IMG/VR virus record: IMGVR_UViG_3300037232_000040 | Length of the DNA: 64,000 nt | Source of the DNA: a virus | Reading direction: 5' to 3' (one strand) | Shown here: positions 1 through 64,000 of the stretch, one piece after another | Numbering within the stretch: position 1 is the first letter of the stretch | How the letters are laid out: every line of letters starts with the position of its first letter | The notes under the pieces: generated by a model | What the model saw: only the letters and a program-made list of their open reading frames with translations | What the model was told of the DNA's origin: nothing | Database searches by the model: none | Translations under genes and position numbers: made by a program

Positions 1-2
1 CC

Positions 3-170
3 CAGGTAGCTGCGCTCACCAGCCACTTGGCTAAAATGGAGTGTCCCGTATGCCGAGAAAGCCTCGGTAGACCCCATTCAGAGTTTTGGAAAGACTGTTC
101 TGACTGCGAAGAGCAACGCGCTGCCCTCTCTCATTCCAAGGAAGCCGCGCCGGGAAAGGATGGATTCTGA
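3..170 (+). CDS. small Cys-rich ORF, possibly truncated by the window edge (in-frame ATG at 36)
   Basis: Frame open from position 3 to TGA 168-170. CPVC and CSDC cysteine pairs. Stop overlaps a following ATG (TGATG). Shorter than the track cutoff. The competing minus ORF 131..550 looks non-coding. Confidence 0.2.
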   Translation, partial: QVAALTSHLAKMECPVCRESLGRPHSEFWKDCSDCEEQRAALSHSKEAAPGKDGF

Positions 171-348
171 TGCCGCATGTAGCGCTGCCCGAAGTGTCTC
201 AGGCTGATGCTGGCAGTCTGGAAACGGTGTCCTGTTGCGAGGCCGAGCCCCGGCGGTTCTTGGCCAAGTTTGGACGGCACTCTAGTAACCAACGCAACTA
301 GCACGAAATAGGGATTTACAAACGGTTGGGTTGTAGTAATCTGATTGC

Positions 349-480
349 ATGAAACGTTGTCAAGCAGGTGGTTGCAAGGAGCGATACAAGCCGAGAGTCT
401 GGTGGCAACGCTATTGCAGCCTGAGATGCAAAAACCGGGAACTGATACGCCGATACAGGGCAAAAAAGAGAAAACTGTGA
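349..480 (+). CDS. 43-aa basic zinc-ribbon-like protein
   Basis: ATG 349, TGA 478-480. MKRCQAGGCKERYKP..YCSLRCKNRE.. has two Cys pairs plus an Arg/Lys tail. Stop overlaps downstream GTG (GTGA). Alternative to the TTG-initiated track ORF 345..635. Confidence 0.35.
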   Translation: MKRCQAGGCKERYKPRVWWQRYCSLRCKNRELIRRYRAKKRKL

Positions 481-635
481 TCGACCAAGAGAAATGCGAA
501 GAATGCGGCAAGTACCTGGATGACTGCGACTGCGACGAGCTTGCAGTCATCGCTGACGAAGGCGCCCCTCAGTTTGACAGCAATCGCAACTGGAGCAACC
601 TACCCATGGCCGAGCCGGAAGATGAGGAGTCCTGA
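477..635 (+). CDS. 52-aa acidic Cys-containing protein ending EPEDEES
   Basis: GTG 477 overlaps the upstream stop and is in the frame of track ORF 345..635. CEECGKYLDDCDC motif. The 3' end lies in the 35-nt repeat 612-646. Confidence 0.3.
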   Translation: MIDQEKCEECGKYLDDCDCDELAVIADEGAPQFDSNRNWSNLPMAEPEDEES

Positions 636-646
636 TATGAAACCGA
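612..646 (+). repeat. 35-nt exact repeat, copy 1 (copy 2 at 47398-47432)
   Basis: GAGCCGGAAGATGAGGAGTCCTGATATGAAACCGA is identical at both sites. It spans the stop of one small ORF and the ATG of the next. Confidence 0.95.
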
Positions 647-915
647 AATTCACCCTCACGATCGTGCTGGAAAAACACGAGATCGGAGTTCCAGCAACAA
701 CGGTACAAAGCGGCCATCTCGTCGATGTGGCGGCCAACGAATCCGAAGCGGTGGAACTCTACGCTGCGCTGCTCAACATGGCTTACAAGTGGCGCGACAA
801 GATGGATTCCGAGCATATCGTAGCTCAACCGATCAAGCCGCTCACTTGGTGGGAAGAGTGCCATACCGAGCCGATCAAGCCGTTCATTCACGTATTCACG
901 GAGCCTAAGCCATGA
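637..915 (+). CDS. hypothetical protein, 92 aa
   Basis: ATG 637 lies one nt after the upstream stop, in frame with track ORF 520..915. No domain recognised. Confidence 0.5.
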   Translation: MKPKFTLTIVLEKHEIGVPATTVQSGHLVDVAANESEAVELYAALLNMAYKWRDKMDSEHIVAQPIKPLTWWEECHTEPIKPFIHVFTEPKP

Positions 916-1010
916 CCGCCTACACCGCTATCGTGTTCGTGATCGGCCTGCTGTGCGGCACCACCGTGGGGTTCGCTGTCTCATCTATCTTGCTGGCAGG
1001 AAAGGAGTAA
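912..1010 (+). CDS. 32-aa single-pass membrane peptide
   Basis: ATGA overlap with the upstream stop. MTAYTAIVFVIGLLCGTTVGFAVSSILLAGKE is one hydrophobic helix. Its 3' end supplies AAGGAG for ATG 1014. Confidence 0.3.
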   Translation: MTAYTAIVFVIGLLCGTTVGFAVSSILLAGKE

Positions 1011-1013
1011 GCC

Positions 1014-1196
1014 ATGGCTGACACAGGCATACGAGAAAGTGGAATGACCGGAATCGAGCGTCACTGGTTCGAGCAAGCCGAGGAGCAGCAAGCCGCTATC
1101 GAAAAGTTCTGGCAAGAAATCATCGTGGCCGATATTGACGAGCTACGAAAACTGGAGGAGGCGTTCCGTGGAAGACCAAACGACACAGCCCACTAA
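1014..1196 (+). CDS. hypothetical protein, 60 aa
   Basis: AAGGAG upstream of ATG 1014. Acidic helical sequence. The 3' end overlaps the erf start. Confidence 0.45.
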   Translation: MADTGIRESGMTGIERHWFEQAEEQQAAIEKFWQEIIVADIDELRKLEEAFRGRPNDTAH

Positions 1197-2109
1197 CCTG
1201 ATTCAGAAACTTGCCGAAGCCTGCGATGCGGTTGGAGGGGTCGAAAAGAAGGGCCACAACGACGCCCAACGCTACAAGTACGTCAAGGCAGCAGATATTG
1301 CCAAGGCGATCCGGCATGAACTGTTTGGCCGGGGAATTGTCATCCTCCAACACGAACATGAGCCCGAATACCTTGAGGTCGAACTCACTCCAGATCGGGA
1401 CAACAAGCCTCGTAAGGCATTCGAGGTTCGCATCCAAATCGAGTTCCGGGTAACAGACGGAACCACGAGTATTTCGCTGGACGCCTACGGCACGGCCCGC
1501 GACTCTGGCGATAAGGCTATCTGGAAGGCCAAGACCGGAGCTCTGAAATACTTCCTGCGAGGCCTGGGGCTGATCCCTGACGAGAAGGACGATCCCGAAC
1601 ACGACGCACCGGGCGACGAGGAAGCAGGCGAACTCCACAGCGCCACCAAGCAAGACAATACTGTAACTCTGGCTGGAGTCATAACCGCCGAGAAGCAGAG
1701 CGAGAAGGGTATCTGGTACACCATCCACACCTTGACTGCTGAGGGCGAAGCCGATGCCTATGTGCTATCTCCGAATGATTCAGGCCGGCTGGCCGAGAAG
1801 ATTGACTGGCTGGTGAACCTGCGCGTCCGCCCGCTGGTTGTCTCCAAGCCGGGACTGTTCTTTACCCTGGTTGACGTGCTCACTGTGCGCAAGCCGGAAA
1901 ATCCGGACTCCGAGCCTGCTACCCAAAACGAGCGCAAGAGCGGGATAACCACGAGGCAGATCAATCGGCTATACGCCATCAAGAGTTCAAAGGGTATATC
2001 GGACACATGGCTGACCGACGCCCTGGGCCGGGAAGGCTTCGAGCATACAAACGATCTAACCCCTCTGGCCTACAAGCGGATTTGCGATGAAATGGAGTTG
2101 ATGGCATGA
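1168..2109 (+). CDS. erf: ERF-family single-strand annealing (recombination) protein
   Basis: GTG 1168 follows GGAGGAG. The N-terminal ~150 aa align by eye with P22 Erf blocks (..RYKYVKAADIAKAI.. and ..TGALKYFLRGLGLIPD..). The track ORF starts at TTG 1135. Confidence 0.75.
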   Translation: MEDQTTQPTNLIQKLAEACDAVGGVEKKGHNDAQRYKYVKAADIAKAIRHELFGRGIVILQHEHEPEYLEVELTPDRDNKPRKAFEVRIQIEFRVTDGTTSISLDAYGTARDSGDKAIWKAKTGALKYFLRGLGLIPDEKDDPEHDAPGDEEAGELHSATKQDNTVTLAGVITAEKQSEKGIWYTIHTLTAEGEADAYVLSPNDSGRLAEKIDWLVNLRVRPLVVSKPGLFFTLVDVLTVRKPENPDSEPATQNERKSGITTRQINRLYAIKSSKGISDTWLTDALGREGFEHTNDLTPLAYKRICDEMELMA

Positions 2110-2220
2110 GCGAAGTACGCATCGTGGTGCCTCTCCTGAAATAAATATCAAAGTGGGTACGAACGGGGGATGACAGAGTGATGGCGTGGGAGCATTATGC
2201 AGACATCAGGAGGCAATCAG

Positions 2221-2562
2221 ATGGCAACTAAAACTTGGATTACCGACGCAAACAATAACCGCTGCTCCATTGATTATTGGGGGTCGCGTGAAGCGGCACA
2301 GAAGGCGCTTGATAGCCTCAAAAACTGCTTCGACTGCACCGACTGCTCCGACTGCTTCGACTGCTCCGACTGCACCGGCTGCTACCGCTGCTCCGACTGC
2401 TCCGACTGCTACCACTGCTCCGGCTGCTTCGGCTGCTCCGACTGCTCCGGCTGCTCCGGCTGCTTCGGCTGCTCCGACTGCACCGACTGCTCCGACTGCT
2501 CCGACTGCTACCACTGCTCCGGCTGCTTCGGCTGCTCCGGCGATATTGGTTTTACGGTGTGA
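2221..2562 (+). CDS. Cys-triplet repeat protein (36-aa unique N-terminus plus 24 consecutive C-x-x triplets)
   Basis: AGGAGG 7 nt upstream of ATG 2221, in frame with track ORF 2197..2562. The first 110 nt are identical to 63875-63984, where a second copy starts behind AAGGAG. Confidence 0.6.
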   Translation: MATKTWITDANNNRCSIDYWGSREAAQKALDSLKNCFDCTDCSDCFDCSDCTGCYRCSDCSDCYHCSGCFGCSDCSGCSGCFGCSDCTDCSDCSDCYHCSGCFGCSGDIGFTV

Positions 2563-3077
2563 GTAGGGCAGGTGAACTTGCGTGTTGCAACGCAGATAGT
2601 TACGCTGCTAAGTGGTTGGAAAATATACAATTAATGAGTGTGTTACAGCACACAAACTTAGTGTTGCTAAGTTGCATAATGCCTTACGCAAACAGCCTGC
2701 CCGTAGTACCGAACACGCGGGGTACCTGCAATAGTTGCCAGCGTGGCGGCATTGTAGTCCTACAACATGGTGGCGGAGTGCACGTGCTGGCCATGCACAC
2801 GGTTGCCAGTGCACAGTGCCCCGGTAGCTATAGCATCCCGGAAGCTATAAGCATCCCGGAAGCCACCTATGCCATACCACCCAACCAAGCCGTATGGCCC
2901 TGTGAGAATGTACCGGTGGCCCTAGCTACTGAAAAGCGCAAGCTATGCTCCGCCGTGCGCCACAGCAGCCCCACGGTAAGCGCACAGCCGGTGTATGCGC
3001 CTAACCGTACTACCAAGCCCTGCTGCGGTGGCAGTGGTGCGCACACCAAGGAATGCAAGGCGGTGCAGCATGGCTAG
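2559..3077 (+). CDS. hypothetical ORF, start uncertain, may be partly non-coding
   Basis: Track ORF only. No RBS or domain recognised. Contains a 14-nt direct repeat (AGCATCCCGGAAGC x2, about 2833-2870). Stop overlaps ATG 3070. Confidence 0.2.
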   Translation: MSRAGELACCNADSYAAKWLENIQLMSVLQHTNLVLLSCIMPYANSLPVVPNTRGTCNSCQRGGIVVLQHGGGVHVLAMHTVASAQCPGSYSIPEAISIPEATYAIPPNQAVWPCENVPVALATEKRKLCSAVRHSSPTVSAQPVYAPNRTTKPCCGGSGAHTKECKAVQHG

Positions 3078-4065
3078 CCCACACAGTGCCACCGCAGCCA
3101 AGCGCATACAGGCCGCACAGCGCAGCGGCAAACCGGCTAAGGCAGCTAAGGCAGCTAAGGCAGCTAAGCTGCTAGCCAAAGCTACAAAGCCCGTACCAAA
3201 GGTTACACACGAAATACTTGGTCCTGATATAGTTGAAGACTTCCTGCCTGAGTACCCACAGATAGGGGCTGGAATGCTGCTGCCTTCTATACTTACTGCG
3301 CCTACCGTAAGTAAGGCAGCACAGAAACGCGCTGAGAAAGCAGCGGCCCTGCAAGCCAAGGTTGCAGCCGCGCAGCAAACCGCTAAGCAGCGGTTGCTGG
3401 TAGTGGGCGACCACGTTGTAGAGTGCCGCCCATTTGCGGGGCAGCTTAAGCCCGAACCGGAGCCTGAAACGCAAGTGGTGCCGCGTAAGCCTGCCACTAG
3501 GGTGGACGTTAACGTGTACCAAGTGTACCGAGACATTAACGGTGTGGCCTACTTGCGCGTAGGCCAAAGCAAAGACGGCGCAATGCTGGTAGTGAACAAG
3601 GGCTTTCAGGTGGAGCTAGTGGACATGCCCAACGACACCATCAAGGCTTTGAATCTACAGCCCGTAGTGGGTAGTAGCATATTGGATGCTGCAGAAAAGT
3701 TGTTGCACCCTATGAACGACCAAGCTACAATTTCTTTGCGTGCAAAAACACAACTGATTTTAATACTTGAAAACGAGGAGTTACAAAACATGGCTACCAA
3801 GAGCGTTGAAGCGAAGAACAAACCGGCGAAGTTTGCCAGTGTTAATGCCCCGGCTGCCAAGGGCAGCAAAGCCACCAAACCTGCCAAGGCTGAGAAGCCT
3901 GCTAAGGTTGAGAAGCCTGCTATGGTTGAGAAGCCTGCTATGGTTGAGAAGCCTGCTAAGGCCGCGAAGAATGCCACTAGCGGTGAACCAGCATCGCAAC
4001 GCCCCAAAGCAGACAAAAACGACGAACTACGGGGCAGCCGCTTCGGCTACCTGTACAACAGCTAA
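3070..4065 (+). CDS. Lys/Ala-rich repeat protein (histone-H1/AlgP-like tails around a unique core)
   Basis: ATG 3070 is in frame with track ORF 2995..4065. KPAKAAKAAKAAK comes from a 9-nt x3 repeat (about 3135-3166). EKPAKV/EKPAMV x4 comes from an 18-nt repeat (about 3892-3960). Confidence 0.55.
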   Translation: MASPHSATAAKRIQAAQRSGKPAKAAKAAKAAKLLAKATKPVPKVTHEILGPDIVEDFLPEYPQIGAGMLLPSILTAPTVSKAAQKRAEKAAALQAKVAAAQQTAKQRLLVVGDHVVECRPFAGQLKPEPEPETQVVPRKPATRVDVNVYQVYRDINGVAYLRVGQSKDGAMLVVNKGFQVELVDMPNDTIKALNLQPVVGSSILDAAEKLLHPMNDQATISLRAKTQLILILENEELQNMATKSVEAKNKPAKFASVNAPAAKGSKATKPAKAEKPAKVEKPAMVEKPAMVEKPAKAAKNATSGEPASQRPKADKNDELRGSRFGYLYNS

Positions 4066-4089
4066 AAAGATTAAGGAGACTAGTTCTTT

Positions 4090-4881
4090 ATGGCAGTGCA
4101 ATGGAACGCAAAATGCACCCGCACTTCGGAGTATCGTTTCTATCCCGAAGACATCAAAATTAAACCTGAACTCAATGGTCGCCACGAACTCCCCGACGTG
4201 GAATGTTTGATCGAAGACATTACTCGCAACGGTCAGATTTCGCCGGTGACGGTACGCAACGATGGCGGAACGCCTGTCCTGGTCGCGGGATTCTCCCGCT
4301 GGCGCGCGGTGAGCGAAATCAACAAGCGCAAGTTGCTTCCCGTCAAGTTACAGATGCGCTGCACTTACGTGCAGTGTTCGGAGATGGAGGGCTTCGTCGC
4401 TAACATCGCAGAGAACCGCTTTCGCAACGGCACTTCCTTGTTGGACGATGCTCACAACATCGCCAAGCTGATTCACAAGTGGAACCTGACGGAGCAGCAG
4501 GTCGCGGCGATCTACTTCCCCGACGCAGCGAAAGACGAGACGGTTGGGAAGGAAGCGCTGCGCTTCGTGAAGAAGCGTTTGGGACTGGCAACGCTGACCC
4601 CGGAAGCAGAGGCAGCTATTTTGAATGGCCGGTTGAAAGAGACCGCTGCGAGCGCTATCGCCAAACTGGACGCGGAGAACCAGCGTGCAGTGATCGCCAA
4701 ATCAAAGGGCGGAGCAGTGAAGGGTAGCACTGTGGCCGCTGCTGGTGACAAGAAGACTCGCCGTTCGATCAAGGAGCAGATCCGCGAAGTCATCGAGAGT
4801 GGTACGTTCAAGCTTGGCAAAGTAGAACATACTGCTGATCAAACCGTGATCGATTGGCTTTCCAGCCTTCTCAGCAGCTAA
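4090..4881 (+). CDS. ParB N-terminal (ParB/Srx nuclease-like) domain protein
   Basis: AAGGAG upstream of ATG 4090. ..NGQISPVTVRNDGGTPVLVAGFSRWRAV.. matches the ParB-box G-x-x-R-x-x-A region. Confidence 0.75.
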   Translation: MAVQWNAKCTRTSEYRFYPEDIKIKPELNGRHELPDVECLIEDITRNGQISPVTVRNDGGTPVLVAGFSRWRAVSEINKRKLLPVKLQMRCTYVQCSEMEGFVANIAENRFRNGTSLLDDAHNIAKLIHKWNLTEQQVAAIYFPDAAKDETVGKEALRFVKKRLGLATLTPEAEAAILNGRLKETAASAIAKLDAENQRAVIAKSKGGAVKGSTVAAAGDKKTRRSIKEQIREVIESGTFKLGKVEHTADQTVIDWLSSLLSS

Positions 4882-5153
4882 CTCGGAAGCGCGAATCGAA
4901 GCTGGTTCGCGCTTTCGTTCAGGAAAACTGGCAGCTTGGGTTCTGTCTGGGAAACGTAGTGAAGTACGTAGCGCGCGCAGGGCACAAAGATAACGCACAC
5001 ATGTACTTTGATCGTGCACTTACATCCGCAGAAAGACGCACGCTGGCTCTGGCCAATAAGTTAGCCGGTATGCTGGAGTGTGTGCACGAGCGCAGCCTTG
5101 GTAACCGTTACGTAGAGCTAGCCTTTAAACATTGGCTTACTCATCCTGCGTGA
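4854..5153 (+). CDS. small protein with partial DUF3310-like motif
   Basis: TTG start overlaps the parB-like 3' end. ..LGNVVKYVARAGHKD.. resembles the DUF3310 core. Start unsupported by an RBS. Confidence 0.3.
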   Translation: MAFQPSQQLTRKRESKLVRAFVQENWQLGFCLGNVVKYVARAGHKDNAHMYFDRALTSAERRTLALANKLAGMLECVHERSLGNRYVELAFKHWLTHPA

Positions 5154-5228
5154 AACCATAACCCCTAACGAGACGGAGCTCGCAGTTGTTAAAGCAGTGC
5201 TGCAACTGTGGGAGGAGGCTACAACGTA

Positions 5229-5735
5229 ATGACAGTGACACACATGCACACACCCGGTAAAGACGTAGATAAGGGTGGTAGTGGCTACGTATACGCTACC
5301 TGTGTAATTTGCAGCCGCAAAATACGTCGTTGGACTGGCAGTGAAGGAGCACAGTGGGAGGTGCTAGCAGAAGCAAAGCAACCGGTGGTAGCAACAGCAA
5401 CAGTCGCAACCTTAGCAGTACCCAAAGATGTTAAGGATGCCATTGATGACGACCAGCTTGCTGCTGTGGCTCGCAGTGCTAATGCATGGCAGGTAGGCGG
5501 TACGCACTACCAAGACAACGCAGTGCAGTGCCCACATTGTGGTGGCACGCTGCAGCACTGGGATATTTACAAATTCTTTCCGTATATTGAAGGCGTTATT
5601 ACGAAGTATCTTTGGCGTTGGCGTGATAAGAACGGTGTGCAGGACTTGGATAAGGCGCGCCACTACCTTGACAAGTTGTTTGAAGTGGCCAGCGGTGAGT
5701 TGATGAAACCTAAGCCGCAGCACAGAACACCGTAA
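5229..5735 (+). CDS. DUF3310-like domain protein with CxxC insertions
   Basis: GGAGGAGG upstream of ATG 5229. C-terminal ..THYQ..ITKYLWRWRDKNGVQDLDKARHYLDKL.. fits the DUF3310 pattern as I remember it. Confidence 0.5.
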   Translation: MTVTHMHTPGKDVDKGGSGYVYATCVICSRKIRRWTGSEGAQWEVLAEAKQPVVATATVATLAVPKDVKDAIDDDQLAAVARSANAWQVGGTHYQDNAVQCPHCGGTLQHWDIYKFFPYIEGVITKYLWRWRDKNGVQDLDKARHYLDKLFEVASGELMKPKPQHRTP

Positions 5736-5761
5736 GCTAGAGCACAAACGAATAAAGGCCA

Positions 5762-5815
5762 GTAGGCACTCCCCCAGTACATCGGGCAAGTGCCTACCGA
5801 CCTTTGTTGTTTTTA
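5762..5815. terminator. candidate bidirectional terminator between convergent arms
   Basis: GTAGGCACT (5762-5770) pairs with AGTGCCTAC (5789-5797), followed by TTTGTTGTTTTT. Lies between the + arm end (5735) and the - arm end (5921). The 18-nt loop is large. Confidence 0.35.
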
Positions 5816-5920
5816 CGGTGGATTTAGTTTGCAGGGCACAGTGGGGATGCTGCGTGCCCCGCACACTGTGCCCCGGGCCGCATGGCTGGCCACCACCTAC
5901 CATGCGGCAACTTATAGACC

Positions 5921-6721
5921 CTAGTGCCAAGCCGGGCCAAGATGTAGTACCCAAGCATCATTAAGGTACTGGTTAACGTAGTTGTACGGCAGCCAGAAGT
6001 CACCGCCTTGGCCCCACGTACTGCCCCAGCTGTTGCGTTTGTGCAGTGCACCTTGTGAGCCATCAAGGTTTTGGTGTTTGTCATCGTAGCCAAAGGTAAG
6101 CGTACAATGGCCGCCCAGCGACTGCTCAGTGCTGGCAGGCATAGGTACTTCACCACTGCTGGCTACGGCATCACTTTCAAAGGAATTAAAAACATCAATG
6201 CCATCGACAAAGCAGTAGCCGCTGGCTAGGCACCCTTTCATATCGCCTAAAGTAGGCAGTGTGTGATATGCTCCACCCTTGTACTTAATCGCATCTGCTA
6301 CAGCTTGTGGACTGGGTGGTGTGTTTAATGTGGCTGGCCCATAAGCATCGTCAACTTCTGGGCACACCCCAAACTTATTTAGTACCTTAGCACCGGTACG
6401 CACCATGCCGCCGGCATCATTGGGTAAGGTACCTTCGAGCTGGCGTACTAGGTAGTAAATGTCTTGCGGGCTAAACTCCGGTACTGCTGTAGTGTACGGA
6501 CCGAACTTGCGGAATAGCCAAGCCGCAAACCCTTGCCACCCGTGGCCTACGCAGCTGCCTTCCTGTCCTTGGTCACGTACTGCACCTAACAGTGCACCTT
6601 CGTCAGCTGCAATGGGCTGCACAGTAGTACCAGTTAAGCGCAGTATCTTGTCACGGGTGTCAGCGCTGTCCCTAAGCTGGCCGTACACACGGCCAGCTGG
6701 CGAAACTACAAGTGGGTTCAC
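5921..6721 (-). CDS. papain-like cysteine peptidase (family C1)
   Basis: Q..GSCVGHGW (oxyanion Gln plus catalytic Cys), GGHCTLTFGYD (His) and NSWGSTWGQGG (Asn) occur in canonical order. No signal peptide. Confidence 0.8.
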   Translation of the reverse strand: MNPLVVSPAGRVYGQLRDSADTRDKILRLTGTTVQPIAADEGALLGAVRDQGQEGSCVGHGWQGFAAWLFRKFGPYTTAVPEFSPQDIYYLVRQLEGTLPNDAGGMVRTGAKVLNKFGVCPEVDDAYGPATLNTPPSPQAVADAIKYKGGAYHTLPTLGDMKGCLASGYCFVDGIDVFNSFESDAVASSGEVPMPASTEQSLGGHCTLTFGYDDKHQNLDGSQGALHKRNSWGSTWGQGGDFWLPYNYVNQYLNDAWVLHLGPAWH

Positions 6722-6739
6722 TTTTGTGTATGTCCTTTC

Positions 6740-7216
6740 TTACAGCCTACGGTTGGTACCGGCAATCTTGGCAGCAGCGTTGAACTGCTGCTTGAATTGC
6801 TTTGCAGTAAGGGTTGCGCTACCCCTGACTTGCGCCTTGGCAGCAGATTTAATCACAGCCCCACTGGAGTTAGTAATGGTGCCTGCCGGGGCTTGCGCGG
6901 TAATGAAGCTCTCAATGGCCAGCACTACGGCCTGCACCAAAGCCTGCTGTTTGGGGCTAGCCTTAGTAGCTGCCTCTTGGTACAGCTGCAGCGCTGCAGC
7001 CAAGCAACTGTCAATCTTTTCGGTGGTTGTGCCGGGTGCAGCGGCACAGACAATGGACTGCGCAGCCTGCTCAACCAGGGGCGCAATGGCAGGGTCGGCA
7101 ATGACAACCACGATGTCGGATGCAGATACAATATCCTGCATCAGGGTTGGCGCGCTGCACGCGGTACCTGCCAGCAGTACAACGATGGCTACTACGATAA
7201 GGCAAATAGTTTTCAT
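6740..7216 (-). CDS. lipoprotein, 158 aa
   Basis: GGAGAA upstream of ATG 7216. MKTICLIVVAIVVLLAGTAC has a lipobox (LAG-T-A-C region). The Ala-rich helical body is too long for a typical o-spanin. Confidence 0.6.
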   Translation of the reverse strand: MKTICLIVVAIVVLLAGTACSAPTLMQDIVSASDIVVVIADPAIAPLVEQAAQSIVCAAAPGTTTEKIDSCLAAALQLYQEAATKASPKQQALVQAVVLAIESFITAQAPAGTITNSSGAVIKSAAKAQVRGSATLTAKQFKQQFNAAAKIAGTNRRL

Positions 7217-7275
7217 AGCTTGTGTTTTCTCCTGTGGCACACGGCACACAGTGGGTGGCCACTTCTTTGTGGGGT

Positions 7276-7629
7276 TTATGTGGGTTGCTTGGGTGGTGTG
7301 GCTGTTAGCACCGCTGCAGTTACCAGAGGTGCTCCTTCAGGCGAGCTTGCGTTTATAGCTACCACGGCAGATGCTACTTGTTTGGGTGGCGTAGCTTGCA
7401 GCTGCGCCAGCTGGCCTTCTGTGCTGTGCCCACCAGCATAGCGTGAGTAGGCAAATGCTGCAAAGTTAAACAGCAGGCAATAGAACGGGTGCTCATTTAG
7501 GAATCCTAGCACCTGCCCGCGTGCGCTTGCATCAGCCGCTAGGAACAATGTAAACATTCCGTAGATACTGACAAACGTATGCGCTGAAAGATTGTGTTGA
7601 ACAACCCATAGGTTTATCTTGTTTAGCAA
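7276..7629 (-). CDS. two-helix membrane protein with PPKQ-repeat tail
   Basis: TTG start overlaps the endolysin stop. Hydrophobic stretches FVSIYGMFTLFLAA and FYCLLFNFAAFAY. ATPPKQ occurs twice near the C-terminus. Confidence 0.4.
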   Translation of the reverse strand: MLNKINLWVVQHNLSAHTFVSIYGMFTLFLAADASARGQVLGFLNEHPFYCLLFNFAAFAYSRYAGGHSTEGQLAQLQATPPKQVASAVVAINASSPEGAPLVTAAVLTATPPKQPT

Positions 7630-8153
7630 GGCACCACCCCTCCATTGTAGTAGTTAACAACGTGGGTGGTATATGCAGGCGATATTTTGGCCTTGGGGTT
7701 TCCACCGTTCCAAGTGTCACAAATGTCGTGCAAAGTTTTGTCCTTCCAATGCTCAATTACATAGTGATTGAAAAACTTAATGCTAGCTGCAAAAGTTAGC
7801 GCCGGGTCGGCCGCTAACTGCTCTGGTGTATAGGGCTGCAGGTTGTAGGCCATGACTTGCAACGGGCCGTAGCTGCAGGCACCGTCATAGGGGTACTTGG
7901 CAATGTACTCCTGCAAATCTGTACTTGCGGTGTACAAGGCACCACCCTTGTCCCAACTAGGCTCGTGGCGCGGTGCCATGTTAGCACCAAAGCTGCTCTC
8001 CACACCACACAGCGCCCACAACAGGCGTACACCGTCAATGGGCTTGCCGTTAGATGTGTCAACGGACTCAGCAAGTTCAAGCGCTGGTCCATTAGCGTGG
8101 CACAACTGCCCAAGCAATTGGCGTGATATGCTTCTTACGTATTTTTCTGTCAT
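7623..8153 (-). CDS. endolysin, lytic transglycosylase (SLT)-like
   Basis: ..LCGVESSFG.. (Glu-Ser catalytic motif) and ..YGPLQVM.. resemble SLT domain blocks. Lies next to small membrane-protein genes. Confidence 0.55.
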   Translation of the reverse strand: MTEKYVRSISRQLLGQLCHANGPALELAESVDTSNGKPIDGVRLLWALCGVESSFGANMAPRHEPSWDKGGALYTASTDLQEYIAKYPYDGACSYGPLQVMAYNLQPYTPEQLAADPALTFAASIKFFNHYVIEHWKDKTLHDICDTWNGGNPKAKISPAYTTHVVNYYNGGVVPC

Positions 8154-8178
8154 GCTCCTCCACGATATGTTTACTCTT

Positions 8179-8502
8179 TTACCTGTGACTCCGGTAATTC
8201 GACCACTCTAATCGCATTTGTTTCAGTTCCAACTGCAAAGCGACCAACTGCTCGTTGTTATCTTTCAGCGCTTCGGTAAGGTTCTGAATCTGAATCGCCT
8301 TGATCCCCTGGTCGCCCAGATTCTTTTGGACCTCTATTGCGAGCTGATCCTTGGAAACATACACTTCCTTGATGTTCTGGACATCGTTGCTCAGTTTGAA
8401 GTAACCCCCAATGGCCGGTAGCCACGAAGCCAGCAACGCCACGGTGAGGATGATATCGCGTATCGTGTACGGCTTGTTGGGTTGGGGATCGTCCATCGTC
8501 AT
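8179..8502 (-). CDS. N-terminally anchored coiled-coil protein (i-spanin-like or holin partner)
   Basis: GGAG upstream of ATG 8502. One TM (IILTVALLASWLPAIGGYF) followed by a heptad-rich helix. Position fits a lysis cassette. Confidence 0.45.
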   Translation of the reverse strand: MTMDDPQPNKPYTIRDIILTVALLASWLPAIGGYFKLSNDVQNIKEVYVSKDQLAIEVQKNLGDQGIKAIQIQNLTEALKDNNEQLVALQLELKQMRLEWSNYRSHR

Positions 8503-8504
8503 TG

Positions 8505-8843
8505 CTAACTCCGACGAGACGCTGCTGGGGGGTCCATACGTTCGTCACTATCTTCTTGTTGCTCCTCTGAATCCCGCACCAGTGTGTGTAATGGTTTACC
8601 GTTAAAGGGTAAAACGTGGTACTGATCAATGAGTGTTCTCGGTAATGGTGTGCCGGTTTCTTTGGCTACATAGATGATAGCCATGTTCAACCACTGAACA
8701 TAACGTATCAGAGCGAATAGTAGCCGCCAAAGTATACCGGCTAGCAGTAGTGTAGACGAAACTCCGCCTACCATTAGAATGATTTGGCCTCCAAGGCTAG
8801 CACGCACTGAGAATGTTCCCAAGAATAGGTTCCAAATGTACAC
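8505..8843 (-). CDS. holin-like membrane protein, start uncertain (GTG 8843 or ATG 8774)
   Basis: Hydrophobic helices followed by a highly charged C-terminal tail (DSEEQQEDSDER). The upstream end overlaps the 3' end of the fibre gene. Confidence 0.4.
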   Translation of the reverse strand: MYIWNLFLGTFSVRASLGGQIILMVGGVSSTLLLAGILWRLLFALIRYVQWLNMAIIYVAKETGTPLPRTLIDQYHVLPFNGKPLHTLVRDSEEQQEDSDERMDPPAASRRS

Positions 8844-11028
8844 CTACAACGTTCGGCTTATGGCCAAGCCTACTCCGCCTTTCTTTTAGAGATAGGAGCG
8901 CTACTGTACTGCTGTACTGGAAAATCTCATTCGGCTCGTTCCTTACGTGGATTCCAGGCGCAACAGCTATGTTGATAGTGGCGTGTGCCGTGGCCCCCAA
9001 ACTATCTGTCACCTGTATAAGTGCGCTGCAGGTACAGGTAGCCGTAGGCGTGCCAGTTATAAGCCCGGTACTGGTGTTGAGGGTTACGCCTGCAGGCAGC
9101 GAACCACTAAGTATAGTCCAAGAAGCGTAGACGCCACTGCCGCCTGAGGCTAGTAGCTGGTAGCTATACACACCACCTCCCAGGTTTCCAGTTGGTGGAG
9201 TGGTGGTGGCGATAGTTAGTGTGCCGCCGCCGCCGCCCGCGCCGCACACGCTCGTCGCGCATAGGGTTGAGTAGTTTATACCAGCCTGCGTGCCATCGGT
9301 TGTGTGCGCGCTCCAATCCGGAATGAGCAGCCGGTAGTCACCTCCTCCGGGATTTACATAGGTGAAAGGAGTAGTGGTGGCGTCGTTCGACGTTCCCGGC
9401 CAAGTTTGTTGCTGATCACCGCTGGGCACGAACATCACATTCCCATAAAAACGGGGAGACAGAGGAGCCGGATCGCCCATGTAATAGCCTAATCCAACTA
9501 TCCCGCCATAAATAGTTACCTCACCGCAATCACCATTTGCCTGCCGCGTCATCGCGTTGTCGAGAACCCAAACATTGTGAGTCGAGGAGTAGCCTTGCGG
9601 AGGGGTGCAGCCCCACGAAAGTTGAGGCAAGCTAAAATAAGCAGAATTCCAAAGAACCGAGCTATCAGCCATCAGCACGGTGTTGTGTTGAAAAATAAAA
9701 TCAGTTTCCCCCGGCAAGCTACCATTGACTGGACCGCATCCGCTGCAGCCGCCGTCTAGCTTGAGGGCCCCATGCTGATAAGTGTCTTGGGTGTCTCTGA
9801 GCAAGATCAGGTTATTGTCAATCCACAGCCGCTTGCTTTCTCCCGCATTCGTACATTGCGGATAGCCGAAGGGTGCACCGCAATTGTTGTCGGCCTCCAG
9901 CGTCGAAATACCGGAATTAACGTTATTCAGGAGGTTACTCTGGAACGAAACGTCATCGACGACAGCGATGTTGCCGCTTTGGCTGGTGCGTGGAGTGAAA
10001 ACAACAGACGTCCCGGTTGTCGCGCTCATCCAGGTGTTCTGGAAGACATTGCCGGTGACCACCACTCGCTGCGCGCTCTTGAATTCTAAGTTGTCCTTCT
10101 CAACCCACTGATTATTAGTCCCCACCGGACAGGTGCTCCCATTCGCCAGTTGCTCCCCGGCTGGCACGGTTCCGCCAGCGCCGCAGGATTCCCAGGTTAG
10201 AGGTTTGAAGAAAAGATTCCGGCGAATCTCTATGTCCGAAGGAATATAAGGATCGTTGTAGCCACCAGCACCGCCGAACATCACGTCTTCCGTGGTGGCA
10301 GACAGGTAGTCATCAACGATCTTGATTGGACCTGGGGTCCAGAAGGCAAGTACTGCCTGAGAGTCAAAGACACTCTCGTGGATATCGGAAATGTAGCTGT
10401 CGATGACGGCGAAGTTGCTGCCATTGGCTTGCACGCCCTGGCCTACATCCTGGGTGGGCGAGCCATGAATGTAGTCGCGATCAATGGTTATCGAGTCAGG
10501 AATAACTACTCCCAATACAGGGTTGACGTTTAAGCAGACTAGACAGTATGTGAAGTTATTGCTGGGCGGATTGTTGCTTGGGTTGCCGCCCTGGGTCGAA
10601 TTGGACGTGATCTCTAATCCCACCAGGCGATAGTGGTTTGCGCCAGGCGCCAAATTGATCGGGGCGCTGGTATTGGTGGTTGTAATTGTCGGCATGTTCG
10701 GGGTGTTGCCGGGAGCAACCCTCGTCCCCGGAGCCGGCAAACTGGATAGCGCTGAACTCTCGATGTAAATCCACTGGCCGCTCGGGTTAGGCTTCAAAGG
10801 CAGTGTGAAGTTGCCGCTGTAGGTCGTGCCGGCGTGGAGAACAATGGTGTCGCCGGGAAAGGATTGCATAAGGTCGAGGCTCAACTGAGCGGCGGTAAGG
10901 GGGGACCATATGCGACCGTTCGGCGCATTCCAGGTGGTATCGATGTACACGTGCGGCGGTGTTGGGACCGGCTCTTGGGCTGCGGCGACAACCATAAATA
11001 GAAGAACAAGAATCAACAGTTTCTTCAT
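8797..11028 (-). CDS. secreted right-handed beta-helix protein (tailspike/depolymerase-like) with C-terminal Ig-like domain
   Basis: Sec-type signal MKKLLILVLLFMVVAAA-QEP. Pectate-lyase-like repeat region. C-terminal YSYQLLASGGSG..LPAGVTLNTSTGLITGTP resembles the cadherin-like putative Ig domain. Confidence 0.6.
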   Translation of the reverse strand: MKKLLILVLLFMVVAAAQEPVPTPPHVYIDTTWNAPNGRIWSPLTAAQLSLDLMQSFPGDTIVLHAGTTYSGNFTLPLKPNPSGQWIYIESSALSSLPAPGTRVAPGNTPNMPTITTTNTSAPINLAPGANHYRLVGLEITSNSTQGGNPSNNPPSNNFTYCLVCLNVNPVLGVVIPDSITIDRDYIHGSPTQDVGQGVQANGSNFAVIDSYISDIHESVFDSQAVLAFWTPGPIKIVDDYLSATTEDVMFGGAGGYNDPYIPSDIEIRRNLFFKPLTWESCGAGGTVPAGEQLANGSTCPVGTNNQWVEKDNLEFKSAQRVVVTGNVFQNTWMSATTGTSVVFTPRTSQSGNIAVVDDVSFQSNLLNNVNSGISTLEADNNCGAPFGYPQCTNAGESKRLWIDNNLILLRDTQDTYQHGALKLDGGCSGCGPVNGSLPGETDFIFQHNTVLMADSSVLWNSAYFSLPQLSWGCTPPQGYSSTHNVWVLDNAMTRQANGDCGEVTIYGGIVGLGYYMGDPAPLSPRFYGNVMFVPSGDQQQTWPGTSNDATTTPFTYVNPGGGDYRLLIPDWSAHTTDGTQAGINYSTLCATSVCGAGGGGGTLTIATTTPPTGNLGGGVYSYQLLASGGSGVYASWTILSGSLPAGVTLNTSTGLITGTPTATCTCSALIQVTDSLGATAHATINIAVAPGIHVRNEPNEIFQYSSTVALLSLKERRSRLGHKPNVVGVHLEPILGNILSAC

Positions 11029-11100
11029 TTTTTGAGAACTCCTAGTAACGCAAAAACATAGGTTTTGGTGCTTTGGAAACTAAACCGGAACCACACTTGA

Positions 11101-14100
11101 TCATCGATCTTGCGTACACGTCACCGCAACTTCGAACACGGGATAGGTCGAGCAGCCGACCGGAGGGGTCACAACATTGGTGCAGTAGGAAACCTGTCCG
11201 TTGGCGGCATCGTAGATTCTGCCCGCACCCAGGTCGCGCCATACCTCCGCAATGGTAAGGGTGGTGCCAACCGACGTCAGATTGGCGTTAGCGAGCGAGG
11301 TGCTGCCCAGAGTGCTGTTGGCCATAATGATGTTGTTGTTCCCACTCACCGTCAGACCCGAGAAGTTATCGATCCAATTCAGCTGGTTGGCAATCGTGGC
11401 CTGAGTGGTGCAGCCTGCGCTGGCAACGGTTTGCGAAACGTCAAACTTGCAGGCGTAGTGGGTGGCCGCAGTCGGCTTGATTATGTTAATGGTGCTGATA
11501 CAGCCGGTGCTCATTCCGGATGTGGTGGTGACAATTGTATCTGCTGGAGCATATTGGATATCGGGAACGTTGGTGACGCCGGTTCCCGAAGAATTATTTA
11601 ACTGAACTAGACCGCTGCTGATAGTAATCGGCGACGTCGCTCCTACAATCGATGCGCAAGGCCGAAACGGGTTTGAAGCGTTGAAGTCTCCGATCTGCCC
11701 AGCGCCGGACGCCGCTGTGGTGACGATGCCCAGATATTCCAGGCAGCCGGAACCTGGCGGCGGCGGTGGAGAGTTTACGGTATAGCCGGAGTCGTGCCCG
11801 TAGCCCGACGTGGTGGTGCTGGCTACAATGTAGTGACCGACCACGCTGGCCCCGTCCATGTAAAGCGGAGTGTTCCCGGCTACGGAAAATTCCCCGGTCG
11901 CGCCGAGCTTGCACATGTCCACGCAAACATTCAGCGGGATGGCGGTGTCTCCGGTTGCCGCCGTGGTCCAGCCCGCCGGACCCTCTTTCGCCAGCTCGAA
12001 AAGGGTGGGCGCGCTGCTGGCGTTGATGCCATCGATCGTGGTCAGCCCTTTGCCCAGGCGGCGGCGAGCATGCAGATGAGGATAGGTTCGGACGATGTTC
12101 TGCGTGATCTGCTCGCCGACAAACTGCTTGCCCTCATCGCTGAGATGGACGCCATCGAGATACAAATAGCGGTTGTTGCCCACCGTCTCGTTCCCGATAA
12201 GGTCATTTACGTTGAAAAAAGAAATGGGACGGGCGGGCGTGGTCGCCATCCATGCCGTAGTCGAATCCAATACCGCGTTGCTGTAAGCCTGGGTCGTGTA
12301 GGCGCAAGTTCCAAGGCAAGTCTGGTTATTATCTTGCTGGCTGATCCAGCCTTCATCCGAGTTGGGGTTGGCCGCAGCCAGAGTGTTATGCAGCGTCGTC
12401 CATGTGCCCTGGGCGGTGGCCGGGGAGACCCCGGTATTGCGCTCATTTGTGCTGTAGCTCACCAGAAAGCTGTTGGCACAAAAATTGGTGCTGGCCGGAG
12501 TTGTGCCCTGGCAGTTGCTGGTGTTCCAGAGTTGCGCGCCGAAGCCGGTATTCAGGTTCCGCATGGCGGCGGTCTCGGAATCGGAGGCAAGTTTTTCCAC
12601 GCGCACACCATAGCCATTGCTCAGGGCCGCAACCTGGTCCTGGGCGTCGGCACCAAGGAAGTAAGTGCGGGTTGCCGTGGTCGTAGTGAGTTTCAGGGAG
12701 TGAGACCCTTCGGGAATCGGGTTAGTGCCGTCCAGGGTGGCGACCAGCTGGGTGGCCCACCCCGCCGTGCCCGTGGTCTCGTTAATGGTCCCCTGGGAAG
12801 CGTTCGCATCGATGCCATAACTGAAACTGCCGCAACCGCTCACACAGGTGGGGTAGTAGATGACGAATCCACCGCCATTGGCGCTGCTGCCGCTGACGTT
12901 GGGGCAGGTGATGGTCAGAGTGTCGCCCGAGGTTGCGTCGGAAATCTCGGTGTCGTCCGGGCTGTAAATGCTGTTGCCGGTGCCGTTGGTTTCCTGGGTC
13001 CAGTGGCTGGCGTTGATGACGGAGGCGCTACAGCCGTCGGGCGCGGGGTTATGCACGTTCCCGTCCCATCCGGTGAAGCCGACCTGACCCGCTGCCTGGG
13101 CCGACACCCAGCCCGGTCCGGCGTTGCCGTACATCTCGTGTAGGATGCCGGCCATGACCGTACACCAAGACTTCCCATCGTTCGCGCCGGAGGTGATCGA
13201 ATCGCCGATGCAGGCAATAACGTTCTGCGGTTGCTGGCCCGTTGCCGGGGTACCCCGAATCTCGCTCAGCGCATTCTGCCCAAAAGCAAAGGCGGCAGCG
13301 TATTCAGAGTGGACAGCCAACTCTGCCAACTCGGTTTCTGACTGGTTGCTAGTTCCGTCATAGACCCGTGAGTGTCCTAGCGCGGTGTTGAACCAGCTCC
13401 AACCCGTCCCTGGGGAGGAGACGTCGCCGGTGTTGAGGGAAAAGAAAGTGTTGACCGCCGTAGGTACGGCTGGGGAACTAGTGTTGTTGGCCAGGACTGT
13501 ATAAGCAGCCTGGGACCCGAGTCCGCCGGTGCTCAGCGCCACATTCGACCAGATATGAGTACTGGTGCTGTAGCCGCAGGCGTGCGTGGCGTCACCGCAA
13601 TTAACGAACTGCCCGGCTATAGGATCGCTGCTGCCCACGCCAGCTAGATACTGATCCGTACCCAGTGCGACGAAGTTAAAAGCTGATGCACCTTCGGCGA
13701 TCGGTACTTCATGGGCTGACGGACTCACAGTTCCCGTTCCGCCCAGAGGCGCGCCAACTGCGCCCGAAAGATTGGCCGGGTTGAGCGCGGTCAAAGCCGA
13801 GGCGTTTACTGCCGGAAGGTGCGCACTGCCGTCTAACTGCACCAGGTCATCGGCTGCGACTCCAAGCGCGTAGGAAGATGAGCACCAGGCCGACCCAGTT
13901 GAGCAAGCAACTCCCGCCGACGGATAGATCATGCTGCTGCTACCGCCGGGGCATGGCGAACCAGAGCAGGTGAAGCTGGTAACAGCTAACGCGCCGGTGG
14001 AGTTGACGCTAAAACCCGTGCCTACCACCAGCGAGTTGGCGATCTGCGTCCCCGCCGGATTGACGTACAAGGCCCCCGAGTCTCCAGGGAGCGAGACCGC

Positions 14101-16341
14101 GAAGGTGTGAGTGCTACGGCAGTAATTGATGTAGCCGTTGGCCTCGAAGTTAAAAACCGGGCAGCCGGTAGACCCCAGCTGGGTATAGAACTGCGGGTCA
14201 CCAAAGAATGTTTCGCCATTCAAATTGGTGGCCCCATTGAATGTGGTAGGCCCGATGTTATGCGCGAATTGCTCTGTCAGATCGTTCTGGGTGGTGTTGG
14301 TGTTGCCAAACTGCTCGAAGTAGCCCAGCACTCCCGCGTTGCTAATGCTGCCCACGCTGTTGTAGGAGAGGTTGTTGCCAATGATCGAAACGTTCTGATT
14401 GCTAGCATTGGCCAGTAGGATGCCGTAAGCCGTGGTGAACGAGTAGAGCTGGCCAATCTTGTTATTGATGATGCCCAGTCCGTTGACCTGGTATGGTGTG
14501 ACCGCGATGCCGTCATAGTTGGCGGCGGAGCGGTTGTTGTCGTAAATCTCGTTGCCGGTGATCAGATAGTTGGCATAATCGATGGCCACGCGATCAATGA
14601 GGATGCCATGGCCGCAGTTGGCGCGGATTTGCGTGGTGCTGAGGGTCAGCTGGTTGCCACCCGAGATGTGCATACCAGCGGCGGAGGGGGTCGAGCATCC
14701 CGACGGTCCATTGCCCGCTCCCGCAAACCACGAGTTTGAAATGTTGTAGGCGTAGCCGTGCGCTCCAGCGCCGTGATCAAGGCTCTGGTCCATGAGGAAG
14801 GCATCGCCGCCGGTCGAGGTATCACCAACCAACATATCGCCGAAGAAAGCGTTTCCCGGAGCTAGACCGCAGGAAACCTTGGAGCCTATCGGATAGCTGC
14901 CGGTGACCAGCGCCAGAACAATATGGGTGCCATCGGGAATCGAGACAACCGAGGTTTGGCTCACGGTATTGGTGGTGGGGATGTAGAGTTCGGCGAACTG
15001 GGTGGCTTGGCACAGGTTGGCGTTGTCAACCGGGACCGAGACGTTGCTGCCGGAGTTGACTATCGCGGTAGTCGTCGCTTCGCTGATGGTGTTGCGCAGA
15101 TCGAAGGCGTGCAGCCCAGCAAATGAAAAAGAAACGTCCACGAGGTTGATGCCGTTGGCTCCGGAGTCCAAGACCAAGCCCTCAGAGGTCAAGCCATAGG
15201 AGCCGCCGAAGCCATCGATTGAGTGCATATGGATGTCAATGGCGTGGTCGATCCAAAAGGCCTTGCCAGCATAGTTCTGTAGATAGATGTTGTTAAAAAT
15301 GTCGAAATTCTGCTCGTTGCCGCGCGTGCCGGTGATGCGGAACAAGGTTGAGGTTGCCGAACCGCCAGTCGTGTACAAGTTGGTAAAGCTGTGGTACTGC
15401 GAGAACGTGGGGCCTTGCACCACGACGAGGCCCAGGGCTGAACTGCCCAGAGTGAAGCTCATGTCTCGTAGCATGGTGAAGCTGGTCGATGGCTGATTGA
15501 ATAAATAGCTGGAACCGGTGTAATTGATGACCGTGTCCCAGCCGGAGCCTTCGATAGTCACGCCGGTGGCATAGTTTACGGTGGTGGCTGCGTTATAGGT
15601 GCCTGCCTGGGTGGTAATGCGGCAGTTAGTGTATCCCGCACAGCTGCCAATGGCGGTGTTAACAGCCGCTCCCCAATCGCCGGAATAGTACGTATTAGCG
15701 CTGACTTCCCACGGCGCTATAGAGACCTCTATTATCTGCCAATTAAGCGGGTGCGTATCAGGCTCTAAGTCCAAACTACTTGTTATAGCTGCATAGCTAA
15801 CACTACCATAATCAACTAGGTCAGCCACATTATAGGTTGTACTACTATTCCACACACCACGTGGGTTAAGCGGCGGTCCCGGTGGCCCTGCAGCAAGCAT
15901 AACCAATGGAGTTTGCGGATACTGATAGAGTGCAAAGTTACAAGTACCACCGCCGCACCAAGGATTACTAGCAGGACCATCATGCACCGGCTGCACACAC
16001 TTGTAGTAGCCCAGTTGTTGGTTGGTAGCTAGGTCCTTCCACGCAAACCGCTCGCACAAGTTCTGCGGAAACGTTAAATTACTATCAGCCACCATGCACC
16101 CACCAGCTATAGCACCGCTAGTAATTACGCAGCTCACACCACGCGAGTTTACCTGCCCACCACCGCCAACCTGCGCATTGATTGGTTGGTCAGCGGCATT
16201 AGTGGGTACAATTGTGAGCATACCATGTGCCAACTGATTTCCATTGACATCCTGAATACCACCACCTGCAACAGCCACATACTGTGCATGGGACAGCGTG
16301 GTAAGCAGCACGAACAATGACAACAACGATAGTTTATGCAC
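11101..16341 (-). CDS. 1746-aa multidomain fibre-like protein (signal peptide, CBM5/12-like motif, beta-helix regions, SGNH/GDSL esterase-like region)
   Basis: GGAGGG upstream of GTG 16341. MHKLSLLSLFVLLTTLSHA-Q signal. W..YNVADLVDYGSVSYAA..W motif. IGDSITSG (about 13198-13206) and DGVHLSDEG (about 12130-12157) motifs. Confidence 0.65.
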   Translation of the reverse strand: MHKLSLLSLFVLLTTLSHAQYVAVAGGGIQDVNGNQLAHGMLTIVPTNAADQPINAQVGGGGQVNSRGVSCVITSGAIAGGCMVADSNLTFPQNLCERFAWKDLATNQQLGYYKCVQPVHDGPASNPWCGGGTCNFALYQYPQTPLVMLAAGPPGPPLNPRGVWNSSTTYNVADLVDYGSVSYAAITSSLDLEPDTHPLNWQIIEVSIAPWEVSANTYYSGDWGAAVNTAIGSCAGYTNCRITTQAGTYNAATTVNYATGVTIEGSGWDTVINYTGSSYLFNQPSTSFTMLRDMSFTLGSSALGLVVVQGPTFSQYHSFTNLYTTGGSATSTLFRITGTRGNEQNFDIFNNIYLQNYAGKAFWIDHAIDIHMHSIDGFGGSYGLTSEGLVLDSGANGINLVDVSFSFAGLHAFDLRNTISEATTTAIVNSGSNVSVPVDNANLCQATQFAELYIPTTNTVSQTSVVSIPDGTHIVLALVTGSYPIGSKVSCGLAPGNAFFGDMLVGDTSTGGDAFLMDQSLDHGAGAHGYAYNISNSWFAGAGNGPSGCSTPSAAGMHISGGNQLTLSTTQIRANCGHGILIDRVAIDYANYLITGNEIYDNNRSAANYDGIAVTPYQVNGLGIINNKIGQLYSFTTAYGILLANASNQNVSIIGNNLSYNSVGSISNAGVLGYFEQFGNTNTTQNDLTEQFAHNIGPTTFNGATNLNGETFFGDPQFYTQLGSTGCPVFNFEANGYINYCRSTHTFAVSLPGDSGALYVNPAGTQIANSLVVGTGFSVNSTGALAVTSFTCSGSPCPGGSSSMIYPSAGVACSTGSAWCSSSYALGVAADDLVQLDGSAHLPAVNASALTALNPANLSGAVGAPLGGTGTVSPSAHEVPIAEGASAFNFVALGTDQYLAGVGSSDPIAGQFVNCGDATHACGYSTSTHIWSNVALSTGGLGSQAAYTVLANNTSSPAVPTAVNTFFSLNTGDVSSPGTGWSWFNTALGHSRVYDGTSNQSETELAELAVHSEYAAAFAFGQNALSEIRGTPATGQQPQNVIACIGDSITSGANDGKSWCTVMAGILHEMYGNAGPGWVSAQAAGQVGFTGWDGNVHNPAPDGCSASVINASHWTQETNGTGNSIYSPDDTEISDATSGDTLTITCPNVSGSSANGGGFVIYYPTCVSGCGSFSYGIDANASQGTINETTGTAGWATQLVATLDGTNPIPEGSHSLKLTTTTATRTYFLGADAQDQVAALSNGYGVRVEKLASDSETAAMRNLNTGFGAQLWNTSNCQGTTPASTNFCANSFLVSYSTNERNTGVSPATAQGTWTTLHNTLAAANPNSDEGWISQQDNNQTCLGTCAYTTQAYSNAVLDSTTAWMATTPARPISFFNVNDLIGNETVGNNRYLYLDGVHLSDEGKQFVGEQITQNIVRTYPHLHARRRLGKGLTTIDGINASSAPTLFELAKEGPAGWTTAATGDTAIPLNVCVDMCKLGATGEFSVAGNTPLYMDGASVVGHYIVASTTTSGYGHDSGYTVNSPPPPPGSGCLEYLGIVTTAASGAGQIGDFNASNPFRPCASIVGATSPITISSGLVQLNNSSGTGVTNVPDIQYAPADTIVTTTSGMSTGCISTINIIKPTAATHYACKFDVSQTVASAGCTTQATIANQLNWIDNFSGLTVSGNNNIIMANSTLGSTSLANANLTSVGTTLTIAEVWRDLGAGRIYDAANGQVSYCTNVVTPPVGCSTYPVFEVAVTCTQDR
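14495..14523 (-). repeat. 29-nt exact repeat, copy 1 (copy 2 at 42327-42355)
   Basis: GGTGTGACCGCGATGCCGTCATAGTTGGC on the + strand. Here it is coding (ANYDGIAVTP) inside the fibre gene. Confidence 0.95.
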
Positions 16342-16375
16342 TTCTCAACCCTCCGCCAGCCTGTGCTTTGCACAC

Positions 16376-19300
16376 TTATGGTTTCCTCGTGTTGTGGCTA
16401 TACACACGTTTGCTACCTGCCTTGCCGCAGGCAAATGTGCGACCGCCTATGCTAATCCTGCCTACCCAGCGTTTACCTATGCGTATTGCCTGCATAGCTG
16501 TGGATAACTCTGTAGGTGTACTAGGTCCACTGTCCGTCCATGCTTGCTTACCAGCCATGCCAAACGCGTACACAGTTTCACCGGTAGGCAGCTCAAACGG
16601 TGTAGATTCACTGCCTTCCCACACTGCGCCGTTACTAAACACAAGCCGCACACAAGGTTCTAGCGAAACCCCGGTGGCTTCAACTTGCGCCGCGTACACT
16701 TCTCCTGTGACAGTATTAACGCAGTCAAGCCAAGTACCAGCAACTACGGCTCCGATGCAGGTATGCTCATCCAACATCATGCCCATTGCAGGACAGCCAC
16801 CACCACCTATCCCACCGCCGCCGCCACCTTGTCCACCGCTACCGCTAGCATCGACTGTAAATACATACCCTAAACAAATATGCCCGTTATATACGGCTTG
16901 TGTCATGGCCGCGTAGCTAGTGAGCAGGTAAGCGTAGGCTGTACCGTAGAATCCAGGGTCCCACATAACATAGTATCCTGTAGCTAGCGCCTGACCAGGA
17001 AAAGTAAAAGGCCCTATGTTCGTTACAGTGCCGTCACTTTTATTTATTTCAATAGGGTCACTGATACCTGATGGGCCATAAGCGCGTACTGTAGCTGCCG
17101 TAAACGGCGGGCCACCGGTACCTATGGAGTCCACAGTAGCATCGTTGCCAACAAATTGCCCGAAGTTGTTGTACGAACCGTTAAACACGAAGGTGTACGC
17201 AGTTACGTTGGCAATGTCTTGCTCTTGCGTACCTAGTTCATTAAATGACGTAAACTTAAATGACATTGTACTCCCAACAAGCGTAGGGTCTACGGGCAGT
17301 ACAAATATGGCTTGGTCAAGTCGCAGAAAATTGCTGGACGCAGGGAACGACTCTATAGGACTACCAAATACTCCACGACGCAACAGTGTTCCCAGTTGAT
17401 ATTGTTGAGGTCCTAGCAGCGTGGCGGTCTGATATGAAATTAGCTCTACTGCACCACTCGGTGTGCGGAAGAGGCACAACGTACGGTAGTTGTTACAATC
17501 GCTGGCTGTACCGCTCAGCAGTACGCCACCTATGTCTTGCAGTTGCACATCAACCGAATGGGTGGTATCAGGGTCACTGCTAGCGGGCAGCACCGTAGTA
17601 GTGTAGCCCATGCGCGCAGCACCGTATATGCGGCCAACCTGCTTATAGGTTACTCCGTCTACGGCCATCCAAACAGTAGCACCTGCCCACGTAGTCAATT
17701 GCCCACAGATACCAATCCACACTTCGTACTCACCGGGGTTAAGTGCTAGCCTATCATTGGCTTCAAAGATAATGGGCGGCAAAACATTTCCGGGGTCAGC
17801 ATTGCCATTGGGCTGATAGCCGCTGCCCGACTGTACGGGCTGACCAGTAGGGCTGGAGCTACCGAATATAAACTGGTAAGCCTCGAACTCATAAGTGCCA
17901 TCTTCTTTTTCTGTGACTGAAGAAATTCGCACTGGGGTGTTAACCAAACCAAGCACAGAGTCATTCAGAGCGATTACGTCCATAGGTTCAATTCTGCAGT
18001 ACTGCAAACCCAGCGTAAACTTGAACGTCTGGTTCAAATATACGTTCTGCTTAGCATATGTATCGGCCACTAGCTGTGCAACTGCAGCGCTGGTAATAGG
18101 GTGCATTGTTCTAACATCGTCCCGCTTTTCACCGAACACATTTATGTTAGCTTCGTTCTTAACTTCCACGGTGGAAACATTGTAGTCGTTAGAACGGTCT
18201 ATGTACTCTACGGCCACCACATTCATAGCGTCTGCAGGGTCTTTTACGGCCACCTGTACCGGTGCTGTGGTGCCTGTCCGTATATAGTCGTTGTCGCACA
18301 CGAAGTACTTAGGGTAGGTATCCGGTACGAACACGTAGCCGTTGCCCGCAACCGTCTTCTCACCGGCTGGAACAAACTTTAGCTTACCCTCGCTCCAAAA
18401 TGCGGCCGTATTAACTATGTCCAGTATAGTTTGTAGTTGGTTGGCGTGTGTGTCCTGCGAATCAAATACTGGAGATAGCAAAATGCCGTTGGCGTAGCAG
18501 TAATTCTGCATGGCCGACATATCGCCTATGTACGAAGGGTTAAAGCTAGCTCCATAATATACGCTGGTAAGCATATCATAAATTATGAAGCTAGGGTCAG
18601 CGTCCAACAACCCACCACCAGTAACACCTATACCCAAAACCTCCCAATTTAGATTAGGTAGTTCCCCGGAGCTGCCTAGATCAAAGTCTGAATTAGCAAG
18701 GTAAGCAATACCGGTATAACCTAGCGCCTGCGTAGGGTGCGCACTGGTCAGGTAGCTCCAAGGAGTTTGCGGCCGGGCACCATTAAAGTCAGTCATAAAT
18801 ACTTCGCTGGGCGGTAGTGCAGCAGTTACAGCGGTCACGTACTTATACTGCACTGAAATTTGTTTGCCCGCATCAGCACCTGAAAAGTAGTATACCCAAG
18901 GGCTACTAGGTGACATGGAGTATTGGCCAGCTAAAATAGGATCACCGTAAGCCACAGGCTGCATGGGTGTGGTCATAAAACCAGAAAGGGTAACTGGGCC
19001 ATCAGAGCCATAGTCGTCAGCCACCACGTAGTAACTATCAACACGACCACAACCAATGTTGCCATAGTACAGCGGTGCATTGTATACCGGGCTGTAGCTA
19101 CCCCCACCACCGGGTACAGTATAGGTCTCGTTAGCATCCACGAGTTCTGCCACACCTGAAGTATCCCACACGTTAGCAAAGTAAGCGATTGGCCCTTCAC
19201 AGGCACCCATGGCCACAGCTGCAGTATAGGTGTATGAAGTAGTTTTAGTGGTGCCCCCTCCGAATCCTTTGCCACCTGATGCCTGCTGTGAAGTGTGCGC

Positions 19301-19468
19301 AATGGTGGTAAAGTCGCCATACCACATTATAAATGAGGCTACCCGGCTAGTTCCGTATACCACAGGTATAGCTTGTCCGTAGTTGCTGGCGGTTACACGT
19401 AAAGTAACCAGCGCTGACGGTGTTTGTGCTGCCACAGAGTTGCTAGAACTGCTACCGAATAAGCCCAT
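16376..19468 (-). CDS. tail-tip host-specificity protein (RcGTA g15 / lambda J-like) with C-terminal Hint-like module
   Basis: TAATG coupling to the upstream gene. N-terminus ..YGQAIPVVYGTSRV.. is typical of J-like proteins. Lies after the NlpC/P60 gene. Last 139 aa: Gly linker, Cys, then ..SHN-T. Confidence 0.75.
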   Translation of the reverse strand: MGLFGSSSSNSVAAQTPSALVTLRVTASNYGQAIPVVYGTSRVASFIMWYGDFTTIAHTSQQASGGKGFGGGTTKTTSYTYTAAVAMGACEGPIAYFANVWDTSGVAELVDANETYTVPGGGGSYSPVYNAPLYYGNIGCGRVDSYYVVADDYGSDGPVTLSGFMTTPMQPVAYGDPILAGQYSMSPSSPWVYYFSGADAGKQISVQYKYVTAVTAALPPSEVFMTDFNGARPQTPWSYLTSAHPTQALGYTGIAYLANSDFDLGSSGELPNLNWEVLGIGVTGGGLLDADPSFIIYDMLTSVYYGASFNPSYIGDMSAMQNYCYANGILLSPVFDSQDTHANQLQTILDIVNTAAFWSEGKLKFVPAGEKTVAGNGYVFVPDTYPKYFVCDNDYIRTGTTAPVQVAVKDPADAMNVVAVEYIDRSNDYNVSTVEVKNEANINVFGEKRDDVRTMHPITSAAVAQLVADTYAKQNVYLNQTFKFTLGLQYCRIEPMDVIALNDSVLGLVNTPVRISSVTEKEDGTYEFEAYQFIFGSSSPTGQPVQSGSGYQPNGNADPGNVLPPIIFEANDRLALNPGEYEVWIGICGQLTTWAGATVWMAVDGVTYKQVGRIYGAARMGYTTTVLPASSDPDTTHSVDVQLQDIGGVLLSGTASDCNNYRTLCLFRTPSGAVELISYQTATLLGPQQYQLGTLLRRGVFGSPIESFPASSNFLRLDQAIFVLPVDPTLVGSTMSFKFTSFNELGTQEQDIANVTAYTFVFNGSYNNFGQFVGNDATVDSIGTGGPPFTAATVRAYGPSGISDPIEINKSDGTVTNIGPFTFPGQALATGYYVMWDPGFYGTAYAYLLTSYAAMTQAVYNGHICLGYVFTVDASGSGGQGGGGGGIGGGGCPAMGMMLDEHTCIGAVVAGTWLDCVNTVTGEVYAAQVEATGVSLEPCVRLVFSNGAVWEGSESTPFELPTGETVYAFGMAGKQAWTDSGPSTPTELSTAMQAIRIGKRWVGRISIGGRTFACGKAGSKRVYSHNTRKP

Positions 19469-19926
19469 TACTGCTCCTTAAGTTTGAACAACTTTCTTTC
19501 TAGCCAGCGCAGTTCCCTACTTAGATCGCAGTACACAACCCCGCGTCCTTTAGTAGCGTGGATAACCATGGGGTATTCTACGACAATAGCGCCGTGTGAA
19601 TACGGATGTTCTATAACATTTCCACCGCTCTTAAAAGCCGGTGCGGTGCGGAACATCATAAAATCAGCCGGTAGAGGCACGTCCTGTATTTCTTCAGCAT
19701 ACTGCAGCACAAACTCTAGGTACAACTCCCTAGTATGGTGTAAATGCCATTGCGCCGCGTACTGGGGGGCTGCTGCGCTATCCAGCATATTGCAGGCTTG
19801 GTACACAGCCAATGGGAACATGGCACAGTCCGCACCGCAGCCCTTTACAGCCTGCCTATCTTGGTAGGGTGTACCCAACCAAGTTTTAGCTTCAGTCACT
19901 ACTGCTGCACGCTGTTCGTCATTCAT
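19468..19926 (-). CDS. NlpC/P60-family peptidase (tail-associated, RcGTA g14 / lambda K-like)
   Basis: ..WLGTPYQDRQAVKGCGADCAMF.. (catalytic Cys) and ..YSHGAIV.. (His). Conserved position in the tail-tip module. Confidence 0.75.
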   Translation of the reverse strand: MNDEQRAAVVTEAKTWLGTPYQDRQAVKGCGADCAMFPLAVYQACNMLDSAAAPQYAAQWHLHHTRELYLEFVLQYAEEIQDVPLPADFMMFRTAPAFKSGGNVIEHPYSHGAIVVEYPMVIHATKGRGVVYCDLSRELRWLERKLFKLKEQ

Positions 19927-19929
19927 AGC

Positions 19930-20805
19930 TTAGTATGCCGTTTCTGGTGCTGGTACATAAGGCAGCCCGCTAAAGTTAATCAAGTTGTTGAACTTAGCGC
20001 TGCAGGTGGCCTGCGTCTTATCACAGCCGGGGTAGGCAGTAAACGTGTCCCCGCCATTAGGCGCGAACAACATAGGCACGGCCATGTATATAAATTCATT
20101 TACGTAATTGTCCACATAGTAAGTGAGCCCGACATTGGGGCCAGAAGTAAACACTACCTGCCCTTGGTTGAAATACCCGTCCGGGTTACTTAGCGTAGAA
20201 GCAATCTTGTTCTGCGTAGACCCGGCTACCACGGTAGCACTGACTGCGAAGCTAGACTGGTGAAGTGTACAACCGGGGCTAAACAAAGTCCAACGGCAGC
20301 CCGGCTGGATTATATTGCGTGGAAACTGTTGGTCAAACAATATGGTCAGAGCTTTGCACACCACCACGGCATGTACGCGGTCAACACTGGTTACATTGCC
20401 CAGCACACCTGTAAACACATTGATAGTGCCGTAGGCTGTGCCGCCATTGCCGGGATCCTGCATAAACAGCTTGTCAACAACTATACTAGCCTGTTGCCAC
20501 ACGCCTACACGTATGCTCTGCAGTAAAGGAATAGTGCCTATCAACACAGGTGGTAGTTCAGACGGGGCGTCACCTATGGTCATATCCAGGGTAGCCACTT
20601 CAAACCCTAGCTTAGTAGAAGCCTTGCCGCGCTTAAAATAGGGCGGCCCCGGTAAATAGACATTACCGTTGTAAGTTATGGGACCATCGTAGCTGGTAGC
20701 TCTAATCACCATACCGCTGGGCAGCGTTACGGTAATTAAATCGGCTACGTTGGCCTCTGTCAGTGTGGGTAAAGCTGCAATCAATGCTGGTGGAGCGTAT
20801 TTCAT
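19930..20805 (-). CDS. DUF2163 / phage BR0599-type distal tail protein (RcGTA g13-like)
   Basis: C-terminal ..YPGCDKTQATCSAKFNNLINFSGLPYVP.. matches the BR0599 motif as remembered. ATGA coupling to the upstream gene. Confidence 0.7.
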   Translation of the reverse strand: MKYAPPALIAALPTLTEANVADLITVTLPSGMVIRATSYDGPITYNGNVYLPGPPYFKRGKASTKLGFEVATLDMTIGDAPSELPPVLIGTIPLLQSIRVGVWQQASIVVDKLFMQDPGNGGTAYGTINVFTGVLGNVTSVDRVHAVVVCKALTILFDQQFPRNIIQPGCRWTLFSPGCTLHQSSFAVSATVVAGSTQNKIASTLSNPDGYFNQGQVVFTSGPNVGLTYYVDNYVNEFIYMAVPMLFAPNGGDTFTAYPGCDKTQATCSAKFNNLINFSGLPYVPAPETAY

Positions 20806-21443
20806 AGGCGCACCGTCATAAGCTCAACTTTGTTGCACTTCCAGATAAGGTACATGAACTCGCTGAACTGCAAGCTATCTTTGGTAAACCTGCAGCGGTA
20901 TGCCCATGTAAAGTCAGCGCTTATAGCCGCGCCAAGGGCAGGGGGAGTAGAGAAAACTATAATGCCAGTTGTGCCCAGTGTGAAGGCCGTAGTGGGCACA
21001 CCACCCACATATACCGTAGGTGTGCCCTGCGGATTCTGTACTATGTCCAATATGCCATATACGGTCTGCACCATTTGAAACGCAGTAGTAGTACCGTCGC
21101 CCACACCCAGCAGCTGCCCCTGCACGCTGCTATCAGCAGGTACTAGGGTTAGCAGCGAAGGCTGCAGTAGAAACGATGTAAATGAACCACGACACTGCCC
21201 GAAGAACTGCATCAATGCCGTGCGCTCCGTAAATCCGGTAGGTGCACCGCTGGCGTCTGAGGTCTGCACATAATCTCGTAAGTAACTGTAGACTAAGGAA
21301 AGTGACCAGGTAGGGTACAGCTGACTACTTTGCCTTGTCTCACGGCCATTCTCAGATTCTTGGATTATAGTGCGGTACTGCGGCATCCAACCTATATTCC
21401 AAGTAAGTCCGGGCAACTGAGGAAACCACAGTGGTGTCGGCAT
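20802..21443 (-). CDS. DUF2460-type tail protein (RcGTA g12-like)
   Basis: N-terminus MPTPLWFPQLPGLTWNIGW... Size about 213 aa. Position is immediately after the tape measure and before the g13-like gene. Confidence 0.6.
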   Translation of the reverse strand: MPTPLWFPQLPGLTWNIGWMPQYRTIIQESENGRETRQSSQLYPTWSLSLVYSYLRDYVQTSDASGAPTGFTERTALMQFFGQCRGSFTSFLLQPSLLTLVPADSSVQGQLLGVGDGTTTAFQMVQTVYGILDIVQNPQGTPTVYVGGVPTTAFTLGTTGIIVFSTPPALGAAISADFTWAYRCRFTKDSLQFSEFMYLIWKCNKVELMTVRL

Positions 21444-21448
21444 ATAGG

Positions 21449-23782
21449 CTATGCAAACCTCATGTGCCTAAAATCAGTTTTGATCTTGGCAACAAATCGC
21501 TCATACTGGTCATCCATAATTGCGTTAACGGACTTGGCATCCATGGCTGTAATGTTAGGTGAGAAATGCGTGTGTAGCTCGGAACTATTTTGCTGCCCAC
21601 CGGTGGTTGTGAAGTTTGAAACTGAACTGGTTATCAGGTTGCTTATGTTCTTAGGCAGAACCATTTCCTGCTCATGCAATTTATGGAAGCCAGTGTTAGG
21701 CACCAGTCCACCCGCTTCAAATGCGCCAAATGCCATCACACCAGCAAAGGCTGCGGCTGCAGCAATAGCACCGGCTACCGGGCCGCCCCACGCGCTAGCC
21801 CAGCTGTAGGAATTACCAGCTGCAGTCTTAGCATCTACAAGTATCTGCTTGAGCCCAGCTAACTTTTGAGTTTCCAACATCTTTAGTATGTTGTTAGCCA
21901 TACCTTCAAACATGGACTCGCCTAGCTTCAACATTCCTTGCGAGAACGTAGTTTGCCCAGTAAGAATACCAACGAAGGCGCTGTTAAACTCAGACCTTTC
22001 CTTCGCCAGTGCATTAGCATCAAACTGCTCCATTTGAGTCATTATCTGTTGGTGTTTGGTGGCGTATTGCTGGTCTAGTTCTACCTTTTTATCGATAAGC
22101 GCTTGGTACTGCTCCTTATCCTGGCCATAAATGGTTTCAGCGTCGATAAGCTGCTGTGTTAGCAAAGCATTTTCTGTATTATACCAGTTGTTCAGTGCAG
22201 CAAGGGAGTGCGCTGTCCACTGGTCTATACTCTCATCGTGGTGCTTAAGTGCGAAGTCATCACTTTTTACTTGCTCAGCCAGCACCTGCGTAGCTATCTT
22301 TTCCTCAGTCTGCAGTATTTTCTGCTGTGCCGCGTTGTACGCAGTTACTTTCTTGAGTTGAGCCTTAGTCCACGCATCCTCATCTTTCTGATATGCGGCT
22401 TCCAACACAGTAAGCGAGTCTTCATTAATTTTGTCGTAATCTGCGGCAGCTTCCTTAACCAGCTTTAGCTTAGCTTCTTCGTACGTAGTTACAATGGCGT
22501 TGCTCCGTTCTTGGTGCGCGTAAGTCTCTGCCTCTTCCTGCCCATTAATACGTGCGAAGGTCGCGGCCTCACTAGCACCAGTCGCAGCTTGTCGTTGCGC
22601 AGCTTCACTAGCTTGCTCCTGAAGCGCCTTTATAATAATCTGGTGCTTCTGATCTTCCAAACTTAGCAGTGTGGCCAGTTCATCAGCAGCGGAACTCATA
22701 TCTAAAGCATGTAGGCTCTTAGCGTAAGATTCTTGGTAAGCTATACGCGCCTCGTCAGCCTGCTTATGTGCCTCAGTTACGGCAGCCATTTCGGCGAGCT
22801 GATCATCAATGCCAGACTTAGCCTTGTCACCTTGTAACGCAGCTTCTTTAGCTGGGAACGCATATTTAACCTTGTCCGAAAGTTGATCTAAAAGTTTACC
22901 GTACACTTCCAGCGACTTATTATTTTCTGCAATGCGCTCACTATTCTGGTGTATCTGAAACCCAGTCTTGCTCCATAAATCACTGATGTGAAAAGCAAGT
23001 TGTGCGTCCTCAGCTGTAACTTGCTCAATGGTAGCTTGTACTTCTTTAATCTTAGATATAGTGTTGGATTTCTCTTGCTGCAATATCTTTTCTTCGGCTA
23101 CTACACGTGCTGTACCGGTAAGTGCAGCAGCGCTAGCTTCTAGCTCAGAGTCCTTTAGCTCAGCATTCTTACTGATGATTTCAATATTGCGTTCTACAGC
23201 AGCAGCCTCAGACTTCTTTACCTCAGCAGTCCACCCAGCTAAGTAGTCAGTAGCGCTGGCAATGGCACTGCCTATCTGATAAAACACGCTGAGCAATGCT
23301 ACAGCACCTATGACAGGAAAAGCTGCCTGCAGTACTGGCCCTAGTCCCAGCGTGGTAGCCAGGAAAGCACCGGCAGCCCGGGTGGTACCTGTAAGGTTGC
23401 CCTCCATAACATGCAGGCTGGTGCTGGCTGCTATGCGTGCCGATATACCGCGTGTGGTGGCTGCCGTGTTAGCATCTTCACTGGCAGTTTCGTCGTCTAC
23501 AGCTACAGTCAGTTGGTTGTACGCAGCCTGTGCTTCGCGGGCTGCTACTGCGTACTGCGCAATAATGGCGGCAGCTTGCTGGTTGCCAGTTGCCGCAGCC
23601 GCGCCCAGCTGCAACTGCGCATCAGCAAGATTCTTTACCGCAGCGTCCACCACAGTGTACGCCTGAGCCATTTGGCCAGTAGTGACCTGAGTGGTGGCAG
23701 CTAGATCGGTAAGCCCAGCCTTAAGCTGCGAGCCATCAAACCTAGCTGTCATCACCAGAACGTTGTCAGTTGTTGCCGACAT
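21449..23782 (-). CDS. tape measure protein
   Basis: 777 aa, Ala/Gln/Glu-rich coiled coil with a hydrophobic Gly/Ala segment near the C-terminus. Lies downstream of the frameshifted chaperone pair. Confidence 0.75.
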   Translation of the reverse strand: MSATTDNVLVMTARFDGSQLKAGLTDLAATTQVTTGQMAQAYTVVDAAVKNLADAQLQLGAAAATGNQQAAAIIAQYAVAAREAQAAYNQLTVAVDDETASEDANTAATTRGISARIAASTSLHVMEGNLTGTTRAAGAFLATTLGLGPVLQAAFPVIGAVALLSVFYQIGSAIASATDYLAGWTAEVKKSEAAAVERNIEIISKNAELKDSELEASAAALTGTARVVAEEKILQQEKSNTISKIKEVQATIEQVTAEDAQLAFHISDLWSKTGFQIHQNSERIAENNKSLEVYGKLLDQLSDKVKYAFPAKEAALQGDKAKSGIDDQLAEMAAVTEAHKQADEARIAYQESYAKSLHALDMSSAADELATLLSLEDQKHQIIIKALQEQASEAAQRQAATGASEAATFARINGQEEAETYAHQERSNAIVTTYEEAKLKLVKEAAADYDKINEDSLTVLEAAYQKDEDAWTKAQLKKVTAYNAAQQKILQTEEKIATQVLAEQVKSDDFALKHHDESIDQWTAHSLAALNNWYNTENALLTQQLIDAETIYGQDKEQYQALIDKKVELDQQYATKHQQIMTQMEQFDANALAKERSEFNSAFVGILTGQTTFSQGMLKLGESMFEGMANNILKMLETQKLAGLKQILVDAKTAAGNSYSWASAWGGPVAGAIAAAAAFAGVMAFGAFEAGGLVPNTGFHKLHEQEMVLPKNISNLITSSVSNFTTTGGQQNSSELHTHFSPNITAMDAKSVNAIMDDQYERFVAKIKTDFRHMRFA

Positions 23783-24194
23783 TTTCTACCTTACCTTTGC
23801 GAGCATCCGCAATCAACTTAGCCATAGAATCCTGCACACCGGCGGGCAGTTTGCTCCAGCTTTGTGCAGGCATTTCGTCCATGTACTTCTTCTCTACTTT
23901 GGTTAGCTCAGTTGAGCGTTTAGTATTGCCTACTCGGATGCCAAAAGCCGCAGCTATGTTCTGCACTAGCAGGTGCACCGGCGGATGCACACACCAGTAG
24001 TCACTTTGTAGCGCAACGTAGCGCCAAGGCAGGTTGTCTATGTACTCAAGAGACCAACCAGTGGCCGTAACAATGCAGCAGCGCATATTCTCTATATCTT
24101 CTAGAGTTAAAGCTGCGGTGCTGCCGGTGCTTCCCCCGCCGCAGGCACACCTCCCACACCGGCTTCGGTCTTCACTACTGTCAGCTTGCTCCAA
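23766..24194 (-). CDS. tail assembly chaperone extension (T-like), reached by -1 frameshift from 24107..24460
   Basis: ORF lacks a credible start of its own. It overlaps the 3' end of the G-like ORF in the -1 frame. A G-run (GCG GGG GAA; + strand 24133-24137) lies in the overlap. Confidence 0.5.
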   Translation of the reverse strand: MEQADSSEDRSRCGRCACGGGSTGSTAALTLEDIENMRCCIVTATGWSLEYIDNLPWRYVALQSDYWCVHPPVHLLVQNIAAAFGIRVGNTKRSTELTKVEKKYMDEMPAQSWSKLPAGVQDSMAKLIADARKGKVENVGNN

Positions 24195-24460
24195 CTTAGT
24201 ATTTCAGTTTGCAGAAAATCAAACGAAGTGGAGTCAATCTCATTTGCAATTCGTTCAGGTGTCCAGGGCTGTGCTTCACACATAAACTCAGCATTAGTAA
24301 ACGAATTAATAACCAAGTTAATGGCCCGCGTCTTTAGTTCTCCAACAGTTTTGCCTTCGGGAGACCAAGCAACAATGGTCTCAACCTGCCTCATGGTCAG
24401 GGAACCAATAACAAACTCGGCTCCATCGATAGTTACTGCCTTCTTGCGCACAATAGACAT
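24107..24460 (-). CDS. tail assembly chaperone (G-like)
   Basis: GAGGAG upstream of ATG 24460. 117 aa. Lies between the major tail and tape measure genes. Confidence 0.6.
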   Translation of the reverse strand: MSIVRKKAVTIDGAEFVIGSLTMRQVETIVAWSPEGKTVGELKTRAINLVINSFTNAEFMCEAQPWTPERIANEIDSTSFDFLQTEILSWSKLTVVKTEAGVGGVPAAGEAPAAPQL

Positions 24461-24528
24461 TGCTTTTAGCTCCTCACTGGTGGATGCGGGTTACGGGGTG
24501 GCAGGCTGTGCACCTGCCACCCTAATTG

Positions 24529-25299
24529 TTAATTACCGGGGCTGATCTGGAACCACTCAAACCACTGGCCAGCGGAGTTAGGGTATGACTCGAACTCAAA
24601 GTCACTGATAACGTAGCCATCGCGCTTTAAAGGCGCTGACATCTTGCTAGATCGGCAGTTAAACAAGTGCAGGCCGTTTGCGCCTTGGTACGGCATGGCA
24701 AGGTACAACTCAAACACCGGGCCATAACCTTGCAGTTGATTGATGACCAGCATGGTTTCACCGTCGGTGCTGTCCGTATACGCGTAGAAGAACAACAACG
24801 CGGCACCAGCATCAGCTACGGCAAATGTGTACACACCCTTACCAGCACCTGCCTCTACTACGCTGTACTTACCGGCTGCCTCAGCACCAGCTAACACCTG
24901 CTGCAACTGCTGCCCTGTGGCTGCATACCTAACACCCAGGTCATTAATAAACGTGGTGTGGTTAGAAACCGACACTGTGTAAGGACTAATGGCAGGCACT
25001 GTATTAGCTTCGCCGGGGTAAGGCACCAATTTCTTAATGCCAGGGGTAATGGTGCTGCCGAACATCAGGCTGTTGTAAATCTCTACTTCAATGCGACCAA
25101 ATGCGGCTTTACCTTTGATATCCATGTCGCCGGGTGCAATGTCATCCGGGCCTTTAAGCTGGCCGCGCAACGACACCAATTTCTGTGAAAAGTCAACACT
25201 AGCGTCTTGAATGGTGCCGAAAATTTGCGGCCCTGAAGGAGTACCCAGATTACCACCGGTAGGCCGCGCGTACATACCACCAATCCCAAACTGAAACAT
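24529..25299 (-). CDS. major tail (tube) protein
   Basis: AAGGAG 8 nt upstream of ATG 25299. 256 aa. Canonical position upstream of the chaperones. No family recognised by eye. Confidence 0.55.
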   Translation of the reverse strand: MFQFGIGGMYARPTGGNLGTPSGPQIFGTIQDASVDFSQKLVSLRGQLKGPDDIAPGDMDIKGKAAFGRIEVEIYNSLMFGSTITPGIKKLVPYPGEANTVPAISPYTVSVSNHTTFINDLGVRYAATGQQLQQVLAGAEAAGKYSVVEAGAGKGVYTFAVADAGAALLFFYAYTDSTDGETMLVINQLQGYGPVFELYLAMPYQGANGLHLFNCRSSKMSAPLKRDGYVISDFEFESYPNSAGQWFEWFQISPGN

Positions 25300-25351
25300 T
25301 GTTTAATTCTCCTTGTGGTGTGCGGCCTTGGCCGCAGAGTTTACCTGCAGG

Positions 25352-25798
25352 CTACATTCCAATCAGTACTACGATGGGAATCTCAATCTTGCCTTGCTGG
25401 TCAAGCAACCCTTCGTCCCTATCTATGCGGCCTTGTATCATAGCCTGTGTTACAAGGTTGCCTAGAGTTTGGTTCTCGCCTAGCCTTGGCCCTTGCATAG
25501 CTTTGTCAACCATGTCCATAATGTCGTCAAGGTAGTACCCAAAACTATCACCGGGTGCGGCTGGCGTGGCGTCCCTACGTGCGTAAACCAACGCACTATA
25601 GTAGAGTGTGTACTTTATAGCCCCGTATGCTTGCGACTGTTCCCCGGTTTGCACTGGTTGGTATAGCCCGAAGTAGGGCTGTTCCAAGGCCGTGACTTTA
25701 GACCACAGTCGTGCCGTTGGCTCAGCCTTAGCCCATGTGTACGCCCCGGCCAGTAAATTAAATAGTGCTGTAGAAACTTGTCTGCGAGTAACTTGCAT
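25352..25798 (-). CDS. tail terminator / tail completion protein (positional call)
   Basis: 148 aa between the gp10-like gene and the major tail gene. Confidence 0.4.
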   Translation of the reverse strand: MQVTRRQVSTALFNLLAGAYTWAKAEPTARLWSKVTALEQPYFGLYQPVQTGEQSQAYGAIKYTLYYSALVYARRDATPAAPGDSFGYYLDDIMDMVDKAMQGPRLGENQTLGNLVTQAMIQGRIDRDEGLLDQQGKIEIPIVVLIGM

Positions 25799-25804
25799 AG
25801 TGGC

Positions 25805-26365
25805 CTACCCTTGCACACCATACGCTTCCAAAATTGCAGCAGCGTAGGCGGTTTGTAGATTTTCTAGTATGTTGGCGCTCTGTTCATCTAGGCCAGCACG
25901 CATAAAGCTGCGCTGTGGGTAAGTAGCGGGGTGCGCGTGCACCACAATGTCAGTACGCACGAAGTTTATCTGCCTACGCTGGCTAGTAAGGCCACCCTTA
26001 GTAAGCAGCCGCACCACGCCACCGCTAGCACTGCGTGCGGAGCGCCGCGTATACTCCGGTATCTGGAATGTTCCACCTTCTTCGTGCACAATACCGTAAG
26101 GTGCTAAGCCGCCACCACCGTTCACTGAGCCTTCAACAGTAGTATCGTCTACAATGGTAGCTGGTACATAGTTAACCGATGACTGCAGCCTGCCACTGCG
26201 GTGCTGCAGCGGATTGCCCTCCAACTTGTTGGCCCGTATATACCCCTCTAGGCTTATCATCTGCGCGTCCATGGCGTTTACCATGGCATCCAGCACAGGG
26301 GAAATTAAACTGCCCAGCCGAGCTACAATGCGCTGGTCGCCACCACCAAAGTCAGCGGATATCAT
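25805..26365 (-). CDS. HK97 gp10-like head-tail joining protein
   Basis: ATGA coupling. ..HRSGRLQSSV.. and ..YGIVHEEGG.. resemble gp10-family blocks. Confidence 0.45.
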   Translation of the reverse strand: MISADFGGGDQRIVARLGSLISPVLDAMVNAMDAQMISLEGYIRANKLEGNPLQHRSGRLQSSVNYVPATIVDDTTVEGSVNGGGGLAPYGIVHEEGGTFQIPEYTRRSARSASGGVVRLLTKGGLTSQRRQINFVRTDIVVHAHPATYPQRSFMRAGLDEQSANILENLQTAYAAAILEAYGVQG

Positions 26366-27291
26366 AGGACTATGGCCTCGCGCCTATAGTCGCACAGCGT
26401 GCCTAGTGCTTCCACAGGTACCTCTAAGTCACTGTAGCTAGTAGTGCCACCACCAGGCCCACTAAGTGACTCGCTCTTTAAGCCAAGTCTGTCGTGCTTT
26501 TTATAGTTGTAGGCCACAGTAGTTAGCGCGGCCCAGCGCAAGTCCTCTGGGCACCCTATGTCGGTGCCGTAGCTTATCTGTACTTGCGCGTTAGCGTCTG
26601 CGGCATTGAATAGGTAATCACCACCACCCTGCACAAAGTACTGCCCAGGAGCCGGTGACACCTGCACTTGCTGCAATGGTGCACCGCCTACAAAGTACTG
26701 CACACCTAGATCGACTATCCAAGGTTCGTCCACCTGCACAACGTAGGGGCCACTGGCCGGTACCTGCTGCAATTCGTTGTCTACCTGCTGCATAGGAAAA
26801 CCAGCTGTGTATTGAACAACAACATTTTGCCTACCACGCAGGAATCTAGGCCAGCTATTACCACGAATAAGATAGTACTGCGAAGTATAACCACGACTAC
26901 TAGTACCGCCCATAAGCACAATGCGCTTGCCGTCATCGCTTACCTGGTAACCATAACTACCAAAGCCAATACTCAGCGGCACCTGCACGTTGTTAATTAC
27001 TAAGCTCTGTACCGACTGTATGGGGAACATACGCGTATAGAGTTCCTGCGCATCATTGCCATCACGAACTTCTGTCACAGATACGGGCTGCACAAACGGC
27101 GATTGCAGTGTGCTCTGCCATGCTCCGGAGTAGTTACCAGTGCGCCGTAGAAACATGCGCGAAATGCCAGTTATAATGCGTTGGATATTATCGTCGTCGC
27201 TGGTAGCGCTGGTGTTAACAGTTCCATCACTTGACAGGTAGCTCTTAGCACTGGCAAGAGTAACCAAATCAACCGGGCTGGGGCTTAGCAT
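26362..27291 (-). CDS. head-tail connector protein with gp6-like N-terminal domain
   Basis: N-terminus ..LVTLASAKSYLSSDG...DDDNIQRIITGISRMFLRRTG.. fits the phage gp6-like connector pattern. The 309-aa length is unusually long. Confidence 0.45.
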   Translation of the reverse strand: MLSPSPVDLVTLASAKSYLSSDGTVNTSATSDDDNIQRIITGISRMFLRRTGNYSGAWQSTLQSPFVQPVSVTEVRDGNDAQELYTRMFPIQSVQSLVINNVQVPLSIGFGSYGYQVSDDGKRIVLMGGTSSRGYTSQYYLIRGNSWPRFLRGRQNVVVQYTAGFPMQQVDNELQQVPASGPYVVQVDEPWIVDLGVQYFVGGAPLQQVQVSPAPGQYFVQGGGDYLFNAADANAQVQISYGTDIGCPEDLRWAALTTVAYNYKKHDRLGLKSESLSGPGGGTTSYSDLEVPVEALGTLCDYRREAIVL

Positions 27292-27296
27292 TGCAG

Positions 27297-27503
27297 CTAC
27301 TCCTTAACAAACAGCGCGTACACTTGCGGTTCAATTACACCGGGGCGCAGCAATAGTTCAAAACTATGCAGTCGCAGTGCGCCCTTATTTGCTAAGTTGC
27401 ACCCGTCAATAAACTCATCAAAACTGTTAAAACGTTCTCCGTGATACGTTGGGGCAACTAAATCAGCAGGTGCTTTATCGTTCCTACCTTGTAATCTTGG
27501 CAC
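27297..27503 (-). CDS. hypothetical protein, 68 aa
   Basis: AGGAG 6 nt upstream of GTG 27503. First gene after the post-capsid terminator. Confidence 0.4.
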   Translation of the reverse strand: MPRLQGRNDKAPADLVAPTYHGERFNSFDEFIDGCNLANKGALRLHSFELLLRPGVIEPQVYALFVKE

Positions 27504-27520
27504 CAGTACTCCTAACTACT

Positions 27521-27553
27521 AAAAGCAAGGCAGGCCGCTAAGCCTGCCTTGCT
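27521..27553 (-). terminator. intrinsic terminator/attenuator after the capsid gene
   Basis: Perfect 12-bp stem AGCAAGGCAGGC / GCCTGCCTTGCT (27524-27535 / 27542-27553) with a 6-nt loop, followed on the - strand by a short T-run. Confidence 0.6.
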
Positions 27554-27599
27554 CCAGTCTGTAACCAACTGGCTAGCTCTGCCTTACCTAATCAGTTGA

Positions 27600-29270
27600 T
27601 TAAGGGGCCACGAACGGACCAACACCAGTACGAATACCGGACACCCACGGCATGTAGTGCGCCAGAACTTCGTGCACATACGTACCATAAGTCCAGCTAC
27701 GGGTGGTGATGGGCCACTCAAGGCTGTAGTAGTCGCGCTGCGCCAAGAACTCGCGCACCGCAGGAATACGGCTGTGTGGGTACGGATTGTTGGCCAGATC
27801 GTAGTAGATAGTACCCAGCGGAATCATCGGGTGCATGCGGATAGGAATAGCCGCGCCACCGGTCGGATTCATGCTGTACTTAGACTTATAGCTGTCCACA
27901 AAGTAGCCACCCATCATGCTACCCTGCGAAGCCTTGTCGTACATAAAGATATACGAGTTGGTTCCAGTGGCGCTGTACGCAATGCACTGGTCAAGTGCCA
28001 GCCGCGTATCCACCGCGCTCCAGATAGTGTCCGGCTGAACCTGGAAGTTCTGCCAGAAATATTGCAGGTCGCTTTCTACTTCCTTAACCAACCCATTGCC
28101 CTGCGGCGTCAACGTGCCACCAGCCATATCCACCCAGCGGCCAAACCGCATAGCGTAAGTAAGCAGGCCGTCGAAGTCAGTAGGCGCAAAGCTGTTATCA
28201 GAACTCAGCCCGGCAAAGTTACCAGCCTGCGTGCCCTGCCCAGCCGTAGTGGTAAGGGTAAGATTGCAGGTGTTGGTAATCGCAGTGATAAACGAGTTAG
28301 CCAGCGTAGGTGCGTTATTGAAGCTGACATACCACGCGTAAGCGAACGCTCCCTGCACAGCGCCACCCGGAATGGTAGCTGTAAAACTGTTACTACCGCC
28401 ACCCGTAGTTACGCTGTTGGACAGCGCACTAATGTGGCTAACACCACCGGCCTGCGTACGTACACTACCGTCAGCGCCGTTCACAGTGTAGGTGGTGGTT
28501 AGACCACTAGTAACCGTAGGCGGAGGCACGTAGCCACCCTGCCCACCGGGGTTAAGCCCCATGCCGCTAATGGCCACCACGGCCACAGTACACACGGTAG
28601 CGTTGGCAATGCTGCCGCCCACAGCCAAGGTGGCCACCGGGGCGGTAGGTGTACCCAGCGCAAAGCCTTGATTGCCTGCGCCAGTGCCGCTGTTGCCCAG
28701 CAACGTCATCATTTCTTCACCCAAGCGCAAACGCGCAAGGTTGCGGAAATGCTCGTCACCAAGGTTGTCGGTGTAGCCTTCACCGGCGAACTGCGAAGTG
28801 AAGGTGTTGCCGCCTTCCATTCCCAGTTCCTTGTAGGTTGCAAAGTAATCAATTTCGTTCGGGGTGGCCGTAGGGCCGCGCTGGCCTTCAAGCACGCCGA
28901 CGTAAACGTTAGTGCTGTTCGGGTTGCGCGTGGCTTTCCAGTTTGCCGCCGTGCCTACTCCAGCGTTAACCTTGCCCTTCTTTCCAATCATTTGTATAAA
29001 GGGCGTGTTAATGGGGAACAGGAAGTATGCAGGGCCGCGCAAATCGTAAAAGTTAAACCCGGTGCCGGTGCTAATACCAGCTTTGATAAGGGCGCGTGAA
29101 GCGGCCTTGATAAGTGGATGGTCAACACGCCACTCCGTAGGGCTCAGGGCGCGGGCTTTGCGGCACGTATCAGCAATGCTAGCGTTAGCCAGTGCCTTGC
29201 TGATGCCTGCGCGTGCTTCTAGCACCGCACCAACGTACATATTCTGCGGAACTTTTGTAGTTACGCTCAT
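27600..29270 (-). CDS. major capsid protein (positional call)
   Basis: 556 aa, downstream of the protease/scaffold gene and followed by a strong terminator. No family motif recognised by eye. Confidence 0.55.
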   Translation of the reverse strand: MSVTTKVPQNMYVGAVLEARAGISKALANASIADTCRKARALSPTEWRVDHPLIKAASRALIKAGISTGTGFNFYDLRGPAYFLFPINTPFIQMIGKKGKVNAGVGTAANWKATRNPNSTNVYVGVLEGQRGPTATPNEIDYFATYKELGMEGGNTFTSQFAGEGYTDNLGDEHFRNLARLRLGEEMMTLLGNSGTGAGNQGFALGTPTAPVATLAVGGSIANATVCTVAVVAISGMGLNPGGQGGYVPPPTVTSGLTTTYTVNGADGSVRTQAGGVSHISALSNSVTTGGGSNSFTATIPGGAVQGAFAYAWYVSFNNAPTLANSFITAITNTCNLTLTTTAGQGTQAGNFAGLSSDNSFAPTDFDGLLTYAMRFGRWVDMAGGTLTPQGNGLVKEVESDLQYFWQNFQVQPDTIWSAVDTRLALDQCIAYSATGTNSYIFMYDKASQGSMMGGYFVDSYKSKYSMNPTGGAAIPIRMHPMIPLGTIYYDLANNPYPHSRIPAVREFLAQRDYYSLEWPITTRSWTYGTYVHEVLAHYMPWVSGIRTGVGPFVAP

Positions 29271-29377
29271 AGTGTTTATGCTATCTCCTAAAGAATTTTG
29301 AACTGAACTACCTTGTGGGCCATTACCAAGGCAGATTGGCAGACCCTACTTTGAAACAACTGCAAAGTTCTGCAGGG

Positions 29378-31282
29378 TTAGTCGTCGGTGTGGACGGTTT
29401 CAGTAAAGTCCTGCAAATCCAGCGGTACTTCGGTAGTGTTGTCGGTAGTTCCTGCCCGTTGGATAAGCTGCGGCTGCTTAATACCAGTTACTCGCACATC
29501 GGTCGGCTTAACCACTCCACCCATAGTGGTCTTAAACTGCTCAAGTAGAGCAGCCTTGGCCATAGTTTTGAACTCTCCAGTGTTCATAAACTCGGCACCA
29601 ATGGCAGCCATGGCATTCTTGATTAGAATACTCATGTCCGTGACACCATTTGCAGCTACCACAGTAGCCGCAGGAGCGGCAGGCACGGCAGCCTTGGTTA
29701 CGCTCTCAGCTGCAGCAGTCTGTGCAGCTTGATCGCCACCGGCAGCCTTAACAGCTGCCGCAGCGGCATTGGCCATGGCCTTAACCACGGCGGCGTCAAT
29801 GGCCACAACAGCCGGAGCAGCAACGGTAGTATCCGATGTAGCTTTGTCAGTATTGGCCGGAGCGGCCTTCTCATTACCTTCCTCAGCATCGCCCACAGCG
29901 CCCATAGCATCAGCAATCTTGCCGTGTTCCTTGGACGCTTTCTCACTGTGCGCTGCCATGGCCTTGTGGAAACTCTTCGTGACCTTGCAGTGCTCGTGGC
30001 CCGGCTCAGTAGCTTTGCAGGCCTCCAGGGCCTTAGCCATTGCACCGTGTTCTTCAGCTTGGTCGGCGTGGACAGCGGCCAACTTCTCGTGTGCCACAGC
30101 AGTCTTCTTAAAATGACCCTTCGCTGCCTTGACTACATTGTTTGCAGTGGTTGCCATGTAGATTGCTCCTCCTCCTCCTGCCTCAGCATTGGCAGCGAGT
30201 TCTTCGGTTTCTTCCACGACCTGATCGCGGAAAGTTTCAATTATGTTTTTGAGGTCTTCAAGCAACGCTTCCGGTAAATCAGAACCGTCATCTTCAAGCT
30301 CAGCCTCGTACTTAGCAGAAATCACAAGATAGGCCAGGTCCTGTATAAGCGCTGCCAACTGCTGGACAGCATACATTCCCTTTTCCACCTTCCACTCTGC
30401 CAGCTTAGCTTTCAAAGCCTTTGGCACTGCACGTTCCAGTGCCAGCGAAACTTTGTCAGCGTTTCCAACAACTACAGCAGTTGACACAGCTGCGGCTCCC
30501 TTCTCACTAGAAACCTGTATGTCATGCGCTTTAGCGGCACGCACAATTTTTTCCCATACCTTGTCCTTTTCGGACTCAGGTATATCACCAGTAAGGCTGA
30601 ACATAGCTATAGCCAGCCGTATGTGCTTCTTGGTTTTTTCCTCACTAGAAAACTTTATAGGCAGGTGCCACGTATCAACCTTATCAGGGTCGCCTACGTA
30701 GGCAAAAGCACTGGGCGGCAATGCTTCGCCATCTACTTCCTTTGTTTTTCCAGCCTTGCCTATAAGCGGCACGTCGTACACACTGCGCAGTTTCACCAGT
30801 TCCACGGCACCGTTGGCGCGCACCATGGTGTAGTGGGCTACGCCTAAGCAAGGGTTGTCAACCAGACTTACTTCGCTAGGTGAAACAATGTAGCGCTGGC
30901 AATTCTTAAAATCAGGGTCGGCCCACATCTTGCCGACCACCGTGCCGCCGTGGCTAAAACCGGTGTACACGTCTTCCAACACCTTTTGCCACTCATCTTT
31001 GTCAACTACCTTGAACCCCATGTGTATTTCTTTGTCTGAGTCACGGAAGTCAACGTTGATGCACTTACCAGCTGCCTTAAGTTGGTGCATGGCCCGCAAG
31101 GGAAACATATTGGCCCCGTTAGTGGCCTTAGTAAACTCATCTATCACGGCCTGGTAGTACGGCTTACTACCTTCGTAGTCACAAACCTCGTTTTCCTTAT
31201 CAGGTACTTCGGCAGTAACTAAACCCCATACTTCCTGCTGCGCTTCCAGCACTTTGCTGAAAGGTACAAAAATTGTTTTCAC
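29378..31282 (-). CDS. prohead protease (HK97/S78-like N-domain) fused to an Ala/Lys/Glu-rich scaffold-like region
   Basis: GTGA coupling with GAGGAGG. ..YTGFSHGG.. and ..SEVSLVDNPC.. resemble S78 blocks. The C-terminal 400 aa is helical and low in complexity. Confidence 0.5.
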   Translation of the reverse strand: MKTIFVPFSKVLEAQQEVWGLVTAEVPDKENEVCDYEGSKPYYQAVIDEFTKATNGANMFPLRAMHQLKAAGKCINVDFRDSDKEIHMGFKVVDKDEWQKVLEDVYTGFSHGGTVVGKMWADPDFKNCQRYIVSPSEVSLVDNPCLGVAHYTMVRANGAVELVKLRSVYDVPLIGKAGKTKEVDGEALPPSAFAYVGDPDKVDTWHLPIKFSSEEKTKKHIRLAIAMFSLTGDIPESEKDKVWEKIVRAAKAHDIQVSSEKGAAAVSTAVVVGNADKVSLALERAVPKALKAKLAEWKVEKGMYAVQQLAALIQDLAYLVISAKYEAELEDDGSDLPEALLEDLKNIIETFRDQVVEETEELAANAEAGGGGAIYMATTANNVVKAAKGHFKKTAVAHEKLAAVHADQAEEHGAMAKALEACKATEPGHEHCKVTKSFHKAMAAHSEKASKEHGKIADAMGAVGDAEEGNEKAAPANTDKATSDTTVAAPAVVAIDAAVVKAMANAAAAAVKAAGGDQAAQTAAAESVTKAAVPAAPAATVVAANGVTDMSILIKNAMAAIGAEFMNTGEFKTMAKAALLEQFKTTMGGVVKPTDVRVTGIKQPQLIQRAGTTDNTTEVPLDLQDFTETVHTDD

Positions 31283-32118
31283 GCTGCCTCCTCCGCGTAC
31301 CAGAACTTTCCGACCTTGCGTGTCACCTTAACCTCAAACCCGCCGGCCACCTTGGTAACTACAATCGTACATTCGCACCACGGATGAATAGGCAACAGCC
31401 CTATAGCTTGCTGCACGGTGTAAGGGCCGCTATCCACAACGTCATCACACTCATCGGGTTCGCCGTGGTCAAAGCTAAGCATTACACTTATCTCTTCAAC
31501 CACACCTGACTCTTGCCATGCGCTTAAACTGCCGTTGGCCTGTGCGTTACTGGCCTCCGTAGCGGCCACCATGTTGGCCCGGTACTGGCTAAAGGTAGTA
31601 GCTTCAAGTATCTGGTCGGCAAGTTCGTTAATTGTGGTGTGCTCCGCGAACGCTTGCGTAACCAATTCCTGTATATCTTCACGCGTTGTTTGCGCGATTG
31701 ACCACTCGGCATTGGGGTTGTCCACCAAGTTACCACTGTCGTCGTACTGCATACCTACCATTGCAGCTGCTCTATCCGTGGCCCACTTACGCGCTGCCTC
31801 ATTCACCGTAGTCATCATAGTGGCATCGCTTATGCCCAACTGGTACAAGCCGCGCCTAGCGTACTCAGTAGCTATGGCTACAATGTCCTTAGTAGTATCC
31901 AGCGCCAAGTCAGCCCACGGAATGCTGTCTAGCCCACTAAGTACATCGTCCTCTGCAGTCTTGCGCACCTTTACTTGTTTACGCACGTGCGCCGCTAGTT
32001 GCTTAGCTGCAACCTGCATAAACTTATGTATTATGCTGGCAATATTCTCACGGTGGTGGGTTAGCTCAGTGTGCAGCTTTCCCAGTCTAAAATATGGCAG
32101 CCGTATGTGCGTCTTCAC
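31279..32118 (-). CDS. head morphogenesis protein (SPP1 gp7 / Mu F family)
   Basis: Immediately after the portal gene. C-terminal ..PIHPWCECTIV.. matches the MuF-type H-P-x-C-x-C motif. Confidence 0.65.
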   Translation of the reverse strand: MKTHIRLPYFRLGKLHTELTHHRENIASIIHKFMQVAAKQLAAHVRKQVKVRKTAEDDVLSGLDSIPWADLALDTTKDIVAIATEYARRGLYQLGISDATMMTTVNEAARKWATDRAAAMVGMQYDDSGNLVDNPNAEWSIAQTTREDIQELVTQAFAEHTTINELADQILEATTFSQYRANMVAATEASNAQANGSLSAWQESGVVEEISVMLSFDHGEPDECDDVVDSGPYTVQQAIGLLPIHPWCECTIVVTKVAGGFEVKVTRKVGKFWYAEEAA

Positions 32119-33728
32119 TAACTGCCTCCGGCACGCACCACTTCGTACACCATGTGGTTGCTGGTAAGGTTGCGGTACTTAACCACACCCTTGCCCTTGG
32201 GTGGTTTACCGGCGGGGTTAGGCGCTGGCTCTTCAACGGTAGCTTCAGCGCTGGCGTGCGTAGCTGCGGTCTGCGCAGCTACTTGGTCCAAGCTAGCCTG
32301 CGCGCGTTCGATTGCACCTTCCAGCGGTACCACGGCAGTAGCACTTATTACCATGAGCTGATTAACTTCATCCAAATCTATAGGATCAAGCCCGCGCTTA
32401 TCGCGCACTTCAGCACGCGTAACAATACCAGCACCAACATCACTAGCGTCGGCCTGTGCCAACTTAAGTACGTCGGTTTCCTTGCGCGGATCGAACGACA
32501 TTTCATAGTCAGTAAGCCCAAACTTACGCTGGATAATGTAGTCAATCACGCTGTATTTAAGCCACATCAAGAACGGCCAGTAACCCTCCACGTCCGCTGA
32601 CTCCTGTGTTTGCTCAGCACTGGCCCGGTTCATCATCTTCATCAAGCGCTGCGGGCTGGTACCAAACGCAAAACAAATGAACCGAATTAGCAGGTCGTCA
32701 AACGGATCAGTAAGCAGCTTCTCCTTAGAAAATATAATCTGCTCTGGCTTACCGTCAGTTTGGAAGCCTTGTATCATGCGCCACTGTTGCCGCGCCCAAA
32801 GGTTGCCAGCCATTTCACTGTTAATCTGATTCATGGTACTGGCAATTTTCTCAGGCGTAGCATCAGGCGGCACCACGTGGATAAGCCCCGGTATGCTGCC
32901 TTCTGTGTAGTACGACTCTTGAAACTTAAGCCGCAGCGCACCGGTGCGGCACCAAGTAGCGGCCTGCTCAACTGGAGACATACCATATATCTGTGAGCTA
33001 AGCGTATTGCGGCGCACAATATTGCGCGGCTTGTATATCAGCTGTGTAGTGTCAAGGTTCACACGCGGCAGCCCTTCCCACAGCTGTGCATAAGCTGGGT
33101 CAGGGGGCTGTGGAGTAAAGCCATTATCATCAATGTAGCGCGTAATGCTATCACCCGGCACTACGCGTAGTTCCGCCACTTCCTCGTTAAAATTTTTGCG
33201 CACCAGCACACTGGCTGCGTCAATAACCAACATATCTTCAAGCAGGGGCCGCACCCAGGTAGCCCAGTCATCCTCGTTGTTAGGGTACTCAAAAAACCTG
33301 CTTAGTTTAAGAATGTTCTGGTCGCCCTTCTCCTTTTGCTTACGTTCCGTAGTAGTCTCACCGGGCACGGCACGACGCTGAATTTCCCAAGGCGTGAAGC
33401 ACAATTGGTCTTTAACGTTTTCTATGACCACACGTACCAGATCATAAGTAGCCAACCCCTGCAGCTCAGCCGCTGTGTACTCAGCGTCAGGCCGGGGTGT
33501 GTAGTTCATGTTTTGGCCGTAGGTTATGTTGATACCTAACGGCTCGGCGTTGCGCGGCGCAATGGGACTTACAGGCTGGCCAGCGCTAGGGAAGTTCTCA
33601 GGGCCAATACCATCAATGGTGGTACCGGGTTTTTGGTATAGCGAATTACGAAACCTACGTGCCGCGCCAATAATGCCGCCCATATCCACGATACGCAGTG
33701 GATTACCATCGTTGCCATTACGTGCCAT
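32118..33728 (-). CDS. portal protein
   Basis: 536 aa, followed by MuF-like, protease/scaffold and capsid genes. Acidic C-terminal region. Called on order and size. Confidence 0.65.
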   Translation of the reverse strand: MARNGNDGNPLRIVDMGGIIGAARRFRNSLYQKPGTTIDGIGPENFPSAGQPVSPIAPRNAEPLGINITYGQNMNYTPRPDAEYTAAELQGLATYDLVRVVIENVKDQLCFTPWEIQRRAVPGETTTERKQKEKGDQNILKLSRFFEYPNNEDDWATWVRPLLEDMLVIDAASVLVRKNFNEEVAELRVVPGDSITRYIDDNGFTPQPPDPAYAQLWEGLPRVNLDTTQLIYKPRNIVRRNTLSSQIYGMSPVEQAATWCRTGALRLKFQESYYTEGSIPGLIHVVPPDATPEKIASTMNQINSEMAGNLWARQQWRMIQGFQTDGKPEQIIFSKEKLLTDPFDDLLIRFICFAFGTSPQRLMKMMNRASAEQTQESADVEGYWPFLMWLKYSVIDYIIQRKFGLTDYEMSFDPRKETDVLKLAQADASDVGAGIVTRAEVRDKRGLDPIDLDEVNQLMVISATAVVPLEGAIERAQASLDQVAAQTAATHASAEATVEEPAPNPAGKPPKGKGVVKYRNLTSNHMVYEVVRAGGS

Positions 33729-34017
33729 GGGCTATCACCTTCTTTTCTTTATACATAGCAGCATCAAGCATAGGCACAAACCACCGACCCTTACAAACGT
33801 GGCACAGGTGCTCAACGTACACGGTGCCCAGCTTTATAGCGCCGTCTATAACCAGCACTGGGTTTTCCCACGTGGCCTTAATCTCACCATCGCAATGGCC
33901 GCACACCGGGCAGCGAGCATTCACATCTATCTGCTGCGGCAACGCTGCTGGTGGCGGTGGGGGCACCAGCAATTTAAGCAGCAATACTACAAACTTACGA
34001 AGCCAAGTCCAAAACAT
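33718..34017 (-). CDS. membrane-anchored zinc-ribbon protein, 99 aa
   Basis: N-terminal hydrophobic helix, PPPPP, then CPVCGHC ... CHVC. The 3' end overlaps the portal start by 11 nt. Confidence 0.4.
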   Translation of the reverse strand: MFWTWLRKFVVLLLKLLVPPPPPAALPQQIDVNARCPVCGHCDGEIKATWENPVLVIDGAIKLGTVYVEHLCHVCKGRWFVPMLDAAMYKEKKVIAHGT

Positions 34018-34042
34018 TGGTTTCCTTTTGATTCCGTCGAAC

Positions 34043-34153
34043 CTACATCGCTGGGTCTGCGTGCAACTCTGCGTTCATCTTCGCCTTCTGCGCGGGCGTC
34101 AACGTACTGCCTTTACTTTCCAGAAACCGAACTTGTCTGCGCGTCCAGGGCAT
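34043..34153 (-). CDS. 36-aa basic peptide (MPWTRRQVRFLESKGSTLTPAQKAKMNAELHADPAM)
   Basis: ATG one nt after the stop of 34155..34373. Host-like codon dialect. Below the track cutoff. Confidence 0.25.
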   Translation of the reverse strand: MPWTRRQVRFLESKGSTLTPAQKAKMNAELHADPAM

Positions 34154-34154
34154 T

Positions 34155-34373
34155 TTAGTTACGTGGTTCCATCTGGCGAATGTGGCAGTCCGCATTACTG
34201 CCACTGCACTTCTGTTCCGGAGAGATCCCCGGATTCGCGCCCGTACATGTCGATACAGAAGCGCCCATAACGGGCTGGCCGGTATTCGTCATGACAGGGT
34301 TTCCGGTATAGACCGACTGGGCAAACGCAGTGGAGACGAGAAATAGAAGACAGATTAGTTTCTTAATGTTCAT
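34155..34373 (-). CDS. 72-aa secreted Cys-containing peptide
   Basis: MNIKKLICLLFLVSTAFA-QS Sec-type signal at internal ATG 34373 of track ORF 34155..34442. No clear RBS. The 3' end contains one copy of a 25-nt repeat. Confidence 0.4.
   Translation of the reverse strand: MNIKKLICLLFLVSTAFAQSVYTGNPVMTNTGQPVMGASVSTCTGANPGISPEQKCSGSNADCHIRQMEPRN
34163..34187 (-). repeat. 25-nt direct repeat, copy A
   Basis: GTGGTTCCATCTGGCGAATGTGGCA, against GTGGCTCCATCTGGCGAATGTGGCA at 34388-34412 (24/25 identical). Confidence 0.95.
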
Positions 34374-34387
34374 GTTGTTGGTATCCA

Positions 34388-34412
34388 GTGGCTCCATCTG
34401 GCGAATGTGGCA
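34388..34412 (-). repeat. 25-nt direct repeat, copy B
   Basis: Lies just 3' of the stop of the 1003-aa beta-helix gene. Together with copy A it brackets the small secreted-peptide gene. Confidence 0.95.
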
Positions 34413-34420
34413 CATGCTTA

Positions 34421-37400
34421 TTAATGGTTGGTTATCAAGCAACTATTCATCAAGCGAACGGCATTTCCAGCCGTGTTAGCACTAAAGAACAGGTTCTGCT
34501 CTAGGGTCCAAGCTGTATTCGTTATAGCAGTAGGCTGTGTTGTGGAAGTCGAACTAGTTTGTGGAGTCGAGCCAGGGATTCCTAACGATTGCGGAGAGCA
34601 TATTGCTTGCGTAGCGGAAACCCCGCCAACATTCCAAACTCCTGTAGCGTACCAACCTGTCTGACTGGCCGTTGGCCCGGTTGCCGCCGTCTGGGAGCAT
34701 AGGCTGGCTGTTCCAGATCCTTTGGTTACAGTCCAACTTATCGTTGGAGCAGAACTAGAGGTGAACACTTGGTAATCTTGTTGCAATGCAAAGCGCTGTC
34801 CAGCAACAGGAGCAGGCATTGCATGTGTAGCGTTGAAATATGCCTTCGTAGCGCTCACGTCGTCAGACGCTTGGTTATTGCAGGCCAATGATACTGTTGC
34901 CGCATTGCAATTACCCGGATTTCCTGTGTTATTAACTGTGATAGAAGTGCCATGAACGAATGAAAGAATCGCGAAATGCCCTGCGCATCCCGCTCCTCCA
35001 CCAAGAACCGTTACCGGAAGACTCGCGGGATATTCAAACAACGTAGTAGAAGAGAAATTAAGGGTAGTAGATACTCCGTTGACAGACGAACCTCCCGTAA
35101 CGGTCTGTACAGCTATAGTTCCATCATCAGCCTTGGCGCACAGCAAGTCACCGGCAGAACTTTGGCAGTCGGCGGGAGTCCATGAGCCGGGGAGCGTCGC
35201 CGTATTTAGCACTGTAAGATTTGAAAAAGTGGTGTTGGCTGCTCCCGTTGGCACCCAGAACGAATCACCGGAGTAGGTTCCTCCATTCCCAAGATTGGGT
35301 GCGGCATCGGTAGTGAGCACGTCGCCCTGCACGCGCACGCCAGTTTCAGTGTTGATCTCAATATCGTGAGTCGAAGTCGCGCCCCAATTGTTGCCCACTA
35401 ACTCATCTCCGCTGTTTGCGGCTGGCTCAATACTATATGCCATCGTTCCACTAGTTCGATTGCCTTGATAACGAACGTTCCTAGTGGTTATTCCCCCAGA
35501 ACCGCCAGCGCTATAGATTCCGACGTCGGTGTTTACGCTCCCAGTTATCAGGTTGTTACTAACCAATCCAGGTCCAACATTGTTGTAGCTGGTTGCCTCA
35601 ATTACGATACCAATTTGCGAGCCTGCCAGATTATCGATAGTGTTCCCAGAAACCTCAAACCTCTGCGCACAGTCATCGACAGCAATTCCCCCAGCGGCAG
35701 CCGGAGGCAATGCACTAATCACATTGTTCATCGCTATGATGCCGTAACACGGCGTGTTCGCCCCGGTCTGCCCCCCTATCGTGATGGCATACTGCAAGGC
35801 CGAATTGACCAATAGATTGTTAGCTACGGTGCTGTACTTGCCAGCATCTTCGATTCCACCACTGTTATAAAAATGATTTCCTATCTGGTGGGAATATCCA
35901 GAGTTATTGTTGAGTCCCTTGAGTACATGGACATAAGTGTTGTACAGATCGTCAATGCGAGCACCGTGTCCAGCGTGTTGGTGACCAAAGCCGTAGAAGT
36001 CCTGGAAGTAGGTATTCCGTATCGTGACATCGGTGATGTTAGTATCAGACGAACCAGTTGCCACGATGACGTTGTAGTGGTCATAGGTAGTATCTGACGG
36101 ATTGGTGTTCTCGCCGTAGAATTGCACCCCATCAACCACAATGTGGTTAGTTCCGTTAGGATACGTGAACCAGTTGTATGCCGTGTTGGACGGATTACCG
36201 GAATCACCAATCAGATAGAGCTTGCAGCCTTCGTTGCCGATGTAGGTAGTATTACTGGATAGGTTGAATAGATTAGCATTCTTGATTTCCAGAACGTAAG
36301 AACCAAGTCCGGGGCAGATGTTGGCTGTGGACCCTACCGCTGCTGTAAGCAGGTTAGCCATTGGCGTAGCGTTGTCAGTACCCCAAATCGCGGTTTGTGT
36401 GCCGCTCGCATTAGACGATACCTGCGACAAAACTGCTACCGTGGAACTGGAGCAAGATGCGACTGTGACCGAAGAACCACTAGTTCCGTAGGTCAGCGAG
36501 TAGCCACCTGTCGCAGCATTAGGCACGCTGACAACCGCTCCAACCGGGCATGTAGAGAACGGCGCATCAGCACATGTCAGGTTGGCTGTGCTGCCATCCA
36601 TCGAACATGTAGCATCAGCAACAGCATCAGATATTGGCGATAATGTCTTAAAGTTGTACTGCGCTCCGCCCTTATCGAGCAGCGAGCCTTTAACTACTCC
36701 CCCGACTTCCGACACTCCCGTATCCTGTAACACCTTGCCTGTGCCATCGGCAAAGCCTGCACTATCGTTTGCCGTAGCCGAGCCGGGGCCGGTGACGTTG
36801 CCTCCGATCGCCGAGCCGTTAGCATACACCCCGGTTGCGTTGAGAGTTCCCGCCCCTTGTGGCCCACCTGTGGGTGAACCTATCGTAACTCCAGAACCGT
36901 TATCTGTAACGCTGCTATCTTGCAGTGTGTGCGCTGTAGCTGACCCCTTGGACAGCACATTCTGAGTGCCAGTGTAAGAAGCCTCACCAGAACCGGAGCC
37001 ACTACTACCAGCATTGCGGCTGATAGTAATGCGGCCATCCATTGTAAAAGTACCACTTCCACCCGTCCAAGTAGAAATAATCAAGTAGTACTTGTACGGT
37101 GCCTGCGGTGCACCACCGGTAAACTGACTACTCTTACGCACAGTAGCTGTGCTGCCACTGTATGTATCCAGCAAGTCGCAGTTACCCAACGTACCGCAAC
37201 CCTGCACCGTGGTGCTTACCCCAGACTGACTCCCCACCCAACCATATTCAAAAGATGGAGTTAGTCCGCCATTAGCCGGTATCTTAATTACCGTACCACT
37301 GCTGTTGGCTGTAGCCTGCAGCTCACACGCTGGTAGCCCTCCGGTAGTACAGGTATCTATAACTACCTGCTGTGCAGCCAGCGACGATATACACAACGTC

Positions 37401-37432
37401 AGCAACAGCGCAATCCAAAGCAATTTCCTCAT
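34421..37432 (-). CDS. secreted right-handed beta-helix protein, 1003 aa
   Basis: AAAGGGGAAAG upstream of ATG 37432 (track start GTG 37456). MRKLLWIALLLTLCISSLAA-QQ signal. PbH1-like repeats (..NNLLVNS.., ..NNVISAL.., ..GNTIDNL.., ..NNLITGS..). Confidence 0.6.
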   Translation of the reverse strand: MRKLLWIALLLTLCISSLAAQQVVIDTCTTGGLPACELQATANSSGTVIKIPANGGLTPSFEYGWVGSQSGVSTTVQGCGTLGNCDLLDTYSGSTATVRKSSQFTGGAPQAPYKYYLIISTWTGGSGTFTMDGRITISRNAGSSGSGSGEASYTGTQNVLSKGSATAHTLQDSSVTDNGSGVTIGSPTGGPQGAGTLNATGVYANGSAIGGNVTGPGSATANDSAGFADGTGKVLQDTGVSEVGGVVKGSLLDKGGAQYNFKTLSPISDAVADATCSMDGSTANLTCADAPFSTCPVGAVVSVPNAATGGYSLTYGTSGSSVTVASCSSSTVAVLSQVSSNASGTQTAIWGTDNATPMANLLTAAVGSTANICPGLGSYVLEIKNANLFNLSSNTTYIGNEGCKLYLIGDSGNPSNTAYNWFTYPNGTNHIVVDGVQFYGENTNPSDTTYDHYNVIVATGSSDTNITDVTIRNTYFQDFYGFGHQHAGHGARIDDLYNTYVHVLKGLNNNSGYSHQIGNHFYNSGGIEDAGKYSTVANNLLVNSALQYAITIGGQTGANTPCYGIIAMNNVISALPPAAAGGIAVDDCAQRFEVSGNTIDNLAGSQIGIVIEATSYNNVGPGLVSNNLITGSVNTDVGIYSAGGSGGITTRNVRYQGNRTSGTMAYSIEPAANSGDELVGNNWGATSTHDIEINTETGVRVQGDVLTTDAAPNLGNGGTYSGDSFWVPTGAANTTFSNLTVLNTATLPGSWTPADCQSSAGDLLCAKADDGTIAVQTVTGGSSVNGVSTTLNFSSTTLFEYPASLPVTVLGGGAGCAGHFAILSFVHGTSITVNNTGNPGNCNAATVSLACNNQASDDVSATKAYFNATHAMPAPVAGQRFALQQDYQVFTSSSAPTISWTVTKGSGTASLCSQTAATGPTASQTGWYATGVWNVGGVSATQAICSPQSLGIPGSTPQTSSTSTTQPTAITNTAWTLEQNLFFSANTAGNAVRLMNSCLITNH

Positions 37433-37469
37433 TGCACTTTCCCCTTTCTTGCGCACACTCTAAGTACAG

Positions 37470-37500
37470 TAGGGCCAGTCCTATTAGGAAACTGGCCCTA
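37470..37500 (-). other. 10-bp stem-loop between the 280-aa gene and the beta-helix gene
   Basis: TAGGGCCAGT (37470-37479) pairs with ACTGGCCCTA (37491-37500), 11-nt loop, no T-run. Possible boundary or regulatory hairpin. Confidence 0.35.
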
Positions 37501-37508
37501 GAATTAAC

Positions 37509-38351
37509 CTAGGATGCTGGAGGGGTAAACAGCAGGTAGAACACCGTCACACGCAGCTGGCCCGCGCCCGGTGTGCCGTTGCAAGTAATACGCAGCTTAG
37601 CCGCCGCAGCCTGCACCATTGCTACCGTACCGGCCCAGTGCGCCAACCCTATGGCTGTGTGCCCCACAGTCAGCACATTGTCAGCAGCTAAGAAGCGTGC
37701 CGCCGTGCTACTGTCGCCCAGTGCCCACGTGGTTGCTGTGGTAATAGCCTGCTCAATGCGAGCTACAATGCCTAGCAAAATAGCTCCGGCAGGCAACATG
37801 TTACCGGCCGTATCGGTAGTGGCACCGCTGGTGCTCAAAGCAAGCAACTCGGTGTTCTTACCGATGGTAACACCCTCGCCTGCTCCCCCGAAAATTCCCA
37901 GATTAGCAGTAGTGTCATACGACGGATTAGCTGCACCGGCCACAATGCCGTTGTCAACAAAGGTAAGCGGCGCATAGGGTTGTGACTTGTACAATTCGTT
38001 GGGCAAGCTAACACTACCCACATAGCCTTGCGATGCCCCACCCGCACTGCGGTAAATATCGTAGCTAGGGAAAAAGTTGTTAGGCACAAAGCTAATGGTG
38101 TTGTAAGCAGCGGCGCTCAGCGTAGTAGGGCCGTTGGTAACGCTGGCCGTTACGTTGTCGCTGGTGCGGCTACCCGTGTTGCCCACCACAATATAGGTAT
38201 AGCTGCCAGCCGCGCCACCCGTAGGTACAACGGTAAGTCCGGTAGGTGGTGCTGCCCTGACACTGCCTTGGTTGTTGAAAGAATTTAGACATGCCTCAAT
38301 AGAGGCAATGCGATCGAAGAGTGACAACGGCGTTGTAGCTAACGGTTGCAT
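37509..38351 (-). CDS. hypothetical structural-looking protein, 280 aa (start ATG 38351 or TTG 38363)
   Basis: GGAGAAG upstream of ATG 38351. Ser/Thr/Gly/Ala-rich, beta-rich-looking sequence. Lies directly after terL. Confidence 0.4.
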   Translation of the reverse strand: MQPLATTPLSLFDRIASIEACLNSFNNQGSVRAAPPTGLTVVPTGGAAGSYTYIVVGNTGSRTSDNVTASVTNGPTTLSAAAYNTISFVPNNFFPSYDIYRSAGGASQGYVGSVSLPNELYKSQPYAPLTFVDNGIVAGAANPSYDTTANLGIFGGAGEGVTIGKNTELLALSTSGATTDTAGNMLPAGAILLGIVARIEQAITTATTWALGDSSTAARFLAADNVLTVGHTAIGLAHWAGTVAMVQAAAAKLRITCNGTPGAGQLRVTVFYLLFTPPAS

Positions 38352-38377
38352 GTACTTCTCCAATTAAACTAGATTGC

Positions 38378-39967
38378 CTATCTTGTCTTGGCTAAGTACT
38401 CGCCACGTGTAGGACCATGGTGTACCTTTGGCAGTTCTCCCCACTGATGCCCACAAGCATTGCAATGTTGCTGCGCGCCTATACGCACCAAGCACACAGC
38501 AGCGCACTGCGGACAACTGGGAGTGCTGGGCGCAGTCGTGGGTTTTATCGTGGTACTGGTTTGTATGCCGAACTTCTTCTTAGCCATAGTATCCTCTTCA
38601 GGTTTTTGGCCTACGGTGTACTCGCCTTTCATTATTTTGTCCAGCAAGGTAGTAAGCCCGTACAAGCCACCACCTTCGCTTAACTCGGTAAGTGCCCACA
38701 CCAAAGCGTCCATGCGATCAGGACTAGACTGATCTTCTAACTGCGGATCAAAGTCGCACATCTGGTCTTCCAACGCGGCGAACGTGCCCACGTGGTGCAC
38801 GCGGCCCTGCTCGTACAACGCGGCAATGGGCTCTGCCCTAACTACCTTGCCGCGCGTAGCGTGCACAGCCTTAAACGGTATGCCTACGCGCTTGTTTCTA
38901 ACATTATTCTCTACTAGATCACCACCGTTGTTGACCTCACCAATAACGCGGTCGGCACCGGTGCCGTCATAGGTTGCCACTACGCGCTCGGCCCACTTAT
39001 CGGGGCTGGCAGACAAGGTGTTGTCCATTAGCACATAGTAGTGCGGTGGCGTGCGGCTATCACGGCCTGCAGCTACAATGCCCGTTTCGTCGCTGTTTTT
39101 GTTGGCTGTTACGGCAGGGTCAACCCCCACCACTATTCGGTTCAGCGTGCTGGGCAACTGCTCCATGGCTACGCGCAGTTCATCAATACGCTTGCGTGTC
39201 CACAAGGCGTTAGGGTTGTCGTCCAGCAGTTCAGCGTTAAGTTCTTGGCGGCCCAACCTAGTGTTCTCATACTTGGTAATAATCTTAGCTAGGAAGGCAC
39301 CGGCTAGGTTATGTTTGTTGTCGTAGGTACTACCACGAGTAACTACCGTGGTGGGGTCCTTGATAAGTTCCTTGATCAGCTTCACCGGCTTAGGTGTGGT
39401 GGTTACTACAATCTGCGGGTTGCTACCCAAGCGCAAACCGAAACTAGCCTGATCCCAACTTTCATGGTATCGCCACGCAGCCACTTCGTCGCCCCACAAC
39501 TTACTATGCTGCTTACCGCGCAACCGTTCCGGCTCTTCGGCGCTGAACAATAGGCTTACCACACCGTTAGGCCACACTAACCGTGCCTTACTGGGTTGAT
39601 ACAGCGGCCGCTCGCCCTTAGGACAAATAGCCATGATGCCGCTTTCACCCTCGATCATAATATCGCGAACGTCACTGCTAGTAGCACCAATCAGGTTTAC
39701 GGTGCGGTACTCCCCAGTAAGTACCCAGCTACGAATAGTCTCAGCGCCCACACGCGTCTTGCCAAAGCCACGGCCTGCCAACACCAGCCAAGTTACCCAC
39801 ACACCACTAGGCAGTACATTGTTAGCTGGTAGGCGCTGGCTGGGCCGTGCCCAAAAATCCCAGTCGTACACAAGCGCTTCCGCCTGCTCAGTAGTAAGCT
39901 GCGCCATGCGCCGTGCTTGCTCAGCCTTACTAAGCTCCCGAAATTCACCCGCCTTGCTTAATTCCAA
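38378..39967 (-). CDS. terL: terminase large subunit with C-terminal zinc-ribbon extension
   Basis: Walker A LAGRGFGKTRVGAE, Walker B ..LWGDEVAAW.., nuclease ..VVGVDPA... Start is TTG 39967 or ATG 39907. The last ~69 aa contain CPQC..CNAC. Confidence 0.8.
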   Translation of the reverse strand: MELSKAGEFRELSKAEQARRMAQLTTEQAEALVYDWDFWARPSQRLPANNVLPSGVWVTWLVLAGRGFGKTRVGAETIRSWVLTGEYRTVNLIGATSSDVRDIMIEGESGIMAICPKGERPLYQPSKARLVWPNGVVSLLFSAEEPERLRGKQHSKLWGDEVAAWRYHESWDQASFGLRLGSNPQIVVTTTPKPVKLIKELIKDPTTVVTRGSTYDNKHNLAGAFLAKIITKYENTRLGRQELNAELLDDNPNALWTRKRIDELRVAMEQLPSTLNRIVVGVDPAVTANKNSDETGIVAAGRDSRTPPHYYVLMDNTLSASPDKWAERVVATYDGTGADRVIGEVNNGGDLVENNVRNKRVGIPFKAVHATRGKVVRAEPIAALYEQGRVHHVGTFAALEDQMCDFDPQLEDQSSPDRMDALVWALTELSEGGGLYGLTTLLDKIMKGEYTVGQKPEEDTMAKKKFGIQTSTTIKPTTAPSTPSCPQCAAVCLVRIGAQQHCNACGHQWGELPKVHHGPTRGEYLAKTR

Positions 39968-40442
39968 GTTTCCCTGCCAGAATGTCTTTAGCTTCGGCGC
40001 CAGCTGTGTAGTCTATCTTACCGTCTAGGTTAAGACTTTCTGGTAGCTTGCCCTCCGTTACCTCACGAATTTCCTTAGCAGCCGGAGTATCGTGGGTTAC
40101 GGCGCGGTTTAGCATACCAGCGGCCATGGCCTCAGCCCATGTTACGGGGTGGTCGGGGTCAAACCCTAACTGACGGGCCATAGCAGCGGGCACCTTGTTG
40201 CTAAGCATGGTCACGTATGCCTTGCTGATGACCGTTATGTTGCGGCCCTGTATCCCAGTGGGATTACCACTTTGCCCCGGCTTAAAAGTGTATGGGTTGC
40301 CTTTTTTAAAAGGTTGGCCGCGCCCCTCGTATACTTTCCTAGGCACTTCCTCGGTAAGGTCCAACTTAACCACGGCTACTTTCTTCTTACCGTAGGACTT
40401 AATCACTACGTTAGGCTCTTGGCCCGGCTTAGGTTTTCTCAT
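39945..40442 (-). CDS. terS: terminase small subunit-like protein (DUF5681-type motif)
   Basis: ..FKPGQSGNPTG.. motif and position immediately upstream of terL. Confidence 0.5.
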   Translation of the reverse strand: MRKPKPGQEPNVVIKSYGKKKVAVVKLDLTEEVPRKVYEGRGQPFKKGNPYTFKPGQSGNPTGIQGRNITVISKAYVTMLSNKVPAAMARQLGFDPDHPVTWAEAMAAGMLNRAVTHDTPAAKEIREVTEGKLPESLNLDGKIDYTAGAEAKDILAGKLGIKQGG

Positions 40443-40549
40443 TTTTCACGCTCGCAGTATTAAAGTGCCCCAGCTAGACTTACGCAGTAAACCACGCAAT
40501 GGATTTTTGTGAGTACGTGTTCTGCTGCTGCTGAGGCACTAACTTAGGA

Positions 40550-40801
40550 TTACACAGGCACCAGCTGCATTACCCGGTACCCACTGCTGGGACGGCCACA
40601 CCAGCGACGATTGTTACTACCCTGCTCGCACACGGCCCGCAACTGCGCTGTATTACCGGTAGCACGGTGGGTGTCGTTAGTTATAAGCTGCATGGCTTCT
40701 TTCACAGTTACGTGCAGGTGTTCACTGTGGTTAGGCTCTAAGCCGTAATGATCCAGGCGGCCTACCTCACGCTTGCTTAGCAGGCATACACGGTTGCTCA
40801 A
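40550..40801 (-). CDS. hypothetical protein, 83 aa
   Basis: Track ORF. TTG start overlaps the upstream stop (TTGA). No domain recognised. Confidence 0.35.
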   Translation of the reverse strand: MSNRVCLLSKREVGRLDHYGLEPNHSEHLHVTVKEAMQLITNDTHRATGNTAQLRAVCEQGSNNRRWCGRPSSGYRVMQLVPV

Positions 40802-41028
40802 TTGTTGGCCTCTGGGCTGGGCACAGCCGCAAGCATAGCAACAAAATCAGCTAAACTTATGGCATACACCGTGTGTTGGCAACACATGCCTACCACACAT
40901 ACACGGTCGTCAGGCATTAGCAGCAATTGTGGGGACCAATCAGTACGCTCCAGTAAGAACTCAGCTACAAGTTGCGCAGGATCGTGTGTAGGTAGTCTGT
41001 CCATGTGCGCCGCTCTCCTTAATTGCAA
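40798..41028 (-). CDS. hypothetical protein (probable start ATG 41004)
   Basis: Track ORF. AAGGAGAG lies upstream of the internal ATG 41004. Confidence 0.35.
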   Translation of the reverse strand: MQLRRAAHMDRLPTHDPAQLVAEFLLERTDWSPQLLLMPDDRVCVVGMCCQHTVYAISLADFVAMLAAVPSPEANN

Positions 41029-41167
41029 CAGCTTTCAAATGTACGTCGGTAATGCGCAAAGCATCGGTTTTGTTTAGAACGTCCAGGGGTTTAATGCCGC
41101 AGGAACAAACTACTCGCAGGCACCCTTTGTTAGTTGGGTGTTTTTCGTATGTGATAGTGTGCTGCAT
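40961..41167 (-). CDS. hypothetical protein, 68 aa
   Basis: Track ORF with an ATG start. Overlaps the next ORF. Confidence 0.3.
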   Translation of the reverse strand: MQHTITYEKHPTNKGCLRVVCSCGIKPLDVLNKTDALRITDVHLKAVAIKESGAHGQTTYTRSCATCS

Positions 41168-41180
41168 GCACGCGCACCCC

Positions 41181-41351
41181 CTAGTTGCTGAAAAACATAC
41201 TGGCCACTAAACAAGCCAGCCCTGCCGACAACAGACGGTTGCGCCACGGCCAGGGCTCCAGCCAAGTAACAGCGTTAATCGTAAACAGTACAAATGCTGC
41301 TACCAACAAGATAAGGCGAAAAGGCATACCACCACTGTTGTGTTGGTTCAT
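41181..41351 (-). CDS. 56-aa two-helix membrane protein
   Basis: GAGGAA upstream of ATG 41351. MNQHNSGGMPFRLILLVAAFVLFTINAVTWLEPWPWRNRLLSAGLACLVASMFFSN. Below the track cutoff. Confidence 0.35.
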   Translation of the reverse strand: MNQHNSGGMPFRLILLVAAFVLFTINAVTWLEPWPWRNRLLSAGLACLVASMFFSN

Positions 41352-41485
41352 TGTTTAAGGTTCCTCAGTAAATTCAAATTTCAGAAAGTGTGCATAGCAG
41401 CAAGTGCCCCGACGCCCGAAAAAAATCCTATTGCTGCAGAATAGTCAGTGGCATGGTTCGTAGCGCCTACGACACCGAGTGCCTA

Positions 41486-41590
41486 TGTGTTGTGTGTTGT
41501 GTGTTGTGTGTTGTGTGTTGTGTGTTGTGTGTTGTGTGTTGTGTGTTGTGTGTTGTGTGTTGTGTGTTGTGTGTTGTGTGTTGTGTGTTG
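41486..41590. repeat. perfect heptanucleotide microsatellite (TGTGTTG)x15
   Basis: Counted directly: 105 nt, 15 uninterrupted units. Confidence 0.95.
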
Positions 41591-41750
41591 CGACACACTA
41601 ACAACACCCAAGTTGTGTGTTGTAACACCCAAGTTGTGTGTTGTAACAACGAACAACTACGTGTTGCGACACACTAACAACACCCAAGTTGTGTGTTGTA
41701 ACACCCAAGTTGTGTGTTGTAACAACGAACAACTACGTGTTGCGACACAC
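41591..41750. repeat. two perfect 76-nt tandem units plus the start of a third
   Basis: 41591-41666 equals 41667-41742. 41743-41750 repeats CGACACAC. Each unit contains AACACCCAAGTTGTGTGTTGTAAC twice. Confidence 0.95.
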
Positions 41751-41781
41751 GTTCCTCAACAGCCCTGTGTATCACAATGTG

Positions 41782-41805
41782 GTACACATAGTTGTACACA
41801 TAGTT
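41782..41805. repeat. GTACACATAGTT x2 tandem
   Basis: Read directly. Confidence 0.85.
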
Positions 41806-41825
41806 AGACCAGAACGTAGCACGTG

Positions 41826-41918
41826 GCTGCACACTGTGCGGCAGTGCAGCGCCGTGCCCGGTGTGTACGACTATGCACCGGGCTGCATGGTTACCGGCAG
41901 CCGTGCTACAGGCTGCCG
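41826..41918. other. three consecutive GC-rich stem-loops
   Basis: GCTGCAC/GTGCAGC (41826-41850), GCCCGGTG/CACCGGGC (41856-41883), CGGCAGCC/GGCTGCCG (41895-41918). No U-runs on the - strand. Confidence 0.6.
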
Positions 41919-41939
41919 ACACATGCCGCAATGTTCAGG

Positions 41940-42308
41940 TTAGCTTGCCACTTCCTGAATTATAAACGAATCCACATTGTCGGCATCTTGAACAATGTCG
42001 AACGGCGCGCTGGTGTTGGACACAACCGTGTTGTCGGCGAGCGTAAGCGAGATCGTAGCCGTGAACGCTGTACCGTCAATCGGAGGAGCAGGAAGCGTGC
42101 CGGTAGCGATCAAGCCAGTTGAATCGACCGCAAGGTTAAGAATGCCAACCTGGCTCAGAGTCCACGTGGGCACTTGGCCGGGTTGCAGGGTTACTGGGTT
42201 ACCGTTCTTGGTGGGTACCGCGGTGAACACGATCCCCTTGCCGTCGTCCTTAATTTGTAGATCCACGTTGTCCTCAATTCGTTGTGGAAATATCTCGAAC
42301 CCATTCAA
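41940..42308 (-). CDS. Ig-like / beta-sandwich-looking protein, 122 aa
   Basis: Track ORF in the host-like codon dialect. TTG start without an RBS. Beta-strand-rich sequence (..VTLQPGQVPTWTLSQ..TATISLTLADNT..). Confidence 0.4.
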   Translation of the reverse strand: MNGFEIFPQRIEDNVDLQIKDDGKGIVFTAVPTKNGNPVTLQPGQVPTWTLSQVGILNLAVDSTGLIATGTLPAPPIDGTAFTATISLTLADNTVVSNTSAPFDIVQDADNVDSFIIQEVAS

Positions 42309-42326
42309 CGTGGGCCGAACTATCTC

Positions 42327-42355
42327 GGTGTGACCGCGATGCCGTCATAGTTGGC
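42327..42355 (-). repeat. 29-nt exact repeat, copy 2 (copy 1 at 14495-14523)
   Basis: Same orientation as the fibre-gene copy. Here it is non-coding, 18 nt upstream of the 41940..42308 start. Confidence 0.95.
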
Positions 42356-42482
42356 AACCAGCGGACCAAAAATGCAAACCGCTACGGCCAGCGTTAACTA
42401 GTTAGCAAGATACACAACAGCTAGGCACACTTGCAAGCACAAAGAACCGCCTTCGCGCTCTGTGGTGGGTGTGATAATTGTG

Positions 42483-42588
42483 TAAACACCAATGTTTAAG
42501 CACCCGGGAGCCACAAAACCGAGCGCTAAAATATAATGTGTAAACAAATATGTTAATTGCAAAAACCTGCGTAAACATTGGCTGTAAC
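42483..42588. promoter_or_regulatory. three operator-like sites sharing TAAACA half-sites, plus a TATAAT box
   Basis: TAAACAccaaTGTTTA (42483-42498), TAAACAaataTGTTAA (42541-42556), a weaker GTAAACA..TGTAAC (42571-42588). TATAAT at 42532-42537. Confidence 0.35.
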
Positions 42589-42590
42589 CA

Positions 42591-42646
42591 TCTCTATTTA
42601 ACACATTAACACATTAACATATATATATATATGTATGTAATAGAGA
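42591..42646. other. AT-rich core flanked by an 8-bp inverted repeat (possible unwinding element)
   Basis: TCTCTATT (42591-42598) and AATAGAGA (42639-42646) flank ATTAACAC repeats and (AT)7 at 42619-42632. Confidence 0.3.
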
Positions 42647-42817
42647 GGGACACTAAGGATAATACTATAGATTGAGATACCTAAGAGTTTTGCCCCTGCT
42701 AATTGGTTACTGTTAATTTTTCAAACAGCAGCTAAACACAAGCAAACAAAACACTTATGCAATTAACACACTTTAGATTGCTTAGGCCTGTGCGGCTGTG
42801 CTAGCCTAGCTTAGCGC

Positions 42818-43234
42818 TTGCACTCACAGTACTTAGTTTTATGTGGTGCTGCCCGCCGCCACAAACTAGTTCTCGAAAGGACACAAAAAGCATTGTCTCA
42901 ACAAGAATGCACACTGCTAATACACATACCCACAGACTTGCTGTTGGCCCTAGATGCCGCTGTACAACGTGCCATGTGCCTGCACCTGCAGCAGCCTGTA
43001 CACAAACCTATAAAGGTAATAAACACACAGCAGGAGATAAACCAAGCCCTGTTATGGCTAAGGGCTGGCAGCCGCACCACTAGTGAAGTAAACATATGGC
43101 TACGCTTAAAGGCCCGCGAACGTGCTACCAACAGCGGTATACCACGCGTTAACCGCCAGCCCAGCCGCACCAGCGTAGCACTGCAAATGTTGCGTACGGC
43201 GCTAAAACAAGACGAAGCGCAGCATGGCGCATAA
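42818..43234 (+). CDS. possible ribbon-helix-helix-type regulator, start uncertain
   Basis: Track ORF (TTG). ..ECTLLIHIPTDLLLALDAAVQRA.. resembles an RHH beta-strand/helix motif. First + strand ORF after the control gap. Confidence 0.3.
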   Translation: MHSQYLVLCGAARRHKLVLERTQKALSQQECTLLIHIPTDLLLALDAAVQRAMCLHLQQPVHKPIKVINTQQEINQALLWLRAGSRTTSEVNIWLRLKARERATNSGIPRVNRQPSRTSVALQMLRTALKQDEAQHGA

Positions 43235-43448
43235 CTACACAACTGCTACCGCCGTGTGCCAACATTGCCAAGTAGAGCTGTACAAGGTTGCCGTACCTTT
43301 GTTGCAGGGCTATTGGCGTGACTTGCAGGGCGGCCGCTACTGTGCCCGGCCGGCCAACCAGTACAAGCTGCATGTACCCACGCCGTTAAGCGTAAAGGAA
43401 ATTGCCACAGCGCCCACACACACATCACCAAATAAGTTTGCCAAATAG
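43224..43448 (+). CDS. hypothetical protein, 74 aa
   Basis: ATG 43224 overlaps the upstream 3' end. CQHC plus a distal Cys. Confidence 0.35.
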   Translation: MAHNYTTATAVCQHCQVELYKVAVPLLQGYWRDLQGGRYCARPANQYKLHVPTPLSVKEIATAPTHTSPNKFAK

Positions 43449-43471
43449 GCACGACAAAGGGAACATACACC

Positions 43472-45574
43472 ATGGAGGTATTAAGTGCTACCGTGGGTAA
43501 GCCGCACAGCGTATTTGCAACTATTAAACAGGTAGAGCAGGCTATGCTAGAGAAGCTACATGCTAGCGCACTCAGCAGCCAAGACGCCCACCTGTTGCAG
43601 TACACACCTTTAACCAGCCAACAAGTGGCCACTGCCCACGCCACGTTGCCCGCACACCGGGCTGGGTTTGTGATTCCGTACTTTAGTATAAACGGCAAGC
43701 CTAGTAAGTTTTACCGATTTAGGTACTTGGAGTATGGCCACGACAGTGGGTTTGCTCGGCTAGTGGCTGCGCAGTTAAAACAGTTGCGCTACGGGCAGAC
43801 CGTAGGCACCATGAATGAGTTGTATCTGCCACCCTACATAGACTGGGCTGCGTACAGCAAGGATGCCAGCAAGCCGGTGCTAATTACCGAAGGGGAATTA
43901 AAGGCTGCCTGCAGCACTAAGCACGGTGTGCCCTGCATAGGTTTGGGTGGAGTGTGGTGCTTTAAGGCCGGTGCCAGTGGTGTACATTTGTTGCCACAGT
44001 TTGCCGAATTTACTTGGAAGGATCGTGTGGTGTACATAGTGTACGATAGCGACGCGGCCAGCAACCACCAAGTTGTAAAAGCTGAGAATGCGCTGGCCCG
44101 CGAGCTGTGTAATCTGGGCGCAGTACCAGCTGTAGTGCGTTTGCCCGCGCTACAGGCCGGTAGCAAGACTGGGCTGGACGACTACATTGTGGCCCTTGGT
44201 ACGGACAAATTAATGGAAGCACTATTGCTGCCAGCTGAGCCATGGCTGCGGGCAGCGGAGTTGCATCAGCTGAATGAGGAGGTGATTTACGTAGAAGAAC
44301 CCGGCCTAATACTTAAGCTGGCTAACCTGCAACGCATGGCACCCCGTGCTTTTACTGACCACGCCTACAGCACGCGCATATATCACGAGAACCAGGTTAC
44401 GGCTACAACTACAAAGATGGTGGAGAAGAGCGCCGCTAAGGAGTGGCTTAAGTGGCCCGCGCGCGCCACTGTGCACAAGGTAACGTACGCACCGGGGCAG
44501 CCTCGTGTAACTGCCAGCGGGGAGTTAAATGTGTGGAAAGGTTGGGCCGTGCAGCCTGCAGCGGGCATTGTAGCGCCATGGACGCAACTGCTGGATTACT
44601 TGTTTGTCGGGGCTAAGTCCGATGATCGCACATGGTTTGAGCAATGGCTAGCTTATCCGCTGCAGTACCCTGGTGAGAAGTTGTACAGTTGCTGCGTATT
44701 GTGGGGCAACCACCACGGCACTGGCAAAAGCGCTATAGGCTACACCATGTTTAAGATATATGGTGATAACAGCACGGAAATAGGGGACCGCGATTTGTAC
44801 AGCACCCATAATGAGTGGGCTGAGAACAAACAATTTGTCATGGGGGATGAGATAACCAGTGGCGGCGAGAACAAACGTAGTAGTGCTGACCGCATGAAGA
44901 GCATGATAACACAACGTTTGTTGCGGCTAAACCCCAAGTATATTAGTAGCTACACCGTGCCCGATTGCTTGAACTACTACTTTACCAGTAATCATCCGGA
45001 CAGTTTTTTTATTGATGACAATGATCGCCGTTATTTTGTACACGAGGTTAAGGGGCAGCCGCAGCCCCGTAGTTTTTACATTAGTTATTTTGATTGGTTG
45101 GCGCAGAATGGCGCAGCGGCGCTGTTTTATTACCTGCTTAACCTGGACATGACAGGTTTTGATCCGGCTGGCAAAGCCCCGAGTACTAGCAGCAAGTTGG
45201 ACATGATAGATAGTGGCCGTAGTGACTGCGCTAGCTGGGTAGCCATGCTAAAGGAAGAACCCGACCGTGTGTTGCAGGTGGGTGGTAAGCCGCTACACTA
45301 CCAACTATGGACTACCACGGAGCTGCATGGTATCTACGACCCACAACGCGAAACCAGGGTAACGGCCAATGGGTTGGCTAGAGAATTAAGACGTGCCGGG
45401 TTGTGTAAAGTGTTCGATGGGCAAGGTGTACCTACTACCTTGGGAGGCCGCCAGCGTTTGTGGGCCATACGCAATGCCGATAAGTTACTGCCGTTGGATA
45501 GTGGTAAGTTGGGCAAGATATACGATCAAGAAAGAGAGGCCGGTGGTGCAAGAAAAAGACAAACCAAATTCTAA
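43472..45574 (+). CDS. bifunctional primase-helicase (Toprim domain plus D5/P4-type NTPase)
   Basis: ..VLITEGELKAA.. and ..IVYDSDAASN.. (Toprim E and DxD). Walker A GNHHGTGKSAIG, Walker B ..FVMGDEI... Confidence 0.8.
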   Translation: MEVLSATVGKPHSVFATIKQVEQAMLEKLHASALSSQDAHLLQYTPLTSQQVATAHATLPAHRAGFVIPYFSINGKPSKFYRFRYLEYGHDSGFARLVAAQLKQLRYGQTVGTMNELYLPPYIDWAAYSKDASKPVLITEGELKAACSTKHGVPCIGLGGVWCFKAGASGVHLLPQFAEFTWKDRVVYIVYDSDAASNHQVVKAENALARELCNLGAVPAVVRLPALQAGSKTGLDDYIVALGTDKLMEALLLPAEPWLRAAELHQLNEEVIYVEEPGLILKLANLQRMAPRAFTDHAYSTRIYHENQVTATTTKMVEKSAAKEWLKWPARATVHKVTYAPGQPRVTASGELNVWKGWAVQPAAGIVAPWTQLLDYLFVGAKSDDRTWFEQWLAYPLQYPGEKLYSCCVLWGNHHGTGKSAIGYTMFKIYGDNSTEIGDRDLYSTHNEWAENKQFVMGDEITSGGENKRSSADRMKSMITQRLLRLNPKYISSYTVPDCLNYYFTSNHPDSFFIDDNDRRYFVHEVKGQPQPRSFYISYFDWLAQNGAAALFYYLLNLDMTGFDPAGKAPSTSSKLDMIDSGRSDCASWVAMLKEEPDRVLQVGGKPLHYQLWTTTELHGIYDPQRETRVTANGLARELRRAGLCKVFDGQGVPTTLGGRQRLWAIRNADKLLPLDSGKLGKIYDQEREAGGARKRQTKF

Positions 45575-45707
45575 ATGTTGCTACTCGTTGGTGTTTGTGT
45601 TTACCCCACAACTAGATAAGTTGGTGCTGCTTACTAACAGGATTTGGTTACGCAGTGAGGGAATTGTCGCGCTTGTGAAGATAAAGGCATTACGGCATGG
45701 TGGGTTG

Positions 45708-45929
45708 TTAAACGGGCCGGGAGGTAGGATGCATGCGTTTGAAGTCGCTCATCTTGCGCAGGTCGGCTCGCAGGCGCTTGTCAAATTCCTGCACGACCTT
45801 GTCGGGGTCTCGTTTGAGTTGCTCCGCGCGGTCCTCGGCAAGTTTGGTAACTGTGGGTTGCGTCGAACACCAGTAACGCGCCCCGTCCTGATAAAGGGAA
45901 TTATATACATGAGTCGCTAACCCTTTCAA
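45708..45929 (-). CDS. 73-aa hypothetical protein, divergent from the island promoter
   Basis: Only the last 73 codons of the 607-aa track ORF lie outside + strand genes. TTG start, host-like codon usage. Confidence 0.3.
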   Translation of the reverse strand: MKGLATHVYNSLYQDGARYWCSTQPTVTKLAEDRAEQLKRDPDKVVQEFDKRLRADLRKMSDFKRMHPTSRPV

Positions 45930-45948
45930 AATAAAGCGAATAAAGTTC

Positions 45949-45977
45949 TTGACAAAATGCAGCGAGTTATCTACTAT
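45949..45977 (+). promoter_or_regulatory. sigma-70-like promoter
   Basis: TTGACA (45949-45954), 17-nt spacer, TACTAT (45972-45977). About 40 nt upstream of ATG 46017, which has an AGGAG RBS. Confidence 0.45.
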
Positions 45978-46016
45978 AAAGACAGTTAAGCGGCATCCAG
46001 CCGCAGGAGAAATCAG

Positions 46017-46607
46017 ATGACAGCCACTCACACGACCCCGACCGGAAGCACCATCACGGTAGAGGGGAGCAAGCTCACAATCATCACCGCCGCCGGAAAG
46101 ACCATCAACCTCAAATTGCAGCGCACCACCAAGCGGCTCGACAACAAGGCCGGATACCGAGTGATAGGCGATAACGTCTCGGTGCCTGACATCACAGCCG
46201 ACTGGGTTGATGCTCAAGTCGCCGCATCCGAGCAGGCCGCGCAAGATGCTCTGGAGGCCGCCGTCCCTGGCATCCAAGAAATGATTCGCTTGAGCGATGC
46301 CGCTTACAACGAGCGCGAGCGCTACAGCCGCGAATTTAACCGCATGATGGACGACGAGTCGAATGACGGATGCCGCCCGCCGAAAGTCGAGAATAAGAGC
46401 TTTGCAGAGCAACTGGCTGCCATGATCGCCGCCAATCCCCGCGCTGCCCTGTACCTTAAGGCCAAACAGCAAGATGAGAGTGCGCACTGGGCCGATAACA
46501 CTGGCAAAGGGTCGGCTGGTCGGAAAGCTATGGACATCCTTGCGGCTGGCGGATCGATTGCCGACGCGGAAGCGGCGATTGCTGTACGTCGCGAATTTAT
46601 CGACTAA
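46017..46607 (+). CDS. hypothetical protein, 196 aa
   Basis: CAGGAGA RBS. First gene behind the promoter. No domain recognised. Confidence 0.55.
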   Translation: MTATHTTPTGSTITVEGSKLTIITAAGKTINLKLQRTTKRLDNKAGYRVIGDNVSVPDITADWVDAQVAASEQAAQDALEAAVPGIQEMIRLSDAAYNERERYSREFNRMMDDESNDGCRPPKVENKSFAEQLAAMIAANPRAALYLKAKQQDESAHWADNTGKGSAGRKAMDILAAGGSIADAEAAIAVRREFID

Positions 46608-46634
46608 CTCACAATCACTGAGAGGAGCCCTAAA

Positions 46635-46877
46635 ATGAGAGCCACTGTAATCATCGACAAAAGAGCCAACCATTACGTCGCGACCGTGAGCGGCAAATTC
46701 GGGGGCGGATTTATGGGAGCGCACGTCGGAACCACCCCAGAGCAGGCTGCCGGATTCGCAGCAAGGCAAATGGTCAGATATGCTTGTAGCAATAGCGAGG
46801 GCGGCGATCTGGTTGCGCCCGCCGAAGTGCTGCAACTTGTCCCGGATAATTTGCGATCTGTGCCAGCGCGAACTTGA
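46635..46877 (+). CDS. hypothetical protein, 80 aa (faint HicB/UPF0150-like N-terminal pattern)
   Basis: GAGAGGAG RBS. MRATVIIDKRANHYVATVSG...GTTPEQAAGFA loosely fits the HicB-fold pattern. Weak. Confidence 0.45.
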   Translation: MRATVIIDKRANHYVATVSGKFGGGFMGAHVGTTPEQAAGFAARQMVRYACSNSEGGDLVAPAEVLQLVPDNLRSVPART

Positions 46878-46928
46878 TCTCCACCACAGCCCACTCCGGG
46901 CTTGAGGAGCGTCGGGGCTGGAACCTCG

Positions 46929-46948
46929 GGCCGGTACGTAACCCGGCA
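46929..46948 (+). repeat. conserved 20-nt leader element, copy 1 (copy 2 at 52601-52620)
   Basis: GGCCGGTACGTAACCCGGCA against GGCCGGTACGGAACCCGGCA. Contains a GCCGG/CCGGC stem. Lies 10-13 nt upstream of both IS1595-like ATGs. Confidence 0.85.
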
Positions 46949-46958
46949 TGGAGTCTTT

Positions 46959-47333
46959 ATGAGCAAGAGCACGATCAGTACCTTCCAGCTTTTCGAGATG
47001 TTCCCGACGCCTGAGTCGGCACGGTTGTACCTCGAATCGCGCATCTGGCCCGATGGTCCGTTCTGCCCTGAGTGCAAGAGCCGTGAGCGCATCGGTAAGC
47101 AGCCCAAAGTTGGCTTCTATCGCTGCAACGCCTGTAAGCTCGATTTTACGATTCGTACTGGCACCATCTTCGAGCGGTCGCACATCCCGCTTCACAAATG
47201 GCTTTACGCCATGTATCTGCTCGTCACTGCTCGCAAGGGTATTTCCTCTCTGCAACTTGGAAAGGAAATTGGAGTTACACAGAAATCCGCGTGGTTTATG
47301 CTGCAACGGCTCCGCGAGGCTAGAAACGGGTGA
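46959..47333 (+). CDS. IS1595-type transposase N-terminal zinc-ribbon/HTH domain protein lacking the DDE domain
   Basis: MSKSTISTFQLFEMFPTPESARLYLE..RIWPDGPFCPECKS..YRCNACKLDFTIRTGTIFERSHIPLHKWLYAMYLL..KGISS.QL. Ends at aa 124, where the DDE domain would begin. Confidence 0.75.
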   Translation: MSKSTISTFQLFEMFPTPESARLYLESRIWPDGPFCPECKSRERIGKQPKVGFYRCNACKLDFTIRTGTIFERSHIPLHKWLYAMYLLVTARKGISSLQLGKEIGVTQKSAWFMLQRLREARNG

Positions 47334-47397
47334 GACCATGTTGCAGTGTGCCGCGCGTGAGTTTTTCGGGCGCGCTCCGGATGGTGTCAAAGCCCAA

Positions 47398-47432
47398 GAG
47401 CCGGAAGATGAGGAGTCCTGATATGAAACCGA
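47398..47432 (+). repeat. 35-nt exact repeat, copy 2
   Basis: Identical to 612-646. Spans the stop of a 27-codon ORF (47338..47421, ..QEPEDEES) and ATG 47423. Confidence 0.95.
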
Positions 47433-48223
47433 CATTCTTTGACCGCAAAGCAGTTGTCTACAAGCTGACCGATGCCAACTCCCAGACCTACGACAAAACT
47501 CAATGGGGCGAAGGCGTGACCCACAGGACAAACGGAACCGATGAGCTGTGCGGGCCGGGATGGTTACATGCTTATACCCATCCGTTGCTTGCGGTTTTCC
47601 TCAATCCGATACATGCGAATTTTGTCAATCCGATTTTGTGGGAAGCGGAGGCCGACGGGAAAACTCTTTCCGATAAAGGACTAAAAGTCGGCTACTCCGA
47701 GATCACCACAATACGCCAAATCCCGTTACCCGTTGTAACCACTTTCCATCGAATCCGCTTTGCTATACTTTGCGCCCAATCCGTGTATAAAAACTCGGAT
47801 TGGCTTGCTTGGGCCGACAACTGGCTATCCGGTAAGGACCGCTCGGCGGAGGCGGCGGCGGCGGCGGAGGCGGAGGCGCGGGCGGCGTGGGCGGCGGAGG
47901 CGCGGGCGGCGTGGGCGGCGAAGTGGGCACCGGGGGCGGCGTGGGCGGAGGCGCGGGCGGCGTGGGCGGCGAAGTGGGCACCGGGGGCGGCGTGGGCGGA
48001 GGCGCGGGCGGCGTGGGCGGCGAAGTGGGCACCGGGGGCGGCGGCGTGGGCGGCGTGGGCGGCGGGGGCGAAGTGGGCGGCGGAGGCGGCGGGGGCGGCG
48101 GCGCGGGCGGCGGAGTGGGCGGCGGAGGCGGATATAGACCTTATCGCAATCGCACAGCAGGTCGGCGAATTCGATACTGACGTTCCGAAGGTCATTTGCG
48201 ACAATTTTGCTGGCAGATATTGA
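47423..48223 (+). CDS. DUF7666-like N-domain protein with an Ala/Trp tandem-repeat region
   Basis: ATG 47423 is in frame with track ORF 47330..48223. ..YKLTDANSQTYDKTQWGEG...LCGPGWLHAYTHPL.. fits the DUF7666 pattern as remembered, followed by AAWAEARAAWAAKWAPG repeats. Confidence 0.55.
   Translation: MKPTFFDRKAVVYKLTDANSQTYDKTQWGEGVTHRTNGTDELCGPGWLHAYTHPLLAVFLNPIHANFVNPILWEAEADGKTLSDKGLKVGYSEITTIRQIPLPVVTTFHRIRFAILCAQSVYKNSDWLAWADNWLSGKDRSAEAAAAAEAEARAAWAAEARAAWAAKWAPGAAWAEARAAWAAKWAPGAAWAEARAAWAAKWAPGAAAWAAWAAGAKWAAEAAGAAARAAEWAAEADIDLIAIAQQVGEFDTDVPKVICDNFAGRY
47845..48130 (+). repeat. GC-rich tandem repeat, 51-nt period (perfect units 47936-47986 and 47987-48037) with degenerate flanks
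   Basis: Read directly. It generates long spurious ORFs in several other frames on both strands. Confidence 0.85.
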
Positions 48224-48283
48224 GCAAGCATACCAACAGCTTGACGTTATTGTTGAGCGTATTAAACGGAGGGTACAAATCTC

Positions 48284-48487
48284 ATGAGTGTTATTGCAAC
48301 CTGTATACATTGCAGTAGCGTGCTTACTATTGTCCCGCTTGGTCCGGCTACTGGTGGTTTGCTGCGGCGTGCCTTTGCTGCTACATGCGGCACCTGTCAA
48401 TCGGGGTACACCATTGAGATACAGCAGAGAGTGGCCAGCCCACTAACCGCTGCAAGGCTAAGCGAAGTAAAGAACAGGAACCACTAA
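48284..48487 (+). CDS. zinc-ribbon protein, 67 aa
   Basis: GGAGGG upstream. CIHC ... CGTC. Confidence 0.4.
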   Translation: MSVIATCIHCSSVLTIVPLGPATGGLLRRAFAATCGTCQSGYTIEIQQRVASPLTAARLSEVKNRNH

Positions 48488-48539
48488 CCATGCTAACTAA
48501 CATTGAGATGCAGCTTGGTAAGAATGGGAGGTTGCTAAA

Positions 48540-48944
48540 ATGAAGATTCCTCGTACAACCGTGCCCCGGCCTACCAGGGTTAAGCCGCGTTGCGTCACAT
48601 ACTACGAGCTGTTGGCCGCGCCACCGGGCAGCACCGTAGAGGAGCTACACATCAGTTTTAAGCGCTTGGTTGTGCTGTGGCACCCCGACAAGGCTACAGG
48701 CAACACGGCAGTGTACCAACGTATAACACAAGCATGGGGTGTGCTTAAGAACTCGCAACTGCGTAGGGAGTACGATGCCCGGCTAACCCTGCAGGGTAGT
48801 CAATGTATGTATTGCCAAGGCAAAGGGCTGCGCAGTATGCAGCAGAGCCTTACGGTGCGTCTGCAGCACATGTGCGATAAATGCAACGGCACTGGGCAGG
48901 CCGACGGTGGGCTGCTCGCTAACGAAGTGTGGGAGTGTGTGTAA
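48540..48944 (+). CDS. J-domain protein with DnaJ-type CxxCxGxG zinc motifs
   Basis: GGGAGG RBS. ..YYELL..VEELHISFKRLVVLWHPDK..YQRITQAWGVLKNSQLRREYD.. then CMYCQGKG and CDKCNGTG. Confidence 0.75.
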   Translation: MKIPRTTVPRPTRVKPRCVTYYELLAAPPGSTVEELHISFKRLVVLWHPDKATGNTAVYQRITQAWGVLKNSQLRREYDARLTLQGSQCMYCQGKGLRSMQQSLTVRLQHMCDKCNGTGQADGGLLANEVWECV

Positions 48945-49003
48945 GTGAAAAAAACCTGGGCAATCTCCAACAGCAAGTTGGAGAACTGGCAGGGTTGGAA
49001 ATA

Positions 49004-49300
49004 ATGGCTTTCAAGGTTTACACGGTGGCGCACCCGGTGCAGCGTGTGCTTAATAAGGAAAACAAGTTGTGGTGCTACGCTTGCCGCCGTAGCAAGCACC
49101 AACAGTGTGCTGGTAGGCGCAGGCTGGGCCATGGGCAGTGGGCCGTGGGGCGCGAAAGTAGGAGCATAGATGCCAGCAATCAAGCTCCGTGGGACGTTGT
49201 GGCGGACAACCACATTAAAGCAAGTAACTGCAAACGCTGCCCGCGGTGCGGTTTGTATGTGGGCACTGACGGAGAATGTCGCAGTGTGTATTGTGCCTGA
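49004..49300 (+). CDS. Cys-rich hypothetical protein, 98 aa
   Basis: Internal ATG of track ORF 48929..49300. CYAC and CKRCPRC motifs. Confidence 0.35.
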   Translation: MAFKVYTVAHPVQRVLNKENKLWCYACRRSKHQQCAGRRRLGHGQWAVGRESRSIDASNQAPWDVVADNHIKASNCKRCPRCGLYVGTDGECRSVYCA

Positions 49301-49363
49301 CAACCTGACTAAACCGTGCACTTGCACGTGTGTGCTATAATGCGTGGAAGGAGTTACCTGATT

Positions 49364-49837
49364 GTGAAGCATCGTAAACAAACTGTGGTAAAGGGGGTTG
49401 AGATAGTTCCGCAGGGCGCGATACTGCGTCAGCACTTCTTCCGTGACTGCAGCCCGGTAGCTGTAAGCGATCTGGTGTTGTGCATGGCCACTGGCACAGT
49501 AATGGATGTAGCGCGTATACATGTGGACTTGTTGCCCGCCGTGGTGTTGCTGGCCACCATAGGTCTGCGTGCGTACCACCAGCAGATTATTAACGACTAT
49601 ACTGAGCTACTGCAGCGCATGGTGGATGTAAGCCGTGAACATGATTTTACGCACCGTACGTTTTATCACCCCCAGCTGCACTTGGCTTTTGCTATTTGTG
49701 ACCGTGGGCCAAGCGGTGAGTTCGTGCTGGACACAGTGCCGGAAGCTAGCTACATGTTCCAAGTGTACGAGGAGCTTATCAATGCCACATCTGAGGAATT
49801 GTTCAAAGGAACTAAGGGAAAAATCATCGCCGACTAA
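49364..49837 (+). CDS. hypothetical protein (start GTG 49364 or ATG 49340)
   Basis: AAGGAG 10 nt upstream of GTG 49364. An extended -10-like TGCTATAAT lies at 49333-49341. The antisense 259-aa ORF looks non-coding. Confidence 0.35.
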   Translation: MKHRKQTVVKGVEIVPQGAILRQHFFRDCSPVAVSDLVLCMATGTVMDVARIHVDLLPAVVLLATIGLRAYHQQIINDYTELLQRMVDVSREHDFTHRTFYHPQLHLAFAICDRGPSGEFVLDTVPEASYMFQVYEELINATSEELFKGTKGKIIAD

Positions 49838-49978
49838 GCTGCGCCGTTTTGCTAATGATCGTAAGCGCAGTGTCGGGCGCAGGCGCTACAGTTTGTTTCT
49901 AAAAATGGCCCGTAGACTTAAACGTGTAGGTCGCTGGGCCACATACAGCAATAAACAGAATAGCCAAAACCAAGGAGA

Positions 49979-50215
49979 ATGTCAGTGAAAATTGCGCATT
50001 ACGTTCTGTTGTACGTTCTGATTATCTTGCTGTTCTACAGCAGCTACCAGGAGCATGCACACCTCACCGCCTCCGAGAACCAGACCATGGAAGCGCTCAG
50101 GGCCACCCGTAACCTGCACGATTCGTTCAAGATGCTGGAAGCGGCAAACGCTCAGAACTATCAAACGGCGCGGGGTTGTGTGGCGACTTTGCGGAGTATG
50201 ACGGCTGGGCGATAA
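49979..50215 (+). CDS. small membrane protein
   Basis: AAGGAG precedes ATG 49979 / GTG 49985. IAHYVLLYVLIILLFYSSY helix. Starts the host-like dialect block. Confidence 0.4.
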   Translation: MSVKIAHYVLLYVLIILLFYSSYQEHAHLTASENQTMEALRATRNLHDSFKMLEAANAQNYQTARGCVATLRSMTAGR

Positions 50216-50364
50216 TGAACTGGAGCGCCCCGGAGAAGCGTGGTCAGGATTTCACGCGAATTGCTGGCAGCCAAACCGGGGTGAAAACCGTAGGCCACGC
50301 CAACGCGCCGGGATTTGGAAACACGGCTGTTGTAGCGCCTCCGGCATCGGCGCCAGCAGCTTAA
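50215..50364 (+). CDS. 49-aa hypothetical protein
   Basis: TAATG coupling to the upstream gene. In frame with track ORF 50176..50364. Confidence 0.25.
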   Translation: MNWSAPEKRGQDFTRIAGSQTGVKTVGHANAPGFGNTAVVAPPASAPAA

Positions 50365-50413
50365 CCGGGCGGGCTTCCGTGGAAGCGGAGGCCCAACCAA
50401 GTTCGTGCGAAAC

Positions 50414-50680
50414 ATGAAAAAAGATACGGCAAGACAGAGGGTTCGTGACGCCGTTAGGTATGGAAAGATCGCGAAGCCGGAAAAGTGTTCGGTTTGCGGA
50501 GCCATAACAGAGCCATCGAAACTACACGGGCACCATCACAAGGGTTATGAAAACCCCCTAGACGTGCAGTGGGTATGCGTACATTGTCACAACGTCAAAG
50601 ATCGGGAGTCCATTGTAGCCAATGGATTCCGAATGAGGTCAAACCTGATTCCCGGAGCTAGTCACCTAGTGAAGGGATAG
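50414..50680 (+). CDS. small HNH-like zinc-binding protein
   Basis: ..KPEKCSVCG...HGHHHKGYENPLDVQWVCVHCH.. is a motif I recall from small phage HNH-like proteins. Confidence 0.45.
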   Translation: MKKDTARQRVRDAVRYGKIAKPEKCSVCGAITEPSKLHGHHHKGYENPLDVQWVCVHCHNVKDRESIVANGFRMRSNLIPGASHLVKG

Positions 50681-50865
50681 GGATTGATAATCGTGCGCGC
50701 GGCGTGGAAGGGACACGCAATAAAAGTGTTGAGGTCGGGGCCGAAAGGTTCAGGGGTTAAGGCCGCCGTTTCATCGAGCACCTTTGGCGGGGTTCCGCTA
50801 TACCCTAACCGACTGGAGCCGGTATCAAGCCCGGCCCGCACGATTCAACCAAGTGGAGTGATATA

Positions 50866-51387
50866 ATGGCTGAACATCACGTTCGTATTCGAGGTACGAA
50901 GATGACCCGCAAACGCTCTGTAAAGCGTCATGCAGTTGTTCAGCCACGCGATAACTCTATCCAACTCAGCTTGCTTCCGCAAGCCCCGCTCCCGTCATCC
51001 AAATTCTGGTATAGACGTAGCAAGGCGCAAGGTTTATGTGGATGCGGCAAAGAGCTTCCCATTGGTAAGGGCGCACAATGCGCGCAGTGTCGTAGGCGAG
51101 GCCGGGAGTATTGCGCCCGCCTGAGAAAGGAAACCGTTTCGGCCTATGGCGGCAGGTGTCAATGTCCTGGAGGGTGCGACGTTGATATTGCGGAGTTCCT
51201 ATCTATAGATCACATCTTTAACGACGGGAAAGCACACAGGAAGAAAATTGGAATGAGCACGGCTATCTATCGTTGGTTGAAGCGTGAGGGATGGCCGAAG
51301 GATCGCTTCCGGTTGCTCTGCTACAACTGCAACTTTGCAAGGGCTAAGTACAAAGTTTGCCCGCATGAATCGACGGTAGCAAAGTGA
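50866..51387 (+). CDS. HNH endonuclease
   Basis: GGAG RBS. ..AYGGRCQCPGGC...LSIDHIFNDGKAH...LLCYNCNFAR... Confidence 0.7.
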   Translation: MAEHHVRIRGTKMTRKRSVKRHAVVQPRDNSIQLSLLPQAPLPSSKFWYRRSKAQGLCGCGKELPIGKGAQCAQCRRRGREYCARLRKETVSAYGGRCQCPGGCDVDIAEFLSIDHIFNDGKAHRKKIGMSTAIYRWLKREGWPKDRFRLLCYNCNFARAKYKVCPHESTVAK

Positions 51388-51429
51388 ACTCAACACAGCG
51401 GGCGGAGGCCGAACCATAGGAGGGAAAGC

Positions 51430-51903
51430 ATGTTGAAAGAGCTAGATAGTTACGATTGGGAAGAGGTTTTTGGCGAGGGTGGCGGATGGAACTGTACCCC
51501 GATCACTCCGAACCGATGGTTTGTTGCTCGCGGCGGTTGCGACTATAGCGGGTGGGGCTGCCAAGCCAGCAACTCCGGCGACGTGGCGTCTTCACAGGAC
51601 GATATTATCCGATTCGGTATGAGCGACGGCGAGCGCGAGCGTTTCGGACCTGCTGAAATCCGCGCCGCTATCGAGGCTGCGGTTCCGTGCGGGCGCACCG
51701 ACAATGGTTGCGCAGAGGACATTGGCGCGTGGAAAGCTGGAGTTCCGTCGGAGATTCAACAGCGATGGGATGAGGAGTTCGGCACTGCATATTGGCAGCT
51801 TGTCGCCAAGCATCCCGGCATGGAGTCCAAGAATCTGTCCCGGCACCTCGGAACGCTTGGATTTCGATACCTCGGAAGCAGCTTATCAGTGGTCAAAATT
51901 TAG
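51430..51903 (+). CDS. hypothetical protein, 157 aa
   Basis: GGAGGG RBS. No domain recognised. Confidence 0.45.
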   Translation: MLKELDSYDWEEVFGEGGGWNCTPITPNRWFVARGGCDYSGWGCQASNSGDVASSQDDIIRFGMSDGERERFGPAEIRAAIEAAVPCGRTDNGCAEDIGAWKAGVPSEIQQRWDEEFGTAYWQLVAKHPGMESKNLSRHLGTLGFRYLGSSLSVVKI

Positions 51904-51954
51904 GGGAATTACATACTTAACTCCCGTCGAGCAGAAAAAAGATGAAAATAATGC

Positions 51955-51983
51955 TTGACAAGTGTGAGGGAGTAAAGTATATT
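51955..51983 (+). promoter_or_regulatory. sigma-70-like promoter
   Basis: TTGACA (51955-51960), 17-nt spacer, TATATT (51978-51983). Upstream of ATG 52029. Confidence 0.45.
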
Positions 51984-52028
51984 AAGAACAGATCGAACAA
52001 GAGGTGCCAACCTCAAAGGAGCAGGAAA

Positions 52029-52547
52029 ATGACGAACTACACCGAAACCGAACTCGCTGAGATCATCAACACGCTGTGCGAACAAGGTGTTAAGCCAACC
52101 GACGACTTTACCGCTGATGTTGGAAAAGATTACGGGTACGTCGCGGCCTATGAACTTGCATCCAGTAAAGGGTATGCGATTGCCTACGGCGATAATGGCC
52201 AAACAAATTATGCGATTGCCGAGACTGCCGACGATTTGGGCGATTGGCTCATCAGCCAAGATTTGAGCGGCCTCGACCTGCTCCGAAACCGTGCAAACGT
52301 ATTCGGGATAAAATCCGTAGATGCTGCCGCAGAGAACACCACGAATCCTTGTGCGGTACTCATCAGCCGTGATTATTACGGACCCCACTCAGAGATCAGC
52401 GTGGCGATGGAAGATAATGGCCAGCGCGAAGCCGAGTTTGACAACGCAGAAGCCGCTCAGGTGTGGATAAACGAAGCCGAAGAAGGCACCTATTACCTAT
52501 CCCACAATGAGAGCGGTCGCCCCGAATACAAAGTGGTCGAACTCTAA
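52029..52547 (+). CDS. acidic hypothetical protein, 172 aa
   Basis: AAGGAGCAGG RBS. Internal ATG of track ORF 51942..52547. Confidence 0.5.
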   Translation: MTNYTETELAEIINTLCEQGVKPTDDFTADVGKDYGYVAAYELASSKGYAIAYGDNGQTNYAIAETADDLGDWLISQDLSGLDLLRNRANVFGIKSVDAAAENTTNPCAVLISRDYYGPHSEISVAMEDNGQREAEFDNAEAAQVWINEAEEGTYYLSHNESGRPEYKVVEL

Positions 52548-52600
52548 GCTCCGCCGCGCCCTCAACCTTGGGTAAGCGGTGCGTCCCGCATGGCAGCGGG

Positions 52601-52620
52601 GGCCGGTACGGAACCCGGCA
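52601..52620 (+). repeat. conserved 20-nt leader element, copy 2
   Basis: See 46929-46948. Confidence 0.85.
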
Positions 52621-52633
52621 GAAGGTTAAAGCC

Positions 52634-53053
52634 ATGAGTAAAAGCACAATCAGCACATTCGAGCTTTTCCAAATGTTCCCCGATGAGGATACGGCGCGGA
52701 CATACCTTGAGGCGCGATTGTGGCCGAACGGCGCGGTATGCCCAACTTGCGCAAGCAGCGACCGCATAACTCCACGCCGGAAGGGTTTTTACCGCTGCAA
52801 CGCCTGCCAGATTGACTTTACGATTCGCACCGGAACCATCTTCGAGCGGTCGCATATCCCCTTGCATAAGTGGCTCTACTCCATGTATTTGCTCGTGAGG
52901 GCCCGCAAGGGTATCTCTTCCATGCAACTTGCTAAAGAGATCGGGATTACCCAAAAATCTGCATGGTTTATGCTCGGTCGGCTCCACGAGGCTAAGCCTC
53001 GCGGAGGCGCGGTTGACGGCAAGCGGTTAACCTACGCGAGGTTGATTCGATGA
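52634..53053 (+). CDS. second IS1595-type zinc-ribbon/HTH protein lacking the DDE domain
   Basis: MSKSTISTFELFQMFPDEDTARTYLE..CPTCAS..YRCNACQIDFTIRTGTIFERSHIPLHKWLYSMYLL. Clear paralogue of 46959..47333. 139 aa. Confidence 0.75.
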   Translation: MSKSTISTFELFQMFPDEDTARTYLEARLWPNGAVCPTCASSDRITPRRKGFYRCNACQIDFTIRTGTIFERSHIPLHKWLYSMYLLVRARKGISSMQLAKEIGITQKSAWFMLGRLHEAKPRGGAVDGKRLTYARLIR

Positions 53054-53099
53054 CCAAGCCACCCGAAATACTCAATAAGATGGCCGATTTGGTCCTTAC

Positions 53100-53399
53100 C
53101 TACCGGCCACCATCAAAGGTCAAGCCACTGCGCAAGCGGAAGATCGCAGCGAGTAGGCGAGTCAAAGAAAACAAACAAGTGATATCAATGTGTGAGCCGG
53201 AGTGAAGTCCGCGATAACGAGCTGCAGATTCGTCGTAGCTTTCCGCATAGGCGAAGGCATCGTGCTCCCATGTCAACAGCGCCAGCCCGGCGCGAACAGC
53301 GTTCAGGAGAACACCGGTAGTCTGCAGGCGCGGCAGGTAAAGGTAGCGGCCAAAGTCCTCGACCAGCTGCCGGATCGCGACGTAATTTCCACGCCATTG
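53100..53399 (-). pseudogene. possible 3' fragment of a DUF499-type ATPase gene
   Basis: ..WRGNYVAIRQLVEDFGRYLYLPRLQTTGVLLNAVRAGLALLTWEHDAFAYAESYDESAARYRGL.. resembles the C-terminal region of DUF499 proteins as remembered. No upstream body. Overlapped by small + strand ORFs. Confidence 0.3.
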
Positions 53400-53430
53400 T
53401 GTTGGGGTTGACACAAGGAGAGTCAGTGAA

Positions 53431-53592
53431 ATGACAGACTGGATGCTTCTTTTTGGGTGGATTTTGGGGTGGGTTATCCTTCTCTGCATCAACGGCAATC
53501 TGTTGCGAGTTAGCCGGGAGTTAAAACGCATGAACGATAACCAGGCAGCCGTGCGAATTCGCCAAGAGCTGAAACAAGGGAGGCAGTTGTGA
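53431..53592 (+). CDS. 53-aa membrane peptide
   Basis: AAGGAG RBS. MTDWMLLFGWILGWVILLCINGN.. helix. Stop overlaps GTG 53589 (GTGA). Confidence 0.35.
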   Translation: MTDWMLLFGWILGWVILLCINGNLLRVSRELKRMNDNQAAVRIRQELKQGRQL

Positions 53593-54581
53593 GCAAGAAA
53601 CTGGAAAAGAAGTTGGCAACGTTTGAGGACGCTGCCAAAATTGAGGTAGCCCGCTTAACTGTATTAAACGAGAACCTGCTGTGCTTGCTTATTAAGGTGG
53701 TGCAGGACGTAGGTTATACGCAGCACTGGCTAGACGCTGCTGGCAATCCGTGCAGCCAAATGCACCCACAGGCCAAGCTAGTAAACAACGTATGGGACGG
53801 GCGTAAGTTTCTGTGCATTAGTAAACTAGAGTTTATGGGTGTGGACACTACGCGCTGGGCCATTGAAACCAAGCACCAAGAAACGCAGCCTTACATGTAC
53901 GTTATCCTTACACCGCATGAACCTACCACTGTCGAGCCGCTACCTGTGGCACTAGCCAGCGGTGGCTACAGTACCGTGCAGCAGCCCATTACCAGCCCAG
54001 CGCAACCTACGGCCATGCGGTGCGCCGTGCACGGTATGTACGGTAATGTGGGTGCGTACTGTCCGGAGTGCGACGAAGAACGCGCTCAGCGCATTGTGTG
54101 CCGCAATGTGTTGCGCTACAAGCGTGATGATGGTGTGGTGGTAGATACCGTCGAAGAAGCTGCGTATGGAGATAGCGGTTATCACCTTATCCAGTGCGGG
54201 CACACTGCTAAGCAGCACATATACGGCGCTGGTAGGTGCAAGGTATGTGAGTGCACTGAGTTTTTATGCGCCCACAATGAGCGCAGGGTCAACTCAGAAA
54301 CTGGAGATATAGGTTGTATGAACCCGGTTTGCGGCTGGCTTATAACCAAGGAACAGGCAATGGAGATGGCACAGCGCGGTCAACCACTGCCAGTGCAGGT
54401 CAGCGCGGCAGAGCTAGAAGCTGCACCTGCATGTCCTAGTTGCGGCAGCACAGGACGTAGCGAGCGGTTGTTTGTATTGGTAGACAACGCAGCGCACAGC
54501 TGTGAAAATGTGTGCACTGATGCGTGGCATGAAGAGACCGAAGGGGAACCAAGTGCGGATAACGAAAGAGACAGCAGCTAA
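53589..54581 (+). CDS. Cys-rich hypothetical protein, 330 aa
   Basis: Track ORF. Several CxxC pairs (CPEC, CKVCEC, CPSC). No family recognised. Confidence 0.5.
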   Translation: MSKKLEKKLATFEDAAKIEVARLTVLNENLLCLLIKVVQDVGYTQHWLDAAGNPCSQMHPQAKLVNNVWDGRKFLCISKLEFMGVDTTRWAIETKHQETQPYMYVILTPHEPTTVEPLPVALASGGYSTVQQPITSPAQPTAMRCAVHGMYGNVGAYCPECDEERAQRIVCRNVLRYKRDDGVVVDTVEEAAYGDSGYHLIQCGHTAKQHIYGAGRCKVCECTEFLCAHNERRVNSETGDIGCMNPVCGWLITKEQAMEMAQRGQPLPVQVSAAELEAAPACPSCGSTGRSERLFVLVDNAAHSCENVCTDAWHEETEGEPSADNERDSS

Positions 54582-55575
54582 GGCCGCAACGCCAAAAGCG
54601 GAGAAGGTCGCACCATCAACCTACCTCGCAAAGCTGAAGCAAGAAAGGATTGATCTCGATAATGAGTGCGAAGCCTTAGACCAACGGATCAGCGATATGG
54701 ACGATAAGCGGAAGCTGTTGTTGCGGCGAAAGCAACTTATCGCGAAAATCAACGAAGAGCAGACCTACCTCGCAAAGCTGAAGCAAGAAAGGATTGATCT
54801 CGATAATGAGTGCGAAGCCTTAGACCAACGGATCAGCGATACGGACGATGAGTGGAAGCCGCTGTCAGACAAAAAGGCGTTGCTGAACTTGCGGCGGAAG
54901 CAACTTATCGCGAAAATCAACGAAGAGCAGAAAATCATTAGTTATGAAGAGCAATGGGTAAAAACTCCGCGCACCGAACCTAAAAACAAGATCATTATCG
55001 ACTCCTATAAAAATAAGTGGGACTACCAGCGTGAGTACTTTATGAAAGCTCTGGAACCCGCGCGAGATGCTTGGCTAGATCACGCCAATGAAATTTGCAA
55101 GACGGGTGAGCTGTGGGATTTCGAGGAACTCGCGAAGGCGGTTGTCTGGAATGAGTGCAATGAGAAGTTCCGACCGGAGGAATTTCCCAACGAGTTTATC
55201 CGCATCGAAGTTCCCGGCGCTGGCAAGTATTTAATCAAGAACACGGCCGCCGCAATTTACAAGATTCTAAAATCCGCGCCCACTGCATTCTCGAAACCCA
55301 AGTGCAACCAGCATCCCGAGGGATATCACAAAATCCTGGGCGAGAACGCCAAACAGGGGCGCCCCAACCCAGAACTCAACCCTGAGAAGCTAATCTTGTT
55401 CCATGAGAAGCAGATCGCAGAACTTCGTGACAAGCGCAAGAAACTAACAGACGCAAAGGACGCCTCCTTCAATATAGACGCAAAGGACGTCTTCAATATA
55501 GACGAACAGATCAAGCAAGGCGAGAGCGACTTACGAGAAGCTCGCAATCTCAAAGGAGGATTCAAGTGCGTATAA
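54553..55575 (+). CDS. coiled-coil protein with an internal 48-aa duplication
   Basis: AAGGGGA upstream of GTG 54553, in frame with track ORF 54502..55575. TYLAKLKQERIDLDNECEALDQRISD occurs twice. Confidence 0.5.
   Translation: MRITKETAAKAATPKAEKVAPSTYLAKLKQERIDLDNECEALDQRISDMDDKRKLLLRRKQLIAKINEEQTYLAKLKQERIDLDNECEALDQRISDTDDEWKPLSDKKALLNLRRKQLIAKINEEQKIISYEEQWVKTPRTEPKNKIIIDSYKNKWDYQREYFMKALEPARDAWLDHANEICKTGELWDFEELAKAVVWNECNEKFRPEEFPNEFIRIEVPGAGKYLIKNTAAAIYKILKSAPTAFSKPKCNQHPEGYHKILGENAKQGRPNPELNPEKLILFHEKQIAELRDKRKKLTDAKDASFNIDAKDVFNIDEQIKQGESDLREARNLKGGFKCV
54619..54930 (+). repeat. tandem duplication, 144-nt period (second copy carries a ~24-nt insertion)
   Basis: 54619-54697 is identical to 54763-54841. 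Confidence 0.85.
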
Positions 55576-55778
55576 CGAAAGAACAGGCTGCGGAAGCAGC
55601 GCAGGCGTTAATAGACAGATTCTTCGGCAATAAAACTAGCCGGCGAGTGTGGGTACATATTCCTCCCCATGCAACTGACACCGATGTAATCCTGATGGAC
55701 TACATCAAACAGTCTGCCGCTGAGATCGCAGAGTTGAGGGCTGAATTGGAAGCGCTCTACACAAAGGTATCGTTTTAA
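55566..55778 (+). CDS. hypothetical protein, 70 aa
   Basis: AAAGGAGGA RBS and GTG start. The first ~20 nt (CAAGTGCGTATAACGAAAGA) echo the start of 54553..55575. Confidence 0.45.
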   Translation: MRITKEQAAEAAQALIDRFFGNKTSRRVWVHIPPHATDTDVILMDYIKQSAAEIAELRAELEALYTKVSF

Positions 55779-55804
55779 CTAATGTTTACTGTGTAATTAC
55801 GCAG

Positions 55805-55833
55805 TTGCATAGCTGCAGGGTACTAGGTATACT
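55805..55833 (+). promoter_or_regulatory. candidate promoter overlapping a 7-bp hairpin
   Basis: TTGCAT (55805-55810), 17 nt, TATACT (55828-55833). CTAGGTA/TACCTAG stem at 55823-55840. Confidence 0.3.
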
Positions 55834-55883
55834 TACCTAGGGCCAGCAAACTACCCAACTAACAAAAGAAGAGGGATGTAGCC

Positions 55884-56135
55884 ATGAGCATGCTAGACGC
55901 GAAAAAGATTGGCGAAATGGCACTTTACTACTCAAGCTGCGCGGAGCGAGACCGCCAGTACGCAGCCGGAGAAAGACAAGGGTCGCGCTTGTTAGAGATA
56001 TTCCGGGCGGCCATCATTGATACAATTGCTCAATGCGAGTCCGAGGAGCTGAGAGAGAGAGGCTGCGCGAAGCTTGGAGCGAGGCGCGACGGCCTCACCG
56101 TGTCGAAGAAAGCAGGTGCCCATGCCCAAAGTTAG
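55884..56135 (+). CDS. hypothetical protein, 83 aa
   Basis: Track ORF with an ATG start. Confidence 0.4.
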   Translation: MSMLDAKKIGEMALYYSSCAERDRQYAAGERQGSRLLEIFRAAIIDTIAQCESEELRERGCAKLGARRDGLTVSKKAGAHAQS

Positions 56136-56529
56136 CGGCAATGAGGAGCTTATCAAGCTGCCTAAGACTGACGGTGCCTGTGCTGACCTGCTGTACACTA
56201 CCCGGCAGGCTCGCTACAAACTGCAGCACGAAGTTGCTAAGCTGCAAGCTGTAGAAACCGCCATAGAGCAGCGCTTTATTGATACGTTAAGCGCTAAGGA
56301 CAGTACGGGCGTGGCCGGTAAGGTAGGCCGCGCACAGGTGCAGACAAAGATAGTCCCCGTGGTGGAGGATTGGCCTAAGCTATATGCGCACATTAAGAAG
56401 ACAGGCGAGTTTGAGCTTATGCAGCGTCGCTTGGGTGAGACTGCTGTAAAAGAGCGCTGGGACGCTGATAAGCAAGTGCCCGGTGTAGGCCGGTTTACTG
56501 CTAAGAAAGTAAGCTGTACCAGGGTGTAG
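56122..56529 (+). CDS. hypothetical protein, 135 aa
   Basis: Internal ATG 56122 of track ORF 56074..56529. Overlaps the upstream gene by 14 nt. Confidence 0.45.
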   Translation: MPKVSGNEELIKLPKTDGACADLLYTTRQARYKLQHEVAKLQAVETAIEQRFIDTLSAKDSTGVAGKVGRAQVQTKIVPVVEDWPKLYAHIKKTGEFELMQRRLGETAVKERWDADKQVPGVGRFTAKKVSCTRV

Positions 56530-56535
56530 AAGAAC

Positions 56536-56769
56536 ATGACTAACACAGCAATGGACGGGCCGGTCGAAATCAAGATTTGCGAAACCTGTGCGGTGGTGGA
56601 TGTGAGAGTTGAAATGAGGGTCGGCCTGATCGGGCCTGTGCTGTGTGCGGTTTGCTCAGAAATGCTTAAGGTGACTACCGACAGTAAATATTTCTTCGGG
56701 CTATGGCAGGCAGACCAGGTGTTGGAGAACGAACGCATCGCTGAAAAGAAGCGCCTTCTGGGAGATTAA
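56536..56769 (+). CDS. zinc-ribbon-like hypothetical protein, 77 aa
   Basis: Track ORF. CETC ... CAVC. Confidence 0.4.
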   Translation: MTNTAMDGPVEIKICETCAVVDVRVEMRVGLIGPVLCAVCSEMLKVTTDSKYFFGLWQADQVLENERIAEKKRLLGD

Positions 56770-56923
56770 ATGCGGTACCTACGAAACTGGGGGAAGAACT
56801 TGTACAGCGCAGACCGGAGCTAGCTGAATGCTGTTGTGATAACAACCCCGTAGTACCATGCCCGGTGCATGATGCTACTTACAAAGACATGCAGCTTGAA
56901 GATATTCTGCATAAGGAGCATTG

Positions 56924-57154
56924 ATGCTAGGCAAGAAGGGCAAGGATGTAATCACTGGGTTTGAGGGCGTCATTATTGGCAAGGTTAAGTACCTTACCGG
57001 CTGTAACCAGTATCTGCTTAGTGGGCCATCCTTAAATGGCAAGGTGGGTGAGAGCAACTGGTTTGATACCGACCGCGTGGAAATATTGGACGGCGACGCC
57101 GTGGTACTGCTGCGCACTTACAACGGCAGTGACATGCCTGCACCTATTCACTAG
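56924..57154 (+). CDS. hypothetical protein, 76 aa
   Basis: AAGGAG 5-6 nt upstream of ATG 56924. Confidence 0.45.
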   Translation: MLGKKGKDVITGFEGVIIGKVKYLTGCNQYLLSGPSLNGKVGESNWFDTDRVEILDGDAVVLLRTYNGSDMPAPIH

Positions 57155-57194
57155 ATAGTTTTAACGAGGTACTTACAAAGGAGTTCTAAAAACT

Positions 57195-57452
57195 ATGTTG
57201 TGCGAACAGCTCGGTTGTAACAGCTATACTGACGGTGTTTCGTCGCTATGCACGCAGCACCAGCCCCAGCCCCAGCCCTCAGAGCGGCTTATATTTCCTA
57301 AGGAGAAGCTGCTTACTGATCTGTTTGGCGGCCAGCCCCAAGCCCAGGAGGTGGTGCTGCCTGTTGGGAAGGGTGCCACCCCGGTTGACACAGCTGTACC
57401 ACCTATCCCAGCAGCGGATGGTGCAGTGATCAAAGGTAAGGGCAAGCTCTAA
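57195..57452 (+). CDS. hypothetical protein, 85 aa
   Basis: AAGGAG upstream. QPQPQP stretch. Confidence 0.4.
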   Translation: MLCEQLGCNSYTDGVSSLCTQHQPQPQPSERLIFPKEKLLTDLFGGQPQAQEVVLPVGKGATPVDTAVPPIPAADGAVIKGKGKL

Positions 57453-57526
57453 GCTACAGGGGGCCACCAGTTTAAGGAGTAGTAACCAGGGTTGATTTTA
57501 AGAGGGTACTAACAGGAGAAAACAAG

Positions 57527-58315
57527 ATGGTAAATAAGAAAGTGGTAAGTGGTAAAGGTACCAGTATGGTGAAGTGGGACGAGAAGTTTGCCGCGATGGC
57601 CAAGAAGAGCGCTAAGATTGTAAGCGGCATTGGTGGTGACAGCAACTTTATAAAGTTGCAGGGCGGCCAACTGCAGTACCAAGGTGCCGCCGTGCCCGGT
57701 AACAGCATGGACGTGGTAATTATTGACCACGTGTTGGTGAACATGTTGTACAAGGATAAGTTTGACTCTAACAACCCCACCAGCCCGATATGTTTTGCTT
57801 TTGGGGAAACCGTGGAGGAAATGGTGCCGCCTAAGGAAGCACATGAGCCGCAGAACGATGGTGAAGGCTGTGCCACTTGTCCAAATAACGAGTGGGGCAC
57901 TGCCGACACAGGCCGGGGTAAGCGCTGCAAAAACAGCGTCAGGTTGGCCATGATCAGCATTGAGGATTTGAAGGACATACCCGAGGCCGAAGTGGCATTT
58001 ATGCACGTGCCGGTTACTAGCGTGAAGTTGTGGGCTGGGTACGTGCGCATGTTGGACGACACGCACCACCGTCCATCGCTGGGTGTGGTTACGCGCATTA
58101 CTGTAGTGCCGGACAAGGACACACAGTTCAAAGTTAAATTTGACTTGGTTGAACTGACTGAAGACAACGAGCAGATTGCCGCACTGTTTGCAAAGTACGA
58201 GCAGGTAAACCAAACAATCCGGTTCCCGTTTGTGTTTGTTGAAAGTGAAAACAAACCCGTGGCCAGCGGCAAGGCGCGGAAGTTTGCGGCACTGGCAGGC
58301 AAGGGCAGGAAGTAA
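57527..58315 (+). CDS. hypothetical protein, possibly a DNA-binding replication accessory factor
   Basis: CAGGAGAA RBS. ..CATCPNNEWGTADTGRGKRCKN.. zinc knuckle and a basic C-terminal tail. Lies upstream of the polymerase. The functional guess is positional only. Confidence 0.4.
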   Translation: MVNKKVVSGKGTSMVKWDEKFAAMAKKSAKIVSGIGGDSNFIKLQGGQLQYQGAAVPGNSMDVVIIDHVLVNMLYKDKFDSNNPTSPICFAFGETVEEMVPPKEAHEPQNDGEGCATCPNNEWGTADTGRGKRCKNSVRLAMISIEDLKDIPEAEVAFMHVPVTSVKLWAGYVRMLDDTHHRPSLGVVTRITVVPDKDTQFKVKFDLVELTEDNEQIAALFAKYEQVNQTIRFPFVFVESENKPVASGKARKFAALAGKGRK

Positions 58316-58352
58316 AGAGTAGGCTACTTGGCAGTTGTGTACAGTTTAACTA

Positions 58353-58385
58353 GGGGCAGCGTAGCTGGTGCGCTGCCTCTGTTTA
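58353..58385 (+). terminator. candidate intrinsic terminator
   Basis: GGCAGCG (58355-58361) pairs with CGCTGCC (58371-58377), then TCTGTTTA. Confidence 0.35.
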
Positions 58386-58415
58386 AACTTGGAGAAGCAA
58401 ATCCATAGGAGGATT

Positions 58416-58610
58416 ATGACAGCAAGGGAAATTGATAAAGCTTTGGACAATTGGCTTGTACTTAACAAGGTGCTGCGTACGATAGACATAGATGATTGTA
58501 AGGAGATGCTAAGTACAGAGCAGGCTGGCAAACGCCGCTTGAATTACATGCTGCGCATTTATGGGCGGTATAACCGGCTACGTAGTGACCGCGAGAGGAG
58601 GGAATTATGA
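58416..58610 (+). CDS. hypothetical protein, 64 aa
   Basis: TAGGAGGA RBS upstream of internal ATG 58416 of track ORF 58368..58610. Confidence 0.4.
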   Translation: MTAREIDKALDNWLVLNKVLRTIDIDDCKEMLSTEQAGKRRLNYMLRIYGRYNRLRSDRERREL

Positions 58611-58759
58611 CAGCATCAGAAATACAAAGCAACATAGAACGGTTGCGTAGTACAGCTTCACCTAGTCGGCTAAGAATCGTATAGGTGCAGCAACTAAGAA
58701 ACGCTGGGCTAACAAAGCATATAGGGAAAAGCTGCGTAAAGCGCACCAAAAAGTAAACA

Positions 58760-60646
58760 ATGTCTGTTCCTAAACCAATAGTTCTGGATTTTGAAACTGA
58801 GGCCATTGAGCGCAGACCGCAGTACCCACCCAAGCCCGCAGGGGTTGCCATTAAGTGGTCTGCACAGAAAATTAACAAGTACTACAGCTGGGCACACGAC
58901 AGTGATAATAACTGTACCAAGGCGGATGCGCAAAAGGTGCTGTGTGATGCGTACCGTAGTGGTGAACCGCTGTTGTTCCAAAACGGTAAGTTTGATACCG
59001 ATGTAGCAGCCACGCATATGGGCTTGCCGGTGCCTAGTTGGGAGCGCATACATGATACTTTGTTTTTGCTGTTCCTTGAGAACCCGCACGCCACTAGCCT
59101 GAGCCTTAAGCCCAGTGCCCAGCGTTTGCTGGGTATAAAGCCCAGCGAGCGGGATGCTTTGCACACATGGATAACCACCAACATACCGGCAGCCAAGCGC
59201 AAGCCTAGCGAGGCCGGTGCTTACATTGCGCGTGCACCGGGCAGCTTAGTAGGCCGTTACGCACTGCAGGGCGATGTACGCAGCACTGAGAAACTGTTTA
59301 GGCACCTGTACCCCATCATAAGTAAACGTGGGATGCTAGAAGCTTACGACCGTGAGCGGCATTTAATGCCTATACTGCTGCGCAATGAGCAAGAAGGTAT
59401 ACGTGTAGATTTGCCGCGCATGGAGTGTGACTACGCTGTGTACTGTGCGGCCTTGGAAAAGGCTGATAATTGGCTGCGTAAGACACTAGGTGTGCCGGGG
59501 CTTAACCTGGATGCTGATAAAGACGTGGGTAATGCCTTGGATGCCAGCGGCACGGTTACAGAGTGGGTGTACACCAAACCCACTAAGGGACACCCACAGG
59601 GCCAACGCAGCGTAGCTAAGAAGAACATGACACTGGACATGTTCAACAATGCTAAAGTGGCCAGCGTATACGGTTACCGCACGCGGCTTAAGACTTGCCT
59701 GAGTATGTTCTTTACTCCATGGCTGGAGCAGGCGCGGGCCACCGACGGGTTTATACACACCAGTTGGAACCAAGTAAGGCAGACGCACGGTAATGAGAAC
59801 ATGGCCGGGGCGCGTACCGGGCGGTTAAGCAGCACGCCTAACTTCCAGAATATACCGAAGATGTTTGAAGACCGTGGTGATGGGTTTGTACATCCTAAGT
59901 TTTTGAACGTACCACCGCTACCGCTTATGCGCAGCTACCTGCTGCCCGATAAGGGCGAGGTATGGGGCCACCGCGACTATAGCCAGCAGGAGCTACGCAT
60001 ACTGGCCCACTTTGAAGATGGTGCTTTGTTACAGGCGTACTTAGCCGATCCTAAGCTGGACGTGCACGGGTTGGTGCACAGCATGATTTTGGAAAAGGTG
60101 AAGCGCGACTTTATACGCCTGCGCGTTAAACAGTTTGTGTTTCAGAAAATATACGGCGGTGGGTGGCCTGCGCTAACAGCCGCGTTGGGCTGTGATATGC
60201 CCACGGCCAAGCTGGTAGTAGCGGCCATGATGCAAGCGTTACCCGGTTACGAAACATTAGAAGCTGACATTAAGGCTACGGGCCGGGCCGGGCTGGCTAT
60301 ACGTACTTGGGGCGGCAGAGAGTATTATACAGAGCCGCCTAAGTTTGTGAAGAAGTATGGCCGAGTAATGACGTTTGACTACAAGCTGATGAACTACCTT
60401 ATTCAAGGTAGCGCCGGAGATTGCACTAAGGAGGCACTGATACGGTACGACGAACACCCTAAGCGCGAGGCACGTATGTTGGTAAGTGTGCACGACGAAA
60501 TTAACAGCAGCATGGCCAAGAAGCGCTTTAAGCTGGAGATGGAACTACTGCGTGAAGTAATGCAAAGTATTCAGTTCGATTTGCCAATGCTTTCGGAGGG
60601 AAAGTTTGGTAATGACTGGGGTCATCTAACCAAGATGGAGGCATAG
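58760..60646 (+). CDS. family A DNA polymerase with 3'-5' exonuclease domain
   Basis: Exo I ..VLDFETEAI... Motif A ..DYSQQELRILAH... Motif B ..RVKQFVFQKIYGG... Motif C ..VSVHDEI... ..ARTGRLSSTPNFQNIP... Confidence 0.9.
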   Translation: MSVPKPIVLDFETEAIERRPQYPPKPAGVAIKWSAQKINKYYSWAHDSDNNCTKADAQKVLCDAYRSGEPLLFQNGKFDTDVAATHMGLPVPSWERIHDTLFLLFLENPHATSLSLKPSAQRLLGIKPSERDALHTWITTNIPAAKRKPSEAGAYIARAPGSLVGRYALQGDVRSTEKLFRHLYPIISKRGMLEAYDRERHLMPILLRNEQEGIRVDLPRMECDYAVYCAALEKADNWLRKTLGVPGLNLDADKDVGNALDASGTVTEWVYTKPTKGHPQGQRSVAKKNMTLDMFNNAKVASVYGYRTRLKTCLSMFFTPWLEQARATDGFIHTSWNQVRQTHGNENMAGARTGRLSSTPNFQNIPKMFEDRGDGFVHPKFLNVPPLPLMRSYLLPDKGEVWGHRDYSQQELRILAHFEDGALLQAYLADPKLDVHGLVHSMILEKVKRDFIRLRVKQFVFQKIYGGGWPALTAALGCDMPTAKLVVAAMMQALPGYETLEADIKATGRAGLAIRTWGGREYYTEPPKFVKKYGRVMTFDYKLMNYLIQGSAGDCTKEALIRYDEHPKREARMLVSVHDEINSSMAKKRFKLEMELLREVMQSIQFDLPMLSEGKFGNDWGHLTKMEA

Positions 60647-60647
60647 T

Positions 60648-61229
60648 ATGTTCTGCACAACTGTAGAAGCAACCAAGGGCGAGCAGCTTAAAGTAATTCG
60701 GTGGCAGTACAAACCGGAGACTAAGCTCCTGGCAGGCCGTTGGGTACCGCTGGCTGCTTACTTAACCGTTAGCTTAGACAAGGCACCGCGTAGGTTGGCT
60801 GCGCAGCCGTGGGTGCTGGAACTGCAGCAACGGCAGAACGCCGCTGCACAGCTCGCTGAGGCCGGTAAGGGTATCGGCACACAGCAGGCCGTTACAGAGC
60901 CACCAGATGCTCCCTGCGTACACTGCGGTAAGCCTCGTAAGGGCAACCACTACCAAACTGGGGCTTGCTTTACTGGGGACCACAGTTACCAGCCGCGAGT
61001 GCGGGGTATCGAGGAAATACTTGCACAGCTGGTAGAAAGTCAAGAGGACGCTGCACTAGATGAACTGCTAGACCTAACTGTAGAAGTTGTGCCCTATGCA
61101 GGTGTGGACGTTAGTACAGATGGCGAGCAGGTGCACCGTGACGTAGGTGAAGTACTTAACCAGCAGGGCTGTGTAGTACACACTGAGCCTGGCCGTATTT
61201 TTAGCATAGAAGAAAAGGAGAGTAAGTAA
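60648..61229 (+). CDS. hypothetical protein, 193 aa
   Basis: GGAGG RBS. ATG lies 1 nt after the polymerase stop. Confidence 0.5.
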   Translation: MFCTTVEATKGEQLKVIRWQYKPETKLLAGRWVPLAAYLTVSLDKAPRRLAAQPWVLELQQRQNAAAQLAEAGKGIGTQQAVTEPPDAPCVHCGKPRKGNHYQTGACFTGDHSYQPRVRGIEEILAQLVESQEDAALDELLDLTVEVVPYAGVDVSTDGEQVHRDVGEVLNQQGCVVHTEPGRIFSIEEKESK

Positions 61230-61230
61230 A

Positions 61231-61905
61231 TTGGTCATACCCGTACTGCAGAAAATATTGGCTTGGAGTTTCAGCCGGTATATGGATTACCACAAGTGCC
61301 CAGCGCTGGCAAAGTACAAGCATGTGCTCAAGTTGAAAGAGCCGGATAACGAAGCCATGGCTGGTGGTACGCTAGCCCATAAACAAGCGGAGGACTACAC
61401 CACTGGCAAGTTAAAGAAACTGCCCGAAAGATGTAAACAGTTTCCTAAGGAGTTTGCCGCGCTTAGAAAAGCCAAGGCACTGGTAGAGCAGCAGTGGGCA
61501 TTTAATCGTAAGTGGGAAGAGGTAAGTTGGTTTGCTAAGGACGCGTGGCTGCGTATTAAAGTGGACGCGCACACTTTGCAGGGTACTAAGGTGCACATTG
61601 TTGATCACAAGACAGGCAAGGAGCATGAACCTGACCATGGCTGGCAACGCGACCTATACGCGCTTGGAGCTTTGCTTAAGTACCTATGGGCTACAGAAGT
61701 AGTAGCGGAGCATTGGTATCTAGATGCGGGTGTGGCGCGTGGCGGCGACGTTGTGTACACATTTAAGGACTTGCCCCGGCTTAAGCAGGAGTGGGTAGAC
61801 CGCACTGCCAACATGCTGCAGGATACGCGGTTTGCGCCGTGCCCGGGGCATTACTGCAAGTGGTGCCATTTCCGCCGTGATAATGGAGGACCATGCAAAT
61901 TTTAG
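61231..61905 (+). CDS. Cas4/RecB-like PD-(D/E)XK exonuclease with a four-Cys cluster
   Basis: ..HKCPALAKY.. (N-terminal Cys), ..KVDAH...IVDHKTGK.., ..QRDLYAL.., C-terminal CPGHYCKWCHF...C. Confidence 0.7.
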   Translation: MVIPVLQKILAWSFSRYMDYHKCPALAKYKHVLKLKEPDNEAMAGGTLAHKQAEDYTTGKLKKLPERCKQFPKEFAALRKAKALVEQQWAFNRKWEEVSWFAKDAWLRIKVDAHTLQGTKVHIVDHKTGKEHEPDHGWQRDLYALGALLKYLWATEVVAEHWYLDAGVARGGDVVYTFKDLPRLKQEWVDRTANMLQDTRFAPCPGHYCKWCHFRRDNGGPCKF

Positions 61906-62078
61906 TCGGGTTTATATCCGGGGCGTTATTGACTTTGTTTGCCGTAGGCTGGCACCGTGCTTATTTTGTAGCCACGGTTACAAACCGGGTTAGAAACGAG
62001 CAATGGTGTATTGATTCTGCATGGGCTAAGTCTCACAGTAGCTTACCGCCACCGCCTAACGAGTGTGTAGTGAAATGA
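61893..62078 (+). CDS. small membrane protein, 61 aa
   Basis: Track ORF. ILVGFISGALLTLFAVGW helix. Confidence 0.3.
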   Translation: MQILVGFISGALLTLFAVGWHRAYFVATVTNRVRNEQWCIDSAWAKSHSSLPPPPNECVVK

Positions 62079-62503
62079 CTAACTGGGTAGCCATCAACCG
62101 TGCCGCTAAGCGAGCCATGGCACACAAAGAGGAAGCAGGCGTGGAAAGCCACGTTGCTTCCTATGCCTTACGCACCTACGGCTGGGAAAGCATAAAGCTA
62201 AACTTGATGGGCCGCCGCAGCCAGCCCGACAGGTTGTTCTACGCCAAGGGTGGTGTGCCACTGCTGATAGAGTTCAAGCGTAGGGGTAAGAAGCCCGAAC
62301 TGTTGCAGCAGCACACAATTAGTAAACTACGGGAGGCAGGCTATGCAGTTGCGTCGTGCGATTCTAGAGAAGCAGGTTGTCGAGTTATTGACCAGTGGGC
62401 GGCAGCCTGCAAAGCAGGTACCCAAGCTGTGGAGGCCACACGGTTATCAGCGGGCGAGTGTGGAATTTCTGCTAGGGCAAAGGGCAAGCGGACTCTTCCT
62501 TGA
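62075..62503 (+). CDS. VRR-NUC domain nuclease
   Basis: ATGA coupling. ..PDRLFYAKGGVPLLIEFKRRGKKPELLQQHTISKLREAGYAV... The 3' 161 nt overlap the SNF2 gene. Confidence 0.7.
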   Translation: MTNWVAINRAAKRAMAHKEEAGVESHVASYALRTYGWESIKLNLMGRRSQPDRLFYAKGGVPLLIEFKRRGKKPELLQQHTISKLREAGYAVASCDSREAGCRVIDQWAAACKAGTQAVEATRLSAGECGISARAKGKRTLP

Positions 62504-63842
62504 TCCCGGAATGGGCAAAACTAGTATTACCCTTAAAGCCTTTGACGTGTTACGGCAAGAAGGTATGGTTAAGCGAATGTTAGTTATAGCACCGCTGCGG
62601 CCATGCTACCTTGTATGGCCTGCGGAGATAGATGAGTGGCAGAATTTTTCCCATCTGCGTTATAGCATACTGCACGGCGGGCAGCGCCAGATGCAGACTG
62701 CACTGGAGCAGGACGCCGACGTGTACATTATTAATCCCGAAGGGTTGCCTTGGCTAATGAGCGAAGGCCGCTTGAAGCAGCTGGGAGCGCAGGTATTAAC
62801 GATTGATGAAAGCAGTAAGTTTCGGCATTGCAACACCCGTAGGTTTAAGCTGCTTAAGCCCGCGCTGAAAACTTTTGACTGGCGGTGGATACTTACTGGC
62901 AGCCCCAACTCTAACGGCTACCTTGATTTGTTTGGGCAAGTGTACCTGCTGGATTTAGGTGCAGCGTTGGGGCAGTACATAACACACTATCGTCAACAGT
63001 ATTTCTACCCTACCGGGTACGGCGGTTACACGTGGAAGCTGCAGGATGGCGCTGAAGAGCGGATACACAAGGTGCTAAAGCCGTTGGTGTTGCGCTTAGA
63101 CGCGGAGGACTACTTAAAGGTACCTAAGCCGGAGCCCAATATTATTCGCGTTGACTTGTCTGCCAATGCACGTAAGGTATACGACGAACTAGAAGAAGAC
63201 ATGATTACTGAGTTGCGCAGCGGTGCCATTGTTACGGCTACCAATAGCGGTAGTGCGCTCAACAAGTGTTGCCAAGTAGCCAGCGGTGCGCTGTACCACA
63301 TGCTTGACCCTACGCAGCCTGTATTCTGCGGTAAGCGTAAGTGGGAGTTAGTACACAATGCTAAGCTAGAAGCACTGCAGGACTTGATCGACGAACTGCA
63401 GGGAAGCCCGCTGTTGCTAGCCTACGAATACAACCACGATCTAGAGCGCATCTTAAAGTTGTTGCAGGGCCACAAAAAGGAACCTGTGCCGTACCTGGGT
63501 AGCGGTGTAAGCATGCCAGAAAGCATGGCAATTGAGAAGCTATGGAACACCGATCAAATAGCCGTGCTACCGGGCCACCCGCAAAGCATGGGGCACGGGC
63601 TTAACTTACAGCACGGTACGTGCCACCACGTAGCATTTTTCACCATGACTTGGGATTTTGAACTGTATGACCAGTTTATACAGCGCGTTCGCAGGCAGGG
63701 CAACAAGAATAAAGTTGTTTGGGTGCACCACTTTGTGGCGCGCCGTACGGTAGACGAAGTAAAGTTGCGACGCTTGCATAGCAAGAACAAAACGCAGCGC
63801 GGCCTGTTGGATGCACTGCGTGAGTATGCTAAGGGTAGATGA
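62343..63842 (+). CDS. SNF2-family helicase
   Basis: GGGAGG RBS. Motif I ..DPGMGKTS.., motif II ..TIDESSKF.., C-terminal ..GHGLNLQ.. and ..QRVRRQG... Confidence 0.85.
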   Translation: MQLRRAILEKQVVELLTSGRQPAKQVPKLWRPHGYQRASVEFLLGQRASGLFLDPGMGKTSITLKAFDVLRQEGMVKRMLVIAPLRPCYLVWPAEIDEWQNFSHLRYSILHGGQRQMQTALEQDADVYIINPEGLPWLMSEGRLKQLGAQVLTIDESSKFRHCNTRRFKLLKPALKTFDWRWILTGSPNSNGYLDLFGQVYLLDLGAALGQYITHYRQQYFYPTGYGGYTWKLQDGAEERIHKVLKPLVLRLDAEDYLKVPKPEPNIIRVDLSANARKVYDELEEDMITELRSGAIVTATNSGSALNKCCQVASGALYHMLDPTQPVFCGKRKWELVHNAKLEALQDLIDELQGSPLLLAYEYNHDLERILKLLQGHKKEPVPYLGSGVSMPESMAIEKLWNTDQIAVLPGHPQSMGHGLNLQHGTCHHVAFFTMTWDFELYDQFIQRVRRQGNKNKVVWVHHFVARRTVDEVKLRRLHSKNKTQRGLLDALREYAKGR

Positions 63843-63874
63843 GCTTGGTTGGTGCGGTTAAGGAGAAAGCAGAA

Positions 63875-64000
63875 ATGGCAACTAAAACTTGGATTACCGA
63901 CGCAAACAATAACCGCTGCTCCATTGATTATTGGGGGTCGCGTGAAGCGGCACAGAAGGCGCTTGATAGCCTCAAAAACTGCTCCGACTGCTCCGACTGC
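63875..64000 (+). CDS. second Cys-triplet repeat protein, 3'-truncated by the window edge
   Basis: AAGGAG upstream of ATG 63875. The first 110 nt are identical to 2221-2330. It then continues CSDCSDC... Confidence 0.6.
   Translation, partial: MATKTWITDANNNRCSIDYWGSREAAQKALDSLKNCSDCSDC

Follow-up and report, generated by a model that had tools for sequence, protein, structure and literature searches.

The frame at 2221..2562 of the 64,000-nt stretch of viral DNA analysed here (the window) is, judging from the way in which it is conserved among its relatives, a real and translated phage gene whose Cys frame is the one used. Its product consists of a short N-terminal cap followed by an uninterrupted run of Cys-x-x triplets, the (Cxx)n array, and comparison with proteins of related architecture indicates that this array is a discrete, interchangeable repeat module that stands in place of a pentapeptide-repeat domain. 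Sequence comparisons between strains likewise indicate that the arrays change quickly. The family to which the protein belongs is already catalogued in PHROGs, without an assigned function.

Gene layout and reading frame

The gene at 2221..2562 (copy 1; Table 1) encodes MATKTWITDANNNRCSIDYWGSREAAQKALDSLKN (35 aa), followed by 24 consecutive C-x-x triplets and the tail DIGFTV. The triplets, of the types CSD, CTD, CFD, CSG, CFG, CTG, CYH and CYR, are exactly those listed in an earlier, sequence-only reading of the window, which had described 24 uninterrupted triplets of eight types; its lengths for the N-terminus (36 aa) and the tail (7 aa) each proved to be one residue too long. At the DNA level, Tandem Repeats Finder reported a 9-nt unit in 24.0 copies at 2324-2539, with 84% matches. 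All 24 Cys codons of the array are TGC, C-ending codons are used throughout, and changes are limited to codon positions 1 and 2 of both x codons. The protein has a pI of about 4.05 and contains 25 Cys in 113 aa, all of them with CxxC spacing. Its array is strongly acidic, with 12 Asp versus 1 Arg, and also includes 5 Phe, 3 Tyr and 2 His. Inspection of the protein sequence showed neither a signal peptide nor a hydrophobic segment. The same 113-aa protein was found, letter for letter, on 3 independent metagenome contigs from three samples.

Two further features accompany the gene. The tail differs from (S)DNGLRWEYAKGR, the tail of the sister copies, by one extra T and a 6-nt deletion, as determined by alignment with contigs L003 and L004. 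Downstream, about 110 nt 3' of each copy (2566-2674 in the window) are about 93% conserved among copies, and one of the two small hairpins in this module shows a compensatory change from T..A to C..G. A search of positions 2100-2900 against Rfam gave sub-threshold low-complexity matches only, and no family for the 3' module.

With regard to the reading frame, the strict C-x-x period is present in all 120 homologues among the matches listed, which carry 5-34 triplets, and arrays of up to 64 triplets occur at IMG/VR loci. The codons behind this period differ between lineages: across loci at G+C 31-64%, Cys is mostly encoded by TGC, with TGT in AT-rich lineages, and the codon for Ser, the dominant residue at position 2, is TCC, TCG, TCT or AGC depending on the lineage. 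Conservation is thus seen in the amino acids but not in the nucleotides, and peptides read in either of the other frames cannot be conserved. The sequence-only reading had favoured the Cys frame over the Ala/Pro/Thr-rich alternatives, because of good ribosome-binding sites in front of both ATGs, and had named a loss of Cys periodicity in homologues as evidence that would speak against it. The binding sites are present at both copies (Table 1), the period is kept in 120 of 120 homologues listed, and the synonymous codons are lineage-specific, all of which upholds that choice.

Table 1. Positions of the two gene copies and their associated elements in the window.
Feature	Position	Strand	Remarks
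Shine-Dalgarno AGGAGG, copy 1	2208..2213	+	7 nt 5' of ATG, read from the window
Copy 1 CDS	2221..2562	+	113 aa, stop TGA (translation of the window); short-form (Cxx)n family member, phrog_15341
N-terminal cap, 35 aa	2221..2325	+	predicted strand-strand-helix-helix; AF2 pLDDT 82-93; kept in homologues
Array, 24 C-x-x triplets	2326..2541	+	aa 36-107; 24 copies of the 9-nt unit TGC-TCC-GAC and variants
6-aa tail DIGFTV and stop	2542..2562	+	frameshift relative of the sister-copy tail (S)DNGLRWEYAKGR
Conserved non-coding 3' module	2566..2674	+	accompanies gene copies; two small hairpins
Shine-Dalgarno AAGGAG, copy 2	63860..63865	+	9 nt 5' of ATG, read from the window
Copy 2, 5' part (N-domain + CSD CSD C...)	63875..64000	+	leaves the window at its end

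The protein family and its exchangeable array

While the sequence-only reading had placed the protein in no family with confidence, copy 1 matches phrog_15341 over residues 7-106 (E 2.3e-17, 64.3 bits), and the same PHROG also matches the homologues P0033 and P0107 and the L022 protein. Searching with the protein sequence identified 301 homologues (E <= 1e-3), and a scan of genome collections for the family gave at least 12 loci. In an exhaustive profile search, clusters formed at 50% identity gave 2,909 matching representatives at E <= 1e-3, of which 1,195 reached E <= 1e-10; the count of 2,909 takes in proteins having only the shared C-terminal domain described below. The family is therefore widespread at this threshold, yet has no Pfam model or solved structure. 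Neither Pfam nor NCBIfam contains a model for the copy 1 protein (in Pfam, none at E <= 10), matches of the N-domain to SPOR were weak and below threshold (E 0.045-0.07), and a search of PDB sequences with the family profile for solved relatives returned nothing significant. The phage of the window itself appears to have no close cultured relative: among INPHARED phages, neither megablast with window positions 1-12000 nor tblastn with the protein gave a match. For searches of this kind it should be noted that the BLAST low-complexity filter hides the Cys array. In the literature searched we found no description of this family; the one relevant report is that of Haft (2009) on Cys-Xaa-Xaa bacteriocins.

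The family, whose arrays have the general form (Cys-Ser/aromatic-x)n, is recognizable by its cap, with the consensus W..D.NGN[RK]CSVEY[FW]GS.EAAQKALDSLKNC. Copy 1 shows the type-A form, W..D.NGN[RK][CA]S.E.[FW]GS.E.A...L..L..C, followed by an uninterrupted C-x-x array, which is the combination by which we delimited the family. Most relatives are 170-197 aa long and continue after the array into a conserved, helical C-terminal domain of about 100 aa, which is the most frequent architecture. This domain starts with the consensus P.IP.IENIH..VY.AAS.P.AL.M..WHTC.TTHCRAGWVV.LAGEAGK.LE and ends with ALADMKRLA; its invariant residues are H, C, H, C, G and W, within the motif H-x-C-x3-H-C-R-A-G-W. The window protein lacks this domain and ends 6 aa past the array, making it a short form, and no C-terminal domain was found to be encoded elsewhere in the window, either by tblastn or by an HMM search of six-frame ORFs. 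Copy 1 is not alone in this respect: in other lineages, roughly one in three of the best-scoring profile representatives is without the C-domain motif, although some of these come from truncated contigs. One homologue, P0008, keeps only the last helix of the domain.

The C-terminal domain links the family to a second group of proteins. A tblastn search with the long-form homologue P0033 detected it in 19 records of Ralstonia phages, among them RSK1, RpY1 and RsoP1IDN, at 50-56% identity and with E-values down to 6e-26. The matched proteins include RSK1 ORF34 (BAO04699.1), a protein of RpY1 and RsoP1IDN gp4 (AUG85443.1), and several of the matched genes carry the annotation "putative pentapeptide repeat protein". 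In their translations, a short N-terminal cap is followed by an A[DN]LxX pentapeptide array and then by the same C-terminal domain. Bacterial MAGs and numerous metagenome proteins show the same combination of pentapeptide array and C-terminal domain, and one Burkholderiaceae MAG has a 12-residue repeat in front of the domain instead. In PHROGs, the Cxx and pentapeptide-repeat groups are joined by phrog_31265.

The pentapeptide proteins of Ralstonia phages (phrog_31265) therefore resemble the Cxx proteins in having a short cap, a variable array, a homologous C-terminal domain of about 100 aa and a place among early genes. In contrast, their repeat is A[DN]LxX with a period of 5, whereas that of the Cxx family has a period of 3 and an invariant Cys. 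Their caps are not detectably homologous, and homology between the two was rejected at an hhalign probability of 1.8%; the parallel between the two groups is architectural only. The window protein further differs from the phrog_31265 proteins in lacking the C-terminal domain. We also rejected the option that copy 1 is itself a pentapeptide repeat (PF00805 and relatives), given its period of 3 rather than 5 and the lack of any Pfam match at E <= 10.

Outside this pairing, the (Cxx)n array occurs with at least 3 unrelated N-terminal domains and with several C-terminal domains, and it is found up to ten times within single proteins of 548-1426 aa. A frequent opening of the array is C-x-N-C-[TIV]-N-C, and a subset of members close it with [VI]A[FWY]L..K..L. 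We regard the array as a tandem-repeat scaffold of phage accessory proteins whose repeat chemistry is without precedent. Its exchange with pentapeptide repeats in front of a shared domain offers a concrete way to approach both protein groups by experiment.

Paralogous copies, array turnover and gene neighbourhood

A second copy of the gene (copy 2) lies near the end of the window, directly 3' of a gene for a SNF2-family helicase (62343-63842). The sequence-only reading had reported a second gene from 63875 with a 110-nt identical 5' end; the gene is there, while the identity extends over 109 nt (2221-2329 = 63875-63983), the first mismatch being T at 2330 versus C at 63984. Upstream of the ATG, the identity between the copies is 0 nt, and their opening triplets differ, with CSD CSD in copy 2 versus CFD CTD in copy 1. 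As both the upstream DNA and the first triplets are different, the copies are paralogues and not the product of circular wrap-around, in agreement with what had been claimed. Exact-pattern scans of JGI metagenomes and IMG/VR for sequence past the window ends gave nothing.

Contigs of the same phage lineage show how these copies vary. Contig L004 matches the window at 99.98% identity from 58665 to 64000 and extends beyond the window end; its copy 2 comprises 7 triplets with the tail DNGLRWEYAKGR, and 190 nt further on lies another tandem copy. On L052, two tandem copies with 23 and 11 triplets follow the Erf gene, the first of which opens exactly like copy 2 of the window. L003 carries a 20-triplet copy directly 5' of an exact copy-1 gene. 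In other words, near-identical strains have arrays of 7, 11, 20, 23 or 24 triplets, in 1-2 tandem copies per locus at two loci, and they also differ in triplet order. These differences support the earlier proposal that repeat number could vary, for which slippage had been named as the cause, and the comparison of triplet counts among relatives that had been recommended gave a range of 5-64 triplets, with variation also between near-identical strains. Each array is uniform in its wobble bases and varies only at positions 1 and 2 of the x codons. The use of one codon set per array indicates concerted evolution, by slippage or by unequal recombination of 9-nt units, with diversity of amino acids at the x positions. 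We also considered the array as the target of a diversity-generating retroelement. This was rejected, since no reverse transcriptase was found among + strand ORFs of >= 300 aa and there is no adenine bias; the array variation comprises C>T, C>A, T>A, A>G and G>C changes, and the sole other copy is the paralogue.

Copy 1 lies between a gene for an Erf-family recombinase (1135-2109) and a Lys/Ala-rich ORF that is followed by a ParB-like gene, and copy 2 is preceded by genes for DNA polymerase A, a PD-(D/E)XK nuclease and the SNF2-family helicase. Genes on the + strand occupy 41.4-64 kb and 1-8 kb, and both gene arms may form one continuous block if the genome is circular or permuted. The sequence-only reading had assigned one copy to an early arm and the other to the end of a replication arm. 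Both of these arms lie on the same strand. For five homologues, on six contigs, the gene context could be compared, and all five lie in early operons near genes for integrase, repressor, RecT, YqaJ, Gp157 or AAA_24. No virion or secretion genes were found near the gene in the contexts examined.

A possible metal-thiolate scaffold and competing explanations

To relate the repeat to a fold, we considered AF2 models of a long form and of the window protein. In long-form P0033, the cap (pLDDT 86-94) and the C-terminal domain (about 92-98) are predicted with confidence, and the Cys array falls below 50. In the window protein, the cap reaches 82-93 and the first ~9 triplets 71-90, with the rest below 50; in the model, the bridge residues of these first ~9 triplets recur with a period of three, at position 2 of each triplet. 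Foldseek found no match in PDB for the long-form model, and its sole match in BFVD was a 74-aa homologue with 69 aligned positions. The window model likewise gave nothing significant against PDB (E >= 1.1, probability <= 0.06). The best of these non-significant matches (eIF2B subunits, LpxD) are mostly hexapeptide-repeat proteins with a left-handed beta-helix, and the likeness of the window model to such a helix is at most a hint.

Statistics of the arrays add some constraints. In a modulo test, triplet number showed no preference for multiples of 2 or 4, which argues against a rigid unit of four Cys per metal. Autocorrelation of the x residues was weak at lag 3 (z 6.5 and 2.7), with avoidance at lag 2, and this weak super-period of three triplets may come from block duplication of DNA. 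Across the family, Ser is dominant at position 2 of the triplets, and the arrays are mildly acidic, with a mean of -0.17 charge per triplet and 17% of them net positive. This mild mean acidity rules out a uniform DNA-mimic surface as a family trait.

The CxxC spacing of the window array is shared with the CxxCxGxG repeats of DnaJ, CXXC-type zinc fingers, rubredoxin knuckles and metallothioneins, and a Cys-rich sequence in the cytoplasm is expected to bind thiophilic metals, as CxxC zinc modules and metallothioneins do. Zinc-knuckle modules, however, have a fixed number of ligands and defined spacers, whereas the window array is uninterrupted, variable in length and without a match to any model. 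The sequence-only reading had argued against classical zinc fingers, and this is borne out by the absence of a Pfam match, by E-values of 2-5.5 for CXXC-finger matches in PDB and by the lack of significant Foldseek matches. Very narrow solenoids of short repeats are known from the Tenebrio molitor antifreeze protein and from left-handed hexapeptide beta-helices. The Tenebrio protein has a Cys every 6 residues, forming an internal ladder. It is secreted and disulfide-bonded, whereas the window protein has a period of 3, is probably cytoplasmic and shows no significant match in structure or sequence. In solved pentapeptide-repeat proteins, the repeat forms a right-handed quadrilateral beta-helix.

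We propose that the array may fold as an elongated repeat scaffold, the structural counterpart of the pentapeptide-repeat beta-helix in the sister proteins. This scaffold would be held by Cys thiolates on metal (Zn2+, another thiophilic metal or a cluster) and not by disulfides. Since the protein should be cytoplasmic, metal thiolates, one of the two architectures suggested in the sequence-only reading, are the most likely link; the other, a disulfide ladder, is less likely, because the lack of a signal peptide and the early gene blocks without virion or secretion genes point to the reducing cytoplasm. The variable x positions (D/G/R/N/Y/H) would form the exposed surface, and expansion and contraction of the repeat would tune the length of the rod as well as its surface. 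The protein as a whole would be an accessory factor of the early phase, non-essential to the phage, with a host macromolecule as its binding target, in host take-over or anti-defence, a role that we infer only from gene neighbourhood and rapid evolution. The window copies, being without the C-terminal domain, would act via cap and array alone. Taken jointly, the metal-thiolate scaffold, the variable x surface and the non-essential early host-targeting function form a tentative proposal, to which we give somewhat less than an even chance of holding in all its parts. Should the array be a folded, metal-linked rod, it would represent a new architecture, with a Cys at every third residue across up to 190 residues.

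The pentapeptide-repeat beta-helix acts as a DNA mimic in Qnr and MfpA. By extension, (Cys-x-x)n could be an undescribed metal-thiolate solenoid that is swapped with the pentapeptide beta-helix to block a host DNA-processing or defence enzyme, which we consider possible but unlikely. The position of the genes by Erf, RecT and YqaJ genes would then recall Gam- or Abc-type nuclease inhibitors, and 9-nt slippage together with recombination between paralogues would provide built-in arms-race variation of length and surface. The exchange of the array with pentapeptide repeats also suggests places to seek new anti-defence or host-takeover factors.

A different function for the same thiols would be that of a metallothionein-like or Fe-S/redox sponge, in which the metal or the thiols themselves are the function and the array is a capacity device that sequesters or delivers Zn, Cu, Cd or Fe, or buffers oxidants or electrophiles, in infection. 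The 25 Cys per 113 aa with CxxC spacing throughout, the variable length without parity constraint and the lack of a stable AF2 fold over most of the array would all suit such a device. Metallothioneins, however, usually lack aromatic residues, whereas the window array has many Phe and Tyr, as well as His, and Ser rules position 2 family-wide; no metallothionein or other model in Pfam or NCBIfam matches the protein; and the start and end motifs, together with the fusion to folded domains at the position of the pentapeptide array, suggest a structural module. We therefore regard a sponge as unlikely.

The window copies could also be decaying, considering that the C-terminal domain is absent and the tail of copy 1 is frameshifted. 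According to this explanation, they are remnants of long forms, kept only as slippage by 9 nt cannot break the frame. That most relatives have the C-domain, that P0008 retains just its last helix, that the copy 1 tail is frameshifted with respect to the sister copies and that the window holds no separate gene for the domain are in line with decay. On the other hand, every allele found in this lineage (the window copies, of which copy 2 is seen in its 5' part, and those on L003, L004 and L052) has an intact N-domain, a strong ribosome-binding site and an in-frame array, the exact 113-aa protein recurs in three samples, and the copies have been duplicated rather than lost. Other lineages also lack the C-domain motif (the third of top representatives mentioned above, some on truncated contigs). 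Taken together, this makes decay quite unlikely.

Cys-Ser dipeptides are classic azole-forming sites, and the protein could in principle be the precursor of a thiazole/oxazole RiPP (TOMM, heterocycloanthracin-like), with the N-terminus as leader and the Cys-Ser-x array as a core on which cyclodehydrating enzymes of the host or the phage would act. The precursors of heterocycloanthracin and sonorensin (TIGR03601) combine a conserved N-terminus with a strain-variable run of Cys-Xaa-Xaa that undergoes whole-triplet indels (Haft 2009, PMC2674419). They are the sole described case of strain-variable Cys-Xaa-Xaa repeats behind a conserved leader; the Bacillus heterocycloanthracin peptides have 13-Cys precursors, and the precursor genes can lie far from the maturation genes (PMC2674419). 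While the layout is similar, the window family shows no leader homology (7.1 bits with TIGR03601, whose cut-off is 35; E 8.2), its "leader" is predicted to be folded (pLDDT >90), and its members are early proteins of phages. No maturation genes (cyclodehydratase, dehydrogenase or docking protein) were found among 20 + strand window ORFs of 151-700 aa or in seven gene tables covering contigs of homologues and sister strains, and no radical-SAM enzyme or transporter was seen in the gene contexts examined (window and homologue contigs). In most members the array lies within the protein, with a folded 100-aa domain behind it, even though it is C-terminal in the short form of the window, and arrays run to as many as 64 triplets, with many of them inside proteins of 548-1426 aa. 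A RiPP precursor is thus highly improbable.

Finally, the repeat could act primarily as DNA, for example as a hotspot of recombination or slippage or as an array of binding sites, with the ORF incidental or an Ala/Pro/Thr-rich frame used. The perfect wobble uniformity within each array, the paralogues that share their 5' ends exactly and carry a conserved non-coding module on the 3' side, and the strain arrangements that suggest recombination between copies would fit such an element. It is nevertheless largely refuted and barely tenable: lineages agree in Cys-Ser-x but not in the underlying nucleotides, the frame of the array always continues that of a conserved N-domain and in most cases runs on into a conserved C-domain, and a strong ribosome-binding site precedes each copy.

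As a practical matter, (Cxx)n genes interrupt metagenome assemblies and may lead gene callers astray, and their recognition aids the annotation of phage genomes.

Copy arrangement and assembly breaks

Copies of the Cys-repeat gene are arranged differently in contigs from near-identical strains. In L003, a copy with 20 triplets is found immediately 5' of the exact copy-1 gene, and in L052 the recombinase gene Erf is followed by two tandem copies, the first of which carries the 5' end of copy 2, the paralogue at the far end of the window. Differences of this kind among near-identical strains suggest recombination or gene conversion between the paralogues, with assembly chimeras as a possible alternative source. 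Contigs of this phage and its relatives (L001, L004, L011, L020 and L027) often have their start or end at or inside Cys-repeat genes. Assemblies appear to fail at the Cys arrays and at the identical 5' ends, and the copy number of the gene is therefore probably under-counted in databases.

Feature positions, in window coordinates unless a contig is named
Feature	Position	Repeat
20-triplet copy and copy-1 gene	L003 1-1279	
Erf and two tandem copies	L052 1-1036	
Afu_254 matches	2416-2536	
Conserved 3' module	2566-2674	
97-aa gene called in L001	2784-3077	
Intergenic repeat	2820-2863	18-nt unit, x2.5
Lys/Ala-rich ORF	2995-4065	
In-frame repeat in Lys/Ala-rich ORF	3136-3168	9 nt, AKAAKAAK
In-frame repeat in Lys/Ala-rich ORF	3880-3961	18 nt, PAKVEK/PAMVEK
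Heptamer array region	41486-41750	TGTGTTG x15; 21 nt; 76 nt
Primase/helicase-like ORF	43472-45574	
ORF of Gly-rich protein	47330-48223	
GGC-rich tandem repeats	47844-48131	9, 30 and 51 nt
Zinc-ribbon ORF	52568-53053	
C-terminal domain and third repeat kind	L038 7239-8282	12 residues, about 12 copies

The conserved 3' module and the heptamer array

The approximately 110 nt that follow copy 1 are about 93% conserved behind the other copies in L003, L004 and L052. This module contains two small hairpins, one of which shows a compensatory change from T..A to C..G, and its RNA fold z-score is -2.35; neither an Rfam family nor a terminator-like site was found in it. Within the Cys array itself, Rfam gave matches to the fungal sRNA Afu_254 that stay below threshold (28 bits, gathering score 60) and are most likely artefacts of low complexity.

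The module also contains GTGTT(G/A)C, a motif shared with the heptamer array. In the array region, the heptamer, 21-nt and 76-nt repeats are all perfect. The region is located in the gap that separates a minus-strand block of large ORFs, presumed to be virion genes, from the replication block on the plus strand, and a primase/helicase-like ORF (DUF3854/DUF5906) lies downstream of it. It may be an origin (iterons) or a regulatory array.

Other repeats and ORFs

The stretch that separates the Cys-repeat gene from the gene after it contains a repeat of the unit CCCGGAAGCTATAAGCAT, partly within the 97-aa gene. The neighbouring ORF encodes a Lys/Ala-rich protein of 356 aa, which has no Pfam match and may be a histone-H1-like, DNA-binding protein. 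The GGC-rich repeats lie inside an ORF whose Gly-rich product likewise has no Pfam match. Further along, a 161-aa ORF encodes the zinc-ribbon domain of IS1595-type transposases (E = 2.8e-11) and lacks a transposase catalytic domain.

Outside the window, a Burkholderiaceae MAG (L038) encodes the H-x-C-x3-HCRAGW domain, the C-terminal domain of the long-form relatives, in fusion with a repeat of a third type, neither pentapeptide nor (Cxx)n, with the unit SIASDGTVARVL.

What the first reader, a model, noticed from the sequence alone, without database searches (positions are those of the whole stretch)
16391..16795. Hint / bacterial-intein-like module at the C-terminus of the tail-tip host-specificity protein
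The C-terminus of the 1030-aa protein follows a Gly-rich linker (GSGGQGGGGGGIGGGG). The module begins with Cys directly after Gly, a G|C junction as at Hedgehog and BIL cleavage sites. From that Cys to the His-Asn pair is 135 aa, which is mini-intein size. It ends ..RTFACGKAGSKRVYSHN-TRKP, with His-Asn followed by Thr as at intein C-terminal junctions. Only four residues follow, so classical splicing is impossible. Autoproteolytic processing or ligation of the receptor-binding protein would be the plausible activity. Caveat: I do not see a clear block-B TxxH (the region reads GSESTPF), so this is a pattern-level call.
Basis: partly seen in the sequence, partly recalled or inferred. Interest (0 to 1): 0.65.

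Follow-up and report, generated by a model that had tools for sequence, protein, structure and literature searches.

The report
Self-removing Hint module on tail protein
The last 139 residues of this phage tail-tip protein fold like the self-cutting intein/Hedgehog (Hint) domain and belong to a large, unannotated family found on phage tail and fibre proteins, with an active site that lacks the histidine inteins almost never lose.

Summary
The minus-strand ORF 16376-19468 encodes a 1030-aa GTA-gp15/gpJ-like tail protein. It ends with a Gly-rich linker, Cys892, 135 aa to His1025-Asn1026, then TRKP.

No Pfam, NCBIfam or PHROG model detects the module. Three results still place it in the Hint superfamily:
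- 182 cluster representatives carry it, nearly always at the extreme C-terminus.
- A family profile hits solved inteins first.
- An AlphaFold model (pLDDT 96, pTM 0.90) matches only inteins, BIL and Hedgehog Hint structures (TM up to 0.80).

Of 57 carriers scanned, every named PHROG match but one is a tail family. Cys1, His-Asn, Gly56 and Pro66 are invariant.

The family departs from canonical Hint domains in three linked ways:
- Block B reads Ser-x-x-Thr instead of Thr-x-x-His.
- Cys48 is nearly invariant.
- Every member has a Lys in the 3-6-aa tail after Asn.

Homologues without the module stop just after the same Gly linker.

Best reading: a BIL-type-A-like autoprocessing module that removes itself (about 14.2 kDa) from the mature tail protein, possibly re-attaching the tail peptide. 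Catalysis is inferred, not shown. I rate it a new variant of a known kind.

The parts
16376..19468 (-). Gene for the 1030-aa (109.3 kDa) tail-tip / host-specificity protein, GTA gp15 'megatron' / gpJ-like; the stop codon is 16376-16378
   Evidence: ORF list. Pfam Phage-tail_3 and Rcc01698_C. PHROG 1101, 4271 and 31 tail proteins. It lies downstream of tape-measure and distal-tail genes.
17912..18460 (-). Phage-tail_3 domain (aa 337-519)
   Evidence: E 1.6e-29; coordinates.
17327..17617 (-). Rcc01698_C domain (aa 618-714)
   Evidence: E 1.8e-14; coordinates.
16844..17176 (-). Pre-linker distal domain (aa about 765-875), no known family. It is shared with homologues that lack the Hint module, and a related segment precedes the module in many other carriers.
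   Evidence: Alignment with P0002 and P0011-15. Conserved columns upstream of Cys1 in the 57-protein alignment A3.
16796..16843 (-). Gly-rich linker GSGGQGGGGGGIGGGG (aa 876-891), ending in the -1 residue Gly891
   Evidence: Across the family, the 20 aa upstream of Cys1 average 39% Gly.
16391..16795 (-). Hint-fold module, Cys892 to Asn1026 (135 aa, 14.24 kDa)
   Evidence: AlphaFold pLDDT 96.2, pTM 0.90. Foldseek PDB: NpuDnaB intein TM 0.80, rmsd 2.6; Cth BIL ranks second; Hedgehog 1at0 TM 0.74. Profile against PDB: gp41-1 intein, E 8.6e-4.
16793..16795 (-). Cys892 = Cys1 of the module (block A nucleophile); predicted site of the N-S acyl shift at Gly891|Cys892
   Evidence: Invariant in alignment A1. 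Present in all 136 members selected for having both Cys1 and His-Asn. Its catalytic role is inferred from intein chemistry (PMC4031507).
16652..16654 (-). Cys939 = Cys48 of the module. Nearly invariant in this family; the sister subfamily that keeps the block-B His has Trp here.
   Evidence: 125 of 132 members. hhalign of A1 against A2. Its position next to block B is inferred from the hairpin register only.
16601..16612 (-). Block B equivalent, Ser953-Glu-Ser-Thr956 (module S62..T65), in place of the canonical Thr-x-x-His
   Evidence: HMM alignments to the PhoCDC21-1 (TPTH) and gp41-1 (SEEH) inteins. hhalign to the TTPGHPF subfamily. Ser in 119 of 132, Thr in 129 of 132.
16424..16465 (-). Block F equivalent, VGRISIGGRTFACG (aa 1002-1015). 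It has no Asp at F:4 (Arg/His/Lys instead) and no His at F:13 (Ser/Thr instead).
   Evidence: Column frequencies; alignment to A2. The assignment of F positions rests on alignment and is an inference.
16391..16399 (-). Block G end, Ser1024-His1025-Asn1026; Asn1026 is the predicted site of succinimide formation and C-terminal cleavage
   Evidence: His and Asn in 132 of 132; Ser/Thr at the preceding position in 131 of 132.
16379..16390 (-). Four-residue tail (C-extein) Thr1027-Arg-Lys1029-Pro1030. It holds the family-invariant Lys (16382-16384) and, in this protein, a +1 Thr.
   Evidence: A tail Lys in 132 of 132 members, within the last two residues in 121 of 132; 88 tails end in Pro. Lys makes up 2.0% of module residues.

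Best explanation
Residues 892-1030 are a genuine Hint-fold autoprocessing module, closest in logic to type A bacterial intein-like (BIL) domains. It is attached by a flexible Gly-rich linker to the distal end of a phage tail-tip / receptor-binding protein. The proposed mechanism is inferred from intein/BIL chemistry and has four steps. (1) After folding, Cys892 attacks the Gly891 carbonyl (N-S acyl shift) and forms a thioester. (2) Asn1026 cyclises and cuts the module from the TRKP tail. (3) The thioester is resolved by hydrolysis, giving a 94.6-kDa mature protein that ends in the Gly tail. Alternatively it is resolved by attack of the released or adjacent tail peptide: Thr1027 side chain, its alpha-amine as in type A BILs, or the invariant Lys epsilon-amine as in Tetrahymena BIL2. 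Either ligation route gives mature protein plus 0.48 kDa. (4) The 14.2-kDa module is discarded. The module would therefore act as a removable C-terminal pro-domain of the tail fibre or tip, functionally comparable to the S74 intramolecular-chaperone domain of tailspikes. The active site is non-canonical: the block-B His is replaced by Thr. I infer that the co-occurring Cys48 and tail Lys compensate for that loss.
For: Shown:
- The layout is exactly as described.
- The fold is Hint with high confidence (pLDDT 96.2; all 50 listed PDB matches are inteins, BIL or Hedgehog Hint, 47 of them at E<=0.001, TM up to 0.80).
- A family profile finds the gp41-1 and CDC21-1 inteins first in the PDB.
- There are 182 representative clusters, with the match nearly always at the extreme C-terminus.
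- The residues that carry out intein chemistry are the invariant ones: Cys1, His134-Asn135, Ser/Thr133, and Thr65-Pro66 at block B. Overall identity is only about 35%.
- The module sits on non-homologous carriers. Of 57 scanned, every named PHROG match but one is a tail family: central tail fibre J, several tail-fibre families, and others.
- It occurs in tail gene modules in the window, in L003 and in a Microbulbifer prophage, L004.
- Close homologues P0011-15 and P0014 share the pre-linker domain and the Gly linker but stop 4-7 aa after the linker. That is the form expected after excision.
- Other homologues (P0018, P0020-32) carry a different, canonical TxxH...HN Hint module at the same place.
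- The +1 residue is variable, as in BILs (BIL definition in PMC4031507).
- There is precedent for a Lys nucleophile in a BIL: PMC8616854 on BIL2. BIL2 is itself a structural match (6y75, TM 0.75).
Against: - No experiment bears on processing; catalysis is inferred from conservation alone.
- His B:10, described as the most conserved intein residue and important for step 1 (PMC4031507), is absent. So are the usual block-F Asp and His, so N-terminal activation may be slow, or may differ.
- Pfam, NCBIfam and PHROG models do not recognise the module.
- The profile-to-PDB sequence E-value is modest (8.6e-4), so membership rests mainly on a predicted structure.
- Coordinates of the model were not available. 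The proximity of Cys48 and of the tail Lys to the scissile bond is therefore not verified.
- A strictly conserved tail is not obviously needed for a module that merely falls off.
Confidence: 0.7

Rival explanations
1. The Hint fold has been co-opted as a permanent, non-catalytic distal knob of the tail protein, acting as a receptor-binding or trimer-capping domain. It stays on the virion, and the conserved Cys, His-Asn and Lys serve structure, a disulphide or metal binding.
For: The canonical catalytic helpers are missing: His B:10 is Thr, F:4 is not Asp, F:13 is not His. Several Cys positions are conserved (C1, C25, C48, C61) and could form disulphides or a metal site in an extracellular protein. 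The domain sits where receptor-binding domains usually sit.
Against: The invariant residues are precisely the first residue and the His-Asn of the domain. They are at the ends of the fold rather than on a binding surface. A receptor-binding tip would be expected to vary, yet this module is conserved across unrelated carriers. It hangs on a 16-aa poly-Gly tether. Hint-less homologues end at the tether.
Confidence: 0.15
2. The thioester made by the module is used for transfer rather than disposal. The Gly-tail carboxyl of the tail protein is covalently joined to an amine or hydroxyl on another molecule: a neighbouring subunit or virion protein, the tail Lys of another chain, or a host surface molecule. 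This would be Hedgehog- or BUBL-like conjugation.
For: The invariant Lys lies next to the C-terminal junction. A long flexible Gly tether precedes the thioester site. There is precedent for isopeptide formation by BIL2 (PMC8616854) and for cholesterol transfer by Hedgehog Hint, which is a structural match (1at0, 6tyy).
Against: Hint-less homologues with the same distal domain work without any thioester chemistry. No candidate acceptor is conserved next to the gene. If the acceptor is only the module's own tail Lys, this collapses into the best explanation.
Confidence: 0.1
3. It is an ordinary selfish class 1 mini-intein that happens to be inserted near the C-terminus, and it splices classically using Thr1027.
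For: This protein has Cys1, His-Asn and a +1 Thr. The structural matches are mainly mini-inteins.
Against: Across the family the +1 residue is a nucleophile (Thr 19 plus Ser 7) in only 26 of 136 members. The module is never found inside a conserved host-protein motif. It follows a low-complexity linker on unrelated carriers. No homing endonuclease is present. His B:10 is absent. The C-extein is 3-6 aa in about 92% of members.
Confidence: 0.04

Closest known systems
Type A bacterial intein-like (BIL) domains (Amitai et al. 2003; Dassa et al. 2004; Clostridium thermocellum BIL, PDB 2LWY), as summarised in PMC4031507
   Same: Hint fold (2lwy ranks second). Cys1 and a C-terminal His-Asn. No conserved +1 nucleophile. 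Found in variable, surface-exposed proteins rather than in conserved enzymes. The expected products are N- and C-terminal cleavage, with some ligation through the freed amine.
   Different: Block B is Ser-x-x-Thr rather than Thr-x-x-His. Cys48 is nearly invariant. The C-extein is only 3-6 aa and always contains Lys. The module was found on phage tail proteins (all named PHROG matches but one among the 57 carriers scanned). Sequence membership in the published BIL-A family could not be tested, because no BIL profile is on hand.
Tetrahymena thermophila BUBL BIL2 domain (PDB 6Y75/6TMM; PMC8616854)
   Same: Structural match (TM 0.75). A Lys downstream of the domain is the nucleophile that resolves the thioester into an isopeptide. 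Here a Lys is invariant in the downstream tail.
   Different: BIL2 keeps the block-B His (H69), is flanked by ubiquitin-like domains, and is eukaryotic. Here the downstream part is a 4-aa peptide, and a Lys role is only inferred.
Class 1 mini-inteins (NpuDnaB 4o1r, Ssp DnaB 6frh, gp41-1 6qaz, Mtu RecA 2in9)
   Same: Best structural and profile matches. Cys1, a Ser/Thr-His-Asn end, and mini-intein size (135 aa).
   Different: It is not inserted in a conserved host site. The +1 nucleophile is not conserved. His B:10 and Asp F:4 are absent. Curated intein and Hint HMMs give no match.
Thermococcus kodakaraensis CDC21-1 intein (a functional intein without His B:10; PMC4031507 citing Tori et al. 2012)
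   Same: It lacks the block-B His and compensates with a Lys outside the conserved motifs. This is the precedent for the compensation idea proposed here.
   Different: It is a single intein with full exteins and a +1 nucleophile. Here a whole family of at least 182 clusters lacks the His, and the candidate compensators (Cys48, tail Lys) are untested.
HINT releasing peptidases of polymorphic toxin systems (PMC3482391; Pfam PT-HINT)
   Same: A Hint domain placed near the C-terminus of long filamentous proteins, including ones with phage-tail-fibre repeats. Its job is autoproteolytic release.
   Different: Those release a C-terminal toxin domain. Here nothing but 3-6 residues follows, and no immunity gene or toxin is present. 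There is no PT-HINT profile hit.
Peptidase S74 intramolecular chaperone domain of tailspikes and tail fibres (K1F endosialidase, T5 pb1, S16 gp37; described in PMC7824862 and bioRxiv 10.1101/2024.10.28.620165)
   Same: A functional analogue: a C-terminal module of phage fibres or spikes that cuts itself off after assembly.
   Different: A completely different fold and chemistry (Ser-Lys dyad, triple-beta-helix context). No S74 match here.
Hedgehog/Hog Hint domains (PDB 1AT0, 6TYY)
   Same: A Hint fold at the C-terminal side of the functional protein, where the thioester at Gly|Cys releases the N-terminal part (TM 0.68-0.74).
   Different: Hedgehog has TxxH, a sterol-recognition extension and no terminal His-Asn. 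It transfers to cholesterol.

Membership tests
Hint (Hedgehog/intein) superfamily | Hint fold (horseshoe-like all-beta fold with pseudo-two-fold symmetry) | tested here: met
   AlphaFold2 with the 35-sequence alignment gave pLDDT 96.2 and pTM 0.90. All 50 listed Foldseek PDB matches are inteins, BIL or Hedgehog Hint, TM 0.6-0.8. This rests on a predicted structure, not an experimental one.
Hint (Hedgehog/intein) superfamily | Nucleophile (Cys/Ser) as the first residue of the domain | tested here: met
   Cys892. Invariant in A1 and present in the 136 members analysed.
Hint (Hedgehog/intein) superfamily | Block B Thr-x-x-His | tested here: not met
   The aligned positions are Ser62-x-x-Thr65, SEST in this protein. 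Thr occupies the His position in 129 of 132 members.
Hint (Hedgehog/intein) superfamily | Match to curated Hint/intein sequence models (Pfam Hint, Hint_2, PT-HINT, Vint, Intein_splicing; NCBIfam intein N/C-terminal models) | tested here: not met
   No hit for the module or for any of the 35 family members at E<=10 in Pfam or E<=1 in NCBIfam. Only a profile-to-PDB hit to the gp41-1 intein at E 8.6e-4.
Class 1 intein | C-terminal His-Asn (block G) | tested here: met
   His1025-Asn1026; 132 of 132 in the family.
Class 1 intein | Conserved Cys/Ser/Thr at +1 of the C-extein | tested here: not met
   This protein has Thr1027, but across the family +1 is Ala 29, Pro 21, Thr 19, Leu 13, Val 12, Ile 10, Gln 9, Ser 7....
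Class 1 intein | Insertion inside a conserved site of a host protein, with intein-free alleles joined seamlessly | tested here: not met
   The module follows a poly-Gly linker at the extreme C-terminus of unrelated tail proteins. Hint-less homologues end 4-7 aa after the linker, but their tails are not homologous to TRKP.
Class 1 intein | Protein splicing activity | not testable with these tools
   Requires expression and mass spectrometry.
Type A BIL domain | Hint domain with Cys1 and C-terminal His-Asn but no required +1 nucleophile | tested here: met
   The definition is taken from PMC4031507.
Type A BIL domain | Sequence membership in the BIL-A family as originally defined (Amitai et al. 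2003 motifs) | not testable with these tools
   No BIL-A profile is available. The structural match to Cth BIL 2lwy (rank 2, E 1.2e-5, TM 0.60) is suggestive only. BIL-A domains, as I recall them, keep the block-B His, which this family lacks.
Type B BIL domain | No similarity to intein block G (no terminal His-Asn) | tested here: not met
   His-Asn is invariant, so this is not a type B BIL.
Class 3 intein | No Cys1/Ser1; Trp (block B), Cys F:4 and Thr G:5 triplet | tested here: not met
   Cys1 is present. The F:4-equivalent is Arg/His/Lys. The conserved internal Cys48 lies before block B, not in block F. Only the Ser/Thr at G:5 matches.
Polymorphic-toxin releasing HINT (PT-HINT) | A toxin domain C-terminal to the Hint, with an immunity gene downstream | tested here: not met
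   Only 4 aa follow the module. The downstream gene is a 1746-aa tail-fibre-like protein. No PT-HINT hit.
Peptidase S74 intramolecular chaperone | S74 domain with a Ser-Lys dyad at the C-terminus of a fibre or spike | tested here: not met
   No Pfam Peptidase_S74 hit. The fold is Hint. It is a functional analogy only.

The most novel reading that the evidence does not exclude
This is a previously unrecognised mechanistic class of Hint domain, specific to phage tail proteins. It has dispensed with the block-B histidine. Instead it uses an internal Cys (Cys48) and an obligatory Lys in a 3-6-residue C-terminal tail. The Lys epsilon-amine would resolve the Gly-Cys thioester into an isopeptide, as in Tetrahymena BIL2. 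The fibre's Gly tail would end up capped with a branched peptide, or subunits or virion proteins would be covalently cross-linked. That would be an ATP-independent, self-contained protein-ligation step in virion assembly.
Probability: 0.2. Interest if true: 0.8.

Novelty: new variant of a known kind. Interest (0 to 1): 0.62.

Why it matters
**For phage biology.** It would add a second, chemically unrelated type of self-removing C-terminal module on receptor-binding proteins, beside the S74 intramolecular chaperone. It is present in at least 182 sequence clusters. Those include cultured Xanthomonas jumbo phages and Stenotrophomonas phage DLP_6, where it is annotated as 'hypothetical' or not annotated at all. 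Mature tail-fibre ends, and therefore receptor-binding models and engineered fibres, would be mis-predicted if the module is assumed to stay on.

**For intein and Hint enzymology.** It is a large natural family that keeps Cys1 and His-Asn but replaces the residue called 'the most conserved intein residue' (His B:10). Two co-occurring features, Cys48 and the tail Lys, point to a testable compensatory or alternative mechanism.

**In practice.** A 135-aa module that needs only a 4-residue C-extein and tolerates a poly-Gly N-extein could become a self-cleaving tag or a thioester generator.

**For annotation.** It shows a gap in the Pfam, NCBIfam and PHROG coverage of the Hint clan.

Tried and rejected
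- **Direct profile tests of the module** (Pfam at E<=10, PHROGs, NCBIfam, phmmer against PDB). There were no Hint hits. The PDB phmmer hits were Gly-linker artefacts such as SRSF1 and scFv linkers.
- **Word-indexed homology search with the module alone** found nothing. With the family profile it found only 6 proteins, all named 'hypothetical', where a source name is given, and without Pfam domains.
- **Single-sequence AlphaFold** gave pLDDT 36.5 and was unusable. Only the alignment-based model was used.
- **Scanning the other C-terminal modules of homologues against Pfam** gave only sub-threshold Vint-Hint hits (E 8.8e-4 and 0.04). Pfam therefore misses those modules too.
- **Literature searches** for Hint or intein-like domains on tail fibres or host-specificity proteins found no description. 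The hits concerned terminase and RNR inteins or S74 domains.
- **Cluster-member look-up for names** returned no informative names.
- **A second copy of the module in the window** was sought with a six-frame hmmsearch. There is none.
- **Readings considered and rejected:** class 3 intein (Cys1 is present, no Cys at F:4), type B BIL (His-Asn is present), polymorphic-toxin HINT (no toxin), and a chance Cys...His-Asn pattern (ruled out by fold and family).
- **Could not do:** read the model's coordinates to measure Cys892-Cys939 and Lys1029-Gly891 distances.
Full report
**1. The observation**

The minus-strand ORF 16376..19468 encodes a 1030-aa protein.
- The linker GSGGQGGGGGGIGGGG is aa 876-891 (16796-16843).
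- Cys892 (16793-16795) directly follows Gly891.
- Cys892 to Asn1026 is 135 residues (16391-16795).
- The protein ends ...KRVYSHN|TRKP.
- The block-B region reads GSESTPF, with no TxxH.

The module weighs 14.24 kDa and the rest of the protein 94.6 kDa.

The N-terminal part is a tail-tip / host-specificity protein. It has Pfam Phage-tail_3 (E 1.6e-29) and Rcc01698_C (E 1.8e-14), plus PHROG tail protein and central tail fibre J. The genes upstream on the same strand, in order, are:
- a tape-measure protein (21449-23782);
- a phrog_2913 protein (20802-21443), whose counterpart in locus L003 is DUF2460;
- a tail assembly protein (19930-20805);
- a minor tail protein (19468-19926).

This is the GTA-like / siphovirus distal-tail gene order.

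**2. Is it a Hint domain?**

Curated sequence models say nothing. There is no Pfam, PHROG or NCBIfam hit for the module, even at permissive thresholds. phmmer against PDB sequences found only Gly-linker artefacts. A single-sequence structure prediction was useless (pLDDT 36.5).

An exhaustive phmmer search of 1.84 billion cluster representatives changed the picture. It found 182 proteins at E<=1e-3 (31 at E<=1e-10), with the match almost always running to the last residues of the protein.

A 35-sequence alignment of these modules (A1) has mean identity to the query of about 35%. Its invariant columns are Cys1, Gly56, Pro66, His134 and Asn135. Cys48, Thr65 and several Gly are nearly invariant.

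Three results then place the family:
- A profile of A1 searched against PDB sequences puts the gp41-1 intein first (E 8.6e-4). The PhoCDC21-1, PabCDC21-1 and NpuDnaB inteins are also listed.
- AlphaFold2 with A1 as the alignment gave a confident model: pLDDT 96.2, pTM 0.90.
- Foldseek against the PDB returned 47 matches at E<=1e-3. All 50 listed matches are inteins, BIL domains or Hedgehog Hint domains.

Among the Foldseek matches are NpuDnaB (TM 0.80, rmsd 2.6 Å), Mtu RecA (0.78), the C. thermocellum BIL at rank 2, Tetrahymena BIL2 (0.75) and Hedgehog 1at0 (0.74). Against predicted viral structures, the best matches (TM about 0.9) are uncharacterised phage proteins of the same family. Terminase and helicase inteins follow.

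The fold assignment is therefore secure, as far as a high-confidence prediction can be.

**3. What kind of Hint domain?**

I analysed 136 family members that have both ends present.
- Length and ends: the module is 125-147 aa (median 131). It starts with Cys (Cys-Val in 100, Cys-Pro in 21) and ends His-Asn.
- Tail: only 3-6 residues follow in 121 of them, and 4 is the commonest number.
- The +1 residue: it is not a conserved nucleophile (Ala 29, Pro 21, Thr 19, Leu 13, Val 12, Ile 10, Gln 9, Ser 7).
- The -1 residue: it is Gly in only 33.

This is the defining behaviour of type A BIL domains rather than of inteins. PMC4031507 states that BILs lack the +1 nucleophile, and that type A BILs keep His-Asn, mostly cleave, and can ligate through the freed amine.

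Block B is not canonical.
- HMMER aligns the family's S-x-s-T-P-F with PhoCDC21-1 T-P-T-H-P-F and with gp41-1 S-E-E-H-L-F.
- hhalign aligns it with the T-T-P-G-H-P-F motif of a sister subfamily (A2; probability 81%, E 1.3e-5).
- Ser62 therefore stands at Thr B:7, and Thr65 at His B:10.
- Across 132 members the B:7 position is Ser in 119, and the B:10 position is Thr in 129.
- The block-F equivalents are also non-canonical: Arg/His/Lys where Asp F:4 is usual, and Ser/Thr where His F:13 is usual.

PMC4031507 calls His B:10 the most conserved intein residue. It knows only two inteins without it. One is a pseudogene. The other (Tko CDC21-1) compensates with a Lys.

**4. Two features that travel with the loss of the histidine**

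First, Cys48 is present in 125 of 132 members. The His-containing sister subfamily has Trp at the aligned column. Cys48 lies 8 residues before the hairpin-turn Gly56, and block B lies 6-9 residues after it. By hairpin register they should be cross-strand neighbours. This is an inference, because I could not read the model's coordinates.

Second, every one of the 132 short tails contains a Lys.
- The Lys is within the last two residues in 121 tails.
- 88 tails end in Pro, and -Lys-Pro is the commonest ending.
- Lys makes up only 2.0% of module residues.
- The rest of the tail varies freely (ALKP, TRKP, QTQKP, PVK, LFK...).

The rare members with a long C-extein still have Lys at +3. The sister subfamily's tails (YEPNS, FQPLS...) have no Lys.

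Tetrahymena BIL2 resolves its thioester with a Lys of the downstream domain and forms an isopeptide (PMC8616854). A catalytic or nucleophilic role for the tail Lys is therefore a concrete, testable idea.

**5. Where the module lives**

All the carriers I could classify are phage tail proteins.
- Some carriers have the same Phage-tail_3 + Rcc01698_C architecture as the window protein.
- Among 57 full-length carriers, every PHROG match that has a name, apart from one phosphodiesterase-named family, is a tail family. Examples are central tail fibre J (10), phrog_21973 tail protein (17), phrog_5616 tail fibre (9), and host range and adsorption protein.
- The genomic contexts examined are tail modules: the window, L003, and a lambda-like prophage tail module in Microbulbifer, L004.
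- In the INPHARED collection only 8 cultured phages carry the module: six Xanthomonas phages, one Erwinia phage and Stenotrophomonas DLP_6. There it is the C-terminus of a 'hypothetical protein' close to a tail fibre gene, is unannotated, or lies in records with no annotation.
- The 20 residues before Cys1 average 39% Gly.
- A conserved segment precedes the linker in many carriers.

**6. Natural 'processed-like' forms**

Close homologues P0011-15 and P0014 share the window protein's pre-linker domain and Gly linker. They stop 4-7 residues after the linker (HVLPQQ, NRKLPQM, GRPLPRT, RQFF), with no Hint module. P0015 lies on a 220-kb contig, so it is not a truncation artefact.

Other homologues (P0018, P0020-22, P0024-30, P0032) carry a canonical TxxH...HN Hint module at the same place. 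P0053, P0066 and P0071 carry yet other Cys...His-Asn modules.

The distal end of this tail-protein family is thus a slot that is either empty or filled by one of several Hint modules. That fits a dispensable module removed after translation better than it fits a receptor-binding domain.

**7. Mechanism (inferred)**
- Cys892 forms a thioester with Gly891.
- Asn1026 cyclises and detaches the tail.
- The thioester is then hydrolysed, or captured by the tail peptide.
- Capture could use Thr1027, its alpha-amine, or the Lys1029 epsilon-amine.
- The 14.2-kDa module leaves, and the mature protein ends in a flexible Gly tail, with or without TRKP.

Its biological role is probably that of a transient C-terminal pro-domain: a folding or trimerisation aid, or a cap. 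This would be analogous to the S74 intramolecular chaperone of tailspikes (PMC7824862).

I put 0.7 on active autoprocessing, and about 0.97 on the Hint fold. The main alternative (0.15) is a catalytically dead Hint fold kept as a structural knob. A transfer or cross-linking use of the thioester (0.1) and a plain selfish mini-intein (0.04) are less likely.

**8. Novelty**

I found no description of Hint or BIL modules at the C-termini of phage tail or fibre proteins in the searchable literature. No curated model covers the family, and the available source names are 'hypothetical' or 'uncharacterized'.

The superfamily and the general chemistry are well known. Three things are new:
- the family itself;
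- its restriction to tail proteins with a minimal C-extein;
- its active-site constellation (Ser-x-x-Thr, Cys48, tail Lys).

I therefore rate it a new variant of a known kind, of moderate-to-high interest.

Noticed in passing
window 11101-16341 (-): The gene immediately downstream encodes a 1746-aa protein with a signal-peptide-like N-terminus (MHKLSLLSLFVLLTTLSHAQ). It has sub-threshold GDSL/SGNH esterase hits (aa about 1283-1413) and a weak CBM_5_12 hit, but no PHROG match. It is probably a large tail fibre or depolymerase-esterase.
   Followed up: partly
window 8797-11028 (-): A 743-aa protein with a He_PIG putative Ig domain (E 1.8e-8) and no PHROG match. It may be another fibre or adhesin of the same tail module.
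   Followed up: partly
P0011-P0015, P0014 (homologues of the window protein): 'Hint-less' forms. They have the same pre-linker domain and Gly-rich linker but stop 4-7 residues after the linker. They resemble the product expected after excision.
   Followed up: yes
P0018, P0020-22, P0024-30, P0032 (alignment A2); also P0053, P0066, P0071: Homologous tail proteins carry different C-terminal Cys...His-Asn modules at the same position. One subfamily has a canonical TTPGHPF block B and tails of the form xxPxS. Pfam gives at most sub-threshold Vint-Hint hits for them, so these too are unmodelled Hint families.
   Followed up: partly
P0167 (1560 aa), residues 1269-1560: Two Hint modules of this family in tandem. 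The first ends ...ASHN-AIK-GPGG and is directly followed by a second Cys-Val module ending ...HHN-AKDTDPMGGL.
   Followed up: no
P0170, P0196, P0205: Rare members in which the module is internal, followed by 47-159 residues. All keep a Lys at +3 after His-Asn (LMK, MQK, IRK).
   Followed up: no
P0023 (1492 aa) C-terminus: After the Gly linker it reads ...GGSCCAMTFWCSRKPKALSRC.... This looks like a frameshifted remnant of the canonical Hint module seen in its relatives.
   Followed up: no
window 16844-17176 (-) and the equivalent segment in alignment A3: A segment of about 60-110 aa before the Gly linker is conserved across many unrelated carriers. Its consensus is ..TYxLYxxDxxxxGGxxTLxATT..VxxGxVTxPxSG, and here it reads YYVMWDPGFYG...VYNGHICLGYVFTVDASG. 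It appears to travel with the Hint module as one cassette and has no known family.
   Followed up: partly
L002 (Stenotrophomonas phage DLP_6, KU682439.2) 1239-1643: A family member (36% identity, E 6e-9) lies in an unannotated stretch at the very start of the deposited genome, just upstream of AAY80_001. A fibre gene was probably missed or split by the chosen genome start.
   Followed up: partly
window 16317-16916 (+): A 199-aa ORF antisense to the Hint-coding region (Pro/Thr-rich translation). It lies entirely inside the well-supported minus-strand gene and is most likely spurious.
   Followed up: no

Follow-up and report, generated by a model that had tools for sequence, protein, structure and literature searches.

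Why does an uncultured peat-soil phage carry, at positions 41352-41939 of the 64,000-nucleotide stretch of its DNA analysed here (the window), a block of about 0.6 kb made of nested perfect tandem repeats? An earlier reading from sequence alone had singled this block out as hierarchically repeated DNA, unusual for a phage, and its judgement was right. The tract is most likely a young cluster of candidate protein-binding sites, and neither a replication origin nor an established packaging signal. Its components, together with a related site to its left, are as follows.

40872-40886, strand not assigned: palindrome TGTGTTG-G-CAACACA, two heptamers head to head
41352-41485, strand not assigned: left unique spacer, between the start of ORF56 (41351, - strand) and the heptamer tract
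41486-41590, + strand: perfect (TGTGTTG)x15 microsatellite
41591-41750, + strand: two perfect 76-nt units (41591-41666 and 41667-41742), then 8 nt of a third
41782-41805, + strand: GTACACATAGTT, a 12-mer directly repeated twice (100% match)
41826-41850, 41858-41881 and 41895-41918, + strand: three GC-rich hairpins

Tandem Repeats Finder and direct reading reproduced the repeat anatomy described earlier almost to the base. The heptamer run has a period of 7 and 15.0 copies with 100% matches; Tandem Repeats Finder also recovered a repeat of period 76 (41585-41750, 2.2 copies, 100%) and a sub-repeat of period 21 (41603-41648 and 41679-41724, 2.2 copies each, 100%). CGACACAC is found at 41591, 41667 and 41743, and AACACCCAAGTTGTGTGTTGTAAC at 41603, 41624, 41679 and 41700, so that core copies within a 76-nt unit are spaced by 21 nt from start to start, and not by the 22 nt first proposed. 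The three stem-loops that had been predicted do fold, at the positions listed above. A run of 15 perfect heptamers greatly exceeds chance expectation (elsewhere in the window, TGTGTTG occurs 8 times on the + strand and 4 times on the - strand, for about 4 expected per strand), and perfect, nested copies are the signature of recent tandem duplication. As the units are contiguous or nested and lack unique spacers, a CRISPR array was rejected.

Several features of the tract and its surroundings involve the heptamer core in inverted orientation. The 21-nt sub-repeat AACACCCAAGTTGTGTGTTGT, present in 2.2 copies per 76-nt unit, reads CAACAC-N9-GTGTTG, with the core as an inverted pair, and a near-palindrome, GTGTTGCGACACAC, lies at the borders of the 76-nt units (41585, 41661 and 41737). 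The perfect palindrome at 40872-40886 occurs once in the window, 600 nt left of the tract and within the small ORFs upstream of terS; by calculation, 64 kb should contain only about 2e-4 exact matches, and its symmetry suggests a putative protein half-site. Judging from sequence, palindrome, inverted pairs and border near-palindromes would together have the layout of half-sites for a dimer, which slippage alone should not produce.

The region is gene-free, as had been claimed, and its ORFs are only repeat artefacts: all six frames score negative for coding across the tract (-0.10 to -0.77 bits/codon, against an average of +0.32, sd 0.10, for trusted genes). The left spacer holds the ribosome-binding site of ORF56 (GAGGA) and, on the - strand, a weak hairpin followed by a T7 run (A7 on the + strand, at about 41421-41427); the scans called neither a promoter-like nor a terminator-like site in 41352-41485. 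The closest terminator-like calls are on the - strand at 41229-41199 and within the repeat at 41752-41735. Over the scans for sigma-70 promoters and intrinsic terminators, counts were at the level of shuffled sequences and no call brackets the tract.

The genes and elements that bear on the function of the tract are the following.

4090-4881: ParB/Noc-like CTPase-HTH protein (HTH_ParB, E = 2e-5)
38378-39967: terL
39945-40442, - strand: DUF5681 protein in the terS position, overlapping terL; alternative candidate binder
41940-42317, - strand: ORF122, 5'-truncated copy of a 154-163-aa gene
42598-42672, + strand: origin-like element, TTAACACA x2.8 (about three copies), then (TA)6, then an inverted arm
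43472-45574, + strand: primase/helicase, DUF3854 Toprim-like plus DUF5906 SF3/D5-like helicase; candidate site-specific binder

The tract is located where two divergent modules meet, namely the - strand terS/terL operon and the + strand primase/helicase gene. Its description as lying inside the late operon is imprecise, because it sits within about 1.5-1.9 kb of mosaic, gene-poor DNA between these modules. Downstream of it and co-oriented are ORF56, another three small ORFs, terS and terL; from the start of terS to the tract's left end the distance is 1044 nt, with four small ORFs between. Its right neighbour, ORF122, had been taken for the first late gene and turns out to be a 5'-truncated gene copy, whose full-length homologues reside in glycosyltransferase/epimerase cassettes of other phages. 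Homology of ORF122 begins and ends at its borders, and the repeat element thus ends on the right at a mosaic breakpoint. ORF122 was also tried as a route to arrays in intermediate relatives and abandoned, as its homologues lie elsewhere in context and only the coding segment is common. Other length-variable repeats are present in the same genome. The window end repeats 2200-2346; the remainder mismatches at that offset, and we therefore regard this match as an internal repeat and rejected a circular wrap of the window.

Thirteen resolved peat metagenome assemblies contain the same phage (99.7-100% identical) and bear out the heptamer copy-number polymorphism proposed as a check. The metagenomes concerned are JGI 3300036882, 3300037206, 3300037083, 3300048759, 3300048820, 3300033822, 3300037064, 3300037199, 3300036876, 3300048770 and 3300037084, and ENA ERZ27254049 and ERZ27254068. 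Fifteen heptamers are present in nine of the 13 assemblies, while alleles of 16, 14, 11 and 10 are seen once each (counts as assembled), and there are two 76-nt units everywhere except in the 10-heptamer sample, which has one. By comparison, the flanking 3.1 kb are nearly invariant, with three SNP positions (40532, 42568 and 42590) plus a difference in the length of (TA)n at 42619 (6 in the window, 5-7 between samples). An assembly artefact behind the 15-copy allele, whose 105 nt correspond to the minimal traversal for k = 99, was considered and rejected: 105 nt is less than the final k (127/141), so the 15-heptamer tract should be spanned in assembly. The 10, 11, 14 and 16 alleles fit no de Bruijn collapse length for default k. 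N-gaps occur within the tract in three scaffolds, and many contigs with the flanking genes are shorter than 2 kb.

If the tract were an iteron-type origin, as one of the initial guesses had it, an AT-rich unwinding element should adjoin it, and none does: of the 60-bp windows within 150 nt of it, the best reaches z = 2.3, and elsewhere there are 23 less stable regions. It is the origin-like element that contains the least stable 60-bp duplex of the whole window, which begins at 42613, over 860 nt away from the tract. Arrays of about three tandem copies of about 8 nt are found within 1.2 kb upstream of the primase gene at 11 of 20 loci, against a background of 0.055 such arrays per 1.2 kb elsewhere, and the array falls on the least stable duplex of the locus both in the window and in all ten relatives tested. 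None of the primase relatives (20 loci) carries a second large array comparable to the tract. Thus, the family-typical origin-like element is 42598-42672, about 0.85 kb to the right of the tract, and not the tract itself; the guess of an iteron-type origin fails, the tract lying off the melting minimum and being found in no relative. From these two facts it follows that the tract would be at most an accessory site cluster, and the lack of a comparable second cluster in any relative makes it dispensable for the family.

The two elements nevertheless have a core in common. The reverse complement of TTAACACA is TGTGTTAA, which has TGTGTT in common with the heptamer; this 6-mer is common to 8-mer and heptamer only in the present phage (estimated chance, about 0.03). 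Beyond the 6-nt core, the tract is no more similar to the origin-like region than are random windows of the genome (score of 17 vs 16.7 +/- 2.6), and descent of the 21/76-nt unit from that region was rejected, the alignment score being at background.

Among candidate binders, the primase/helicase would be the most likely. Initiators of the primase-SF3 helicase type have a winged-helix domain for DNA binding at their C terminus (PMC2777425). The C-terminal ~100 aa of the phage protein are modelled as helix-helix-helix-beta-beta (pLDDT about 90 for model residues 70-170), which is the topology of a winged helix, and nearly all of the best PDB matches are winged-helix domains, Cdc6/Orc1 bound to origin DNA among them, but these matches are weak (best Foldseek E = 0.15). 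No match to an RHH or ParA family was found in about 40 ORFs scanned of the 54 predicted genes of the window. An ORF beside the 8-mers (42818/42893-43234) has an RHH-like motif and was discarded in the absence of any family match; it has no homologues outside the present phage, a low coding score and an unusable structure model (pLDDT 48.5).

We tentatively read the tract as an accessory array of putative binding sites, very young, expanded by slippage and acting at the DNA level. TGTGTTG half-sites would have multiplied by slippage into a cluster for a sequence-specific phage DNA-binding protein, tandem duplications nested at 7, 21 and 76 nt would have built the repeat hierarchy, and replication slippage would generate the allelic series. 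Proteins are known to bind runs of adjoining 7-bp repeats: parS of pSM19035 comprises 7-10 heptads WATCACW, each bound by one dimer (PMC9499535), and the heptamer of the tract reads CAACACA on its other strand. The tract might then titrate, loop with or hand over a protein working at the 42598-42672 control region, most plausibly the primase/helicase through its winged-helix-like domain. Binding to the tract, the identity of the binder and the effect of binding are all inferred, and a truncated gene, ORF122, stands between the tract and the origin-like element. We read the tract as an accessory site cluster because the origin-like element is a separate one, at a distance of 0.85 kb, whose motif has the same TGTGTT core in opposite orientation. 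As every copy is perfect, there has been no time for a signature of selection to accumulate, and the tract may be neutral.

Accessory iteron clusters offer a close parallel: crr lies beside ori in P4, and plasmids have inc iterons, e.g. P1 incA and F incC. That P4 has separate crr and ori is documented (PMC9942202, PMC6092414). Like such clusters, the tract would be a further group of short sites at some distance from the unwinding element, with higher-order direct repeats that each hold several core copies, and it lies near a primase-SF3 helicase gene. Unlike them, it has only a 6-nt core in common with the origin-like 8-mers and includes a contiguous 15-copy microsatellite, and the tract is absent from all relatives. 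In the pri-rep-adjacent origins of PICIs and SaPIs, iteron sets flank an AT-rich region (PMC6092414). The 42598-42672 element resembles these origins, with tandem and inverted sites that flank the least stable duplex and lie ahead of the primase/helicase gene, whereas the tract has no adjacent AT-rich unwinding region.

The distribution of the tract bears on its possible neutrality and on a link with packaging. It is absent from all relatives at <=80% protein identity, DNA comparison with GenBank phages gave no similarity, and the 24-mer of the repeat unit is absent from IMG/VR; (TGTGTTG)4-12 tracts are found sporadically in 13 unrelated viral contigs. A functionless micro/minisatellite, enlarged by slippage within a spacer that is tolerated and scarred by recombination, and drifting in length, would be private to one species-level phage lineage and very young, with only perfect copies, as is observed; the mosaic breakpoint beside a truncated gene, the stepwise drift of copy number around a mode, the sporadic heptamer tracts elsewhere and the further length-variable repeats of this genome are also in keeping with it. 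We nonetheless consider such a neutral origin somewhat unlikely, as the 40872-40886 palindrome, the 21-nt inverted pairs and the core in the origin-like 8-mers are unexpected from slippage alone, 15 copies are kept in nine of 13 samples, and 0.6 kb of useless DNA is rarely tolerated in phage genomes. A role in the packaging module, either as a pac-type small-terminase array or as a late-operon control region, bound by terS or a late regulator, is in our view unlikely; the tract would then belong to a class of tandem arrays travelling with the terL family. Besides the position of the tract upstream of, and co-oriented with, ORF56, the three small ORFs, terS and terL, this is suggested by the terL relatives, in which tandem arrays are about twice as dense in the 3.5 kb preceding terL as downstream of it (0.26 vs 0.13 per kb, p = 0.01) despite unrelated replication genes. 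In one subclade (L009, L014 and a Desulfofustis phage; terL 80-85% identical to one another), the 21-25-nt arrays agree with one another in both sequence and position and, like the big tract, lie off melting minima. However, an upstream array is missing from about half of the terL relatives, and the tract has no sequence relation to the arrays of relatives; a 10-mer in common with an L002-type array, GTGTGTTGCG, was dropped, since by our estimate chance alone would yield a longest common substring of about this size for those lengths. The contigs that wrap through this region have no consistent ends, which is uninformative, and the Desulfofustis phage record was rejected as a source of genome ends, its terminal identity being a 127-nt assembler overlap. 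Direct-repeat sets upstream of terminase genes are also known from P1, whose pac contains hexamers. The pac boxes of SPP1 provide a similar case, with pac spanning promoters and the start of the terS gene (PMC4737164); known pac sites lie at or within terS, while the tract is 1.04 kb upstream with four small ORFs between. Of the initial pac/cos guess, the recurrence of arrays upstream of the terL family speaks for it, and this distance speaks against it.

Other readings are less probable still. MetJ uses a 7-8-bp repeat spacing, and a parS site is 16 bp, about the size of the 15-bp palindrome. We also considered a loading or operator array for another protein, either the ParB/Noc-like product of 4090-4881 or an unrecognised RHH protein, spreading or polymerising along the heptads in the manner of omega-parS or KorB, and judged it quite improbable. 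The phage does encode a genuine ParB/Noc-family protein (PDB ParB/Noc matches at 5e-6), and the window has no canonical parS within 3 mismatches. The heptads of pSM19035 are bound by the RHH protein omega, whose sites have at least four contiguous 7-bp repeats (PMC9499535). The tract similarly has contiguous 7-bp repeats (15 copies), with units in both orientations nearby, at the period used by omega, and its other strand, CAACACA, agrees with the omega heptad at 5 of 7 positions. Unlike in the pSM19035 system, neither an RHH domain nor ParA was detected in the ORFs scanned (the model of the RHH-like ORF being unusable), there is no overlap with a known promoter, and the element belongs to a virulent-looking phage and not to a plasmid; in addition, the parB-like gene is 27 kb from the only heptamer palindrome, and comparative support is lacking. 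An RNA element, either a + strand antisense transcript with three hairpins and a GU-rich repeat or a C/A-rich - strand leader modulating read-through or translation of late genes, is very unlikely. The hairpin block is indeed stable on the + strand (z = -3.94, with none of 200 shuffles as stable, vs -1.76 on the - strand), its hairpins, which include two G-U pairs, being more stable as + strand RNA, and the repeat RNA of the - strand is G-free. Only this block exceeds shuffles in stability, and only on the + strand; the whole element as - strand RNA is not unusually stable (z = -1.74), and 41591-41750 has a fold z of -3.9 as single-stranded DNA. The element has no Rfam match at gathering score (only two chance-level matches at E <= 1 under permissive settings). 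Searches for tRNA and tmRNA found nothing, no promoter or terminator brackets the tract, and the hairpin block is identical in all available copies, leaving no diverged homologues for covariation. A role as a strong rut site was rejected on reasoning, since (CAACACA)n has no YC dinucleotides and is thus a poor sequence for Rho loading. A Chi-like, polar function of the core was also discarded, because GTGTTG is in excess on the + strand (43 vs 15) through a codon effect (Asn-Thr in - strand genes, Val-Leu in + strand genes). A contingency tract, in which heptamer number would switch expression of the packaging operon by phase variation, is likewise very unlikely. Perfect short tandem repeats with stepwise alleles in natural populations do recall bacterial contingency loci and VNTRs, and this variation is real; yet the tract is outside any ORF, it is not flanked by recognisable -35 and -10 elements, and no promoter-like site spans it, 7-nt steps have no frame logic here, and the 15-copy allele is strongly modal, whereas (TA)5-7 at 42619 is a better candidate for spacing variation.

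Whatever its function, the tract can serve as a VNTR marker for typing this peat phage at strain level, and short-read assemblies are broken or gapped by it. A bolder version of the accessory-array reading, which we regard as quite improbable, is that the heptads form a copy-number-tunable sink or loop partner for the origin/operator at 42.6 kb, or a loading platform for a ParB-like clamp, whose alleles would time the transition between replication and packaging; if true, 10-16 heptads and one or two higher-order units would constitute a population-level 'rheostat' made of DNA repeats and not of a gene. More generally, if the tract is functional, it would be a recent natural example of iteron- or operator-like arrays born by slippage from a single half-site, with a wild allelic series ready for the study of dosage effects on phage replication or packaging control. 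Finally, the comparative by-product of this work may matter more than the tract: about three tandem 8-mers by the least stable duplex would mark the candidate origin in uncultured DUF3854/DUF5906 phages.

The gene-free nested repeat block at 41352-41939 is non-coding, as a codon-usage score derived from 13 long window genes, on which it averages 0.32 bits/codon (sd 0.10), is negative there in all six frames (terS, 0.35; ORF122, the right-hand neighbour, 0.36). ORFs over the tract are thus repeat artefacts, as the sequence-only reading had held, and direct reading and Tandem Repeats Finder bear out the nested anatomy that it described, except that its 24-mer recurs at 21 nt instead of 22 nt. 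Repeats and flanking genes are as follows:

38378-39967, minus strand: terL, large terminase gene (Terminase_6N/6C)
39945-40442, minus strand: DUF5681 protein gene in the terS (small terminase) position
40550-41351, minus strand: filled by four small ORFs
41486-41590: (TGTGTTG)x15, 100% identical (direct reading and Tandem Repeats Finder)
41585-41750: 76-nt unit x2.2, 100% identical (Tandem Repeats Finder); in the earlier register 41591-41666 and 41667-41742, with a third unit begun (8 nt)
within each 76-nt unit: 21-nt sub-repeat AACACCCAAGTTGTGTGTTGT x2.2
starts at 41603, 41624, 41679 and 41700: the 24-mer
41782-41805: GTACACATAGTT x2
41826-41850, 41858-41881 and 41895-41918: three hairpins (folding)
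43472-45574, plus strand: primase/SF3-type helicase (DUF3854 and DUF5906)

Every 21-mer has the form CAACAC-N9-GTGTTG, which presents the heptamer core as an inverted pair, and a near-palindrome, GTGTTGCGACACAC, marks the borders of the 76-nt units.

As terS, terL and the small ORFs lie on the minus strand and the primase/helicase gene on the plus strand, the tract occupies the boundary between packaging and replication modules and is not embedded in a packed late operon, as had been proposed; the cumulative GC skew has its minimum in the 40-44 kb interval, at the switch in gene orientation. ORF122 (41940-42317, minus strand), previously taken for the first late gene, is instead a gene copy truncated at its 5' end: the full-length gene encodes 154-163 aa, homologues at 94, 80, 80 and 66% identity carry about 40 extra N-terminal residues, and in the window, just upstream of the TTG start, the conserved EIVRPT comes after an in-frame stop. 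Glycosyltransferase/epimerase genes surround the homologues at 80%, as seen in other phages (viral loci L080 and L082). Nucleotide homology of ORF122 is confined to 42317-41946 and ends exactly at the ORF borders, so that the right edge of the repeat element is a mosaic breakpoint. The ORF at 42818-43234 is doubtful (coding score -0.05; homologues only within the same phage) and, with both ORFs discounted, some 1.5-1.9 kb around the tract contains no gene that is both intact and confidently coding. Other products of the phage are a family-A DNA polymerase, a PD-(D/E)XK nuclease, a SNF2 helicase, an ERF recombinase and a ParB/Noc-like protein. The window ORFs scanned included no integrase, and the phage looks virulent and self-replicating.

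Identical primase, ORF122 and ORF56 proteins (the last from the small ORF starting at 41351) occur on many peat-metagenome contigs, which are 99.7-100% identical to the window. Heptamer copy-number polymorphism, a check proposed by the sequence-only reading, is present among the 13 samples in which the run was resolved: 15 copies in nine samples and the window, 16 in JGI 3300036876, 14 in JGI 3300048770, 11 in ENA ERZ27254049, and 10, with a single 76-nt unit, in JGI 3300037084. Three scaffolds have N-gaps within the run. By our reasoning, the 15-copy length of 105 nt coincides with the minimal graph traversal at k = 99; it is, however, shorter than the assemblers' final k, and 70, 77, 98 and 112 nt match no default k, so the length variation is real, and absolute heptamer numbers are provisional. 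The remaining differences in 40400-43500 are SNPs at 40532, 42568 and 42590 and (TA)5/6/7 at 42619; slippage in the tract far outpaces substitution in its flanks, yet a single allele predominates. The (TA)n stretch (42619-42630; five, six or seven copies between samples) lies beside the 8-mers described below and adjoins two of the three SNPs of this 3.1-kb junction (42568 and 42590); one sample's assembly is broken at 42442-42584. Promoter spacing or origin melting may vary there.

Other repeats occur in the window. Inside a plus-strand gene, G-rich units of 51 nt are repeated in tandem (47844-48131); this looks like a coding VNTR, since the product measures 195, 209, 232, 249 or 266 aa across strain contigs (the 195 and 209 calls lie at contig ends). 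A segment of about 147 nt recurs at 2200-2346 and 63855-64000 (61,654 nt apart, 83-96% identical); unrelated sequences precede the copies, and both lead into (ACTGCTCCG)n arrays, the one at 2324-2539 having 24 copies that would encode Thr-Ala-Pro repeats if that frame is read. BLAST self-hits also gave a 97-nt direct repeat (54619-54715 and 54763-54859; 96.9% identity, 144 nt apart).

No DNA-level relatives were found beyond the phage's own species-level lineage. At the protein level relatives are mosaic, those sharing terL (46-65% identity) having mostly different replication genes and those sharing the primase (45-58%) mostly different terminases, and it can therefore be asked with which module given repeats travel. 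A tandem array of about three units of about 8 nt lies within 1.2 kb upstream of the primase in 11 of 20 loci (the window, L023, L045-L049, L051, L056, L057 and L062), against 0.055 per 1.2 kb elsewhere. The units include TTACTCTA, TTACACTA, TTTACACT, TTTACACA, TTTACTAC and ATTACATA, and TTAACACA in the window; the following 40 nt are 68-88% A+T in 10 of the 11 loci (50% in L056), with inverted 8-mer copies beyond the AT-rich stretch. The least stable 60-bp duplex of the 64 kb starts at 42613, directly after the 8-mers (dG -62.4; mean -87.1, sd 5.4, runner-up -70.3), and in each of the 10 element-bearing relatives tested the locus-wide melting minimum lies at the element or within 150 nt of it. 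Since primase-linked arrays and melting minimum coincide there, 42598-42672 is the candidate origin of the family, or at least its main melting/control element, in place of the big tract, for which an iteron-type origin had been suggested.

Upstream of terL, tandem arrays are about twice as frequent as downstream (0.26 vs 0.13 per kb, p = 0.01), and about half of the terL loci have none. One subclade with 80-85% identical terL proteins has 21-25-nt arrays with the core CTCTACnTAGACGGT, 2-3.3 kb upstream of terL, whose sequence and placement are both conserved (L009, 945-1029; L014, 532-599; L078, Desulfofustis phage OP947159, 48-131 and 876-1130); those of the Desulfofustis phage are followed by a sigma-factor gene and terS. 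Neither these arrays nor the big tract lie on a melting minimum. In L002, L005, L006 and L027 this module junction likewise bears a hierarchical array, unrelated in sequence to the big tract. It lies some 760-830 nt upstream of terL, where an AAA_25 helicase gene and terS leave a gap, and consists of 25-nt units with (GAGTGGTA)x5 nested in them, followed by a long palindrome with TTTTAAAA at its centre, then by inverted copies.

The element is thus real, of very recent origin, restricted to one phage lineage and polymorphic in length. As to its role, we tentatively favour a cluster of putative protein-binding half-sites, expanded by slippage, which would act together with the origin or control element close by as an accessory iteron- or operator-type array and would not be the origin itself. 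The sole perfect 15-bp palindrome TGTGTTG-G-CAACACA of the window (40872-40886, within the small ORFs upstream of terS; about 2e-4 exact matches expected) consists of two heptamers and points to the heptamer as a putative dimer-binding half-site. Since TTAACACA reads TGTGTTAA on the opposite strand, 8-mers and heptamer have TGTGTT in common, in opposite orientation; the 10 other 8-mer (or 10-mer) units, those of relatives, have no 6-mer in common with the heptamer (chance about 0.03, our estimate), and beyond this core the tract has no significant similarity to the origin-like region. The primase/helicase C-terminus is modelled as helix-helix-helix-beta-beta (pLDDT about 90 over fragment residues 70-170), and nearly all of its top PDB matches, weak at E >= 0.15, are DNA binders of the winged-helix type, Cdc6/Orc1 on origin DNA among them. 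This agrees, short of proof, with P4 alpha and pRN1 ORF904, in which primase, SF3 helicase and winged helix are combined (PMC2777425).

A neutral VNTR within a recombination-scarred spacer is not very likely; the mosaic breakpoint and the slippage are in keeping with it, as are (TGTGTTG)4-12 tracts in 13 unrelated viral contigs (L092-L104, IMG/VR, giant-virus MAGs included) that have no protein in common with the phage; the palindrome, on the other side, would not be expected of slippage alone. That the tract is a site of the packaging or late module is unlikely. In favour of this reading, it lies on the terL-upstream side, where arrays are enriched; against it, the arrays of relatives there are unrelated in sequence. 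An array for a different binder, ParB-like or RHH, is improbable. The RHH protein omega of pSM19035 does bind contiguous heptads, 7-10 x WATCACW (PMC9499535). Domain searches of the ORFs scanned demonstrated no RHH protein in the phage. The ParB/Noc-like protein, for which no canonical parS is present in the window, is an outside candidate. That protein (4090-4881, plus strand) combines a CTPase-type N-domain with HTH_ParB in an apparently virulent phage, with no ParA among the ORFs scanned. An RNA element is very improbable. Unusual stability is limited to the hairpin block and to its plus strand (z = -3.94 vs -1.76 on the minus strand), the whole element as minus-strand RNA gives z = -1.74, and Rfam returned no match. 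A contingency switch, to which the copy-number variation would be suited, is equally hard to credit in a spacer where one allele predominates. A genome-wide plus-strand excess of GTGTTG was rejected as a sign of a special role, being a codon effect.

No new kind of system is required, since phage control regions are known to hold VNTRs and tandem site arrays, among which the tract can be placed. For the phage family with the DUF3854/DUF5906 primase-helicase, the comparison provides a candidate origin signature: about three tandem 8-mers adjoining the least stable duplex of the locus.
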